Assembly (NCBI GenBank): GCA_000004695.1
Contig: CM000151.3
Location: 4,704,001-4,768,000, forward strand
DNA from: Dictyostelium discoideum
Taxonomy: Eukaryota
Reading direction: 5' to 3'
Length of the DNA stretch: 64,000 nt
Shown: positions 1 to 64,000 of the stretch, piece after piece
Position numbering within the stretch: the stretch's first letter is position 1
Layout of the letters: every line of letters starts with the position of its first letter
Notes under the pieces: generated by a model
Seen by the model: only the letters and a program-made list of their open reading frames with translations
What the model was told of the DNA's origin: nothing
The model's database searches: none
Translations under genes and position numbers: made by a program

Positions 1-3000
1 TTGAAGAGAATACTTTTTGTTCATGTGGTGATGTAGCGGTTGTGATAATCTCTTCACCATGAATATTGGTTGAACGAACTGTAACGGCTGTTAAATGAGA
101 TGCTTCTGTTTTTTGTTTTTCAATCTCTGCGATTTGATCTTCACGTTGTTGTGATGGTGCAGAAATTTCCATACCCAAAATGATATCTCTAATCTCTGAT
201 TGAGTGAGCGAAGCAACGTTTACATTATTTCTTTTACCAAAATCTGCTAAAATCAAATCTTTCAATGAACCTTCAACGGTTAACCATTCTTGTTCTGTTA
301 GAGTTGGCCAAATATGATGAGGTTGAGTGATAACATTTTTATTTGGTTTCAATATGATTTTAGTACGTTCTAAATTGACATGAAGTGCACGTAAGATTAG
401 AATCAAACGAAGGAAAGCAGTGTAAGAATGAATTGTTGATAACCAATCATCATAGATATTGAAGAGTACCATCTTTGGTTCGGTTGCTTTCAAAATGAGA
501 TCACCAAACTTCTCTACTTTCAAACAAGCTTGGAATGGTAATTGAAGTTCACTACCTTGAATGACGATATTTGGGAAATCTAAAAGATGTACCTCCAATG
601 GATCCATCATACCTTTACGAGTGGCAATGATTTGTTTTGGTTGTTCTTCCACTGGTAAGGAACGAATTAATGCAGCAACCTCCTCGGCAGTCTTCCATTT
701 TGCTAATTGACCTAAACGTTTTTGACCTAACCAAACATCGGTATGAATGATCTTGAGGAATAATTGACCAGTACGTGGATTGAAAATGAAAATTGCACCA
801 TTGATTGGTTTAGTTGTTAAATTACCTTCAAAAGTTTTATGAATGGTTACACGATAAACATTGGAATCATCAACGAACCACATAATTTTATTACTAAATA
901 ATTCACCAAAGTTTTGACTTGATAAGTAAGGTTCAGTTGGTTCGGATGAATATAATTGTAAACCTTTACGAATACGTTCACGTAGTACATAGAGTGCAGG
1001 ATTGGATTTCAAAATTTTTGCCATTGCTTTTTGAACCAAAGGTTTAACACCAAGGAACCAATTACCAAAGGAACTGTAGATATTGTAAGCCAAATCTAAA
1101 CCAATCAAACAACCAGTTGGTGATGGATACAATGACATACTATCGGTTGTATAATCCAAGAATTTGGCACGACTGTATCTCTCGATATCATGAGAATCGA
1201 AATCACCCCATTTCAATTGAACATCCAACCAATATTGAGTGGTGGTATTATCATAGGTATCACGATTATCATTTAACAATGATGGACGACTAACTTGCCA
1301 TTTATGAGTTGCACGTAAAAGAATATCAGCACATGATGAATTCATTTTATAAGATTTACGTGGATGAATTGCTTCTTTATTTACTACTGATATCTCTAGA
1401 TTATCCAATTCTTGATCGAAAACTTGACATAAATCCATTACTAATGATTCATGAATCTTTTGCCAAAGATGTGCACGGAAAATTTGAATCAATGAAATCT
1501 TTAGTGTTGGAATTTTACCATGCATGAAAATACCTGTTAAATCCAATTGAACTTGGAAACCAACATAAACATTCTTACGATTGATAGTTGGAGACCACCA
1601 AAGTGTGAAACGACGATTTGGAATTTGATTAAGACCTGAACGTTGAGCGTGTGTAAGTTTTTTATATTTCATAGACTCTTCGAAACCTGATGCTTTCTCC
1701 CAAAATAAACCTTCCCAAGTTGGGAAATAAGTACCTTTGAATAGAGTATGCTCTAGAATACCTTCAACACCACCCAATGCTTGAATGATATCTGTACGAT
1801 AATTATTAAGATTCCAAAGTTTACCATCATGACGTTGATTAGTCCACCAGAATGGATTATTCTTTAGGACTTGATATTGTTTCCAATCGGTTCTTACTCT
1901 CCAACCTTTATCATAAGCTAAAGTATGACGACTCTTTTGGAATAATGTATTGATACGTGGTATACCACGATCCCAACTATCTTCAAGATCCTCCAATGTA
2001 AGATTCTTATTTTGTGATTTAGCCTCTTCATATTTGATTGCATATTCTGCCCAAACACGTTGACTATCTTTAATTTCTTGTTCCCATGGTTGAATGTAAC
2101 GATAAAGATTTGGAATTAATTGATCTTCATCATGACTCATACCACTTGTGAAATGAGTTATACCAGTATCGGTTTGTTTTGAATATTTCAAATCCGATTG
2201 TGGAATCAATACATGACCCATACTTAACATACCTAAACCACCCAACTCCTTTGGTGTATAGAATACCACTGGTGGGAAACGATTTGGCATCTTACTATTC
2301 AATCCAATCTTTACACGAGTTTGAATTTTATTTTCACAACGCACTAAAATATCCAACATTTCACGAGTTGTAACCACCGCCTCACGATAATAAGTCATTA
2401 AACCAATCAATGCTGTATTCCATTTATTTACAATCTTTGTGAATGTTGTTGAACCACTTGCCATGAGGATCATACGAATACGATTTTCAAAACGTTCTTG
2501 TGATTCTGTATCGACCCTAAGGAATGCTTGAGCCGTACGTTCTTTGGTATTAACATTTTGAAGACTCCAAACTGCATCCTTTGGTGCCAATTGATCCAAG
2601 GGTGTACGACATTTTGGAAGTATACGAATATCGAAACCTGCCATATTCATCAATAGATTTGGATTATCTTTACTATAGACCGATACGAATGAATCCTCCC
2701 AATCAATGGTTGTCAATGAACGTGGTAATCTATTTTTAATTTGCCAAAATACTGCTCTACCCAAGTTAACATCATGTTTCATTAAACGCATACGACAATC
2801 ACGTGGCCAACATTTCTTATTGTTATAACCAACCACATTTTCATTGTTTGGATCTGGATGTTCTGACATATACTTTTGAATTAATTTTCTTGCTTCATCC
2901 GCTGTAAATTTATAGAGTACATGAATACGATCAACATAACGACTATACAAACGAATTGGATGGGCGGTTTCAGTTTGAACTGATGGGAATGTAAGGAATG

Positions 3001-6000
3001 AATTTGGTAAGTTTGGTGGTCCTGCAAGTGCTGATGCACGTTCTAAACCCAATACTAAAAGATCCAATACCAAACCATAATATTGGAAAATAAATGATGC
3101 AAATTGTAAACCTCTAATTAAACCATAAGAGTTGGTATGATTCATATCCTTATAGTTGATTACTACATTATTCTTACCAGACATATAATCGGCAATATTT
3201 TGATCAACAATTAAACGTAACAAACGATTCATCAAAGTTAAATCCATCTTTTCATAAACTTTACTAAATTGAGTCTCTAATAAAACAACACATTCACCTT
3301 GACTAGTCTCCCAAACTTGATCTAAATTATTAATACCTTGACACCATTTATGAATGAGTACAGGTGGTGGTTCATTATCGGATGGTTTAACCCAATTTGG
3401 AAAGAGTTGACGTTTATCTGCTTCATACCATAGATATTGATCCAAATAGGCATCGGTGATCTTTTCAAATGGATCTACATCATAGATTGGTACTAGATGA
3501 GTGTACATATCCATAAATTCAATACCAACCTCTTTAAAGGTACGTTGAGTGAGTAAATGTCTTTTGATACGAGCTAATGCATCATGAGGATTATCATAAG
3601 CTTGTTCAACCAATGATAACTCCTCACGTTGTGATTGATTTAAACGTGATTTAACACTGTATGCCTCTTTAAGACGTTCCAATGCCAATGTGAGAATTTT
3701 AATATCGTGTTTGTATGAAGTTTGAGGGAATGGAATCGCAGAGAATCTACGTTTCTCCAACCAATGAACAGTGGTGGTATAAATGGCAACAGCTTCCTCT
3801 GCCGATACGTATGGACCATCCTTTAGATAATTATGTTGACGTTCTTGTTCTGCCTTTAACCAAAGTCTAGTTAAACGACCCAAATTCTTTTTACTTGCAG
3901 TTTTATCGATGGTAGCACCACGTTTAATACGTTCACGATTGTAATGAGCTATATTTGTCCACCAATCTGCTTTTGATTTAACATAACGTAGAATCATATT
4001 CTCTATTGGTATTGGTAAACCTGGTACTTTCCATGGGATATTTGATTTCCAACATCTCCAAGCCTCTGAAAGATGTTGTAAGATAATACGTGATTTATTT
4101 GCTTTGATTCCTTCTGGCATCATATCGAGGATATCATGCATTACTGCTGCACGTAATTCATAATCGAAATGAGATTCAACACGTTGTTTAGTGACTGTTT
4201 TGGCCATACCTTTGGTTTGTCTACCTTCGAATTGTCTTGCCAATAGATTTCCAAGCCAACGTTCCAACAAAGGTACTATACCACGTAAAAAGAATAACCA
4301 AACTCTCCACATTGGTGCCCAAAAACCACAACCTGGACCTTTACCAACAGCGCCAGTATTGAAACGATAGTAGATTAAATGTTTCAAATCTTTACACATA
4401 CGAATTTGTCTCATTAAACGATACTTGTATTTATACATACCAGTCAATAGACCCAAATGACTAAATAAATATTGAATAGCATCTGCCAATTGAAAAGCAT
4501 CTGCATCACCTAATCTAAATTTCACATGAACATCAACCACCAATTTAGTTAAACGTAATATCTCTCTACACAAATGGAATGCATTACCAAATCTTGATTT
4601 CTTTCTCTCCTTTGTTGTTAGAGTTTTAATTGGTTTCAAATAGAAATTGTAATCCAAATGTAAATAATTCAAATTCTTTCTATGAATTAATAGATTTAAC
4701 ATATTGTAACCTTGACGACAAACTTGTAAACCTGCCTCTACCCAATCAATCTCTGTAGATTGAAAGAATTTAGTTGCTTTCAATGATTTAAATAAATTTC
4801 TTTTAGTTTGTGCTTTTGGTTTACGATGATGTAATTTATTCAATACATGACATTTCAATAACTTTTGATAACTAACTCTAACTTTAACTGGATGTTCACT
4901 TGGACAATGTTCTTTATACCATGATTTAACTAATGGAATATCCTCTGCTCTTCTAGTTGTACCTGATCTTAATGAAAATGGTCTTGGTGCCCAATATAAT
5001 TGTATACCATTTGCTAAATTATCATGTTCAATCTCTGTTTTTGATAATATTGTTTCAATTTCTTCTGGTAATTGAAATTCATCATCTTCTGTACCATCTT
5101 TATTAAAAAAAAAATAAAAAAATAAAAAAATAAAAAAAAAAAATAATAATTTAAATTAGTATATGTATATATATTAATAATTTATCTTTAATTAAACTTA
5201 CATTCAGATTGTTCATTTTTATTACCACTTGTTTTATATGATGGAATTGGATTTAATGCAGCACCAAAATAAAAACCAGGTAAATCTGGTGAATCATTTT
5301 TAATATAACAATTATTTGGAGTATGATAAGTTGGTGTTTTAACTTTACGTGGTCTACTATTGTATAGATATGGGAATGCAATTTTATATTCTGTTCTAAT
5401 CTTATTTCTAATAATCACTTTATTGATATCATTGAATTCATTCCAATCTTCATCATCATCATCAACATCCCTAAATAATGGTTCAAACTTTGGTCCACCT
5501 GGTATTGCCATATTCAATGCTTTTGATGTGAAAAAACTATTATCATCAAATAAATAAAAATAATTACTATCTGTTAAATCACTTAATAATGGTGATGCCA
5601 ATCTAAATAATGTTGACATAATTGGTAAATTTAATCTCCATTTTCTAAAATTTATAAATTTAAAAAAAAAAAATAAAAAAATAAAAAAAAATTAGTAAAA
5701 ATTATTTAAAAATAAAGTGTGTGTATGTATGTATTTTTATATATTAAAAATTTACCTATAACTTGAACCATTTACAAATTTTGTATTAACTAATGGTTTT
5801 GAATCATATAACCAATCTATTACTTCAGAATCATCATTTTCATCTAATTCCATTTGAATTGGATCTTCAACTTCATTATCTAAAATGTTATCAGAGTAAT
5901 CTAATGGTGGTTCTTCATCATCGAATAATGGGAATTTCATACGACGAAAATGGGTACGATCCCTTTTCTCTCTTCTCATTGTAACCCACATAGTTGCCCA

Positions 6001-6497
6001 TTGTGCAATATAGATTGGTTCAATTACGAATGGTATTTCATTTACAAATGTGATTGCACCTGATAAATGATATAATACTTTAACATATTTAACTTGTTCC
6101 CATGGCATTGGTATATTCTCTAAAAGTTTTAAAATTGCATGTGGCATATATTTCAATGCTCCTAAATAAACACGTTTATCATCTCTAAACCTTCTATTTG
6201 ACATATCACCATGATCTTTTATAATCTTTCTTAAATGCTCTGGAGGCATATCCTCTTTTCTAATCTCTACAGCTCCAAATTTTCTTTTTTCACTATATTT
6301 TTTATTATTTAATTGAATCCATTTTTTTGCTATAATTTTTTTAATAAAAAAAACAAAAAAAATAAAAAAAAATTAGTAATTTTCCAATTAAAGAATTAAT
6401 AAAAAAAAAAAAATATAATAAAAATAAAAAATTTACCTTTTTCTTCTAAATGTTGTGATTCATTTGATTGATTAATATTACTATTAGTATCATCCAT
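1..6497 (-). CDS. prpf8: Pre-mRNA-processing-splicing factor 8 (Prp8), 5' part of the gene; the C-terminal part continues beyond position 1. Hand-built model: exons 6497..6437, 6329..5756, 5644..5202, 5097..1, with introns GTAAAT..TATAG, GTAAA..TTTAG and GTAAGT..AAAG.
   Basis: The reverse-strand translation is continuous from 5097 to 1 (~1700 aa). It contains hallmark Prp8 motifs: [145 protein letters not shown], the MPN/JAB region and more. It is collinear with human PRPF8 as I recall it. Splice phases check out (1, 2, 1). The N-terminal [20 protein letters not shown] exon splices to ...[32 protein letters not shown]. Confidence 0.95.
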
Positions 6498-6806
6498 TTA
6501 TTTTATATTAATAAATAAATAGAGTTTATTTAAATATTAAAAAAAAATAATTTGGTGATCCTCTGAAAAAGTGAATGAAAATGAAAAAAAAAAAAAAAAT
6601 TTAAAAAAAAAAAAATGTGAAAAAAAAAAGCATTCTTTTTCAATTGTCGAAATTTTTTAAAGCGCACAAATTTGGAGGCCCTATATATATTTTATTAAGT
6701 TTTTTTTTTTTTTTTTTTTTTTCCCTTAATCGTACAGTAATTGAATAATTTTATTCAAATGTTTTTTTTTTTTTTTTTTTTTTTTTCCTTTATTAGTGCG
6801 CGATAT

Positions 6807-7154
6807 TTAGATTGAAACTACAATTTTTATTGGACTTTTGATAGTTTTAACATATTCGATTTTATATCTTAATGATTCTGATTCCAAAGTAAGAACTTTA
6901 ACTTTATCATTTAAAATTTCAACCATTGTTTTACTACTGATACTATCAATTACATTATTTATAACTTTTAATTCATATTCATTTTGAGCCAATAAATTTT
7001 TCAAACCAACACTTTTCATAAACACAATTTGAGAGAATGAGAATGCAAATCCTGGTCTTATTTTAGTTGTTTTCAAATAACCTAAACAATTTACATATCT
7101 ATAATCATTTACATCTACATTTTGTTCAATTAAATCATTTAAATACTAATAATA

Positions 7155-7201
<47 letters not shown>

Positions 7202-7396
7202 AAAATTAAAATTAAAATTATGTATTATTATTATTATTAATAAAAATAAAAAAAAAAATTTTAATAAAATAAATACACAAAAATGATTGTAATAAATATC
7301 TCTTAAAAGGGTGATTTCAATTGAAACTTTTGAAGGAAAACTCTTTAAAACTTTTGGTGATAATGAAGAAGTATTATTATTTGAATTTGCTTTCAT
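6807..7396 (-). CDS. Small two-exon hypothetical protein (~150 aa), possibly roadblock/LC7-fold (LAMTOR3/MP1-like). Tentative exons 7396..7277 and 7145..6807.
   Basis: Exon 2 (LNDLIEQNVDVNDYRYVNCLGYLKTTKIRPGFAFSFSQIVFMKSVGLKNLLAQNEYELKVINNVIDSISSKTMVEILNDKVKVLTLESESLRY...) has coding-like composition inside a poly-A/T desert. The track's M at 7076 is a TTG. An upstream ATG exon (MKANSNNNTSSLSPKVLKSFPSKVSIEITLLRDIYYNHFC) can be joined in phase 0 via a weak GTATTT donor and a TTATTAG acceptor. The RPGF...S(F/L)...GLK pattern recalls LAMTOR3/MP1 (LRPGFLSTFALATDQGSKLGL), but this is a weak match from memory. Confidence 0.3.
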
Positions 7397-8813
7397 TTTT
7401 TTTTTTTTTTTTATAAACACTATTTTTATTGTTGTTGTTGTTGCTGTTGAAATGAATAAAAAAATAAAAAAAAAATCATTTTATAGATCTCCCTTTATGG
7501 AAATGGAAATTTTTGTTTTTTGTTTTGCCACTGACACTGACACCATATGGTTTTTTTATTTGGATTTTTTTTTTAATTTTTATTTTTATTTTTATTTCAA
7601 AAAAAAAAAAAATTTCAAAAAAATAAAAAAATGATTTGTCCCATAAAAAAGTGATCAAAACTTTATTTATATATCAAAATTTGTTTTAAATTTATTCTTT
7701 ACTGAAAGTCCTGCGTATCCCATTTGAGTACCATGTTGTTGTTTGTCATCATCAATATGCCCTCGACGCAGAGAGATTAAATGAACCTTTTTGCTATACT
7801 TATTTTCTCGAAATTCGTTGTTGATTTATAAGTGCGTCCTGGTTCTTACAACAATTAAATATTAAAATAATTTAAATGAAAAAAAAAAAAAAACATAAAT
7901 AATAAGTATTTATAGAGTTGGTGAAAAGTAATTTATGCGGAGCTGGTCCTTTTTTATTTTCTGTGCGACTTTCCTTATAAAAAAATCACCAAAAGCCTCA
8001 GTGACCTTGGTTGAGGGAGCAGTGTTTAAATAAAAAATAAAAGTAAAAAAAAAAAAAAAAGAGTTGACATGTGCCTCATAAAATTACTTTTCACCTAATG
8101 CTGAAATTTTTTTATCCAACCAACCATAATCTTGGTCAGACTTCGAATAAACAATCTTGGTTAGAAATATCAAAAAAAAATAAATAAATAAAAAAATAAA
8201 ATCGTAAAAGAAATTATATTTTTAAAATTATTTGTTTTTAATTTTTATTTATTAATTATTTATTAATTTTTAATTTTTTTTTTTTTTTTTTTTGATACTA
8301 TTTTTTTTTAAAAAAAAAAAAAAAAGATATTATTTCTTAACAGTTTTAAAAAATTAGGAATTTGTGTGAGCGGTTTGGGAAAAAAGCATAACACATCTCG
8401 GTGCTTTTAAGAAATTTAATATCTTTATTGGAAATTTTTTATTTTTATTTTTTTTTTTCACTAATCGATTGCAGATTTTTTGGGTTAAAATTTTACCGAT
8501 GGAATTTTATTTTTTTTTATTTTTTTTTTATTTTTTTTTTTATTTTTTTTTTTAATAATTCGACGCTTTTGATTTTTTAGTTTTCATCATACCCTCAACT
8601 GTGATCAACCTATGAATTTGGTCAGCGCTGATTTCTTAAAAAATAAAAAAAAAATAATAATAATCATAAAATCCAAAAAAAAAAAAAAAAAAAATCTAAC
8701 CAAATTTTTTTTTTTTTTTTTTTGGGAAATATAAATAGAACAATTTTTTTTTTTTTTTATTATTTTATTCATCACAATTAAATATAAATTTAAATATATA
8801 AATATAAATAAAA

Positions 8814-9944
8814 ATGTCAATTTCATGGGAAGGTAATAAAATATAATAATTTTTTTTTTTTTTTTTTTTTTCTCTTGAAATCAAATTTTTTTTTTTTTGT
8901 TTTCTTTTTGACTCTAGTTCTAATCCCTATAGCATATAATGCAGCACAAGGTAGACCAGCCGATTGGAGACCAAACCAACCAACTCAACCAACCCAACCA
9001 ACCTACCAACCACAAGTCCAACAACCAACTTACCAACCACAAGTTCAACAACAAGTTACTTATAATCAATTTGGTCAACCAGTTTATGGACAACAACCAA
9101 ATTATAATCAACAAGCATGGGGCTCATCTACCGGTGCTACACCATCAATTACTCAACATTCATACCCAAGTACAACACCAACACAAGCTGAACTTGACTC
9201 TCAATCAGCTGCAAGTGGTGCCGCAATAGTTAGTGGTCAATTAAATTTTGATAATTCATATGGTGAAGTAAAAACTGATATGAGATTCATAGTTACTTCA
9301 CATTCTAATCCATATGATTGCGCCATTACTTTTATGGTACCATATGATGAAGAGCCAAAGGAATTATCATATTTAGTTTATAGTAAGTATTTTTATTATT
9401 TTTTATTGATCTTAAATTTTCCTACTAAAATAATTTTTTTTTTTTTTTTTTTTTTTTTTAATAGATAATGATAGATCTAGGGTTTATACTTCAAGTGTAC
9501 AAGTTGGAACCATTCGTAGTAGAAACATATTCCATGGTAAAGATTCTCAAGATGCAAAGGTTAAATGGGAAATGATTACAATTCCACAATCAATTAACCA
9601 ACAATTTTCACCATACACCTTGGACACAAAAATTGAAATCAATTTAAAAAGAATTCCAACTGGTTCAATGATTTTAGGTAATATTGTTTCATACCCTGGT
9701 CCAACTGCTGTTATTGGTAGAATGTTAAATATTTCATTTAATCAACTTAAAGGAAAAAATCGTAAGTAAATAAATAAATAAAAAAAAAAAAAATAAAAAA
9801 AAAAAAAATTCTATTCTAATTTTTAATATTTTTATAGTTATTATCCAATGGAGTTCTCAAAATAAATATTTTTTCAATGGTGGTAATTATACAAGTACTT
9901 CATCATTATTACCACAAGGTGGTTTTGAAAACGCAGGATTTTAA
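8814..9944 (+). CDS. Hypothetical Q/P-rich protein with a C-terminal globular region; four-exon model 8814..8832, 8918..9382, 9465..9761, 9838..9944. The N-terminus is uncertain.
   Basis: Three GTAAGT-type donors (8833, 9383, 9762) and acceptors TCTAG/AATAG/TTATAG join the ORF-track pieces (8875.., 9572..) in consistent phase (1/1/1). Codon usage is Dictyostelium-like (caa, cca, ggt, aat). The body reads RPADWRPNQPTQPTQPTYQPQVQQPTYQPQVQQ...GQLNFDNSYGEVKTDMRFIVTSHSNPYDCAITFMVPYDEEPKELSYLVYNNDRSRVYTSSVQVGTIRSRNIFHGKDSQDAKVKWEMITIPQ...LIIQWSSQNKYFFNGGNYTSTSSLLPQGGFENAGF. The track's MKSNFFFF start is a TTG inside a poly-T tract; the nearest usable ATG is at 8814 (MSISWE). Confidence 0.55.
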
Positions 9945-10056
9945 ATTGTTTTTAAAAATAAAAAAATAAATATATAATTATATATTCACATACAATTTTT
10001 TTAAAATATATTGATTTTTTTATTTTTTATTTTTTTTTTTTTAAAATTCTTAATTT

Positions 10057-12839
10057 TTAAACTAATTGATCAGCATATATTGATTTACTATCAAAATCAT
10101 CAATACTATTGATTGGTGAAATTGATGGTTGTAATCTTGATTGTGGTGGAGGTAATGGAGGTGATGACATTGAATCAATTGATGAATGTAATATATTATC
10201 ATTTGATTGATTTATTGAATTACCATTCTTTGATTTCTTTGTAGGTTTATTCTTTTTAAAATTTTTCTTTATTCTATTTTTTAATAAAATTCTTGAAGTT
10301 TTACTATACAATTTAAATTTAATATTTAATACTAATCCAACAACTAAAATTACACCTATTACAATTATTGCTATTACCCAACCATTCTTTTCAATAAAAC
10401 CTTTTTGAACATTTTTCGAAATTTTAGAATTATTATTTTCACCACCAATACTATTATTATTATAATTATTATTATTATTATTTGAAAATAATAAATCATG
10501 ATTATATATTGTTAATTCCTTTCCACCACTTTTACCATTAATTATTACATTTACAAATAATAATTTATCAATTATTAAATTTGTTTGTTGTTCAACTAAA
10601 CAAGTTATACATGATGAATTTATAAATGAAATATTTGAACAATTATAATATCCAATTGAAATATAATCAATTTGTTTATAAAATTCATTTCCTGTAATTA
10701 TTACTAAACCAGTTGATTTTGAAATTGTAGTATTTAAAACTAATGGTGGGTAAAATTTAATTGAGATATTTTCATGTTTATTATTAAATACAACTTCCAA
10801 ATATTGATCATTTGGGCCATTAATATTCATTTGGCAAGAAATTGTTGAGAAATTTATAAATGTACAATTATAATCTAAATTATTGGTAACACAATGAAGG
10901 TGAGAATTTTCAATTGTTTCTTTTACAAAGTTTTTACCAATAATTAAAATTGAGCCACCTGTTGAATTAAAAATTGGATTTGTTTGAAAATAGTCAACAC
11001 TTGGTGAGATATCAACTTTTAATGGTACTGTGAATTCATTACAAACTTCAAGTTTAAATTCACTAGATCCATACTCTGGTTTCAATGGGAATGAAATTAA
11101 TGAATTTGTAAATTTGATTGATATATTTGCAACATTATCAACAATTATTGAATTTGAAAAAATAATCTTAATTTTACCACTTTTATATAAATCAATAAAA
11201 TCTTGATATTGACCAACACATTCAATCATTTGATTATTTCCAATTGAACAATTATTAACAATTGGTAAATTGTAATTAAATTCTGAATGAATTGTATCAT
11301 TACCAATTGATATCAAAAATCCATTTCTACCACACCCTTTTGGAATTGTAAATGAATATGTATGTTTTGAGAAATCAGTAGAGTTTTTTAAATCAATACC
11401 AGTGATTTTACTATTATCAGATTGTAGTGTAATTATTGGTGTTGAATTATAATTTAATGGATTTATATTATAAAGTGTGAAATTTACAATTTGACCATTT
11501 ACAGATGGAGATGCTGGATTTTGTATCGAATAAAATGGAGAGGTTATTTCAGCAATGTTTGATTTTAAACCATTTACAACTACATTTATTTTTGATTTTG
11601 TTATTTGATTTGGTTTAAATAAAATTGAAGTTTGATTTTCATTAACAAGAATTTTTAAATTAGTTTGTTGAACATCATCAATAAATATTTGAGTAGTTTC
11701 ATTTGTACCAAAGAAATTACCAGATAGTTTCACTTCACCTTGTATAATTATTATGTTTGTTATAATAGGTTGATCAAATGAGAATAGTAATTTATTTTCA
11801 TTTGAAATTGAATTAATGGTTAATTTGATAGGTAAATTAACTGAATCACCATTATTAATAATAGGATCAATTCTACAAATTAATTGTTGATTTATAAATG
11901 TTACATTTTTACAATCATATGTACCAATTTTAACAAGTATAGTCGAATTGGCTAGCAATGATGGTGGTGGAGATAGTCTTGAACCTGTTATTGTTATTAG
12001 ACCACCATACTTTTTTGAAACACTATTGGCACTGTTTAAAATTGGTTTATAATCAAATGAAACATGATTGGATCCTAAGCCACCAGATATTATATGCAAT
12101 GATACTGATTTACTATATGGTTGGATGTATGCTATTTCAAAAATTTCATGATCAATTAGAGTTATATTAGATTTATCAATTTTGATACCCTCTATGAAAA
12201 TTGTTACATAATCTATAATGTTACAAAAGTTTGATCCATTTGCAATTATTTTAGTATCACTTGATGAAACACTTGAAATGTTTGGTTTTTGATGATTAAA
12301 TGTATAGTTGAAATTATTTGGCCAAGTGAATGTTCTAGGACCACAACCTCCTTTATAATCAAGAGTTAAGTTTGTAATATCAATTGTTGAAGATTCAAGA
12401 TCACCAATAATTGGCACCTTTGTTGAAGGAAGGATAGTAAATTTTGTAATACCAAAAACTAAATAATATCCTTGAATATTAACATAACCACCTTTAGTAG
12501 GTGGTTTAAATTCACCATCTATTATTGGTTGTGGATAATAATCTTTCCACAAAAATGAATTACATTCAGATGCTCCGTTTGTACTTGTAATACAATTTAA
12601 AATTTGACCTTTAAATTTCTTAACTATTGTTTCATTAACAGAACCAACACAAGTTCTAATAACTGTATTATTTGTACAAGAAAATGGTAAATCTACATCT
12701 GTAAATTCCCATTTTGAAAAATAATTACTATTTTTATCAAATATATAAGTTATTGAATCTTTTGTAAAATTTGATCCTTTTTATAAAAATAAAAAACTAA
12801 CATTATTAATTTTTTTGTTTATTTTTATTATTATTTTCC

Positions 12840-12891
<52 letters not shown>

Positions 12892-12986
12892 AATTATTTA
12901 CCTTTAATAATTATTGGATCTAACTGGCAATTTATCCCAATTATAAAAATTGAAATTAATATATTAAAAAATATTAGATTCTTCAT
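10057..12986 (-). CDS. Type I transmembrane protein with repeated IPT/TIG domains (tgr-like cell-surface protein); exons 12986..12902 and 12776..10057.
   Basis: Exon 1 encodes a signal peptide (MKNLIFFNILISIFIIGINCQLDPIIIKG) and ends at an AAAG|GTAAAT donor. Exon 2 (acceptor AAAAG) is a ~906 aa ORF with several IPT/TIG-like units (P.i..i.P..G...GGt.itI.G.nF... patterns such as PIITNIIIIQGEVKLSGNFFG, PSLLANSTILVKIGTYDCKNVTF, PLVLNTTISKSTGLVIITGNEFYKQ), many N-glycosylation sites, one TM helix (WVIAIIVIGVILVVGLVLNI) and a short basic/S-P-rich tail. The architecture matches Dictyostelium Tgr-family proteins from established knowledge. Confidence 0.7.
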
Positions 12987-13073
12987 TTTATTATAATAAA
13001 TAATAAATTAATATAAATCAATAAAATAAATAATGATGGTATTTTTTTATTTTTATTTTTGTTTTTATTATTT

Positions 13074-13104
<31 letters not shown>

Positions 13105-13633
13105 TTTTTTGTTTTTTATTTTATAATATTTTTTTTTATTAATATTGTTTTTGTTTTTATTAATAAATACTTGTTCATCATATTTTTTGTTTATTTTTTT
13201 TTTTTTTTTTTAATTATTATTATTATTTTTTTTATTAAATCTGACAATACACACACTCTCACCACATTTTTTGGTCGATTTATGGCTATTGGGATTATTT
13301 TACAAAAACACACAACTGCAATACCACACCAAACAAATTATTATAAAACAAAGAATAATTTAAATACCAATATTTAATGGCAAAAAAAAAAAAAAAAATG
13401 TTATCACGATTAAAAAAAAAAAAAAAAAAAAATTTAATAAAATATTATATTGGAATTTAATTTTATTATTTTTTTAGTTTTTTAACATAATGAAAACAAT
13501 GAAACTATTCTTTAAAAAAAATTTTTTAGGTTGACTTTTAAAAAATAATAATACAACACAGTATTTCTTGAAAGTGTGGGTTTTTTTTATTTTTTATTAA
13601 TTCTATTTTTAAAAATTAATAATTGTTTTTATA

Positions 13634-13636
<3 letters not shown>

Positions 13637-13708
<72 letters not shown>
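13637..13708. repeat. (ATT)n microsatellite, ~24 units
   Basis: Perfect attattatt... run seen directly in intergenic DNA. Confidence 0.9.
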
Positions 13709-13709
<1 letters not shown>

Positions 13710-14569
13710 TTAAAGAACATATTTATTTTCTAACAGATGATCAATTATATTTTTTTTATTAATTTTATTTTATAAGTTTCTGATAAAAAACACTCTTGCC
13801 AATTTTTATTTTTTATTTTTTAATTTTTTAAAGTTTAGATAAGGATTTAGTGTGGTAAAATTAAATTTAATAAAAAAAATAAATGAAAAATAAATATAAA
13901 TTAATAAAATAATATTAATCATAATTGGGTTTTGTTTTAAAAGTTAAAAAAACGATCAGTGAATAGATTTAATTTTATTATTTTCACAATAGAACTATTT
14001 TAATTATTTAGTTTTTAATTATGTGGACTTTTAATGAAAAATTGATTAAAAAGATTCCTCATATTGATTTTTGATTCGCATTATCAAGATAGTTTAAGGT
14101 GATGATGAAAACTTTGATCCACCAACTCAAACTGGATATTTAATATTTTTTGTGGTGCGAAATGATTTTAGTTTTAGTAACACCACAAAAAATACCTTAA
14201 AGAATAATTGTGGCACAACATAATAAAAGGTAATTTAACTTTTTTTTTTTGACCCTTATATTAGTAAAAAAAAAAAAAAAAAAAAAAAAAATAATAATAT
14301 GTTTCTTCTAATTTTCCATACTTTAATTTATTTAGTTTTTTCTATTTTTTAAAAAAAATAAAAATATCAAATAATTATTGATTTTAAATTAATTTGTTAA
14401 AATATGAATTTTAACTTAATTATTTTTTTTTTTTTTTTGTATTAAACTTTGTAAATAATCTTTTACTTCACTGGTTTCTTTAACAATTATGAACAATAAT
14501 TTTATGTGAATTTTTTAGAAAAAAAAAAATTTATTTTTAAAGACTATAAACATTATAAATCAAAAAATC

Positions 14570-16100
<1,531 letters not shown>

Positions 16101-16550
16101 AAAATAGTACCACTATTTATTTTCAAAAAAAAAAAGACTTTGTTGAAAAAAAAAAAAGATAGATATCATAGATTTATAATTATTCATTAGTTTGAAACAA
16201 AGTGATTTTAACTTTATTTAAACTAAAGTTAATTAAAAAACTTATTAAAAAAAAATAAAAAAATAAAAAAAATAAAAAAATAAAAAAAAGTTCTAGAACG
16301 AATTTTTAACACGTTTGTTTTTTTTTTTTATAAAAATAAAATTTAAAAATAGAAGGTGCCTTCAGAAGATTAATTAAAAAATTATGATGTAATTTTAAAT
16401 GAATAAAAATTTTTTTTAAATAATTTAATTTAATATAAAAATGATTTTTTTTTTTTTATTCAAAGCATCAAATTAAAAAACTAAAAATAGTAAACAACAA
16501 ATAATAATAAACAAATAATTATATATATTTTTTTAAAAAAAAAAAAAAAA

Positions 16551-16802
16551 ATGATAGAAATTAATAATAAAGTAGATTATATATTCTATACAAACAATAC
16601 TCCAAATACTTATAAAATTAAATTAATTTTACTTGAGTTAGAAAAGAAACATAGTATTACTTTTGAAAGTAGATATATTAATATTACAAAAAAAGAAAAT
16701 TATTCAGATGAATTTGTAAAGGTAATTATAATATTTATTATCTTTGTTTTTAAAAAAAAATAATAAAAATTAATTTATCATTTTATTAATTTTATTATTA
16801 TT

Positions 16803-16843
<41 letters not shown>

Positions 16844-17540
16844 TTAATCCAAATAAAAAAGTTCCAGCAATTGTCGATCAAACTGGTGAAAAACCATTTG
16901 TTGTATTCGAATCTGTATCAATTTTAATATATTTAGCACAAAAGTATAATACTTTCCTTCCAGACTTTAAAACCAATCCACATGAAAATTCAGACGTTAT
17001 TACATGGGCAGTTTGGCAAGCAGGTATGTTTAAAAAGATAAAGAAATATTATTAAAAAAATCATTAATAATTTTTAACAATAATATCTTTTTTTTTTTTA
17101 ATAAATTAGCCAACCTTGGACCAGCATTTGGACAATATTTCCATTTTTCATACTTTTCACCAACTGTCCAAGAATATTCTTTACATAGATTCAATAATGA
17201 AGCTCAACGTGTTCTTAGATTATTAGATGATAGATTATCAGTATCACAATATATTGGTGGAAATGAATTCTCAATTGCAGATATTGCAAGTGCAGGTTGG
17301 TTATTATACTTAAACTTTGCACCAATATATAAAGCAACTAAAGAACGTTTCCCACATATTTTTAAATGGTTAGATTTAATTAATCAAAGAGATGCTGTTA
17401 AAGAAATTAACCAATCAATTTCAGAAGGTTTTAAAACTTTTAATCCAAGTGCACTTCGTGCATTATTTACAGATGATCCTGAATTAATCAATGCTAAAGC
17501 TCCGATTGGTATTGAAAATGTTGTTTTAAAATATGATTAA
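16551..17540 (+). CDS. Glutathione S-transferase-like protein; three exons 16551..16721, 16843..17023, 17110..17540 (~261 aa).
   Basis: Exon 1 is MIEINNKVDYIFYTNNTPNTYKIKLILLELEKKHSITFESRYINITKKENYSDEFVK|GTAATT. Exon 2 is INPNKKVPAIVDQTGEKPFVVFESVSILIYLAQKYNTF...|GTATGT. Exon 3 is ANLGPAFGQYFHF...EFSIADIASAGWLLYLNF...KYD*. The GST N-terminal thioredoxin-fold signatures (VPAIVD, FESVSILIYLA) and the C-terminal helical domain are present. The intron phases are consistent (0, 1). Confidence 0.8.
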
Positions 17541-17819
17541 AAATATAAAATTATAAAATATAAAATAAAGTATTTGTTTAACTCTTTCCCCACTCAATCG
17601 CAAATTAAAAAAAAAAAAAAGGTGTTTCTCTTTTTTTTTTTTATCCAAACTCTTTACTATTCAAAAAAATAAATAATATAAAATATAATATGATAAATAA
17701 TAAAATAAAAAATAAAAAAAATAATAAACAAAACACAATTTTGGTTTTTTTTTAAACAAATTATCATTGAATTGACAAAAAAAAAGTTTGAAAATGGGAA
17801 GTGGGTCAAAAAAAAAAAA

Positions 17820-19270
<1,451 letters not shown>

Positions 19271-19515
19271 CCGACCTTTAAAAAAAAAAAAAATTTGTTT
19301 ACTTTTATTTTATTTATTATTTTTATTATTAAAAAAAAAGGTTGTTTTAAATTTGGAGATTAGATTTATTGTTGATTTAATAAATACCCATTATTTTAAT
19401 TTTCAAAAAAATTTAATTAATAAATTTAATGGTTAATTTTTTTTTTTTTTTTTTTTTTTTATTTAATTTTTTTTTTTTTTTATTTTTTTATTTTTTAAAT
19501 ATTTTGAAATAATAA

Positions 19516-20640
19516 ATGGAATGTGGAGATGTTCAAGCTTTAGTAATCGATAATGGTTCTAGTATAAGTAAAGCCGGTTTTGCGGGTGATGATGCTCCAC
19601 GTGCTGTTTTCCCATCAATTGTTGGTCGTCAAAGATATAGGGATGTTATGGTTGGTATGGGTCAAAAGGATTCATATGTAGGTGATGAGGCTCAATCAAA
19701 AAGAGGTATCTTAAATCTCAAATATCCAATTGAACGTGGTATCATAACCAATTGGGATGATATGGAAAAGATCTGGCATCATACTTTCTACAATGAACTA
19801 CGTGTTGCACCAGAGGAGCATCCAATACATTTAACCCTATCTCCATCAAGTTCAAAAGCAAACAGAGAAAAGATGACTCAAATCATGTTTGAAACTTTCA
19901 GTAATCCAGCAATGTACATATCAATTCAATCAGCTTTATCATTATATGCATCTGGTCTTACCACTGGTATTGTCATTGATTCAGGTGATGGTGTTTCCCA
20001 CACTGTACCAATCCTTGAAGGTCATTCAATAAACCATGCTATCTCACGTTTGGATTTGGCTGGTAATGATCTCACTGATTATTTGGGTAAATTATTATCT
20101 GGACGTGGCTATCCATTCATATCAATTGACGAAACAGAAATAGTCAGAGATATCAAAGAAAAACTATCATATATCACATTAGATTTCCAAAATGAAATTA
20201 AAATTGTTTCATCAGCATTAGAGAAATCATATGAATTACCAGATGGTAAAGTGATTTCAATTGGTAATGAACTTTTTCGTTGTCCAGAAGCTCTCTTCCA
20301 ACCATCATTCTTAGGTATGGAATCAGCTGGTATTCACGAAACCACATACAATTCAATTATGAAATGTGATGTCGATATTCGTAAAGACCTATATGATAAT
20401 GTTGTATTATCAGGTGGTACAACTATGTTCCCAGGTATTGCTGATCGTATGAACAAAGAATTAACTGCATTAGCACCATCAACAATGAAAATCAAAATCA
20501 TTGCACCACCAGAACGTAAATACTCAGTTTGGATTGGTGGATCAATGTTATCATCGCTCTCAACTTTCCAACAAATGTGGATTTCCAAAGAAGAATATGA
20601 CGAATCTGGTCCATCAATTGTTCACAGAAAATGTTTCTAA
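19516..20640 (+). CDS. Divergent actin paralogue (374 aa) in tandem with the preceding actin; intact ORF but many substitutions at conserved positions. It is either a fast-evolving actin variant or a pseudogene with a retained ORF.
   Basis: [26 protein letters not shown]... differs from canonical actin in the first phosphate-binding loop (GSGMCK to GSSISK), has a 2-aa deletion ([15 protein letters not shown] to [14 protein letters not shown]) and carries many subdomain-4 changes. The last ~400 nt and the 3' UTR (20641..20700, tgatgaaattgtttctcaca) remain nearly identical to the neighbouring actin. Confidence 0.75.
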
Positions 20641-20818
20641 ATTAATTAATTAAAAATTTTAATGATGAAATTGTTTCTCACAAACAAACAATTTAATAAA
20701 TGCACAATAAAAAAAAAATAATAATAATAATTATTTTTTTTTGAATAATAATTGACTTTAATATAAAAAAAGATATAGAAATTTTTTTATTTTAATTGAT
20801 TTTAAATTAAAACTTGCC

Positions 20819-20849
<31 letters not shown>

Positions 20850-21008
20850 GAGTTTTGAGTTTTGAGTTGAAATATTGTTTATTTTAAAAAAGGAAAAAAA
20901 AACTGAAAAAAAAATTGAAAAAAAAAAAATTGAAAAAAAATTACCAAAAAAAGGCTTCATTTCTGGTAAAAAAAAAAAAAAAAAAATTAAAATAAAATAA
21001 AATAAAAA

Positions 21009-21039
<31 letters not shown>

Positions 21040-21094
21040 AAATATTTTTTTTTTTTTTTTTTTTTTTTAATTTCATTTTTTCATTTTCGCAAAA

Positions 21095-23242
<2,148 letters not shown>

Positions 23243-24090
23243 AAAAAAAAAAAAAAAAAAACTCCTCAACCAAAAAGTATATTTAATAAATAAATTTTTT
23301 TTTTTTTTTTTTTTTTTGGAATTTTAAGTGTTCAAAATTATCTATATCTAGGTGTCTTGGTTTTATTTTTATTTTTAAAAAAAAACCTCAATCTTAAAAT
23401 TGTTTTTAATTTTATCTTCAAATAGATTTTTTTTATTTATTTTATTTTGATTTAATTAATAACAAACCATTTTATTTAGGTAGATAAAACTTTAATTGAT
23501 AAAAAAAAACATATAAATAGATTTACACAAGACCTCTCGAACCATAATTTTATAAAATAGTATAAGAAACTTAAATTTGAAAATGGTGAAAACCTGATCA
23601 CTTAAGATTTAGCAATTTATAAATCATCCAAAGTACATCTAGTCCAATATTGTCCATTTAATACAAACATCTGAAAAAAAAAATAATAATTTAATAATAA
23701 TTTTTCAATAATAATTATTATTATTTTTCAAATTTAATTGTTCAATTTTTTTAATAACCTTAATATGTTCAACAATTTTTTTTTTTTTTTTTTTTTTGAT
23801 ACTGCAAATAAATAATAATAAAAAAAAAAAAAAAAAAAAATTCAATTTTAAATTAATAATTATCAATATTATCTATATTTTAAGAGTAGATAATAGATAA
23901 AAAAACAAAAAAAAAGTATAAATTATTTAGTAGATATATAACAGGTGTATATATTTTTTAATAAATTTTTTAGATATTGAAAATTTCAAATACCAATAAT
24001 TTAATAATACCAAAAAGGATAATTTTTTATTTTTTAATTTATTTTGATTGTAATTTATGACCCCAAATAAAATAACGAGTGGGACGAACG

Positions 24091-24147
<57 letters not shown>

Positions 24148-24669
24148 AAATTTTAATTCGGAATTAATTAAAATTGATATTAAATAAGATTTCTTCTACC
24201 TTCAACATTTTAAAAGGACTTAAATTTATATAACATTTTGAAAATTAAAGATTTTTTTAATAATAAAAAAAAAAAAATAAAAAAAAAATAAAAAAAAAAT
24301 AAAAAAAAAATAAAAAAAAATCACAGATTTATTTCAGATTTTGTTTTTTTTTTATTGTAAAAATTGCACTATATTATTTTTTTTTCACATTAATTTTCAA
24401 CAATTAAATTTTGATTAAATAATAAAAAAAAATATATAAAAAAATAAAAGGGGTTCCATGAAACCACTAAAAATAGGTACTCTTCGTTAGTTTCTAGGGT
24501 GTTTTTTTTATTTTTTTTTATTTTTTTTTATAATTACAATTATATTGTTTTTTTTTTTTTTTTTTTTTTTTATATATTTTCAACTCTTGTTTTGTTATTT
24601 TTTTTTATTCACTGTTTATTTTGATAATTAAAATTTTCTATTTTTTTTTATATTAATATTAATTAATCA

Positions 24670-26554
24670 ATGGAGTCTATTATAAATTTAATATTTTATA
24701 TAATTATTTTTTTAATTTTAATTGATTTTGTAAATATTTATATTTTGAAAACTATATATTATAATAAAATATAATAATATATATTATATTAAAATAATTT
24801 TTTTTTTTTTTTAAATACAGTTAAAAAAGAATATATCTTTTAGGAAAAATGAGCCACCAAGAGGAGGTGTTGCATTTCCAATATTTGGAGATTTACCAAA
24901 ATTAGGAGAGAACCCTCACAGATATTTAACAAACTTGGCAATGAAAAAAGGAGGAATCTATTCAGTTTGGTTAGGAGATGAAAAAGTTTTCATTTTAACT
25001 GACCCAGAAGCAGTTAGAGATGCATGGGTTAAACAGTTTAGAAATTTTAGTGACCATCCAAAAACAAAAAGTGTTAGAATATTTTCCGGTAATTTTAATG
25101 ATATGGCCTTCGCTGAATATTCTCAATGGAAAATAAATAGTAAATGGGTATCATCTGCCTTCACAAAGACAAAATTAAAAACTATTGGTGATTTAATTGA
25201 AAAGGAATCAAATTATTTTATTGAACATTTAAAAGCTTATTCAAATTCTGGTCAACCAGTAAGTAATTTTATTTTATTTTATTTATTTAAACTAATTTTT
25301 GATCAAAATAGAATTAATAGTTTACCACTTGAAGTTTTTTGTTTTTTTTAAAAAAAAAAAAAAAAAACATTTATAAATTTAAACCTGTTTTTTTTTAAAA
25401 AAGCTTTATAAAAGTAATTTAAAATTAATATTAATTTTTTTTAATTTATTTTTTGATAGATATTCCCAAAACCATACATAAGTAAATTTGGAATTAATGT
25501 TATTAGTGGTATGATGTTTAGTCAAGTTATATCAAAAGATGAAAGTGTTGATAAAGGTGCAATGGAGAAATTAACAGTTCCAATTCAAGCAGTTTTTAAA
25601 AGATTAGGAGCTGATAATCTTGATGATTTCATTAGCATTTTACAACCAGTATTTTATTTTCAAAATGAAAAATTTAAAAGACAAGTTCAAGAAATTTATG
25701 ATTATTTAGAAGGAATTTATAATCAACATGATACAAATTTAGATACTGAAAATCCAAAGGATTTAATGGACTTATTAATTATCTCAACTGAAGGTAAAGA
25801 AAGAGATATGATTATTCATATTGGTATGGATTGTTTATTGGCTGGTAGTGATAGTACTTCTGCCACATGTGAATGGTTTTGTCTATTTATGATAAATAAT
25901 CCAGATGTTCAAAAGAAAGCATATCAAGAATTAATTAATGCACTTAAAGATGAAGATAATAAAAAATTCATCCCAATCTCTAAAAAAGATAATTGTCCAT
26001 ATATGTTATCCATCTTTAAAGAAGTTCTCCGTTTAAGACCAGTTGGTGTATTAGGTATTCCTCGTGTTGCTTTAGAAGAAACAACTATAATGGGTTATAC
26101 AATTCCAAAAGGATCTCAAATATTTCAAAATGTTTATGGAATGAGTCATCTCTTTGTATCTGATCCTTATAAATTTAAACCAGAAAGATGGATTGAATAT
26201 AAAAAACAAAAAGATCTTTTAAAAGAAAAAGAAATGCAACAATTACAAGAAGGTGCTGATGTTGTTATTGATAATAAAAATAACATTAAAAATAACAACT
26301 CAAGTAACAAACCTAATTCAAAAACAAATTCTATTTTTGATGATTTAGATAAAGTTTCCATTCCATATTCAGTAGGTAATAGAAAATGTCCAGGTGCATC
26401 TCTCTCTGAATTGGCATTATTTTCATTGTGTTCAAATATTCTTCTCAATTTTGAACTTAAATCAATAGATGGAAAACCAATTGATGATACTGAGGTTTAT
26501 GGTTTAACAATTCATACTAAAGTACATCCAATTAGTTTAACACTAAGACCATAA
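24670..26554 (+). CDS. Cytochrome P450 monooxygenase; three exons 24670..24729, 24821..25258, 25460..26554 (~530 aa).
   Basis: The ORF-track pieces lack a membrane anchor. An upstream exon MESIINLIFYIIIFLILIDF (TM helix) joins via GTAAAT..ACAG in phase 0 to LKKNISFRKNEPPRGGVAFPIFGDLPKLG (Pro-rich hinge). The second intron runs GTAAGT (25259) to GATAG (25459). There is a C-terminal heme-binding signature PYSVGNRKCPGASLSE (FxxGxRxCxG), an EVLRLRP K-helix-like motif and AGSDST (I-helix AGxDTT-like). Confidence 0.85.
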
Positions 26555-26587
26555 TCATTAATCTTTTTATTTAATAATTATTAAATT

Positions 26588-26629
<42 letters not shown>

Positions 26630-26778
26630 AAAACAATTTTTTTATTTTCCAAGATATATTTACTCTTTTTTTTTACATAAAAAAAAAATAATAAAATACT
26701 TTATATATTTATCCATTAAATTTAATAAATAACTTTTTTTATTTTTTATTTATTTATTTTTTATTTTTTATTTTTTTT

Positions 26779-29700
26779 TTATTTACCCTTTAAAACTGAT
26801 GCAATTTCTCTTGTTCTATATTCTTTTGATGCTTGATAAGAAACAAAGATAGCGATACAAATTGACATAATGAGTACACCAATGAACCAAAAGTATGGGA
26901 ATTCAAAACTAAAAGGTAACTCTGTGAAAAGATCGAATTGAAGGGTAAGAGTTAGGGCGATACCTAAACCAATTGAAAGACCAAGTATCATTGAAGAAAA
27001 GATTAAAACCAATGCTTCATAGATATAGATACGAGTAACTTGAAAACTTGTTAAACCAATTGAACGTAAAACACCAAATTCCCAAGAGTTTTCATGAATA
27101 TTTGCACTGAATGAAACCCATAGCATAAAGAAACACAAAACAATGGAAGCCACTGAAACTGTGTAAAAGAAGATATTTAAAATTGTGACGGCAGTCTCTG
27201 TTGTGTCCAAAAGATGTTGAGTATCCATAACTTGAATATTATCAGTTTTAATGAAATTTCTAACACCATTGATGACGTACTCTCTTTCAATTTCAGAGGT
27301 ACCTTGTTTTAATTTAATGAGTACTTTTGATTTTGGAGCAACACTTGGTAAAACAACCGATGGATCGTTGGTAACAGAGTAAACCATCTGCATAATTCTA
27401 TAGAATTCATCATCATTGACCAAAATGGGAGAACCATAGGAAGTTTGAGAATAAGTTGAGAAAAAGAATGATGGGAACATTCTAACCATTGATTGACCTT
27501 TTGCTAACAATGTAATATGATTCACTGCGTTACTATATTGTTTATACTCTATATCCAAATTGAATGGTGAATCTGTATCTACACCACAAGTCAATCTAAA
27601 TGCTTCACTGAAAATGATATCTGTATAATTTTGATAGATGTAAGTGTTGTTCAAATGATTCTTTAACCATTTCCAAACTGGACTATTTGTAGGATATTGT
27701 TGACTACCATTTGATACAATGTTTGGTGGTGGAGTGATTACACCATTGAAATCCTCTGAAATGATATCACGATGTTCATTAACATATAAACTATTGATAA
27801 CATCGGGTATCTTCTTACCAGCACCATTATCTATGGTTGGGAAAGTTATTGTTTTGGACATTTCAGTTACTTCATAGAAATCTAAATAAGCACTTGAAAG
27901 GAAATTACTTTCGACACCATACATTCTAACATTTACCGATGGATATTCAGCCAATGGCATTAAATGAGTGGATCTAATATTCATAACTTTATCCAATGGG
28001 AATGTGATAACGGTATAATCGCTAATGACAGAGTTGGTATTGTTTGCTATATCATTATCCAAGAAAGCTCTAATATCAGCCTCTGGAATTGGATTCTTAA
28101 TACTTGTGGCCAATACGGAAATATCAGAACCAATACCTAAACGTACCAACTCTTGAATGTTATGACCCTGTAAACGGAATACACAACCTGTGAAAATGAT
28201 AAATGTTAAACTAATGGTTAACATTGTGGCAGTCTTTGAATTTCTAGTACTATGAGAGAAAAGATTCTTTCTAACCAATTGATAAAGTGATCTTCTATCG
28301 GGACCAACAATTAATGTGAAAATGACGGCTTTCTCTAATAATGGTTGAACTGCTTGTGCCAACATTGACATACCAAATAACATACCCATTAGAATACCAG
28401 TGAGAATACCAAAGAAAAGTCCCATATTTCTAAATGTAAATGATAGCGGTATTAAATAATAGACGGTGAAACCAACAGCCACAGCCAACAATGCCAACAA
28501 TGTTTGAAGTACATCTAAACCAACTTCTTCTAGTTTTTCGATTTTAACCAATGTTTCATTCTTTACTTGATGATAAACATCGAGTGCATCACGTAGTGTA
28601 CGTGATAAAGCACGTTGAATTGGTGCGATATTTGCAACGATTGGCATAAGAAAACCCATGAGCAAACCTGATACAATACTTGTGGTATGATATGTTAAAT
28701 CGATTGGTAATAATACAAATTGAACATAGACAAAGTAGGCAACGATTGCATAAAGGCACCAACCAATGAATAGACCAAAAACAATACCAGGAATACTGAA
28801 ATAGAGTGATTGAGTCAAGAGCAATAGAATCAAAGCATATTGACGCATACCTTGAGCACGTAACATACCATATTCAAATGTTTTACCTTCAACATCACTT
28901 AAAAGCAAACTATAGACCATTAATGCACCCAATACCAATAAGACTGCAGCGACACAATTGAAAATCTGATTCAATGATAACTTTGTATAAATGAACAATT
29001 GAAGTGTTGTTGCTAATGGAGTTGTGAAAGAAACTGGATAACTTATACCCAATAAAGTGGAGACTTGATTTGTGAATGCCATCATACCCTTGACCATATC
29101 TTCATTGGAGGAGGTGTAAACCTTTACACGATTCTCTAGCATTATCACTGGTGTCATTGAAAAATCATTTAATTTGAATGATTTTCTAAACGATTCAAAT
29201 TTATCTACGAATCTATTATATTGACCAATGTAATCGGTAACATTTGATAAACCAAACTCTTGTGCTTCAACCTCTAAGAATGTTAAAAAATCCTTATAGT
29301 CTTTACTTGTGATTTGATTATTAAATTGCTCCAATTTCTCCTTTATCAATGTTTCCAAATATGATGATTCCAATATACCAACATTACCAATTGTATTTGG
29401 ATATTTACCACCTGGCTCATCGATTGAACCCATAACCACCAAATCGTGATCAATTGATAAATCCGATCGAATTGAATTATAAAACTCTCTCAATGCAACC
29501 AATGGATAGAATGTCATTGTACCACTTTTCGAATCGATAACGAATCCTTTTGGACCAAACAAATCACTTAGGGTATCTTCAATATGAGTTCCAGGGTTCA
29601 TTAGGTCATAAGTTTCAATCAAATCGGTAACATCCATTTCTTTGGGTATTTTGAATCCAATTTGTAATTGAATAGAGTCAACTAAACTTTCAAAACTTGG

Positions 29701-30994
29701 AAAAGTAGCTGGCAATCCTAAACGTTGTAAAATATCAATGAAATCCATATGTAAATGTACCACTTGATTATTCATTGCTTTAACATTAATTCTTCTTAAA
29801 AATGGTGCACTAATATGAATTTGATTACCAACCAATGGTGGTAATGTCCAACCTCTTCCCAATCCTAATTCTTTTTCCAATGTTGAATTAATTGACATAA
29901 TTAATAATGTTGCACCATTTTTATTAATATTATTATTATTATTATCATCGTCAGAACTATCACTTGATGATAAACTACCACTTGATGATAAACTACTACT
30001 AGTGGTTGATGTTGTGTTTGAGGTTGTAATTGCAGCAATTGAAATCCAACGTGGAGCAACACCATGAACAGTTAAGGCATCAGCTAATTTTTGAGTTAAA
30101 TAAGTTGAATTTACAAAATAACCTGAATAATCCATTGTTAAAAATGATAATTGATCACTGATACCACCCAAAAAACCATTGAATAAATAGAATGGACTCT
30201 TTGATAATCTCTCTTCAACCAAACCTTGTTGTTTAATTAATTCCAATGCTTTTTTAATTCTCGTTGAAGTACTTGATTTACTTGTTTTATCTAAATATTG
30301 ATCCTCTTCTGAATCTGTATTTACAACTGTTAAACTTTGACTTTGATTACTTGAAACATAATTACCAGGATCACCAATCAATACTAAATCTAACTCTCCT
30401 GCTTGATCCTCTGATAATTTTAAAAATACAATTGGTGATGATTGAATTAAATTTTGTAAAAAACTAAAAAAAAAAAAAAAAGTAAAAAAAATAAAAAAAT
30501 AAAAATTAAAAACTTTTATATTAATATATAAAAATAAATTATAATAATTTAAATTATTTAAAACTTACCTTATAAATAATACAACTAAAAATACTGTAAA
30601 TAAACCTAATAATAAACTTTTTCGATTCTTTTTTGAGTTATTGTGAACATATTTTACAGCCACTCTAAGATCACCATACAAAGTATATCTTAATGAGAAA
30701 TAAATATAATAAATGAAACCTTTTACAGTGTTTAAATCAAAAACACCACTCGATAAAGGATTATCATTATCGTTGTTATTGTTGTATATATTTTTATAAT
30801 TATTGTTACTACTGCTACTACTACCAATGTTATTGCTATTATTTAAACTATATGTGTCGAATGTTCTATTTGATTTTAAAAATGGTGAATTTGTGTGTGG
30901 TGTAGAATGTGATGTTACACTATTTAATATGCTACCGCCACCATTACCACTACCACTACCACTACCACCATCATACTCGTTATCGCTATCGTAA

Positions 30995-31029
<35 letters not shown>

Positions 31030-31212
31030 GTTATTATTTTTATTATTATTATCTATATCTAATCTTTCATATCTTTTAGTATGTCTATTTGAATTTAAAT
31101 TGTTATTATATATTCGGTTATTTCTATTTGTATTTGGTGTATTTGAACTTGTATTACTACTTTCACTCTCATCTTCATATAGCAGATGATGGTGATTAGA
31201 TGAAATATTCAT
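26779..31212 (-). CDS. Large membrane protein (~1442 aa) with two FtsX/MacB-type permease domains and an N-terminal low-complexity region; exons 31212..30569 and 30463..26779.
   Basis: Exon 1 (MNISSNHHHLLYEDESE...poly-N...KSLLLGLFTVFLVVLFI) ends at an ATAAG|GTAAGT donor in phase 2. The acceptor TTTTTAG at 30464 restores the frame (..S FLQNLIQSSPIVFLKLSEDQAGELDLVLIGDPGNY...). There are two copies of the FtsX signature (GKTFEYGMLRAQGMRQYALILLLLTQSLYF... and ENSWEFGVLRSIGLTSFQVTRIYIYEALVLIFSSMILGLSIGL...). Each is followed by TM helices and preceded by a large extracytoplasmic domain, the MacB-like topology. Confidence 0.7.
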
Positions 31213-31488
31213 ATCACTTAATTCAACTAAAGGTTCCTTTTGAATTTTATTTTCTCTTTCAGTGTTTGAATTCCTTTAAAAAAAAAAAAAAAAAATTAGA
31301 ATAAAGGTAATAGCACAAAAAAAAAAAAAAAAGGAATTTTTTTTTTTTTAATTTTTAATGTTAATTGAATAAATAAATAAAAATAAAAAAACAAAAATAA
31401 ATTAATATATAAATTAATATATAAATTAATGTATTAATTAATTAAAAACAAAAACAATTTTAAAAAATTAACGAAAATAATAAGTGAG

Positions 31489-31519
<31 letters not shown>

Positions 31520-31881
31520 AATATCACACTAAAGCTATATGGTCACTGGCTCTTAAATCTTAATTTTATTATTGCTTTTTTGTTTTTTGTATGGAACGGA
31601 ACAAATTAAAATAAAAAAAAAAAAAAACACACAGACACACACAATAAAATAAAAGAATTGGGTTGTTTTCAATTTTTCATGTTTTTTTATTATTATAATT
31701 TTTTATTATGTTTATTAATTTATTTTGTCTATTTTTATTTTTTATTATTTTTTTTATTTTTTATTTTTTCGTATTGGTTTCAGACAATTAAGATTAATTA
31801 ATCAAAAAAAAACTTATATAAATTACATATATAAGTTTTTTGATTAATATATGTACATATATATATATAATATGTAATAAA

Positions 31882-31914
<33 letters not shown>

Positions 31915-32114
31915 AACTAATTTCACACACACACAACAACACACAGCATACAAAGGTCAACTAATCGACTTTGAAAAATAATGTTTATATGAATGTACAT
32001 ACCTATTCATTTTTTTTTTTCAATGGGTGCACTCCTATTGGGAGTAATTATTAACAATAGAAAAAAATTTATATATAGATTATAAATGAGAATTTATTTT
32101 TTTTTAAAAAAAAA

Positions 32115-32145
<31 letters not shown>

Positions 32146-33031
32146 AGAATGCAGTGCTGTGAATTAAAAAAAATAAAAAAAAAAAAATAAAGAATGCGGT
32201 GCTGTTGAATTAAAAAAAATATAACCTCAATTTTAGAAAATAAAAAATAAAAAATAAAAAATAAAATTAATTCTTGTGATTTTTTTTTTTATTTTTTTTT
32301 AAAAAAAAATTAAAAAATTAAAATAAAAAAAAAAATCACAAGAATTCAATCTTTCAAGAAAAACATTTTTCCTCTCACTTTTACTCATCTCAATTTTTTT
32401 TTTTTTTTTTCTCTTGGTGGCACTTTTCGATTTCGGTGTTCAGGATTGTCACAAACTTTCACAATTATAACTAAAAAAAAAAAAAAAAAAAAAAAAAATA
32501 AAAATAATAATAATAAAAAAAAAAGTCGGGGTCATTAAAAAATAAAAAAATTAATGAAATAAATTGCAAAGAAAAAAAAAAAAAAAAAAAAAATAACACA
32601 ATAATGACAACATATATTATACAAATAACTTGATTTTAATTGAATTAAAATTCCATGTTTATTTGAGCAATAAAGAAATAATAAAAAAAAAAGTCAATAG
32701 TGATAGTTATTGTTTAATGTAATATTGCCCCAAGTGAATTATTGAATATGTGTGAGTGTGTGTGAATGTGTGCATTGGGGAGTGGGGTGGTGAATAAAAA
32801 AAATCGCAACAACAACAACAAACAAAAAAAACAAAAAAACAAATAAAACAACACTACAAGCATACAACCAAATAAAATAAATTACACAACTCACACACAG
32901 TCCTGTAAAAAACTTATTAATTGTAAATTATGTGGTGGGGTCATTGAAAATAATATTATTTTCAGTATCAAAAAAAAAAAAAAAAAATTAAATTAAAAAT
33001 ATTGATTATATTTTGTAGTATGAAAACAAAA

Positions 33032-33062
<31 letters not shown>

Positions 33063-33289
33063 AGTAATAATAAAAAGTAAAAAATAATTAAATTAAAAAT
33101 ATAAATCATTAACAATAATTTTTCAAATAATATACAACAATTAAATAAAATATTTCGCAACATTTCATTTTATTTTTTTTAATTATTTTAAAATTCAAAA
33201 AATAATTTTTTTGATTTGGCTTAAAAACACCAAACTATTTTTGGAATTCCCCAAAATAAATAAACATTCCAATATATCCAAGGAAGCCA

Positions 33290-33344
<55 letters not shown>

Positions 33345-33410
33345 AAACTATTTTTGGAAATCCTAAAATATATAAAATATTGCAATACATCCAAAGAAGC
33401 CAATAAAAAA

Positions 33411-33442
<32 letters not shown>

Positions 33443-33490
33443 AGATAAAAAAAAAAAAATATAAAAAAAGAGAAAAAAAAAAAAAAAAAT

Positions 33491-34615
33491 ATGAAGGGTT
33501 CAATATTCTTACTCTTTATTTTCCAAATATTTAAATTTTCATCAAGTTATTCACATTATCCACATAAAAACCAGTTTTCATTTTATTCACCTACAAGTTT
33601 ATCATTTACATCTTCAAATTTCTCAAGTGGTAGTGGTAGTGGTAGTGGTGGTGCTAGTGGTAGTGGTGGTGGTGGTAATATTGGTAATAAATACAATAAT
33701 GAAAATAACAAAATTAATGAAGAGATTATTATTTCATGTATATATGATGACTATTTAAATTTTCAATACCAAGATTTAAGTAAGATCAATGGTATTTTAA
33801 TTAATGGTTTCAATAAAAATAGTACGAGTGATATATTTGTTAAAAATGTAAACTCTCAATATTATGATCAAAGTGATAGTAGCAATAATTTTCATTATTT
33901 TGATCAAGAGAATAATAATTTATCTCCACAATCTCAATTAAATAAGGAATGTCCATTCAATTTAAAGAATCCAATTCCAACATTTTCAAATTCAAGATAT
34001 TCAATCAAAATTGATAAATCATTTGATGTTTCTGATGAAATCACTTTAGTTTCAAAAAATAATTTCTTAAATTCAAATTCTGTAAGTTGTTTTCATTTTT
34101 ATAAAATTTTAAAAATATAATCTTCAATATTAATTTTTTTTTTTTTTTTTTTTTTTTAAAAAAGATTTCAAAATTAAAATTTAAAGTTTATATTCCAAAT
34201 AAAATTACCAATAAAATTAAAATACAACTTATAAATAGTTTAACTGGAAATAATGGTCCTAAAATACCATTGTTAAACACAATTGAAAATAATTATTTAA
34301 AACCATTCCCATGCCATCAATGGTTAGATGCATTTATTTTATTTAACGAAACCAATTATTATAATAATAATAATAATAATAATTATCCAATTTTTTACAA
34401 TGGTCTTAAAATTACAAGTAGTAATAGATCCCTTGATAACACTTGGATTGACGAAGTTTATATTGATGAAATTAAATTAATTTCAAACAATAATAAACAC
34501 AATAGTAATAAAAATGATAGAAAAAGAAATATTGATCAAACCAATGAAATTTATGATAAAATAAATATCAATAATAATAATTATAATATTAGAAAATTAT
34601 TTAGTATCTTAGATG

Positions 34616-34673
<58 letters not shown>

Positions 34674-35297
34674 AATTATTAATAGTTATAATACAATTAA
34701 TTCAAGGGCTGATATTGCATTAGGTGGTAATAGTGATGATCAAAGTGACATTTCATACTCTATCATTTGTAATAAACATATGAATGAATTGAATAATGAA
34801 ATCAAATGGAGATTTGAAGAAGGATCATCTAGTAGTTTAGTTGAAACAGCTAATGGGAATTTAATATTGGAAGGTTCAATTCATAGTATTTCAAAACATC
34901 AAGCTGATTATAATTTTAATTGTAAAACCAATTGGAAAATTAGAATTGAATTTTCACCAATTATCGATGATTATCAATATAATGGCAGAATGGAATTGGC
35001 ATCATTTGCATATACTAAAAATGGTGGTCCAATTGATACACTTTATTGGAAATATTATAAATTTGTAAATGGTTATTTAAGTGGTTTAGATTGTAATCAA
35101 GGTAAATTAATTCAAATTAATAATAATAATAATCATAATGAAAATAATAATGGAATTTTACAAATTGGTATTGGCGCAAATAATAAAAATGGTAGATTTG
35201 GTTTATCAGTATATGGATTACAGTTATCAATTGATAATGACAATACTTTTAATATTAATGTTGATTTAAATAACCAAAATAACCATTTATCTAATAA

Positions 35298-35328
<31 letters not shown>

Positions 35329-38300
35329 AATGAAGTTTTAGAATGTAATTGTCCAATTGGATTTATTTGTTTAAATGATGGAACATGTAAATTAAATTTT
35401 CAAAATGATGTTGATGAAGAATATATAGATTGTTCAACATTACAATGTCCATCAGGGTATGAATGTAAACTTGATAAGAATTCAAAGACTAGAGGATGTA
35501 TTGAACAGATTGGCCCACAAAATCTTAATCAAACTAATAAATGTTTGGGTAATTTAAAGTGTCCAGATGGATTTGGTTGCTGGCATAATTCAACTGATAA
35601 TACTTTAAATTGTAAACAATATAATAATCATAAATTTGATACAAATGTCATCGATAGTGAAAAACATAGACATCATTGTAGAAATGTTGATTGTCCAAAG
35701 AGTCATTACTGTAAAATTCAAAGAAATGGTTTACCAAGATGTTTCCCAAAAGTTAACCCATGTGAATTTGTAAGTTGTGATTGTAATCTAGAGTGTAGAG
35801 TAACATCATGTGGTGATGCTAAATGTTTTGCACCAGAGGAATGTTGTGAAGGTAAAGCTTGTATGGACACTAGAAATTATAGATGCGTAAAGATTAATGG
35901 CGTTGATGAATGTGTTAGAATCCCACCTTTGAAACCATTACCACCCCCACCCATTTTCTATGAAACACCATCACCAACATCTGCACCACCCACTGAAACA
36001 CCATCGCCAACTGACACACCAACTGATAAACCAACTATACCACCAACACCAACACCAACACCATCCAAAGAAATTACAGATTGTAGTCAAGTAATTTGTC
36101 AAGTTAATTATACATGTTTTGATATACAAAAAGGTGTTGGACCATTTACGCCAGTTTGTATACCCATTAATTATTGTGACGAGTATACCACTAGATTCGA
36201 TTTACAAGGTTATGTTTGGTTGGATGACAATGAAAATGGCTATAGAGATGTCAATGAAAATGGTGTTGAAACTGAACCAATTGGCGTAGAGGGTATCTTT
36301 TGTAATTTGGTATTCAGTACCGATCATTCACCCGCAAGAAATCATTATGGTGATATCATACCAGTATCAGTTACAAATTTGGATGGTTTCTTTAGTTTCA
36401 ATGATGTTGTACCAGGTTCTTATGTTATCGATTTCTATAATATCAAAGGTTATCATTGGACTCTACCATTCAATAGATACTTTAAGAATAGTAATTGGGT
36501 TAATAGTGATGGTACTTCTTTACCATTTGAATTACCACAATATAATGTTTCAAATCCAAATTTCATAATTTCACCACAATCCAATTTAATTTCAAAATCT
36601 ATAACTCTACCACAACCAATATTTTCAACTAATGCTATAGTCACTGTTAATAATGATGGTTTCGATGAGTTAGGTAGCAGTGGCAGTGGTAGTAGTGGTA
36701 ATAGTGGTAGTAGTGGTAGTGGTGGTAGTAGTAATGATAGCACAGAATCTCAATGGTCATCAGAATCAGAATCATCAGCATCTCTAATTACACCATCAAA
36801 TATCTGTCAAACTCATTTCACTGTTTCAAATATACTTGCTGGTCTTATTGTTGGTCCACAACCAACTCCATCCACTGATATACCAACAACAACAACAACA
36901 ACAACCTCTACATCAACAACAGGTCCAATTGAACCAACATCAACACCAACGCCAATAGTTGATGTTATTGATTATTATGGTATTGGTAAACAGGTATTCA
37001 TCGATTTCAATAATAATGGTATATTTGATAGTGGTATTGATAGACCAGTATCGGGTGTTGAAATTACATTAATTCAAAAAGGTTTCAGAGCATACAATCA
37101 TAAGGGTGATAAAGTACCAACAATAAAAACCGATACCAATGGTTTTTACTTTTTCGATGCTCTTGCACCTGGTGTATATAGAGTTTCATTGAATAATTTA
37201 CCACCACATGGTTATACCAATTCATTGTTAAACAAATATCCAATTGATACAAGTTCAAATACAAGTGCTCAATTCATAGTTTATTATCGTGTGAAAGATA
37301 ATATAAAATATAATGCTTCCGATTATCCATTGGCATCAAGTAATATTAAACCAAAGCTTGCACAATATATTAATTCATATGTCGATTTTGCTTTAGTACC
37401 TATTAATCCACCGATTGCAGTTGGTGATACCGTTTACTTTGATTCAAATCAAAATGGTAAACAAGATCCATTTGAAAAAGGTATCAAAGGTATTCAAGTC
37501 ACTCTAAAAGATTTAAAGAATGGTTATGAATATAAAACCATCACAGATGATAATGGTAAATATTTATTCGATCAAATGATTGAAAGTGATAATTATCAAT
37601 TACAATTCTCTGTACCAAATGGATTCCAAGTTGTCGATCATCCAAATTCAATAAAGAATGGAGTTTACACAATGGATACATTTCAATTATCTTCAAGTAC
37701 CACTCCACCAACTAATGCTTCATTAACAAAGGGTGTAGTTGGTAACAAGAAAGTTAATTCCGCTTATTTCGACGATTCAAAAGATGTACCATTGTATTTC
37801 GAAAATTCTTATGCAATTGGCCATCAAGCTTTTATCGATACAAATTTAGATGGATTGTATAAAAATGACCTTGATAAACCATTACCTGGCGTTGAAGTTA
37901 CTTTGGTTAATGCCGCTTCACCATCAACTCCAATTACAAATATCTTAGGTCAAATTGTTAGAACTGTTATCACTGATGCAAAGGGTTTTTATCAATTTGA
38001 TTTCTTAAAGCCAAATAACTACATTGTTCAATTTAAACCACCCACTGGGTTCAAAGTTACAAAGCCACCACCAAACACTGCAACCTATCCAGAATTAGGT
38101 TCATTAATAGATACAAAATCATTTAAAACACCATCATTAGATATTGTTACCTTATCGAAACCAAAGAATATAGAATACATTCGTCTTAATGTTCAAGCTT
38201 CAAATATTTTCGAAAGTGTAAATGCAGGTTTCTATATTCCACCAACATTTTCAATTGGTCATAGAGTTTGGTATGATACAAATGCTGATGGTATTATGGA

Positions 38301-41300
38301 TCCAACTGAAGAGGGTGTACCTGGTATTGTAGTTTCACTATATACTGATAAGAGTGAACCCGCTTATGATATCAATGATAATCTCATCATTCCAACGATA
38401 ACAGACTCTAAAGGTTTTTATTTATTAACCAAAATTCCAACAGGTAATTACTTCATTTCATTTAGTAATCTACCAAAAGGTTACACTTGGACCAAACAAA
38501 ATGTTCTCACACTTGATTCAGTTGGTTATGATTCACGTCCAAATGTTTTCACAGGATATACCTCTTTGTTTGAAATGTCAACAACAAGTCAATTGGTTAG
38601 AACTACTGTTCCTTCTGACAACTCACCAGATTTCTATATAAATCCAATCGAAAATGCTGGTATCATCAAGGGTAATAGAGGTCTGGTTATTAAATACGCA
38701 GTTGGTAGATACATATTTTATGACGATAATAGAAATGGAATTTTAGATGATTATGAAAACGGTGTTGGAGGTGTCATTGTTCAAATATTCACTTCAGCTG
38801 GTAAACCTGCTCTTGATTTTAATGGCAAGGTTATTCCACCCGCTGTAACCGATTCAACAGGTCGTTATATCATTGATAATTTATCACAAGGCGATTATAT
38901 CATTCAATTTTCAAATATTCCAAATGGTTATAACTTTGAAAATTTACCACCACCTTATCCAAATTATCTCAATGGTAGAATTGGTACATTTACTCTTTCG
39001 CCATCATCCTCTATCAATACAACAAATGTTATTAAAAAATTCAATCCTCCAAAACCTAATGGAGGTAAAAAAGTTTCATTCAGTCATAGTATCAATCAAA
39101 AATCTAGGAAATTATTAAATGATGGAATAATTGGACAAGACACATCTGTTGATTTATCAAATGTTATAGCTGGAGGTAGTACTGTCGATGGTGTTGACAT
39201 TCCAAATGTTATAGCTGGTGGTAGTACTGTCGATGGTGGTACTAGTGTTAATGGTGGTACTGGTAGTACTTCAACAACAACAGTTTCATCATCACCATCA
39301 TCATCATCTGATATTGGTAGTAGTAGTGATATCAGTAGTGAAGTATCATCATCGTTATCATCATCGCCATCATCATCAGAACAACCATCAGAGCAATCAT
39401 CATCATCATCAGAACAACCACCAGAAGATTCAATGGAAGAATATCCAGTTCATTATTATGAACCTGTATTTGAGACAACACCAGGTAGTTATCCATTGGA
39501 TAGTATTAAAGCAGAAAGAACAGATTTAACAAGAAATGCAGCAATTGTAAGAGCAGCACCATATGCATTTGGTCAAAAAGTATTTTTCATTGATAATAAT
39601 GGCAATGAAGTTGGTGTACCAGATGTAACGGTAACATTAGTTAATTCAAATGGTTTCCCAGTGACAAGTATTAATGGTGTAAATATGGTACCAACAAAGA
39701 CAGATTCAAAGGGTTCATACCGTTTCAATTTATTACGTGCTGGTTCTTATCATGTTGAATTTTCAAATATTCCAATTGGTTTTTCATTCTTTGACCCATT
39801 ATCAGGTAAAATCGATTTCAATCTTGTAAACACTGATCCAAATGTACGTGGTGCAATACCAGCCGATAAAGTACCAAAAGCAACCTATTATGATCAACAT
39901 GTTAATCTTCAATTGAATCCACCATTTATCTTTGCAATTGGTACCCGTGTTTGGAATGATACAAATAAGAATGGTCTCTATGAAATTGCTGAACCTGTTT
40001 TCCCAAATATTACAGTTAGACTATTTGATCAAAATTTACAACCAGTACTAGATAATTTTAACATTCAAGTGGAGCCAACTGTAACCAATGCATTGGGTCA
40101 ATATTATTTCGATAATTTACATAGTGGTTCATATATTGTCAAATTCGAAGTACCAACTCGTTATTATTTCGCACCACAATTGAAATCAATTGAAAATTCC
40201 AATGGAGTTGGTGTCAATTCAAAACCAAATAGTCAAGGTTATACAAGTGTTATTTCACTCTCACCAGATTCATTGGTTGAAGCTCCACCATCAGATTTTA
40301 ATTTCACCATTAGATCTTTAGTAGGTAATTTCCATATTGATGCTGGTTTAATTTATGATGAAAATTATGTCAAGTCATATGCGGTTGGTAGATATGTATT
40401 CTATGATCTCAATGATAATGGTATTATGGATAGTGGTGAAATGGGTGTACCAAATGTTACCGTTGAAATATTTAATCCAACTGGTCAACAAGTTTACAAT
40501 ATCAATGAATTACTAATTGGATCAACAACCACAGATTCCAATGGTTATTACCTTTTCGATGAAATTCAACCTGGTAGTTATATCATAAAGTTTAGTAATA
40601 TACCAAATGATTTAATGTTTGGAAATAAAACAAAACCAAATTCAAATACTGGCCTAACTGAACCATTCTTATTATTCCCAAAAGAACCTGCTATCAGACT
40701 TGTAAATAGTACCACTGATGTTGGTGTAAAAGCTCAAGCAGTCGATTTCACAGAGAATGCAGGTTTAATTAAAAAGGTAACATTTGCGATTGGTCATTAT
40801 GTTTGGTATGATATAAATTCAAATGGTCTTCAAGATTATCCAAATGAACCGCCAGCATATGGAGTTCCACTTAGATTACTTAAATGCAATTTGATTGGTA
40901 TAACTTATGATACTTGTTTCACAGTGATAAATACAACTACAACCGATCAAAATGGTCTTTACTATTTTGATAATTTATCACCCGGTTTATATAAACTATT
41001 ATTTATGAATCAACAAGGCATTTTCGAAACTACAACTCCTTTCGCTGGTAATGGTACAAATGATAGTAAAGCAATCGATGAAGCTATCACTGGAATTAGA
41101 TTATCAATATATACAAAGAATGTAACGAAAACAGATTCAAATCTTGACCCAATGATAAAGGCACCCTTCATTGATAGAACATTGAATGTTGGTATTCTAA
41201 AACCACCAATGTTTAGTATTGGTCATAAAGTTTGGTATGATACCAATAAAAATGGTAAAATCGATCTAAAAGAACAACCAGCACCAAATGTAACCATTTA

Positions 41301-44300
41301 TCTCAAACGTGCAAAAGAGGTCAACTTTGAATATTCCTTTGATCTCTATGGTAAACCTATGATCGCTAAAACAAATGAAACAGGTGATTATTGGATCAAT
41401 AATATTCCACCAGGTCTTTACATTGCAAAATTCTTTCCACCAAATGATACAAGATTCACCATTCAAATGAATGATAATAGTGCAAATGTTTTCGGTTCTT
41501 CATATGCAATCTATTTGTTCTATAAAGTTCCAGGTATTCATCCATACAATTTAAAAGTTGATATTGGTGCGGTGAATGCAAGTTATGTTTACTCAAAAGT
41601 TAATGCAGGTTTATTAAAAGGTTTAGTTGATATTCGTCTTTATGCAGTTAGTGGTTATGTTTACAACGATACCAATTCCAATGGTATTAGAGATCCCGGT
41701 GAAAATGGTGTTAATGGTACAATTGTAACATTATTGGATATAAATGGTAATACAATGGTTGATGCTGATTCTTATCCAATTAATTCATATACAACGGGTC
41801 CTGATGGATACTATAAATTCGATGATTTCTCATTTGGTAAATATATTATAACATTTAGCGGTGTACCAGATTTAATCTATCAATTCTATAAACCAGATGA
41901 TCAACAACATTTAAATCATTCCACACTTTCAAATATAACAATTTGGTCACCAGATAATCCAATGGTTGTAAATGCAACACTCAGTGATCATGTCAACGCT
42001 CAATATATTCTTAGAGAACAAAATAAAGGTATTATTAGAGTGATCACTTATGCAATTGGAGGTAAGGTTATACCAGATTTTAAAAACACAACATATAAGG
42101 ATAGTGGTTACGCGGGTGGTGCTGTTATAGTTCAATTATACCGTAACAATTCAATAGCAACAGATCTTCGTGGTAATCCAATACCATCGGTATTGACCAA
42201 TGTATTGACTGGTGAATATCTTTTCGATAATGTACCAATCTTAGAGGGTTATCAAGTAATGTTTTCAAGTCCACCACCAGGTTGGATTTTTGAAAAGTAT
42301 AGAATCACTCAAACCCCATTCATTCAACTTGATCTTTTACCATCATTCAATTTACCAAAATCAAATCCAAAATTAATAGATAAGAAACTTTATCCAAATA
42401 TCTTTGCAACCTATGGTGTATTGGATCAAGATACTATTATCTCACCCACTCTTTTTGGAATTGGTAAGAATACATTCATTGATGTTGAAAATAGTGGTCT
42501 CGAATCAATACCTTTAATTCCATTAGGGGGTGTAGTTGTAACACTTTACAATAGTGTATTCGAAAGAGTATTTGATGCATTTGGTAATTTGGTTAAAGAG
42601 AAAACCACGGGTGAAGATGGTGAATATTCTTTTGAAGACCTTTACTCTGGTCAATATATTGTTCATTTTGGTTTAGTTGAAGGTTATTCATTCACTCAAC
42701 AGTATGCTGGAACAGATCCTGAAATTGATTCGAATGCAAGTCCTGTAGATGGTTATTCAGAAATCATTCAATTAGATTCAATGAATAATGAATTGATTTT
42801 AATACCATTGGAATCTAGAAACAACACATTATTCTGTGATCCAACAATTGATGGTGGTTATGTTTCACTCTCACCTCAAGGTTTCATTAGTGGTATGACA
42901 TATATTGATTATAATGCTGATGGTGTATTCACACCAAATTCACGTGATAAACCATATCCAAATATTACGGTTTCAATCTACACTGGTGATGATAGTAGAT
43001 TAGTTGCAACCGCTCAAACTGATAAGAAAGGTTTTTACTCATTCTCACATTTATTCATATCCACTCAATATCAAGTTGTTTTCTCAGGTATTCCTCAAGG
43101 TTATTATACATCATTCCAAGCTGATACTGTACAATTCCCAATCGCAACAAAGACTGGTGTAAATTTAGGTATCATTAAACCATTGGAATATTGTCAAGAT
43201 GATATTAAAATAATTACAACTTGTTTTGTTCGTGGTGATTCAAATGATGATTTACCAGCTGTCGTTCAATTCCCTTATACTGCTTATTCCGATTTGAATG
43301 GTGATAATGGACAAAAAGTTGATCTAGTAACAATGAGTGAAACTAAAACAGTTTATGGTCTTGGATATGATCGTAAAGAGAATACAATCTATCTTTCGCC
43401 ATATAAAAAGCAATTTTCTAGTTTAAATTCAAAAACTTCATCAACTATCTTTAAGAAATCATTATCAACAGGTGCCCTATCAGCTTATGTAAATTTAGCA
43501 ACAGTTTTAGGTTTTGACTTTTTAGCTCCAAATGGTAAAGTTTATGGTGATTCTCAAACCTATCGTGTATTATTTGGTGATTTGGATATTATTGGTGATT
43601 ATATTTGGGTTACAAATCTTTATAGAAACATTGTAGTTAAAATACCATTACGTCAAACTCCAACTAGAGAAAACATTAAATTAGTAAACATCACTCATAA
43701 TTGTGGTCCAGATCCATTTAGAATCTTTGGTTTAGGTTATAATGGTTCCAATGTATTCGTTGGTGGTGTTTGTGAAGGTTCAGTTTCGAAGGATATAAGA
43801 AATGTAATTGGTGTAATTAAAGTGATTAGCTCTGATGAAACTTCATTCTCTGATGTTTTAACAATTCCAATGAATTATCCACGTGGTCGTTTACAAACTA
43901 GAATCATGTTTTTAAATGATATGACACCCATTTTCTCATCGGTTCAAAATTCAACATGGCAAGTTTGGAATGATACAGTGGGTAGTTTTAAACCTCAACC
44001 ACAGATAACCGATATTACATTCATTGGCGATGGTGGTAATATGGTAATATCAATGAAAGATCGTGAAGCTGATAGTCAAAGTGTTACGCCTGCAGGTGAT
44101 ATATTAATGGCATGTAAAGATTCAAATGGTGTTTATCAATTGGAGAGTGCTGGTGTTTGTGGTGGGTTAATTGGTACAAATCCAATTTCAATTGGTACAA
44201 TGATTGAACAAGGACCAGGTGGTGGTGAATTTTTCGATGACAATTTTAGTGATCGTGATTGGCAACATGATGAAACCACTTGGGGTTCTTCATATTATTT

Positions 44301-44865
44301 ACCAGGTAGTGGTGAAGTCATTGGTGGAGCATACGATCTTTTATCAACCAATGAAGCAATTGTAAAACATTGGTCAGTCTATAATGGTCGTGTTTTATAT
44401 GGTTTCATTTTAATTCATGGTGCTGGTTTAGATTATGTTTTCAATAAAGTTAATGGTTTAGGTGATATGGATGCAAATTGTAGATTACCAAATACTTATA
44501 TTGGCAATTACGTTTGGTATGATCTAAATAAAAATGGTCTTCAAGATCCAAATGAAAAAGGAATGGCAAATATTACTGTTCAATTATTTAGTGCCGCTAA
44601 TTCAACATTCATTAATTCAACTCTAACCGATTCCTCTGGTAATTACAATTTCCAAGTCATTTCAGAGTTTAAATATAGAGTTCATTTCGTTGCTCCAAAA
44701 GGTTTCACTTATTCTCCTATCGTTACTGTTAGTAGTGATCCTAATGATAAAAGAGATTTGGAAAAAATCAATAGTTTACCTGATTCAAAAGGTGACGCAT
44801 ATTTCTTTGCTAATGGTAATGGTGAAAATACTCAAGATATTGATTGTGGTTTTATAAGAATTTAA
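33491..44865 (+). CDS. Giant secreted/cell-surface protein (~3763 aa), colossin-like. It has a signal peptide, a Cys-rich EGF-like region, a Pro/Thr linker and ~16 tandem SdrD-B/CnaB-type domains. Exons 33491..34081 and 34165..44865.
   Basis: Exon 1 (MKGSIFLLFIFQIFKFSSS...) ends at a TCT|GTAAGT donor in phase 0. The acceptor AAAAAG at 34163 joins in frame to the 3531-aa ORF. The repeating unit is ~110 aa: IGxxVWxDxNxNGxxDxxExGVxGVxVxL...(T/S)DxxGxYxFxxLxxGxYxVxFxxPxGY (e.g. IGHRVWYDTNADGIMDPTEEGVPGIVVSLY, VGRYVFYDLNDNGIMDSGEMGVPNVTVEIF, IGNYVWYDLNKNGLQDPNEKGMANITVQLF). This is the SdrD B-like fold common in bacterial adhesins, and Dictyostelium colossins are built from it (established knowledge). 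Confidence 0.8.
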
Positions 44866-45132
44866 AAAAAAAAAAAAAAAATCAAATCTCGGAAAGTTAA
44901 TAAAAAAATAAAAAAAATAATTAGATTATAAAAGTAAAATAAAATAAAAAAAAATAATTGAAAACAAATCTAGGTTTAATCTTTGTTTATTTATTTTCTT
45001 TGAAAAAGATTTTTTTTTTTTATTTTTTTTTTAATTTTTTTTTTTTTTAAAAAATCAGTTGAGGAAATTATTTTTCCTTTTTTTATTTTTTTTTTTTTAA
45101 TTTCAAATCACTGCGAATTAAAAAAAAAAAAA

Positions 45133-48100
45133 ATGGAATATAATGAAATATTATTTTGGAAAGTATTTCATAATAAATTTATATTTAATATTATAATTGA
45201 ACAAATTTCAAATGATCAATTAGAGTATGAACGTATTGAATTATATAAAATTGGTAATAGAATTAAATTTAAAGATATTCAATCATTGAAATTAATTGTA
45301 TCAAAAAAACAATTTGAATTATTAAAATGTAAATTAGAACATAATGATTTCATTTTATATAATAGAGAATCAATTGATCAATTAATACATTATGCACCAA
45401 TTGAAATAATAAAATTATTCATAGAGAAATATAAAATCAAACAACAAGATCCGCAATTAGATAAATTGAATGTAATGATTGATTTAGTACTCCATAGTAT
45501 AAAAAATAATAATTTAGAATGTTTAAGATATTTTTTAATTGAATTACAATTACCAGTTGAAAGAACTGCATTTGAATATACCTTAAAAGAGAAATCAATT
45601 GAATTCATTGATTTAATATTAAACTCGAATCAATTTAAATTGGAAGAATCTACAAGGAAATTCTGTTTAAAATTAATATCAAACAATTCAAGAAATTTCA
45701 ATGACCTAATTGAATATGTAATTTATAAAAGACCAGAATTAAATTATTTTACAACTAAATCAATAGTTGAAAATTTTAATCAACAAAAATTATCAAAATA
45801 TCCAGGTTATTTAAATACTCCACAAATTTTAGATTTTTTTTTATTTTATAAAATCAAATCAAAAGAAACAAAATTAAAATTATTAGAAATGGGTTGTGTT
45901 TCAACGGTTAAACCAGAATTTATATATTCAAATAAATTAAAACCAACCAATTGGAAAGATTATGATGAAGTTGAATTTTACCTTTTTATAATTTTAAAAC
46001 TTGGTGAACTTGAGAAATGTATAGCAAAAGATACAACTTTAGCAATTATTAGGAATGAATTTGAAGGGATTAAAGATTGTTCAAATTTAAAAACACAGGA
46101 TAAATGTAAAAAGTTACATGAATTAATAATAATTAAATTATTTCCTTATTTCTCATCACATATTTATAGAGATTATTTTGAACTTTATGATCAACCTATA
46201 CCAAATTCAGATTTTCTTTTCACTTTTCAAATTACATTTTCAACATTTAGTGTAAATGGGTTAAATTATTTATTAGATTTAAAAAAAAAAAAAAAATCAA
46301 TTCAAACCACAACAACAACAACAACAATTTATATTAATGAAATTACAAAAAAAATAGATACAAATAATGAAAAAGAAGTTTTAGAATTTTTAAAAATATA
46401 TTTTAAATCAAAACATTTACTACCAGAACTTAATAAAGTTTCAATTGATAATATGTTTTTACATGTATTAAATCATTGTTCAATTGAAACTTTAAATGAA
46501 ATTTTAAAATTAAAACCATCATCACAAGATGATATAATTAAAGGATTTTTAAGTGGTTTTTTACCAGATAATAATTTTCAATCATCAAGAGAAAAAGCAG
46601 ATGAATTTATTAAAACAATTCATATTAATAAAGATAATGATCGTTTTATTTGGTTCTCTGAGAAATTAGTAAAGAAATTATCATCAACTGCAGAAAGAAA
46701 TTTTATTAATTATAAATGTTTAAATTATTTGAATATTTCAACGAAAAATCATGTAGACTTTTTAATTGAAAATAAACCAGAAACTGTAATAATTCCATTA
46801 GTTAAAAAATATTTTGAAATTGAAAGTTTAGAATTAATAAATTATTTTGAAAAGAAATTAAATCAATCGAAACCATCAGCAAATCATTATTATTATCTTT
46901 ATTTTAAATCATTATTTAATGGTGATTTTAAAACTTTTCAAGAAATTGATGATATTAAAAATTTAAAATTGGAATTCCAATCAGCTGATTTCAAATCAAT
47001 TAAAATTAATGACCCATTGTTGATTGATAAAGTCATTGAAAATATTAATAAAAGTAATCTTAAAAGTTTAACAAGTGATTCAAAAATTAAACTTTTTAAA
47101 TTCCTATTAAAACAAAATGATGAAAAATTACAATCAAAAGTAATTGGAAGCCTACAGTTTAATTTATTCCCATTAGAATCAATGTTAGTTTTATTAGATA
47201 ATATATTGGATGTAAACATTGAAGCTTCAAATGCAATCATTAATAATTTAGTAATCAATGGTGAATTTGAATTATCATTATTGGTTTTAGCTGTAAATCA
47301 ATTTGAAAAGAGTAGATTATTTATAATTTATAAATCTTTGGATGGTAAACTAATTAAAAATGGATATAATGCAAAAGATAAATTAATACCATTTATTAAA
47401 TCGTTATTTAATAAATTGGAAGCAAATTTAAATGATGACTTTCCATCACTTTCAGATAGTCAAGAAATTCAATTCATCTTCTCTTATCTTTACAAATTAT
47501 TAATACAATGCGATGATATAACATTAGACTTAATAAATAGTGTACGTCAATTTTATTTAAGCAATGATTTAATCATTACCGATGATTTGTTTAGTTTATC
47601 TTGTTATCTTTCATTAAGATCTTATCAATTCATTAAATATTTATCTGCTATGAAAATAAGATTAAATAATGGTATTTTCTTTTTAAATGGTGTTTGGAAT
47701 TTTGAATTCGATAGTTCTGATCAAAATTATACACTAGACTTCAATTTAATGTTAAAAGAAAATAAAGTACCCATTGATAAAGATTTCTTTGATGTAATTT
47801 ATCAAACAACCAAATCTAAAGATAACAACTTTGATTTCTTTAAGAAAATTGTATTCCACAAATTAAGAAATTTAATGATTGAATTTCAAAGATTGCCTCG
47901 CCCACTTCCAATTGCTGTTGAAGTTAATTTGTTTATAGAGTTAAATAGAGCAGATCTGGTATTGGAATTAGCAGAGATAGAAGTTTCACTAAATAAACCA
48001 TTCCCAATTGAAACCGTTGGTGGTTTTATGAACATTGCTACATTGGATCAACTTAAACAATTAATTTCATTAATAGGACAAACTGAATCAAAACGTATTA

Positions 48101-48672
48101 AATATCTATTTTTAAAGAATTCCATTATTTCCCGTAAATTTGATTTCATTGATTACTTTTTGAAAGAATCAATTTTATTCATTGAAGAATTGACAAAAGG
48201 TTCATTAGATAGCAATGAATTTAAATTTTTCAAAGAGATCTTAGCTTCAAATGATATTGAATTGGTTGAATATTTATTAAAAAATTATAGAGGTCAAGAT
48301 TTTCAGACAATCGCCACCACCACTACCTCGATTACCACCACTACTACCAATCCTCAATCTGTTGTTATAACAGGATTAATTGATTTATTTAAAGACTTTC
48401 AATATTCTCAAAATTTATATCATAATAATTTTCAAGTTACAATGGATAATGGTTTAATCGATATGTTTAATCTCTTATCTCGACATTTTCTATTCGTTCC
48501 AAAAAAAGATAATATCCTTCACACAATTAGACAAGGAAGATTTAAATTGGTTGATTATTTATATAAAAATGATTATTTCGAACATCTTGGTGAAGAAACT
48601 ATAACCTCTATTAATGATTTTGTAAAAGATCAATATCCATATGATTATTTTTCTTTAAAAAAAAACAAATAA
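45133..48672 (+). CDS. Hypothetical protein, 1179 aa, K/N/L/F-rich; its N-terminal ILFWKVFHNKFIFNIIIEQI motif is shared with the next gene.
   Basis: ATG in A-rich context; single continuous ORF with Dictyostelium codon usage and no recognisable catalytic motifs. Confidence 0.6.
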   Translation: MEYNEILFWKVFHNKFIFNIIIEQISNDQLEYERIELYKIGNRIKFKDIQSLKLIVSKKQFELLKCKLEHNDFILYNRESIDQLIHYAPIEIIKLFIEKYKIKQQDPQLDKLNVMIDLVLHSIKNNNLECLRYFLIELQLPVERTAFEYTLKEKSIEFIDLILNSNQFKLEESTRKFCLKLISNNSRNFNDLIEYVIYKRPELNYFTTKSIVENFNQQKLSKYPGYLNTPQILDFFLFYKIKSKETKLKLLEMGCVSTVKPEFIYSNKLKPTNWKDYDEVEFYLFIILKLGELEKCIAKDTTLAIIRNEFEGIKDCSNLKTQDKCKKLHELIIIKLFPYFSSHIYRDYFELYDQPIPNSDFLFTFQITFSTFSVNGLNYLLDLKKKKKSIQTTTTTTTIYINEITKKIDTNNEKEVLEFLKIYFKSKHLLPELNKVSIDNMFLHVLNHCSIETLNEILKLKPSSQDDIIKGFLSGFLPDNNFQSSREKADEFIKTIHINKDNDRFIWFSEKLVKKLSSTAERNFINYKCLNYLNISTKNHVDFLIENKPETVIIPLVKKYFEIESLELINYFEKKLNQSKPSANHYYYLYFKSLFNGDFKTFQEIDDIKNLKLEFQSADFKSIKINDPLLIDKVIENINKSNLKSLTSDSKIKLFKFLLKQNDEKLQSKVIGSLQFNLFPLESMLVLLDNILDVNIEASNAIINNLVINGEFELSLLVLAVNQFEKSRLFIIYKSLDGKLIKNGYNAKDKLIPFIKSLFNKLEANLNDDFPSLSDSQEIQFIFSYLYKLLIQCDDITLDLINSVRQFYLSNDLIITDDLFSLSCYLSLRSYQFIKYLSAMKIRLNNGIFFLNGVWNFEFDSSDQNYTLDFNLMLKENKVPIDKDFFDVIYQTTKSKDNNFDFFKKIVFHKLRNLMIEFQRLPRPLPIAVEVNLFIELNRADLVLELAEIEVSLNKPFPIETVGGFMNIATLDQLKQLISLIGQTESKRIKYLFLKNSIISRKFDFIDYFLKESILFIEELTKGSLDSNEFKFFKEILASNDIELVEYLLKNYRGQDFQTIATTTTSITTTTTNPQSVVITGLIDLFKDFQYSQNLYHNNFQVTMDNGLIDMFNLLSRHFLFVPKKDNILHTIRQGRFKLVDYLYKNDYFEHLGEETITSINDFVKDQYPYDYFSLKKNK

Positions 48673-49350
48673 AAAACTGTTTAAAAAAAAAAAAAATTTT
48701 TTGCTTTTGTTTTTTGTTATTATTCGAAATTATCTGATGAAAATTGTCCAAGTAATTACTTTGGATTTTCAATATCTCATATGAATGTATCTTGATTTGA
48801 CTAGTAATAACAATAATAGTAATATTTGAGTTAATAAATTGAAAAATAATCAAAAATAAGGTTATCATTAGTTTGATGTGGCAATAATTATTATTATTTT
48901 TTTAAATTAAATTGTTAAACATATTTAAAAAAAAAATAGTTGAACTCATTTTAATACAAATATTAATAAAAAAAAAAAAAAAAAAAAAAAAAAACAGGAT
49001 GGTTGTGTTTTAATTTTTTTTTAAATTAATTATTGTAAAATAAATAGTATTAAATTAATAAAATAAATTTATAAAATAAAAATAATTAAATTAATTAATT
49101 AAATAAATAAATTAAATAATATAAATCCTTCTAGAGTATACCACTTCCATTGCAAAACAATGAATTAAATTTCTTTATTTTCACTTTTTTTTATTAAAAA
49201 TATTATTTGCATTTATTAATGAATTGATTCTATTCCAATCAAATTAAAATTATACTTTTCAAATAAACTCTATAAACGATAGTAATATTTTTAATAAAAA
49301 AAGAAAAAAAAATTTATGTTGTTTTAATTTAATAAAGTTAGCAATAATTA

Positions 49351-49354
49351 AAAT

Positions 49355-49385
<31 letters not shown>

Positions 49386-49488
49386 TTTGTTTGTTTATTT
49401 ATTTATTTATTTATTTATGTAATCTGAAACCATGGTTGACCAGTAGTTGTAATGGTGATTGTGTTGTTGGATATGTTTGTTTGTTTGT

Positions 49489-49520
<32 letters not shown>

Positions 49521-49555
49521 GCTGTTGTTGTTGTTGTTGTTGTTGTTGTTCTTGT
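49351..49555. repeat. Compound microsatellite: (TTTA/TTTG)n followed by (GTT)n
   Basis: atttatttatttatttatttgtttgtttattt... then ttgttgttgttg... (~30 units), seen directly. Confidence 0.9.
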
Positions 49556-50212
49556 GTTCGTACACTGTAAAAAAAAAAAAAACTTCACACAAGACCCAAA
49601 GGTCTAAAAAAATGATTAATAGTTTGGGCCAGATCATATTATGTTGAAATTAAAGATATTTTTATCTTTTTTTTTTTTTTTTTTTTACAGTGTACGAAAT
49701 TGGTAGAAAAAAATCACTTTTTAAATTTCCCAAAAACCAAAAAAAAAAAAATAAAAAAAAAATAAAATAATTGATCAAGATATTTTTATCTTTTTTTTAT
49801 TTTTGTTATTATGATCAAAAATTAATTTTATTTTTTTCTTTTTTATTTTTTTTTAGTTTTTTGAGAAATTCGAGCAGTGGGAACGCTTTTCTATCTGTTG
49901 TCCTAAAACCCTAAGTTTCAAAGAATTTTGATTTTAATTTCCTTTTATTTTTTATTTTTCCAATATTAGAAACTTAATATTGGAAAAATAAAAAATAAAA
50001 AATAAAAAAATATTATATGCTCTGGTCAAATTTTTCAAAAAACTAAAAAAAAAACTAAAAAAAAAATAAAAAAAAAATAAAATCAATTTTTGGTCATACA
50101 AAATTAAAAATTAAAAACACTTTTTTTTTTTTTTTTTTTCGTTTCACAATTTCTTTTCTTTAAAAAAAAGGTAATAAAAATAAATAAAGAATTTAATATA
50201 TATTAATTAAAA

Positions 50213-50847
50213 ATGTCACTGATATTGGATATAAATAAAAATTCAACTGAAAATAAAAACAATCTTGAATCAACAGGAATATTATTTCAAAAAGTTTGGG
50301 AGAATGCAGTGATAAAAAATAAAATTTTATCATTTTTAAAAGTAAAGACAACAACATCTTTGTTATTACCAAATTTTAGAGGTAACAAGATTAAATTATC
50401 AGTAGAAGGATTTATGCCAAAAGATGATATGTCAAATAAAACACAAGTATTAAAAGAAAATAAATATTCCAAATTCGATGAAATGGTTAATGTATCCAAG
50501 ATGATCAGTTATGGCAATAAAGAATTATTAAAATACAAAGTATCAATAAATTATGAAGACTTACATTTCTCAAATAATGATATACATATCATACTTCAAA
50601 ATTTTAAAGATGAAAATTACGATTATCAATTCTATCAAGATCTTTTTAATAATTATCCATTTTATTTCACTTTAGACGAAACAAAAAAGAATAAACTATT
50701 AAATAAAATAATTGTAAACGATAATTTATTAGCATTAAAAGTTCTCATCAATCAACTCAACCCAATCATTACATACAATAAATTTATAATGGCAGTTATA
50801 AAAGGATCTATAGATATTGTAAATTATCTTTCAAATTCAACTACTAC

Positions 50848-50909
<62 letters not shown>

Positions 50910-51760
50910 TTAAATTAAATGAAGATGATATTATTAATGTATTCAATTTTATTTTTTTCGATGAAACTGAAGATATGGATTTTGATCCTGATTTAGAGGA
51001 GGAAGATTATTTTCCTCCTTTAGTGGAAACAAAATACCCAATAATGGATTATAGATTTTTTCCATTGGATAATATAGAGATTGTCTTTTTAAAATCGATA
51101 CGCGATAAAAAAAATATGATTCAATGTTTAATGAATTTAGGTGTAAAGCTTCCAACAAAGATTAAAGAACCAATTAAATATTTATTTGATTTATCCATGT
51201 GTGAAGATCTTTGTTTTTTCCCTAATATTACATTAAAATGGCTAATTGAAATATATGAATGTATTCATTATGTATCACCATTGGTTTCTAATGAATCATT
51301 ATCAGAGGCAAATAAAAAGCTTTCAGATTTATTATATTCAAAAGAAAAGTTTGAATCAATAAAGAAATTATTCAGTGAAATCGAATTAAATTCAACTTTA
51401 AACCGTTTAGATTCAAGAGAAGAAATCAAACAAATGTATAAAATACTCACAATGGTTTCTCATATTCATCCTATGGATTACCAAATTAGATATGAAGAAA
51501 TAAACAATGGATTCAAAAGTAATTTTAAACTTATTTTTAAATATAGTGACCCAACATATCAAAAATTATTTATTGAAAATTTTATTAGCTATATAGAAAA
51601 TAATGATTTTTGTGATGAAAGCTGTAATGAAACTTATTTCTTGGTCAATTCACTTATCGATAATGATAAAGTAGAATATTTAAAAATGGCTTTAAATTCA
51701 TTCGATTATTCAGATTCGTATTCGGATTCAGATGTTATTATCAATATTAAATCATTTTAA
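50213..51760 (+). CDS. Hypothetical protein, 515 aa, poly-Asn tract; N-terminal ILFQKVWENAVIKNKILSFL motif paralogous to the 45133 gene.
   Basis: ATG at 50213 (aaaaATGtca); ORF continuous to TAA at 51758. Its 3' end overlaps the next ORF in another frame. Confidence 0.55.
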
Positions 51761-52751
51761 AACTAAATATCCAGAAGATTATTATAGTCAATGTAGTAAA
51801 TTAGATTTCAAGGAAAATCAAAAACTATTTTCAAATGATTTCATTTGTAACAACTATCAAGATTTTAAAAAGAATATATTAAAATGTAATAAAGATAACC
51901 CATTAAATTTCTTTCCAGTTTCCAAAAATTTGAAATTAAATCAATTCGTTGCAATTTTAGAATCAACACCACCTCAACAAAAGTATTCATGTTTATTAAA
52001 TCCAGAAATTTTGGCATGGATCTATGAGAATAGAGAATGTGATTTAAAATCTGGTAGATGTATACAACCAAATTTTGTAACATTATTCAGATATTTATTT
52101 TACACCAACCAATTTTCAAAAGCATTAAATGATATTGATTATTTTAATAATCCTGGTGACCTTGATTATTTTAATTTTAAAAATAATCATAATGATGAAA
52201 AAATCCATTCTATTGAAGAAATAATAAAAGCCATGAAATCAAAAAAAGAATTCAAACAACAACAAATTGATGAATTTAATACAATTTTTAAAATAACACT
52301 ATTATTCATAATTCCAGGTTTAAAAAAACTTATAAAATCAATAATCAAATCTAATAATTTTAATTATTTAGAAATACTTTACAACTACATTAATAACACC
52401 AGTAAAGAAAAGAAATTTGAAAATCTATTGGAAGAATTAAAAGATTTAATATTTCAGTATATTAAAAAGTACAATAAAATCAGTTGTTTAAAATTTTTAT
52501 TGAAATTAGATCAAGATAATAAGTCATTCTTTTCTGAAGATTTGTTAATATTTTTTTACAAAGAAATAAATACAAATTATTCAATAAATCAAGAAATTTC
52601 AAATATTTTAAAAATTTATTTCAATTTTAACATTGAAGATAAAATAAAAGAAGAAGATGAAAAAGAAGAAGAAGAAGAAGAAGAAGAAAAAGAAGAAGAA
52701 GAAGAAGAAGAAGAAGAAGAAGAAGAAGAAGAAGAAGAAGAAGAAGAAGAA

Positions 52752-52783
<32 letters not shown>

Positions 52784-52814
52784 CGATGATGATGACGAGA
52801 TGAAGGAGGATTAA
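51732..52814 (+). CDS. Hypothetical protein, 360 aa, with a C-terminal poly-Glu/Asp tail. This may be the 3' part of the 50213 gene, separated from it by a frameshift.
   Basis: True ATG at 51732 inside ...tcagATGttatta.... (GAA)n at ~52650..52790 encodes ~50 Glu. The 29-bp overlap with the upstream ORF in a different frame suggests either a frameshift (a sequencing error or pseudogenisation) or two closely packed genes. Confidence 0.45.
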
Positions 52815-53027
52815 AAAGAGATGACAAAGTCTAAAAAGAAGATTAATTTTATTTAAAAAGTATTGTTTTTAACATCTCAGTGAATAAGCTATAACCTCAA
52901 TTAATCAATGTTCAATAATCCAGTTTCATTTTTAAAAAAATAAAAAAAATAAAATTAATATTAGTTCGAAATTATCTATATATGCCATATGGCAGATGAT
53001 ATTGTTGTGGTGAGTTTTCACATTAAA

Positions 53028-53030
<3 letters not shown>
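52790..53030. repeat. Direct repeat copy 1 (~230 bp, 3' end and 3' flank of the 51732 gene)
   Basis: gaaggaggattaaaaagagatgacaaagtctaaaaagaagattaa...aagctataacctcaattaatcaatgttcaataatccagtttc...ttaatattagttcgaaattatc...atgccatat. ~85% identical to 53455..53700. Confidence 0.8.
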
Positions 53031-53059
<29 letters not shown>

Positions 53060-53098
53060 TTTTAAAAACAATTTATTAAACCAAAACAATAAAAAAAC

Positions 53099-53309
53099 TA
53101 TTTATAAACAGTTATTTGATTGTTTTAAGATTAAATAACAATTTACTTTAATAAACCATATATTAAACAAATAATCACTTGTTGAGTTTGCAAATAAAAA
53201 AAACAAAAAATTGAAAAATTAAAAAAAAAAAAAAAAAAAAAAAAATAGACCAAACTTGAAAGTAAATTGTTATTTAATTTTTAAACAATCAAATAACTGT
53301 TTAAAAATA
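53099..53309. repeat. Long imperfect palindrome (arms ~54 bp, spacer ~100 bp) lying between the two direct repeats
   Basis: 53099 ctatttataaacagttatttgattgttttaagattaaataacaatttactttaa vs 53256 ttgaaagtaaattgttatttaatttttaaacaatcaaataactgtttaaaaatag (reverse-complement match with ~4 mismatches). Confidence 0.8.
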
Positions 53310-53454
53310 GTTTTTATCTTGGAAAAATGGTTTGTGATTGTTTTTGGATTTAATGCTTCAAAAAAAAAAATAATAAAAAAAAAACAATCAAAAAATGAAT
53401 ATGGGTAACTATGAAAAAAATATTTTGATAAAAAAAAAAAAAGAAAAAGAAATG

Positions 53455-53700
53455 GAGAAGGAGGATTAAAGAGAGATGACAAAGCCTACAAAGAAGATTA
53501 ATATAAGTTATTTAAAAAGTATTATTTTTTAACATATCAATGAATAAGCTATAACCTCAATTAATCAATGTTAAATAATCCAGTTTCTTTCTTTAAAAAA
53601 AATAAAAAAAATAAAAAAAATAAAATTAATATTAGTTCAAAATAATCATTGTATGCCATATATCTATGGTAGATAATATTATTCATAACTTTTTTTTTAA
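53455..53700. repeat. Direct repeat copy 2 (degenerate duplicate of the gene 3' end, including an ...EKEMEKED* pseudo-terminus)
   Basis: gagaaggaggattaaagagagatgacaaagcctacaaagaagattaa...aagctataacctcaattaatcaatgttaaataatccagtttc...ttaatattagttcaaaataatc...atgccatat. Confidence 0.8.
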
Positions 53701-53825
53701 ATTATCTATTTTAATTTTAGCAGATTCTTTTTCTTAAAAAAAAAAATAAATAAATAAAAATTAACATATGGATAAGTTTCTTTTTATAAAAAATAATAAC
53801 AAATTATTATTTATTTTTTTATTTT

Positions 53826-56145
53826 TTAATTTTCATTTTCATCTTCATCAGAAAAATCAACATAATCATCTAAAAATCCTGGTGCTGGTTGTTGAGTACC
53901 TTGAGTAGCTGCTAATTGTCGTTCTCTTTGAATGGATGGATCATTCCATGGTAATAAAGAATGAAGGAAATTTAAAACTGGATTGGCAGGACCAGTGTAA
54001 TCTGGATTCTCTTGTAATAAAGGTTCTAAAGGTTGTTGTTGTTGATGTTGTAAGTTTTGTTGTTGTTGTTGTTGTAATTGTCTTAATTGTTGTTGGACTC
54101 TTCTTTGTTGTTGTTGATTTCTTTGATGAATTTGGAAACCTTGACCAATACCACCTCTTCTAAGATGTTGTGGTGGTGCTTGATTTGGATCACGTTGTGG
54201 TAGGATATCTCTGAAACCTTCAGCATGCATTGCTTCGATAATGTCTGGTGTTAATCTATTGATAACGTCAGAGTATTCTGATAGAACTAAATGATCGAAG
54301 ACCTCTTGATTCACAGTTTCATACTCTGCTTTGATTGAATCACTCAATTGTTTTACCATTGGATGTTTGGCGGCTACTTTATCTAATACAATGATAACAT
54401 TTGATTTTAACCAATCTAAAATTTCAGGAGTTTGCCAACATTGATAATTTCTCTCGACAAACAAAGTCACCAAATGATCGATACGTTTCTCCAATGGGTC
54501 ATCCTTAAAGAATGGATCATTTTCAAGTGTTATTATTTTACCATTCTTTGGAATTGAGAAATTAGTTTTCAATTTCTCCAACAATGGTTGAAGCACCATT
54601 GGGAATGATATTAAGGCCTTTTGTAAGAGTATATCACTTGATTCTTCAACACTTGATGATTTCGATGATGATGTTGATGTTGATGTTGATGTTGTTGTTG
54701 TTGATTTCTCTCTCTCCAAATGATACATTGCCAAAGCAGCAGAATAACAAAAGTTTGGTAACAATGATAGATCGCCTTGATTGGTTGGTGTGATAGTTTT
54801 TAACTTTGTGAATAAATCTACCAAGAATCTATACTGTTTGGATCTAATGGAGTAGTAATCGATGATTAAACGTACATACAATGGATCAGAGTAATCCCAA
54901 GTTAATAAAATTTTACAAAGTTCTAATGCGGTTCTATGACATGCCCTTCTACCAATGATTTGAATAAATCTAAAGATTGCCAAGAAACATGATTTATTTT
55001 GGTCATGTCTATATTCGAATCTACAATTACCATTGAGTGGATTAAAGAGATGATGGAATACATTCTCAAATGCAAATACTGCCATCTCTACGAAATCACC
55101 CGCTTTTGAATAATCTGCAGTTTGTAAACAAACTTGACCCAACTGTAATAATGAATCAATATGATATGGATGATATCTAATAATTTCAACTAAACTCATT
55201 GGGTCATGAGTTGTTAATGCTAAATAAAATTCTTCTTGAATATTTGAATATGTTTGACCCCATTTAATTTTAAAATAATTTATACCATCTAAAGATTGTT
55301 GTTGTGATTTTAATTTTGGTGATACTGTATTGGTTGTAGTAGTAGTTGTAGTTGTGGTTGTTGTTGCATTTGTTGGTGATGATGGTACTTTATCATCATT
55401 ACATATTTCCATTACCATAAATCCTCCCATGACATCAGGCCATTCAGGTTTTGGTTGAACAAATATATAGTTTTTCTTTTTAAAATGATGTACACTCTTT
55501 TTCTTTTGACCTTTAATATCTGAACTCTTACAACCAAATAATTTTTTCAATTCGTTATCTGGGTTTAAATTAACTGTATTAATTTTAAATAATTCTCTAA
55601 ATTCTTTATCTTTAATCTCAATTCTATATAATATTATTTATTTTGTTAAATACATAATAATATAAAATTAGTAAAATATTATTATTAAAAAAAAAGTAAA
55701 AAAAAAAAAAAAAAACATACTCTGATAATATTATTGGTGGCGATGATTTTTCAATCTCATTTAATTCAAGTTCATCTTTTTCTTGTTGTTGTTGTTTTTT
55801 CTTTTGTTGTTGTTTTTTCTTTGCTTGTTTTTTTTTGGATGCTTGTTGTTGTTGCTTTTGTTTTTGTTGTTTTGAAGATAATTGTTCTTTAGCTTGAGGT
55901 TTCTCTTTTTCAATTTCTTCTTCTTCTTCTTCTTCTTCTGATTCTTCTGATTCAGAATCTTTTTTATCTTCATTTTCATCTTGGTCACTTTTGTCGTCAT
56001 CTTCGTCTGATAAGTTTAACATTGAAAATTTTGGTTTTACACTATTAACAACAACAACAACTTTTTTTTCACTTCCCTCATCCGAACTACTATTTACATG
56101 TTGTACGTTAATATGTTGTTTCTTTTTTAATGCTTTTGTTGACAT
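53826..56145 (-). CDS. TCF25/Nulp1 family protein (Rqc1-like ribosome quality-control factor homologue); exons 56145..55721 and 55623..53826 (~740 aa).
   Basis: Exon 1 (MSTKALKKKQHINVQH...acidic/K-rich...) ends at an ATCAGA|GTATGT donor in phase 2. The acceptor TATATAG at 55624 gives ...LNPDNELKKLFGCKSS..., which matches LNPDTELKRYFGARAI of human TCF25 as recalled. The family signature HPYHIDSLLQLGQVCLQTADYSKAGDFVEMAVFAFE and the FLAIFRFIQIIGRRACHRTALELCKILL block are present. Confidence 0.8.
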
Positions 56146-56641
56146 TATTTGTATTTTTATTTATCTCTCTATCTCTTTCTCTCTATCTCTATGAATTTAT
56201 TTAAAAAAAAAAAAAAAAAAATGAAAAAAAAAAAATGAAAAAGAAAAAGAAAAAAAAAAAAAAAAAATGAAAAAAAAAAAAAAAAAAAGTACTCTTTTGA
56301 GAATTTGTTGTGAAATTAAAATTTGATTTATTTATTAAAATAGAAATAAGAAATCACCAAAAAAAATAATATCACTAAAAGATATTTTTTAAACAAAAAA
56401 ATTAAAAAATAATTTTTTTTTTTTTTTTTATTATTATTCACTGGAAAAATTTATTAATTTCCCCAATCTCTTATTTTTTGATTTAATCAATTTTTAATTG
56501 AAAAAATTTCTTAAAATGTGACAAAAACTATTAAAAAATAAGAAATTGATGAAATTTATTAATTTATAATAAAATTTATTAATTTCTTTTTTTTTTCCAG
56601 TGATATCAATATTAATAATATTAATTATCAATTATTATTTA

Positions 56642-58141
56642 TTATCTAAAATATGGAATATAGGATTTAATGATTGAAATACCCCAATGAATTATAGAAC
56701 CAATTGAATAATAAGGATGTAATAGTCTAAAGAATAAATTTACAGTATGTCTTGAGAATTTACCATCAGGGAATAATCTATCCAATACTTCTCTACTTTT
56801 AGTACGAACACTTCTTGGTACATAAGCAGGATATCCAGGTTTAGTTAAAGAGTATAAACAAGATTGTAACTTTACTCTAGTTGTAGGATTTAAATTCCAA
56901 CCTTCACCAAATACTAAACATTTTTCAATATATCTAATTAAAGTTTCCTCTCTCTTTATTAATGAAACATGTTTAATTATACCTCGTACAAATAAATCAT
57001 CAGGTGATAATATTAAATTTGTACCACCACCACCACCACTACCACCACTGTTATTATTGTTATTATTATTAGTATTATTAAATAGTTTCTTTTGACTTAT
57101 ATCTAAAATAAAATCTTGATATTGTTTATTAATTATTGATCTAAATTCATTGATTTGATCATTAGTTCTTTCATAATAAAAATAGAATACAGATACTATA
57201 TGATAAAAGTCAATCCAAATTCTACGATTTCTTAAAAGATTTGATCTTTGAATGTCAGGATCACCAGCTTGATTGGATTTGATTGATGCTTCATTTAAAC
57301 CATTCCAAAGAGAACAATCCAATAGTTTTTGTTTAATAGTTTGATAAACATGATAATACTTTCTAGTATAATGATCACAATCATACCAAAACAATCGATT
57401 CGATGCTTTTATCAATACATTCAATTGACTAATTAATGATAATCTATACTCTAACAACCATGAATAAAACATTGATGAATAAATTAAATAAAACCATTGA
57501 TTATTCGTCCATAATGAATATAATAATGGTCTAAATGGTTCAACCTTATCTGGATTATTTATAAAATATTGTGATATTAATTGGTAATAATAAATTTCAC
57601 CACTACCTGATGATGATGATGTTAATGTTGGTGATGATGAAGATGAAGAATTTACTCCTGATATTGATTGGGATGATGATGAATGACGTAAATTTGATGA
57701 TGATGATGACGCTGATGATGATGTTGTTATTTTTGTCGCTGATTTTGAAGGTGAAGTATCAACATGGTGAGTTGGTGATAAAATTGGGGATTTTTGTTTA
57801 AAAGATCTTTTTGAAAATTGATCTAAACATGGATATGGATAAAATATTGTTGAATGTTGATTTGAATTTACTTTTTCAATATCTTTTTCATCAAATGTTG
57901 TTAGATATTCAAATACTGGTTCATCAAGTTCCAAACTAATATCTTTGAAAATCTCTTCAATGATTCTATCTTTTTGAGAGGTTGATAAATCATCAGATGC
58001 TGCTTTCTTTAATGTATTCAATACTTTTTGTATAATTTTACCAATAAATAAATTCCTTTTCTCTGATAAACTCTTTTGAAATGCATTTATATTATCATTT
58101 ATTGGTAAACTATTTGATGATGTTGATATTGATATTGAAGG

Positions 58142-58220
<79 letters not shown>

Positions 58221-59155
58221 GGTGGTGGTGATGTGGTTGTTGTATTTACATTATTATTATTATCATCAACATTACTACCACTATTAGAATTTAAGGAAGA
58301 TGAGGAAGCTGATAAATTTGATACATTTAAACTTGCCTCAACTACATCAGCTATATCTTCACCAACATCTTTACTACTGCTACTTCCAACTAAATCCCTT
58401 TTTGAGATATCACGTGGTAATATAGATGGTGTTGATGGACCAATACTACCCTGTATATTATTTAAATTTGTATTTATAAAAGCTGCTGAAGATAATGTAA
58501 TTGGTGTTGTATTTGTTGTTGTTGTTTTTGTTGAAATGGTTGTGGGAGTATCATCTCTTTCATCATCACCCTCTTCGAAATGTCTACTATTATTATTTTT
58601 ATTATTATCGTCATCATTATCGTCATCGCCGTCGTCGTCGTTGCAATTATTATTAATATTTTTATTTTTAAAAATTTCACTACTACTATTTATCTCTTCA
58701 ATATTATTTCCAAATAATTGTTCTTTATTTACATAATCATCATTATCATTATCTAAATCAGTTGGAAAAGTTGGAAATATTGAATGAGGTGGATATATTT
58801 TATTATTTTTATTATTTATTTTATCTTGATTTCTTAATTCTTCTTTAACTTTTTTTAAGATTTTACTTGTTTCTGTGTCACTATCTGTTGTATATGTGTC
58901 ACTAATATTACTACTATTATTGTTTTGGTGTTCATGACTACCACTATTATTATCATTATTATTATTATTATTATTACTTTCATTTATTAAGAATTGAACT
59001 ACTTTATGAGGTGGTGGACCTGGTGTTATATGATCATAATCGTTATATTCTTCTATTGTTGGAATATCTTCCTTATTGTTATTGTTATTATTATTATTAT
59101 TGTGGTTATCATTCATGATTTCATTATTATCTTTATTTTTATTATTAATACCCAT
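56642..59155 (-). CDS. Hypothetical protein, 837 aa, with poly-Asn, polyQ (34 Q) and Ser-rich tracts and a conserved-looking C-terminal half.
   Basis: ATG at 59155 (MGINNKNKDNNEIMNDN...). (CAA)n on the coding strand at ~58130..58230. The C-terminal ~350 aa is low in repeats (…WFYLIYSSMFYSWLLEYRL…LFWYDCDHYTRKYYHVYQ…) and looks like a structured domain. No motif I can name. Confidence 0.55.
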
Positions 59156-59950
59156 TTTATTAAACTACGTAATTTAATGAATATATTAATATTATTATAA
59201 GTGTGTGTATATATGAGTAAAAAAAAAAAATAAAAAAAAAATAAAATAAAATAAAATAAAAAAAATAAAAAAAAATTAAAAAAATAAAAAATAAAAAATT
59301 GTGTAAATTAATGTGAATGCACTAAATTAATTAAATTGTGCAAATATTGGAAGAGGCATGATGAAAATAAAATTTTTAAAAAAAAAAAAACAATATTAGT
59401 TTTTTTATTTTTTTTTATTTTTTTTATTTTCTTATTTTTTTTTTATTTTTTTTATTGTTTTTTTTAATTTTCCTACTAAAGGAAATTTTAAATCTTATTG
59501 TCATTTTTAAAAAAAAAATAAAAAATAATATAATAAACAATTTTTTAAAATTCATTTGTTTTTTTGAAAAAATAAAAATCATTTTTTTTTAATTTTTTTT
59601 TATTAATTTTTTGTTTATTTATTAAATAAACAAAAAAAAATAAGTTTAAACAAATAATCTAAATTATTTCTGTTTTTTTTTTTCAAACATTTTAAAAAAA
59701 AAAAAAAAAAAATAATGAGTCATTAAAAATAATGAGTGGTTAATGCAAAATACATACGATCTGACATTGCAACTTTCAATTTCTAAAAATATCCTACCAC
59801 GCCAATTTTAAATTTTTTTTTTTTTTTTTTTATTATTTATTTTTTTTTTATTTTTTTTTTTTTTTTTTTAATTCACCATTTTTTTATATTTTTATAATTT
59901 TTTTTTTTTTTTTTATTTTAGAAAATTAAATACAATTTAATAATAAAACC

Positions 59951-61899
59951 ATGGCTAGAACTAATAATGAAAATAATAATAATAACAATGAAGAATCAGA
60001 ATCAGGGTCATCAACACCACCAAATATTGAATTAGATCAAGCACCAATTGTAAATTGGAAAATAATTGCAACTGCCAACACTCCAACCCCAAGATTTGGT
60101 AAGTTGTTTTTTTTAAAATTTTTTATTTATTTTAAAACACTTGATTTTAAAAAATTAAATATTTAATTTATTAATCTCTCTCCCCCCCTGTCTCTATTTT
60201 ATTAGATAATACATTAGTATATTATAATAAATTTTTATATAGTTATGGTGGATCAGAGAATTCAATTAATGGTGGATTTCAACAATTTGTAAAATTAGAT
60301 TTATCAACATTCCAATGGCAAACATTACCAGCACCAGCAAGAACTAGAATTGTACATACATCAGTGATTCATGGTGATTGTATGTACGTATTTGGTGGAG
60401 GTGTTTATGAAGATGTTAGAACTTCATTCCTTGGTGGTACAACTAAAGTATTTAAAACAATTAATGAACTTTGGAAATTTGAATTCCTTCAAAATCAGTG
60501 GACTCAAATTCTATCGAATGCAATCCAACAAACCACTGTACCATCACAATCAATGATAAATGAATCATTGAATAACCCAGAGCCAAGAGATGGTCATTGT
60601 GCAGTTGTAGTCGGTGATAATATGTATATCATTGGTGGTAGTCAAACTATTTCAACCAATAATTCAATTAGTTCAGTATTCTTTACAAATACTAAAATTT
60701 ACAATATTACCACCAATACATGGAGATCTGTAATCTCACCAGAATTTGGTAGATTAGGTTCTGCTGTCGTTTACAAGCATTTAGATGGTACAAAATGTAT
60801 TTACTTTTTCGGTGGTTATGGTTTAGACAGTAATCCAACAAATAAACTCTATAAATTCGATATAGAATCTGAAGAATGGGTAGAAGTTATACCAAAGAAA
60901 TCAACTTCACCATCGACATCAACATCGACATCAACAGTAGATGATATTGTAATAATACCAGAATCAAGATATGGTCATAGTGCAAATGTATTTCAAGATA
61001 AAATGTTAGTTTATGGTGGATATTCTAAAAAGAAGGGATTCCTTAGAGATTTTTATTCATTTGATTTCGATAAAGAAGAATGGAAACAAATTTTAACTGA
61101 AGGACCACCAAGAAGAAGAAGACATAGTACAGTTTTAATTGAAAATTTCGATGGTTCAAATAAACCAAAATTATTCTTATATGGTGGTTCATATCAATCA
61201 TGTCTATATAATGATCTTTGGGAATACTCTTTCCCAAATCCAGTTCAAATTCCATCGGATAATTTAATTGAAGATTTTTCAACATTATTTAAAAATGCAA
61301 AACAATATTTTAGTGATATTTGTTTTTCATTAGAATCAACTGAATTAGTTGGAGATGAAAATGATAATAATAATAATTCAAATAATAATTCAAAACCTAC
61401 AATTGTAACAAAAGAAATTTATGCACATAAAAATATTTTATCAGTTAGAAGTCAATATTTTTATTCATTATTTAATAGTGGGTTAAAAGAATCATTTGAA
61501 AAAGTTATTAAAATTAATGAAAGATATGAAGATTTTAAAATTTTTATTGAATTCCTTTATAGTGGAAATGAAGATTTAGTTTTATTAGAAAATTGTATTG
61601 GTATTTTATATTTATCAGATCTTTATTGTGTACCAAGATTAAAAACAATTTGTGAAGCAAAAGCAACTGAAGGTATTGATTGTGAAACTGTTGTTCAAAT
61701 CTTTAAAGAAGCTGATAGCTTTAAATTGGCAAAATTAAGAAAACTTTGTTTAAATTTCATTGCTCGTAATCATAAAGAATTAGTTAAACAAGGTTCATTA
61801 AATCAATTATCACCAAGTGTTTTAATTGAAATTATGGATTATTTATCAAGTTCATCAACATCAACATCAACATCAACATCAACATCAACAACCAATTAA
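59951..61899 (+). CDS. Kelch-repeat + C-terminal BTB/POZ protein (LZTR1-like domain order); exons 59951..60107 and 60218..61899 (~612 aa).
   Basis: Exon 1 (MARTNNENNNNNNEESESGSSTPPNIELDQAPIVNWKIIATANTPTPRF) ends at TTTG|GTAAGT in phase 1. The only in-phase acceptor, ACATTAG at 60217, gives ...V YYNKFLYSYGGSEN.... There are kelch motifs (CMYVFGGG, MYIIGGS, IYFFGGYG, LVYGGYS, LFLYGGS with the W/Y..V/I pattern). The BTB domain is KEIYAHKNILSVRSQYFYSLFNSGLKESFEKVIKINE...FKIFIEFLYSGNEDLVLLENCIGILYLSDLYCVPRLK. Confidence 0.8.
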
Positions 61900-62015
61900 T
61901 TAATATGTTAAAAAAATAAATAAAAATAAAAATAAAAAATAAATAAAAATTGTATTTATACTTTAGAAATAATAATAATAATAAAAATAATAGTTTATTT
62001 ATATATATATTTATT

Positions 62016-63731
62016 TTAAATTTCTGGTGAAAAGTTTTTAACCATATCCCAATAATGAGGTACATTATGTTCTTGTAAATATTTTCTTGCTTGTGATTCT
62101 AACGGTGAGATTTCATAGTTAAAACCTTTGAAATGAGCTTCAAGAATTGGACCAGTCCAAACAAGATGACAAGAATTTGGTGTACCTTCAGGTGGTTTTG
62201 GATAAAGGTCACTATTATTTTGATGTTTTGTTTGTTGTTCTGGATCACTTTGTTTAATTGGTGGTGGGTTATCCCAATCTATACGATTTAATAAGAGTTT
62301 TTTAAATTTCTTTTGAATTTTTAAACCACCCTCAAAAGCAATCAAGTTACAAGATGGATGAAAAATTATACAACCTGTTGCCAAATTCTCTTTTGAATTT
62401 CTACCAATGATTGAACGATAAAGTGGATGTGATAAATCCACAACTTTATAGAGTGAACAATATAGCTCTTGTTTAGCATCGATTAAGATTTTATCACGTT
62501 TTTTCTCTTTTCTTTGCTCTGGTGTTAACTTATTCTCTTGATTCTTTTTATCACGAGCTGCAGCTCTTTCTTCCATTTTCTTTGTTACCTCTAATAGAGC
62601 TTTGGTGGGATCTAATACAGCTTGAGTGCCAATTACTCTCATTAGATTACTAAGTTTAACTTTATTCTCTGGTGGTGCCTCCATACCATTCATAATTCTC
62701 TCTTGACGTTCTCTAGCTTCTTCAGCTCTTCTTTGCTTTCTCATTTTCTTCTTCTCCTTTGTTAATAATAAAAAGTCGGGTCTTATTGGTGGAGGTGTTG
62801 TATCTTTTAATTGAATCTTTGTTTTAATTTTAACTGGATGTTCAATGTATCCCCAATATTCTGAATTTATAATTTTATTTTTTAATTCTTGATTAAAGTT
62901 ATTATTATCATCATTAAGATAATTACAATTTAATATAATTTTATTTAATTCATTAATTTGATTTTCTTTTATGTTTTCATCTTCAGTATTATTTAAATTA
63001 TTTTGAATTTCATCTTTTAATATATCATTATCCCACCATTCAATTGAAGGTACTTCAGATATTGATATAATAGTTTCCATTGATTCTGTATTCTTTTTAG
63101 CATTTAATGAATTTAATTCAACTTGTTTTTTCATTTCCTCTGCTAATGCTTGTGATCTTAATTTATCTGCTTTTTTACTATATCTACCTGGTTGGATGAA
63201 TGTAAATGAATTTAATTTCTTTTTTTTATCATTTGAAACTTTAATACGTGGATCAAAAAACATTTCATTTTCTCCTGCTGCTTCTGTTGTTGTTGTTGTT
63301 GTTGTTTCTTCATCTTTATTATCCTTAGTTATAATAGTTGGTTGTTCAACTTTTGTTGCTATGGTTGGTGTTGGTATTGATGTTTGTGCAGTAGTAACAT
63401 TTTGATCTATACTAATAATATTATTTAATTCTTGTTTACTCTTTAAAATTTTTTCTCTTAATTCTCTCTTTTTTCTTTCAATTGCTGTTTCTTCTTTTGG
63501 TGGTTGAGCTGATGTGGATGTAGATGTAGATGTAGATGTTGATGTTGATGTTGATGCTGATGTACCATTATTATTATTATTATTATTGTTGTTGTTGTTG
63601 TTGTTGTTGTTGTTTTTGATAGTGGAAATACTATCAATATCATTTGACGATTTTAATTTTTTATCCTGTTGCTGAAGTTGCTCAGTGTCGTCTCCATCAT
63701 GAAACTTTCTTTTATTAGGTGTTGACGACAT
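62016..63731 (-). CDS. prpf3: U4/U6 small nuclear ribonucleoprotein Prp3 homologue, single exon, 571 aa.
   Basis: ATG at 63731..63729 (MSSTPNKRKFHDGDD). C-terminal PRP3/DUF1115 signatures are present: ELYCSLYKVVDLSHPLYRSIIGRNSKENLATGCIIFHPSCNLIAFEGGLKIQKKFKKLLLNRIDW (compare human ...[34 protein letters not shown]) and the GYIEHPVKIK...RPDFLLLTKEKKKMRKQRR block. Confidence 0.85.
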   Translation of the reverse strand: MSSTPNKRKFHDGDDTEQLQQQDKKLKSSNDIDSISTIKNNNNNNNNNNNNNNNNGTSASTSTSTSTSTSTSTSAQPPKEETAIERKKRELREKILKSKQELNNIISIDQNVTTAQTSIPTPTIATKVEQPTIITKDNKDEETTTTTTTEAAGENEMFFDPRIKVSNDKKKKLNSFTFIQPGRYSKKADKLRSQALAEEMKKQVELNSLNAKKNTESMETIISISEVPSIEWWDNDILKDEIQNNLNNTEDENIKENQINELNKIILNCNYLNDDNNNFNQELKNKIINSEYWGYIEHPVKIKTKIQLKDTTPPPIRPDFLLLTKEKKKMRKQRRAEEARERQERIMNGMEAPPENKVKLSNLMRVIGTQAVLDPTKALLEVTKKMEERAAARDKKNQENKLTPEQRKEKKRDKILIDAKQELYCSLYKVVDLSHPLYRSIIGRNSKENLATGCIIFHPSCNLIAFEGGLKIQKKFKKLLLNRIDWDNPPPIKQSDPEQQTKHQNNSDLYPKPPEGTPNSCHLVWTGPILEAHFKGFNYEISPLESQARKYLQEHNVPHYWDMVKNFSPEI

Positions 63732-63849
63732 TGATGTTGTTTGTATTTGTGGTTATTATTATTATTATTATTATATTATTGTTGTTGTTGTCGTTGGGAA
63801 AATATATTTTTATTTTTTTAATCGTTTAATTTATTTCATAAAATTTATG

Positions 63850-63892
<43 letters not shown>

Positions 63893-64000
63893 ATTGACAA
63901 AAAAAAAGATATTGACAAAAATAAAAATTTGTGGGATTTATAAAAAAAAAATTGAAAATGAAAATTAAAAATTATTAAGTTTGGGGAAATGTAAATAAAT

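Follow-up and report, generated by a model that had tools for sequence, protein, structure and literature searches.

The window analysed here is a 64-kb stretch of Dictyostelium discoideum DNA, and its minus strand carries a gene with two exons (31212..30569 joined to 30463..26779) that encodes a protein of 1442 amino acids. The open reading frames of the window at this locus are 30565..31212 and 26779..30381, both on the minus strand. The features of the gene and its product are listed below; the three-dimensional model to which the lines refer is that of a homologue, P0016, whose helices were mapped onto the window protein.

30569..31212, minus strand: coding exon 1, residues 1-214 and two bases of codon 215, starting with the ATG at 31212
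30464..30568, minus strand: spliceosomal intron of 105 nt (GTAAGT...poly-T...TAG), splitting the Ser215 codon within TM1
26779..30463, minus strand: coding exon 2, residues 215-1442 and the stop codon
30727..31212, minus strand: N-terminal cytoplasmic low-complexity tail with Asn/Ser/Gly runs, not conserved, residues 1-162
30628..30726, minus strand: conserved amphipathic pre-TM1 helix (...SLRYTLYGDLRVAVKYVHNNSKK), residues 163-195, from conservation and the model
30400..30624 (intron included), minus strand: TM1 with its stalk extension, a 40-residue helix, residues 197-236, from hydropathy and the mapped model helix
28993..30399, minus strand: exoplasmic domain 1 with an alpha/beta core, residues 237-705, from the homologue model
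28600..28956, minus strand: FtsX domain 1 (TM2-TM4), residues 718-836, PF02687 at 48.8 bits (E = 8.6e-13) when scanned alone
28840..28899, minus strand: TM2-TM3 cytoplasmic loop with predicted coupling helix 1 (SDVEGKTFEYGMLRAQGMRQ), residues 737-756
28312..28512, minus strand: linker hairpin TM5-TM6 bridging both permease units, residues 866-932, from hydropathy and the model
28132..28296, minus strand: pre-TM7 amphipathic helix (RRSLYQLVRKNLFS), TM7 and stalk, residues 938-992, from hydropathy and the model
27223..28131, minus strand: exoplasmic domain 2, rich in beta-alpha-beta elements, residues 993-1295, from the homologue model
26806..27162, minus strand: FtsX domain 2 (TM8-TM10), residues 1316-1434, PF02687 at 69.4 bits (E = 3.7e-19) when scanned alone
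27058..27087, minus strand: predicted coupling helix 2 (SWEFGVLRSI) in the TM8-TM9 loop, residues 1341-1350

Removal of the 105-nt intron, which runs from GTAAGT to TTTAG with GT..AG ends, keeps the reading frame and gives exactly 1442 residues, so the two-exon gene proposed in a sequence-only reading of this DNA was correct in structure and length. Splicing also rebuilds a TM1 sequence that is conserved in all orthologues. The protein is 97% identical to that of D. cf. discoideum and 92% identical to that of D. citrinum. An in-frame TAA lies upstream at 31278..31276, so the ATG at 31212 is the earliest possible start in exon 1. The annotated orthologues have 23 additional N-terminal residues compared with the 1442-aa model. 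An artefact of the gene model, in which two genes had been fused, was considered and ruled out because the single-chain architecture recurs in dozens of independent genomes and transcriptomes.

The whole protein matched the Pfam FtsX family (PF02687) with 93.2 bits (E = 1.5e-26) in two stretches, and each copy scanned separately exceeded the gathering cut-off of 25.5 bits, which confirms the two permease copies read from the sequence earlier. The signature motifs given for them, EYGMLRAQGMRQ and EFGVLRSIGLTSFQV, were both found, in the cytoplasmic loops that join TM2 to TM3 and TM8 to TM9. FtsX domain 1 aligns with TM2-TM4 of MacB. Hydropathy and positive-inside bias support a unit composed of TM1, a large extracytoplasmic domain and TM2-TM4, and together with the homologue model they agree with the proposed 4-TM permease units. 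In this model, TM1, TM2, TM7 and TM8 are stalk helices of 40-46 residues, and the C-terminal helices following TM4 and TM10 are both retained. The protein is composed of two FtsX units, each of which runs from an amphipathic helix through TM1 and a large exoplasmic domain to TM2-4, and of two linker helices, giving 10 transmembrane helices (TMHs) in total; both termini and both TM2-3-type loops are cytoplasmic. The core of the sequence-only reading, an intron-containing eukaryotic gene with two FtsX/MacB-type units in one chain, is therefore supported. N-glycosylation sequons were rejected as a topology marker because the sequon at N850, which lies in a segment predicted to be cytoplasmic, shows the same degree of conservation as the exoplasmic ones.

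Low complexity had been assigned to the first 215 residues, and this holds for about residues 1-162, which show no consensus in alignment A1 and have a pLDDT below 50 in the homologue model. It does not hold for residues 163-221, which comprise the conserved amphipathic helix and most of TM1 and are encoded partly in exon 1. This helix sits at the position of the pre-TM1 helix described for MacB (PMC5985334).

The P0016 model was obtained with a 50-sequence alignment and has a pLDDT of 82; an earlier AlphaFold model with a 15-sequence alignment had a pLDDT of 50 and was not used for fold searches. Its best whole-chain structural match was E. coli YbbP, at an identity of 10-11% in the structural alignments, so the homologue model resembles YbbP over the entire chain. 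BceB and MacB were also among the top fold matches, and the isolated periplasmic domains of LolE, LolC, MacB and YknZ matched the model in one or both of its exoplasmic domains. These matches and the model bear out the large extracytoplasmic domain that had been placed before each FtsX unit. In the model, a long helical hairpin (residues 581-643) is inserted into exoplasmic domain 1. Scans of exoplasmic domains 1 and 2 as isolated pieces matched no Pfam family. The MacB_PCD family (PF12704), to which the earlier reading had pointed, gave no match at E ≤ 1, whether in the protein, its isolated exoplasmic domains or 15 homologues. The TM5-TM6 linker hairpin is an element also present in YbbP and BceB (PMC12646458, PMC5985334).

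The cytoplasmic loops of the two units are strongly conserved. YbbP has a coupling helix at the same position as predicted coupling helix 1 (PMC12646458), and the loop containing the latter is nearly invariant across dictyostelids and the homologue P0014 and is among the top conserved blocks of 39 eukaryotic homologues (conservation 0.80). Predicted coupling helix 2 is a discrete helix in the homologue model and the highest block in the family (0.86); its residues L1077, R1078 and G1081 (P0016 numbering) are invariant even with prokaryotes included. High conservation of coupling loops is general to FtsX domains and could be structural.

The Pfam scan of the 1442-aa protein gave no ABC_tran match, in line with the sequence-only reading that it has no ATPase domain, and a fused ATPase was found in 0/6 of the longest homologues. 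An adjacent ATPase gene, which that reading had envisaged, was not found in the 64-kb window, either among the large open reading frames or in a tblastn search that used an ABC ATPase as query, and no adjoining ABC ATPase gene was found in the five other eukaryotic contigs examined. In fused two-permease forms the ATPase is always a separately encoded protein (PMC5985334; PMC12646458), so its absence from the chain is not anomalous and is expected as the normal state of a YbbP architecture. The lack of an adjacent gene says little because eukaryotic genes are not organised as operons. The ATPase-only AbcH proteins of Dictyostelium are a candidate class of partners.

Homologues were searched for with a single 1200-aa exon-2 protein against a library of 1.84 billion proteins, which gave 514 representative clusters at E ≤ 1e-30. 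The full-length homologues to which a name could be given belong to Amoebozoa, chytrid and blastoclad fungi, Discoba, ciliates, CRuMs and centrohelids; many of the carriers are phagotrophic protists, and the chytrid and blastoclad fungi are osmotrophic. Animals and plants are apparently absent among the named matches. When the full protein or A1 served as query, word-indexed searches found hardly anything but dictyostelids, as low-complexity words probably swamped the candidates, and a profile of the C-terminal half was used to reach wider homologues. With this profile the best prokaryotic match had E = 2.7e-13, compared with 1e-94 or better for full-length eukaryotic proteins, and a match from Hodarchaeum was found. 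Asgard homologues of the Eukaryotic ABC3 family have been reported (PMC7997004). In a neighbour-joining tree the eukaryotic sequences formed one clade, in which Dictyostelia with Physarum, the chytrids, Discoba and a ciliate group were recovered.

A scan of 185,579 prokaryotic genomes with the two most conserved motifs gave only three loci. One of these (L010) is broken into several open reading frames as if by introns, which makes a mis-binned eukaryotic contig the probable source. Another (L009) is a single 1202-aa open reading frame filling a 4-kb contig, which may be prokaryotic or eukaryotic in origin, and the third (L011) is a match of only 61 residues at a contig end.

These data bear on a horizontal origin, which had been suggested earlier. 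A recent transfer by which dictyostelids gained a MacB/YknZ-type permease from bacteria would agree with the overwhelmingly prokaryotic occurrence of FtsX-fold permeases and with the nearest non-eukaryotic matches, which are duplicated permeases of bacteria and archaea. However, it is contradicted by the breadth of the 514 clusters, by the gap in score between prokaryotic and full-length eukaryotic matches, by the single eukaryotic clade, and by the spliceosomal intron and the host-like GC and GC3 of the gene. We regard such a transfer as extremely improbable and rejected it: the gene is neither a dictyostelid oddity nor a recent bacterial acquisition.

On balance, we favour the reading that the gene is the Dictyostelium member of the pan-eukaryotic family Eukaryotic ABC3 (TCDB 3.A.1.207), and its product a single-chain, pseudo-dimeric Type VII (MacB/FtsX-fold) permease of the YbbP type that uses a trans-encoded ATPase for mechanotransmission. 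In this reading, a soluble ATPase of the LolD/YbbA/MacB type, encoded by a gene of its own, would bind as two copies to the two conserved coupling helices; in Dictyostelium the candidates would be the AbcH proteins. When ATP binds, the long stalk helices would zip together and shift the exoplasmic domains, so that a hydrophobic or membrane-anchored molecule would be drawn out of, or expelled from, the exoplasmic leaflet of the plasma membrane or of an endocytic compartment. This cargo might then go to an exoplasmic partner, in the way known from LolCDE-LolA and YbbAP-TesA.

Two other readings of the function were weighed against this one. The protein may be a permease whose ATPase has been lost and whose FtsX/MacB scaffold is used without ATP, for example as a receptor or sensor, as the support of an exoplasmic enzyme, or for passive lipid handling. 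This would agree with the lack of a fused or adjacent ATPase at any eukaryotic locus examined, although non-adjacency is weak evidence for the reason given above, and with exoplasmic domains that are much larger than the bacterial ones and have diverged past MacB_PCD detection. A possible precedent is ADOP (TIGR03434, for which an NCBIfam model exists), a group of bacterial duplicated FtsX permeases described, to our knowledge, as having no associated ATPases. Nevertheless, conservation across supergroups is highest in the cytoplasmic coupling-helix loops, the helices after TM4 and TM10 have been kept, and all experimentally characterised relatives are ATP-driven (PMC12646458, PMC5985334), so we consider the loss of the ATPase unlikely.

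Slightly more doubtful still is a defensive role like that of BceAB and MacB, with the same architecture and ATPase dependence, in which the protein, instead of handling endogenous lipids, would detect or clear the membrane-active antimicrobials or toxins that an amoeba encounters when it feeds on bacteria. The fold matches to BceB and MacB and the phagotrophic habit of many carriers are consistent with it, but osmotrophic chytrid and blastoclad fungi also carry the family, and BceB has one extracellular domain where there are two here, as in YbbP. The JGI automatic name of homologues, 'ABC-type antimicrobial peptide transport system permease subunit', also points to defence, but such names are COG labels and not tested functions.

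Type VII ABC transporters (MacB, LolCDE, FtsEX, BceAB and YbbAP) are treated in reviews and structural papers as machines of the bacterial cell envelope, and a YbbP-like version occurs widely among eukaryotes, including a model organism amenable to genetics. Pfam, UniProt automatic names and TCDB E-ABC3 already list the family, so finding the gene is no discovery, and no functional or structural study of the eukaryotic FtsX/ABC3 family was found in a literature search. What is added here is the assignment of the fold to the YbbP architecture, the breadth of the eukaryotic distribution, the expectation that the ATPase is missing from the chain, and a concrete candidate class for it, AbcH, in Dictyostelium. 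We give roughly even chances to the wider proposal that this is the first case of a Type VII mechanotransmission ABC machine in eukaryotes, with a permease possibly as old as LECA and perhaps derived from Asgard archaea, kept in many protists and early-diverging fungi, that pairs with an unrecognised soluble ATPase or with none and draws lipids or molecules with a lipid anchor out of the exoplasmic leaflet.

Among the known systems, the Dictyostelium protein belongs to TCDB 3.A.1.207, the Eukaryotic ABC3 family (E-ABC3) named in PMC7997004, by definition and not by a listed accession: it is a eukaryotic protein, encoded with an intron, whose FtsX domains are homologous to ABC3-type permeases. 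The nearest prokaryotic relatives in sequence are MacB_PCD-FtsX-MacB_PCD-FtsX permeases of 820-854 aa (P0200 and P0201), which have the same duplicated architecture and a LolD/YbbA-like ATPase gene immediately upstream in the same operon. Only the FtsX domains are alike (E about 1e-13; in alignment A4 the identity with P0016 is 13-17%), and their exoplasmic domains are recognisable as MacB_PCD, unlike those of the Dictyostelium protein.

MacB (of MacAB-TolC) and LolCDE share with it the FtsX-fold unit of four TMHs, the Porter/Sabre-type exoplasmic fold and the TM2-TM3 coupling helix, and the principle of mechanotransmission is presumed to be common to them. However, MacB is a homodimer with an N-terminally fused ATPase, whereas the Dictyostelium protein has fused units, no ATPase and no detectable MacB_PCD; with the NCBIfam MacB model it scored 16.4 bits, where the cut-off is 966. 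In LolCDE the two permeases, LolC and LolE, are made as separate chains, whereas both units are in one chain here. The ADOP model likewise gave 15.7 bits against a cut-off of 622.3. The BceAB-type antimicrobial-peptide permeases BceB and PsdB also have 10 TMHs, two linker helices and a separate ATPase and are strong fold matches, but in BceB the only extracellular domain lies between TM7 and TM8 (PMC5985334), whereas two large exoplasmic domains are found here.

The closest system is E. coli YbbP, the permease of the Type VII complex YbbAP-TesA (PDB 9GE6/9GE7/9GE8). YbbP was absent from the phmmer matches and from the profile matches at E ≤ 0.01, so the likeness, at an identity of about 10-11%, is not one of sequence-level orthology. 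At 1442 aa against 804 aa, the Dictyostelium protein is almost twice as long and adds much larger exoplasmic domains, the helical hairpin insertion and a 160-aa low-complexity tail. The MacB-dimer-like arrangement in one chain that had been read from the sequence stands as two fused MacB-type units, and it is refined here to the known YbbP type, defined by two units, two linker TMHs and two exoplasmic domains (PMC5985334, PMC12646458). Both proteins are single chains of 10 TMHs with no fused ATPase, and both carry their two exoplasmic domains on stalk helices and have coupling helices, predicted in the Dictyostelium protein, in the TM2-3 and TM8-9 loops.

Two ORFs lie on the minus strand between 26779 and 31212 (30565..31212 and 26779..30381), separated by a 105-nt AT-rich segment that opens with GTAAGT and has a poly-T tract and TAG at its close. 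The following exons were joined with the frame kept:

31212..30569, minus strand, exon 1 of the permease gene
30463..26779, minus strand, exon 2 of the permease gene

The spliced coding sequence is 4329 nt, encodes 1442 aa and has a single terminal stop, which exactly matches the two-exon, 1442-aa gene proposed in the sequence-only reading. Upstream of the ATG at 31212, the frame is closed by an in-frame TAA (31278..31276). The splice junction lies within a hydrophobic helix, SLLLGLFTVFLVVLFISFLQNLIQ, which is kept in all orthologues, so the intron is considered validated. The window is Dictyostelium DNA: the protein shares 97% identity with a D. cf. discoideum protein and 92% with that of D. 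citrinum; its exact sequence was absent from the protein collection searched. For the orthologues annotated in D. cf. discoideum, D. citrinum, D. dimigraforme and D. firmibasis (P0018, P0001-P0003), the alignment to the window protein begins at their own residue 22-24, so these have ~21-23 additional N-terminal residues, owing to either an additional upstream exon in those models or a different start.

The sole Pfam match of the protein was FtsX (PF02687; E=1.5e-26), in two stretches. When scanned separately, residues 718-836 and 1316-1434 scored 48.8 and 69.4 bits, so each of the two permease copies claimed earlier exceeds the 25.5-bit cut-off on its own. The two halves are only ~19% identical, and the duplication is therefore ancient. 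NCBIfam gave only weak generic matches (DevC, MacB, ADOP) far under their cut-offs, and the protein was confirmed to have no ABC ATPase domain. Hydropathy analysis showed ten hydrophobic segments in the order 1 + 3 + 2 + 1 + 3. Clusters of 5-7 Lys/Arg residues each were located before TM1, after TM4, in the TM6-7 loop and at the C-terminus, and the TM3-4 and TM9-10 loops had zero Lys/Arg. This distribution places both termini and the two permease signature motifs in the cytoplasm, and the two large domains (~237-705 and ~993-1295), already described as extracytoplasmic, on the exoplasmic side. The N-terminal 215 aa had been described as low-complexity; this holds for residues 1-162 only. From 163 to 195 the chain forms a conserved amphipathic helix, and TM1 comes next.

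Structural modelling was performed on P0016, the complete 1172-aa homologue of Acytostelium subglobosum, which is 50% identical to the window protein. The model from 15 close sequences was poor (pLDDT 50), and that from a 50-sequence alignment of eukaryotes and prokaryotes reached pLDDT 82.3 and pTM 0.74. Foldseek against the PDB ranked E. coli YbbP at the top (9ge6_A; E=3e-17, 1140 aligned columns, TM-score 0.60 on target), followed by BceB, MacB, LolE/LolC, HrtB and YtrF. Although Pfam MacB_PCD was undetectable by sequence in the exoplasmic domains, these matches show that the domains keep a MacB-type fold. Mapped onto the window protein, the model shows TM1, TM2, TM7 and TM8 as 40-46-residue helices, the stalk extensions, and residues 1341-1350 as a separate short helix within the TM8-9 loop.

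An exhaustive search through 1.84 billion representative proteins returned 4091 matches at E<=1e-3, of which 514 had E<=1e-30. The best 150 of the 4091 all had E < 1e-73 and 26-66% identity; most were long (~1000-1800 aa), and some were shorter and probably partial. Domains other than FtsX were found in none of the six longest homologues. Named homologues were carried by the following groups:

Amoebozoa: all dictyostelid groups, Physarum, Mastigella, Vermistella, Balamuthia, Flabellula
CRuMs: Rigifila
Centrohelid: Pterocystis
Discoba: Naegleria gruberi, N. fowleri, Andalucia
Ciliate: Ichthyophthirius
Chytrids: Geranomyces, Borealophlyctis, Phlyctochytrium
Blastoclad: Sorochytrium

Full-length eukaryotic matches had E<=1e-94, compared with 2.7e-13 for the best prokaryotic match. 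In a rough NJ tree, which is indicative only, eukaryotes formed one clade, the Dictyostelia+Physarum, chytrid, Discoba and ciliate groups were recovered, and an Asgard (Hodarchaeum) sequence was near the base. TCDB contains a 'Eukaryotic ABC3 (E-ABC3)' family, 3.A.1.207, with Asgard homologues reported (PMC7997004). The suggested horizontal origin was not borne out: recent bacterial transfer into dictyostelids was rejected because of the eukaryote-wide distribution, the E gap, the single clade, the existing TCDB family, and GC and GC3 values within the range of neighbouring host genes. The family is old within eukaryotes. The permease belongs to a catalogued family and has a known architecture; literature searches found no study of function or structure for the eukaryotic family.

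Acytostelium subglobosum has two permease paralogues on separate contigs, P0010 (56% identity to the window protein) and P0016 (50%), compared with one copy seen in each Dictyostelium species. The most divergent homologue first found, P0014 (L001 995-5569; 1524 aa), shares its JGI metagenome contig with SUI1, cyclin and LRR genes. Its exoplasmic domain 2 has an added insertion of ~350 residues at about residues 1000-1400, so exoplasmic domain size varies across the family. The eukaryotic clade also has two full-length members (27-28% identity) on contigs assigned to bacterial MAGs: L010 6001-9198 (CAZYYU010000111.1, 'uncultured Gammaproteobacteria'; E=4e-38) and L009 98-3706 (DDIL01000114.1, 'Glaciecola sp. 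UBA1851'; E=6e-116). L010 is probably a mis-binned eukaryotic contig because its permease gene is divided among several ORFs, in the way introns would divide it; the L009 permease is encoded in one 1202-aa ORF, on a contig of 4 kb filed as bacterial.

The neighbouring genes in the window are as follows:

10057-12552, minus strand, 831-aa ORF with TgrO1-like immunoglobulin-like domains (PF24612, E=3.6e-32)
14776-15906, minus strand, 376-aa actin gene
18018-19148, plus strand, 376-aa actin gene, head-to-head inverted with the preceding one
19516-20640, plus strand, third, divergent actin (83% aa identity), directly downstream of the pair
25511-26554, plus strand, cytochrome P450 ORF converging on the permease 3' end
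34270-44865, plus strand, giant 3531-aa ORF, ~3 kb from the permease gene

The inverted actin pair (99.8% nucleotide and 100% protein identity) lies within a ~1.4-kb inverted duplication of 97% identity. The giant ORF has ~15 SdrD_B / CarboxypepD_reg / prealbumin-like repeats (Pfam E=1.5e-219), and probably resembles the Dictyostelium Cna-B-repeat 'colossin' proteins. The P450 match is restricted to the C-terminal two thirds of the profile (best stretch 172-393 of 462), so the gene probably has further exons upstream. In D. citrinum the order P450 / permease / giant repeat protein is the same, with a 3719-aa gene at the position of the repeat ORF; the 831-aa ORF, a Tgr family member, likewise has a counterpart near that locus.

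An ABC ATPase gene, sought as a possible partner, was found neither in the 64-kb window nor beside the permease gene in five other eukaryotic contigs (D. citrinum, A. subglobosum, Balamuthia and two uncultured eukaryote contigs). Eukaryotic genes are not organised as operons, so the lack of a neighbouring ATPase is uninformative. The nearest prokaryotic relatives found, P0200 and P0201 (MacB_PCD-FtsX-MacB_PCD-FtsX), each have a 250-aa ABC_tran gene upstream, overlapping or abutting, and these ATPases scored best against LolD, MacB, YbbA and DarD models. Among 39 eukaryotic homologues, conservation in 20-residue blocks was highest in the two coupling-helix loops (0.80 and 0.86) and in the post-TM4 helix (0.77), as would fit a cytoplasmic partner that has been kept. 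Some ABC classes of D. discoideum, AbcH among them, lack transmembrane domains (PMC3743828), and ATPase-only ABCH genes also occur in Tetrahymena (PMC2984421).

By homology, we somewhat favour an ATP-driven mechanism with trans-encoded ATPases. Two such ATPases would dock on the coupling helices, and ATP would drive the stalks to zip together and so shift the exoplasmic domains. Through this motion a hydrophobic or membrane-anchored molecule would be extracted or expelled from the exoplasmic leaflet. We regard an ATPase-independent 'orphan' role of the permease as unlikely. A BceAB/MacB-like defensive role would be a functional variant of this mechanism.

The window protein is a fused double FtsX permease. 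YbbP has 10 TMH, is pseudo-symmetric by ancient duplication with TM5-6 as the link, and has coupling helices between TM2-3 and TM8-9; one YbbP is bound by two YbbA ATPases, and YbbAP is proposed to supply the hydrolase TesA with hydrophobic molecules that it pulls out of the membrane (PMC12646458). According to a MacB-family review, fusion of two permease units always goes with an ATPase that is a protein of its own (PMC5985334). The missing ATPase domain, previously treated as a puzzle, is therefore what this architecture regularly shows.

Follow-up and report, generated by a model that had tools for sequence, protein, structure and literature searches.

Likely tandem-array contraction scar with a lineage-specific inverted repeat on chr2 of Dictyostelium discoideum AX4

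A convergent gap that holds a direct repeat and an inverted repeat

We analyzed a 64,000-nucleotide stretch of the Dictyostelium discoideum AX4 genome (chr2:4,704,001-4,768,000; 25% G+C), hereafter called the window. Three ORFs within the window exactly match AX4 proteins – major actin, Actin-17 (DDB_G0274131), and DDB_G0274219 – and the published position of DDB_G0274221 (chr2:4,737,491-4,748,865) corresponds to window positions 33491-44865, an offset of 4,704,000. Exact-product look-ups for window ORFs of 360 aa, 837 aa, and 70 aa (antisense) returned no match. The feature considered here (~chr2:4,756,790-4,757,700) occupies a 1-kb gap that separates convergent genes (Table 1).

The gene upstream of the gap is read as two ORFs (50213-51760, 515 aa, and 51732-52814, 360 aa), the second of which ends in a poly-E tail (...DDDDDEMKED-stop) with its stop codon at 52812-52814. 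Pfam identified no domain above cut-off in this gene family, the acidic tail giving sub-threshold matches only, and family homologs (P0001-P0003, P0058, and P0059) are confined to Dictyostelium discoideum-group assemblies. On the other side of the gap lies a convergent TCF25/Nulp1 homolog. Protein searches with this gene returned matches from other species only, and it provides an orthology anchor for the terminal flank across strains.

A preliminary description of the locus, made from the letters alone, had reported that the 3' end of the upstream gene recurs as a direct repeat at ~85% identity, that the second copy ends in a decayed pseudo-terminus, and that an inverted repeat with an A-rich spacer lies between the copies. 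All three observations hold. The two copies (DR1 and DR2) are each ~260 bp long with a period of 655-660 bp. Within-window BLAST aligned them over 160 bp at 90.6% identity (E=2e-54), and their substitution-only identity from the stop codon to ATGCCATAT is 92.1% (15 mismatches, 3 indels); counting gaps and tails gives a mean column identity of ~85%. Both copies start with GAAGGAGGATTAA (52802 in copy 1, 53457 in copy 2), and the pseudo-terminus, ...KKKKEKEMEKED-stop, ends at 53467-53469. Two antisense ORFs, 52627-52827(-) and 53270-53482(-), both start with MSSLFNPPS. As the preliminary description had stated, these ORFs are artefacts of the duplication – they are the reverse complement of the repeat start and nothing more.

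The inverted repeat spans ~235 bp in total, with arms of 63 nt that are 92% complementary and ~107-109 nt between them; there are 3 mismatches among the 57 nt of its core (53093-53149). No other long, non-homopolymeric inverted repeat of at least 90% identity occurs within the 64-kb window. Folding, a check that the preliminary description had proposed, showed that the palindrome folds far better than its shuffles, both as DNA (-46.2 kcal/mol, z -8.2) and as RNA (239 nt; -63.6 kcal/mol, -0.27 kcal/mol/nt, z -12.7), with 0 of 200 shuffles folding as well in either case.

The same arrangement is found in a second assembly, L004 (GCA_054883475.1), which is 99.9% identical to the window across 23.5 kb. 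Over window positions 52600-53900 (1301 bp), L004 has the same order and the same junctions; the two sequences differ by 2 mismatches and by 3 nt in the length of one T-run. The N-terminus of its TCF25 protein has four amino-acid differences from AX4 within the first 28 residues.

Table 1. Features in and around the convergent gap, in window coordinates.
Feature	Positions	Strand	Basis or remark
Sole full AX4 copy of the domain-less, lineage-specific gene family	50213..52814	+	two ORFs
Junction of 152-nt frameshifting deletion	51727..51728	+	alignment; TCAGA microhomology
DR1, 3' flank of the surviving gene	52802..53067 (end approximate)	+	diverged tail; T26 run at 53028-53053
30-nt motif CTCAATTAATCAATGTNCAANAATCNAGTT	52896..52925	+	near-invariant across flank copies
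Inverted repeat, left arm	53087..53149	.	repeat search, folding
A-rich spacer (loop) with A25 run	53150..53258	.	no significant homolog in sister loci
Inverted repeat, right arm	53259..53321	.	outer ~14 nt (53308-53321) overlap start of segment X
Segment X (tagtttttatcttgg...aatgaatatgggta; sister start tttttatctgg)	53308..53406	+	alignment with sister strains
In-frame relic, last 21 codons (NYEKNILIKKKKEKEMEKED-stop) of a putative lost terminal-type paralog	53407..53469	+	deletion junction ~53406/53407
DR2, putative orphan 3' flank of the lost terminal paralog	53457..53718	+	abuts TCF25 3' region
Second copy of the 30-nt motif, 1 mismatch	53556..53585	+	sequence comparison
Convergent downstream gene, TCF25/Nulp1 homolog	53826..56145	-	two exons, 97-nt intron; PF04910 homologs

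Tandem arrays in sister strains and the origin of the second repeat copy

We observed that the gene, which is single-copy in the AX4 window, is present as intact 923-937-aa versions arranged in tandem arrays in three diverged assemblies, all labelled D. discoideum: five tandem units in GCA_054859385.1 (L001 and L022), at least three in GCA_054859355.1 (L005), and two in GCA_054859205.1 (L002). These sister loci are syntenic with the AX4 locus, share ~92-96% nucleotide identity with it, and are bordered by the DDB_G0274219 ortholog and the convergent TCF25/Nulp1 homolog. The conserved 3' flank that constitutes the direct repeat is present after four of the five L001/L022 units and after the terminal L002 unit.

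Units within the arrays carry one of two types of C-terminus. A long poly-E tract (...DDDEMKED-stop) closes the interior units, whereas the terminal unit adjoining TCF25 has a short tail – the K-rich EYYDKKKKEKKEDDDHDDDEMKKED-stop in L001 (10975-11063) and KKLKEEYEKREQEEQDDDEMKED-stop in L002. Both types coexist in L001 and in L002, and the surviving AX4 gene has the interior, poly-E type. The AX4 gene reads as two overlapping ORFs because of a 152-nt frameshifting deletion, which is common to AX4 and L004 and missing from all units of L001, L002, and L005. The whole gene family appears to be decaying in the AX4 lineage.

Within the flank, a 30-nt motif is near-invariant even in two flank copies that are only ~72% identical overall, and a role in the 3' UTR or in termination is probable. 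RNAalifold applied to seven copies of the flank core returned 0 pairs, and the sole Rfam match to the flank was a sub-threshold one to sR52 inside a GAA repeat (E 0.18). The motif also recurs within an isolated 77-bp island of L002.

Several observations connect DR2 to a terminal unit that AX4 no longer has. The in-frame relic upstream of DR2, NYEKNILIKKKKEKEMEKED-stop, matches the L001 terminal tail EYYDKKKKEKKEDDDHDDDEMKKED-stop and is unlike the poly-E tail of the upstream AX4 gene. Over 273 bp, DR2 shares 91.6% identity with the terminal flank of L001 (11043-11312), and its tail is nearly base-for-base the same as the L001 and L002 terminal tails, whereas the DR1 tail has diverged. Its position beside TCF25 is that of the terminal unit in other strains. 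DR1, for its part, is 94.7% identical to the interior and terminal flanks of L001 and only 92.1% identical to DR2, though the mismatch counts behind this kinship are low (10 against 15 and 13 against 15 in ~190 sites) and gene conversion may have blurred them, so that the argument rests mainly on tail type and position. The relic type, the DR2 tail, the adjacency to TCF25, and the identities therefore indicate that DR1 and DR2 descend from different units of an ancestral array. From these sequence comparisons we conclude that AX4 has lost the body of a putative terminal gene.

This finding bears on the preliminary description, which had read the layout as a duplication target, a hairpin element, and a second duplication target – the footprint of an insertion. 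Target-site duplications made by transposons are typically 2-15 bp long and are each other's closest relatives. The direct repeats here are ~260 bp long, far beyond such sizes; DR1 is closer to copies in sister strains than it is to DR2; and DR2 bears the tail of the other paralog. The footprint reading thus fails, the two copies being the paralogous flanks of different array units.

The arrangement of the segments that follow the flank in sister strains suggests how the terminal gene was lost. Segment X has counterparts at L001 3985-4080, L001 11310-11385, and L002 11430-11530. Unit C and the terminal unit of L001, like the terminal unit of L002, have a flank tail that runs directly into X, with a further segment, Y, behind it; the flank-X comparison consists of these three sister copies and leaves out the terminal junction of the L005 genome, the closest diverged strain. 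In AX4, X is joined straight to the 21-codon relic (at ~53406/53407), which points to a non-homologous deletion with one breakpoint at the end of X and the other close to the 3' end of the terminal gene. Behind DR2, AX4 has neither X nor Y, which by the same sequence comparison is a putative second deletion.

The locus resembles known relics of tandem-array contraction in that a paralogous 3' flank and a few terminal codons survive beside a copy of intact length, copy number ranges from 1 to 5 among close lineages, and the junctions are non-homologous with short microhomology. Full tandem paralogs with the same flank occur at the orthologous locus, and the orphan flank keeps a remnant of the lost gene that is distinct from the surviving gene. 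It differs from such relics in that the AX4 deletion is no clean unequal crossover, its junction lying between X and the last 21 codons, and in that the surviving AX4 copy is itself frameshifted.

Origin of the inverted repeat

The hairpin is found in AX4 and L004 and is missing at all three comparable flank-X junctions of the sister strains. Because flank tail and X are contiguous in those three copies, the hairpin is a lineage-specific addition. Searches of the 64-kb window and of ~195 kb of Dictyostelium DNA (the genome is 34 Mb) yielded no second copy. A 20-mer from the hairpin arm gave 16 chance matches among metagenome and bacterial/archaeal contigs, with exact cores of 20-24 nt that do not extend (the longest match is 31 nt at 93.5% identity). 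A scan of the boundaries at 53075-53100 for a target-site duplication returned only 2-3-nt A/T matches. Neither the arms nor the loop have a homolog above shuffled or real-sequence background in the sister spacers or the flank tail. The inverted repeat cannot be extended significantly outward into X, as 40% of control AT-rich segments score equally, and only the outer ~14 nt of the right arm, which are X sequence, are demonstrably ancestral.

Template-switch or fold-back inverted duplications produce palindromes or quasipalindromes spontaneously during replication or break repair. We identified a case of this kind in the orthologous spacer of a sister strain: L001 11459-11546 is a perfect 88-bp palindrome (44+44 nt), and the orthologous site in L002 has one arm only. 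Compared with L002, the second L001 arm is an inserted exact reverse complement, so that the palindrome is demonstrably a de novo inverted duplication. Other, unrelated young inverted repeats lie at L001 4690-4819, L001 8171-8355, and L005 14906-15035. The presence of several unrelated young inverted repeats in sister spacers points to a local process and away from a single family of elements. Since no target-site duplication and, in the sequence searched, no second copy of the AX4 hairpin was found, and since sister spacers carry palindromes of their own, a local inverted duplication is its most likely origin, though unproven. Hairpin-mediated template switching, which the preliminary description had offered for the whole layout, does not hold for the direct repeats, which are paralogous flanks, and is plausible – the leading guess – for the palindrome alone.

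Like template-switch duplications, of which the L001 spacer has a textbook example, the AX4 hairpin is an inverted repeat of high identity that consists of local, non-repetitive sequence and lies in an AT-rich intergenic region. It differs in that its arms are already ~5-8% diverged, its spacer is 107 nt long, and neither arm is traceable as ancestral. As no sister homolog of arm or loop was found, the signature of template switching in which one arm is ancestral is not seen in the AX4 hairpin.

An alternative for the inverted repeat, which we consider unlikely, is the insertion of a small non-autonomous transposon of the foldback or MITE-like kind at the border of the first flank and X, the direct repeats being pre-existing and unrelated. 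The anatomy fits: terminal inverted repeats of ~60 nt and an AT-rich non-coding interior within ~235 bp. So does the distribution, with presence in AX4 and L004 and absence at the three sister flank-X junctions, and it is the whole unit, rather than one arm, that is novel relative to the sister strains. Thug-S, a non-autonomous Dictyostelium element that yields miRNAs (PMC4894637, PMC6161686), belongs among the elements to which the hairpin may be compared; MITEs and foldback elements are likewise short, non-coding, provided with long terminal inverted repeats, and present or absent by lineage. The AX4 hairpin differs from them: its boundaries show trivial 2-3-nt A/T matches in place of a target-site duplication, and the sequence searched contains no other copy (the comparison with thug-S is by description only). 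A transposon is further disfavored by the outer end of the right arm, where ~14 nt belong to the ancestral flanking sequence, and by the several unrelated young inverted repeats in sister spacers. Captured DNA, whether foreign or filler, or an element of low copy number may also have been the source; insertion of arms and loop as a whole unit would fit a mobile or captured fragment at least as naturally as it fits a local duplication.

Proposed history, competing readings, and significance

We favor, with a probability of about 0.72, the reading that a tandem gene array collapsed in the AX4 lineage and left this layout as its scar, the hairpin most likely being a local inverted duplication. 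By comparison with the sister strains, the ancestor of the D. discoideum group would have carried two or more tandem units of a gene that evolves fast and has no known domain, the interior units poly-E in type and the terminal unit by TCF25 short and K-rich, with a ~260-bp 3' flank behind each. In a first step, a non-homologous deletion would have run from the end of X behind the first flank to 21 codons before the terminal stop, removing ~3-4 kb if sister-strain unit lengths are a guide. Its product would have had the order gene 1, flank 1, X, 21-codon relic, flank 2, TCF25. A second deletion would then have taken X and Y behind flank 2. The 152-nt frameshifting deletion in the surviving gene would be a further event, and the hairpin would have been added between the flank 1 tail and X by fold-back or by template switching as the DNA was replicated or a break was repaired.

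An improbable alternative is that AX4 never had a second gene copy at this position, and that the direct repeat is instead a local tandem duplication, in the AX4 lineage, of the gene 3' end, flank, and X, or a product of hairpin-mediated template switching. A single duplication of ~655 bp would yield the observed order of flank, X, relic, and flank, and the regular 655-660 bp period agrees with it. However, the relic codons match the K-rich terminal type of L001 rather than the AX4 poly-E type, DR1 has closer relatives than DR2, L001 and L002 each contain both types of unit, and the tail of DR2, but not that of DR1, matches sister terminal tails. The same order would also result from a one-unit ancestor by tandem duplication of the last ~20 codons, flank, and X; this version is disfavored only by the relic tail, which is of the terminal type and unlike that of the upstream gene.

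Two related readings give the hairpin a role. One, which we regard as very unlikely, would make it a newborn lineage-specific hairpin-RNA or proto-miRNA gene in the array scar, or would make recurrent spacer palindromes, unrelated in sequence, fragile sites that drive copy-number change; the right arm of the AX4 hairpin ends ~85 bp from the major deletion junction. Narrower still, and likewise very unlikely, is the reading of the hairpin as a young transcribed hairpin-RNA or proto-miRNA locus in which the T26 run would serve as a T-rich promoter element and a 55-bp stem would be diced into small RNAs. In D. discoideum, up to 26 nt of T-rich sequence are reported to precede pri-miRNA start sites, and intergenic hairpins are the usual source of miRNAs (PMC6161686). 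The AX4 hairpin resembles the pri-miRNA hairpins of that study in being intergenic, in its favorable folding energy, and in its upstream T-run: the RNA fold is strong, the T26 run sits 34 nt upstream, and the location is the 1-kb gap between convergent genes. It differs from the reported loci, which are 100-180 nt, in being much longer, in its large loop (107 nt, which is atypical), and in not being conserved in sister lineages. In addition, the T-run is not followed by the G of the reported motif, and T-runs are ubiquitous in this genome. Rfam gave no match to the hairpin at the gathering threshold, nor a credible one at E<=1, and a tRNA scan found none. Six arm-derived 16-mer probes were absent from the supplements checked, which belong to two Dictyostelium miRNA papers. 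Table S1 of PMC6161686 does not place this locus among its 12 new loci (27 published loci overall), and the two chr2 loci of that table lie elsewhere on chr2; nor do the portions of PMC5295588 examined give an lncRNA at these coordinates. Nothing indicates a function for either the direct repeat or the hairpin.

That the layout is an artefact of assembling the AT-rich, repeat-rich reference, which the preliminary description had held likelier should the palindrome be unique in the genome and the repeats be absent from other strains or assemblies, is effectively refuted: homopolymer runs and repeats are prone to error, and a T-run does differ by 3 nt between the assemblies, but L004, an independent assembly that differs from the reference elsewhere, has both the repeats and the hairpin in identical order and with identical junctions.

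On the tandem-array reading, the feature is an ordinary tandem-array contraction scar plus a lineage-specific inverted repeat, and no new mechanism is needed to account for it. The odd 1-kb convergent gap in the AX4 reference is thereby explained as the decay of a lineage-specific gene family, of which AX4 has one frameshifted copy and an orphan 3' end, against 2-5 copies in other assemblies that bear the same species name. This explanation guards against annotating the MSSLFNPPS ORFs, the pseudo-terminus, or the hairpin as genes or mobile elements. The locus also provides a compact natural case of rapid copy-number turnover and of repeated de novo palindromes in an AT-rich genome, and as such is of modest interest for Dictyostelium genome evolution.

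Divergence among the assemblies and extent of the array unit

Across the syntenic region, the L001 and L022 sequences of GCA_054859385.1, L005 of GCA_054859355.1 and L002 of GCA_054859205.1 are just ~92–96% identical to the AX4 window, while GCA_054883475.1 (L004) reaches 99.9%. GCA_054859385.1 and GCA_054859355.1 are labelled Dictyostelium discoideum and GCA_054859205.1 D. cf. discoideum; such a divergence from AX4 seems high within one species.

We observed that the 3′ end of the convergent TCF25 homolog recurs as a 185-bp copy within the L001 array, behind unit C (one of its tandem gene units), with 95.7% identity to the window sequence. As read from sequence, this copy indicates that the original duplication unit took in part of TCF25. 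AX4 and L004 TCF25 differ at four residues (K4R, N18D, K27E and K28E), all within the first 28 – a cluster that contrasts with the 99.9% identity otherwise and points either to errors in the reference or to a hot spot at this place.

Coordinates of features in the AX4 window and in the array-bearing assemblies
Feature	AX4 window	L001	L002	L005
Sole full AX4 family gene	50213-52814 (+)			
152-nt deletion junction	51727-51728			
GAA tract	52635-52790			
TCF25 3′ end and array copy	53737-53917	4173-4357		
TCF25 four-residue cluster	56060-56145			
Perfect palindrome		11459-11546		
Family-flank and spacer inverted repeats	49821-49877, 50022-50078	4690-4819, 8171-8355		14906-15035
30-nt motif CTCAATTAATCAATGTNCAANAATCNAGTT	52896-52925, 53556-53585	207, 3849, 7991, 11148	8176	
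Flank-core island			8150-8225	
Major actin gene	14776-15906 (-)			
Major actin gene	18018-19148 (+)			
Actin-17 gene	19516-20640 (+)			

Inverted repeats and a conserved flank motif

Between TCF25 and the 3′ flank of the last unit, L001 carries a perfect 88-bp palindrome whose 44-nt arms adjoin without a spacer. This is clearly a de novo inverted duplication, because the orthologous L002 site holds just one arm. Separate inverted repeats, laid out as T-run, arm, loop, arm and A-run, occur in the spacers between units of the family and in its 5′ flanks, and segments within these regions lie in opposite orientation in different units.

A 30-nt motif is near-invariant among the aligned copies of the 3′ flank, including two whose overall identity is just ~72%; no RNA structure is predicted for it. 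The flank core also occurs in L002 as an isolated 77-bp island (~86–91% identical to other copies) inside a 3-kb inter-unit spacer. Homology to the gene unit was not detectable in the sequence around this island, which is either a moved fragment or all that is left of a unit that has decayed.

The surviving AX4 gene and other window features

The window contains three clustered actin genes, two of which encode the same 376-aa major actin. The long GAA (poly-Glu) tract at the 3′ end of the family gene, where AX4 and L004 are separated by one substitution or more, gave the sole Rfam match (sR52), sub-threshold and spurious.

AX4 and L004 share a 152-nt frameshifting deletion in the family gene, with TCAGA microhomology at the junction, that is missing from every unit of the other three assemblies. 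The L004 annotation gives the gene an ad hoc 70-nt ‘intron’. With this deletion in its sole family copy, AX4 probably retains either a pseudogene or a gene rescued by such an ‘intron’.
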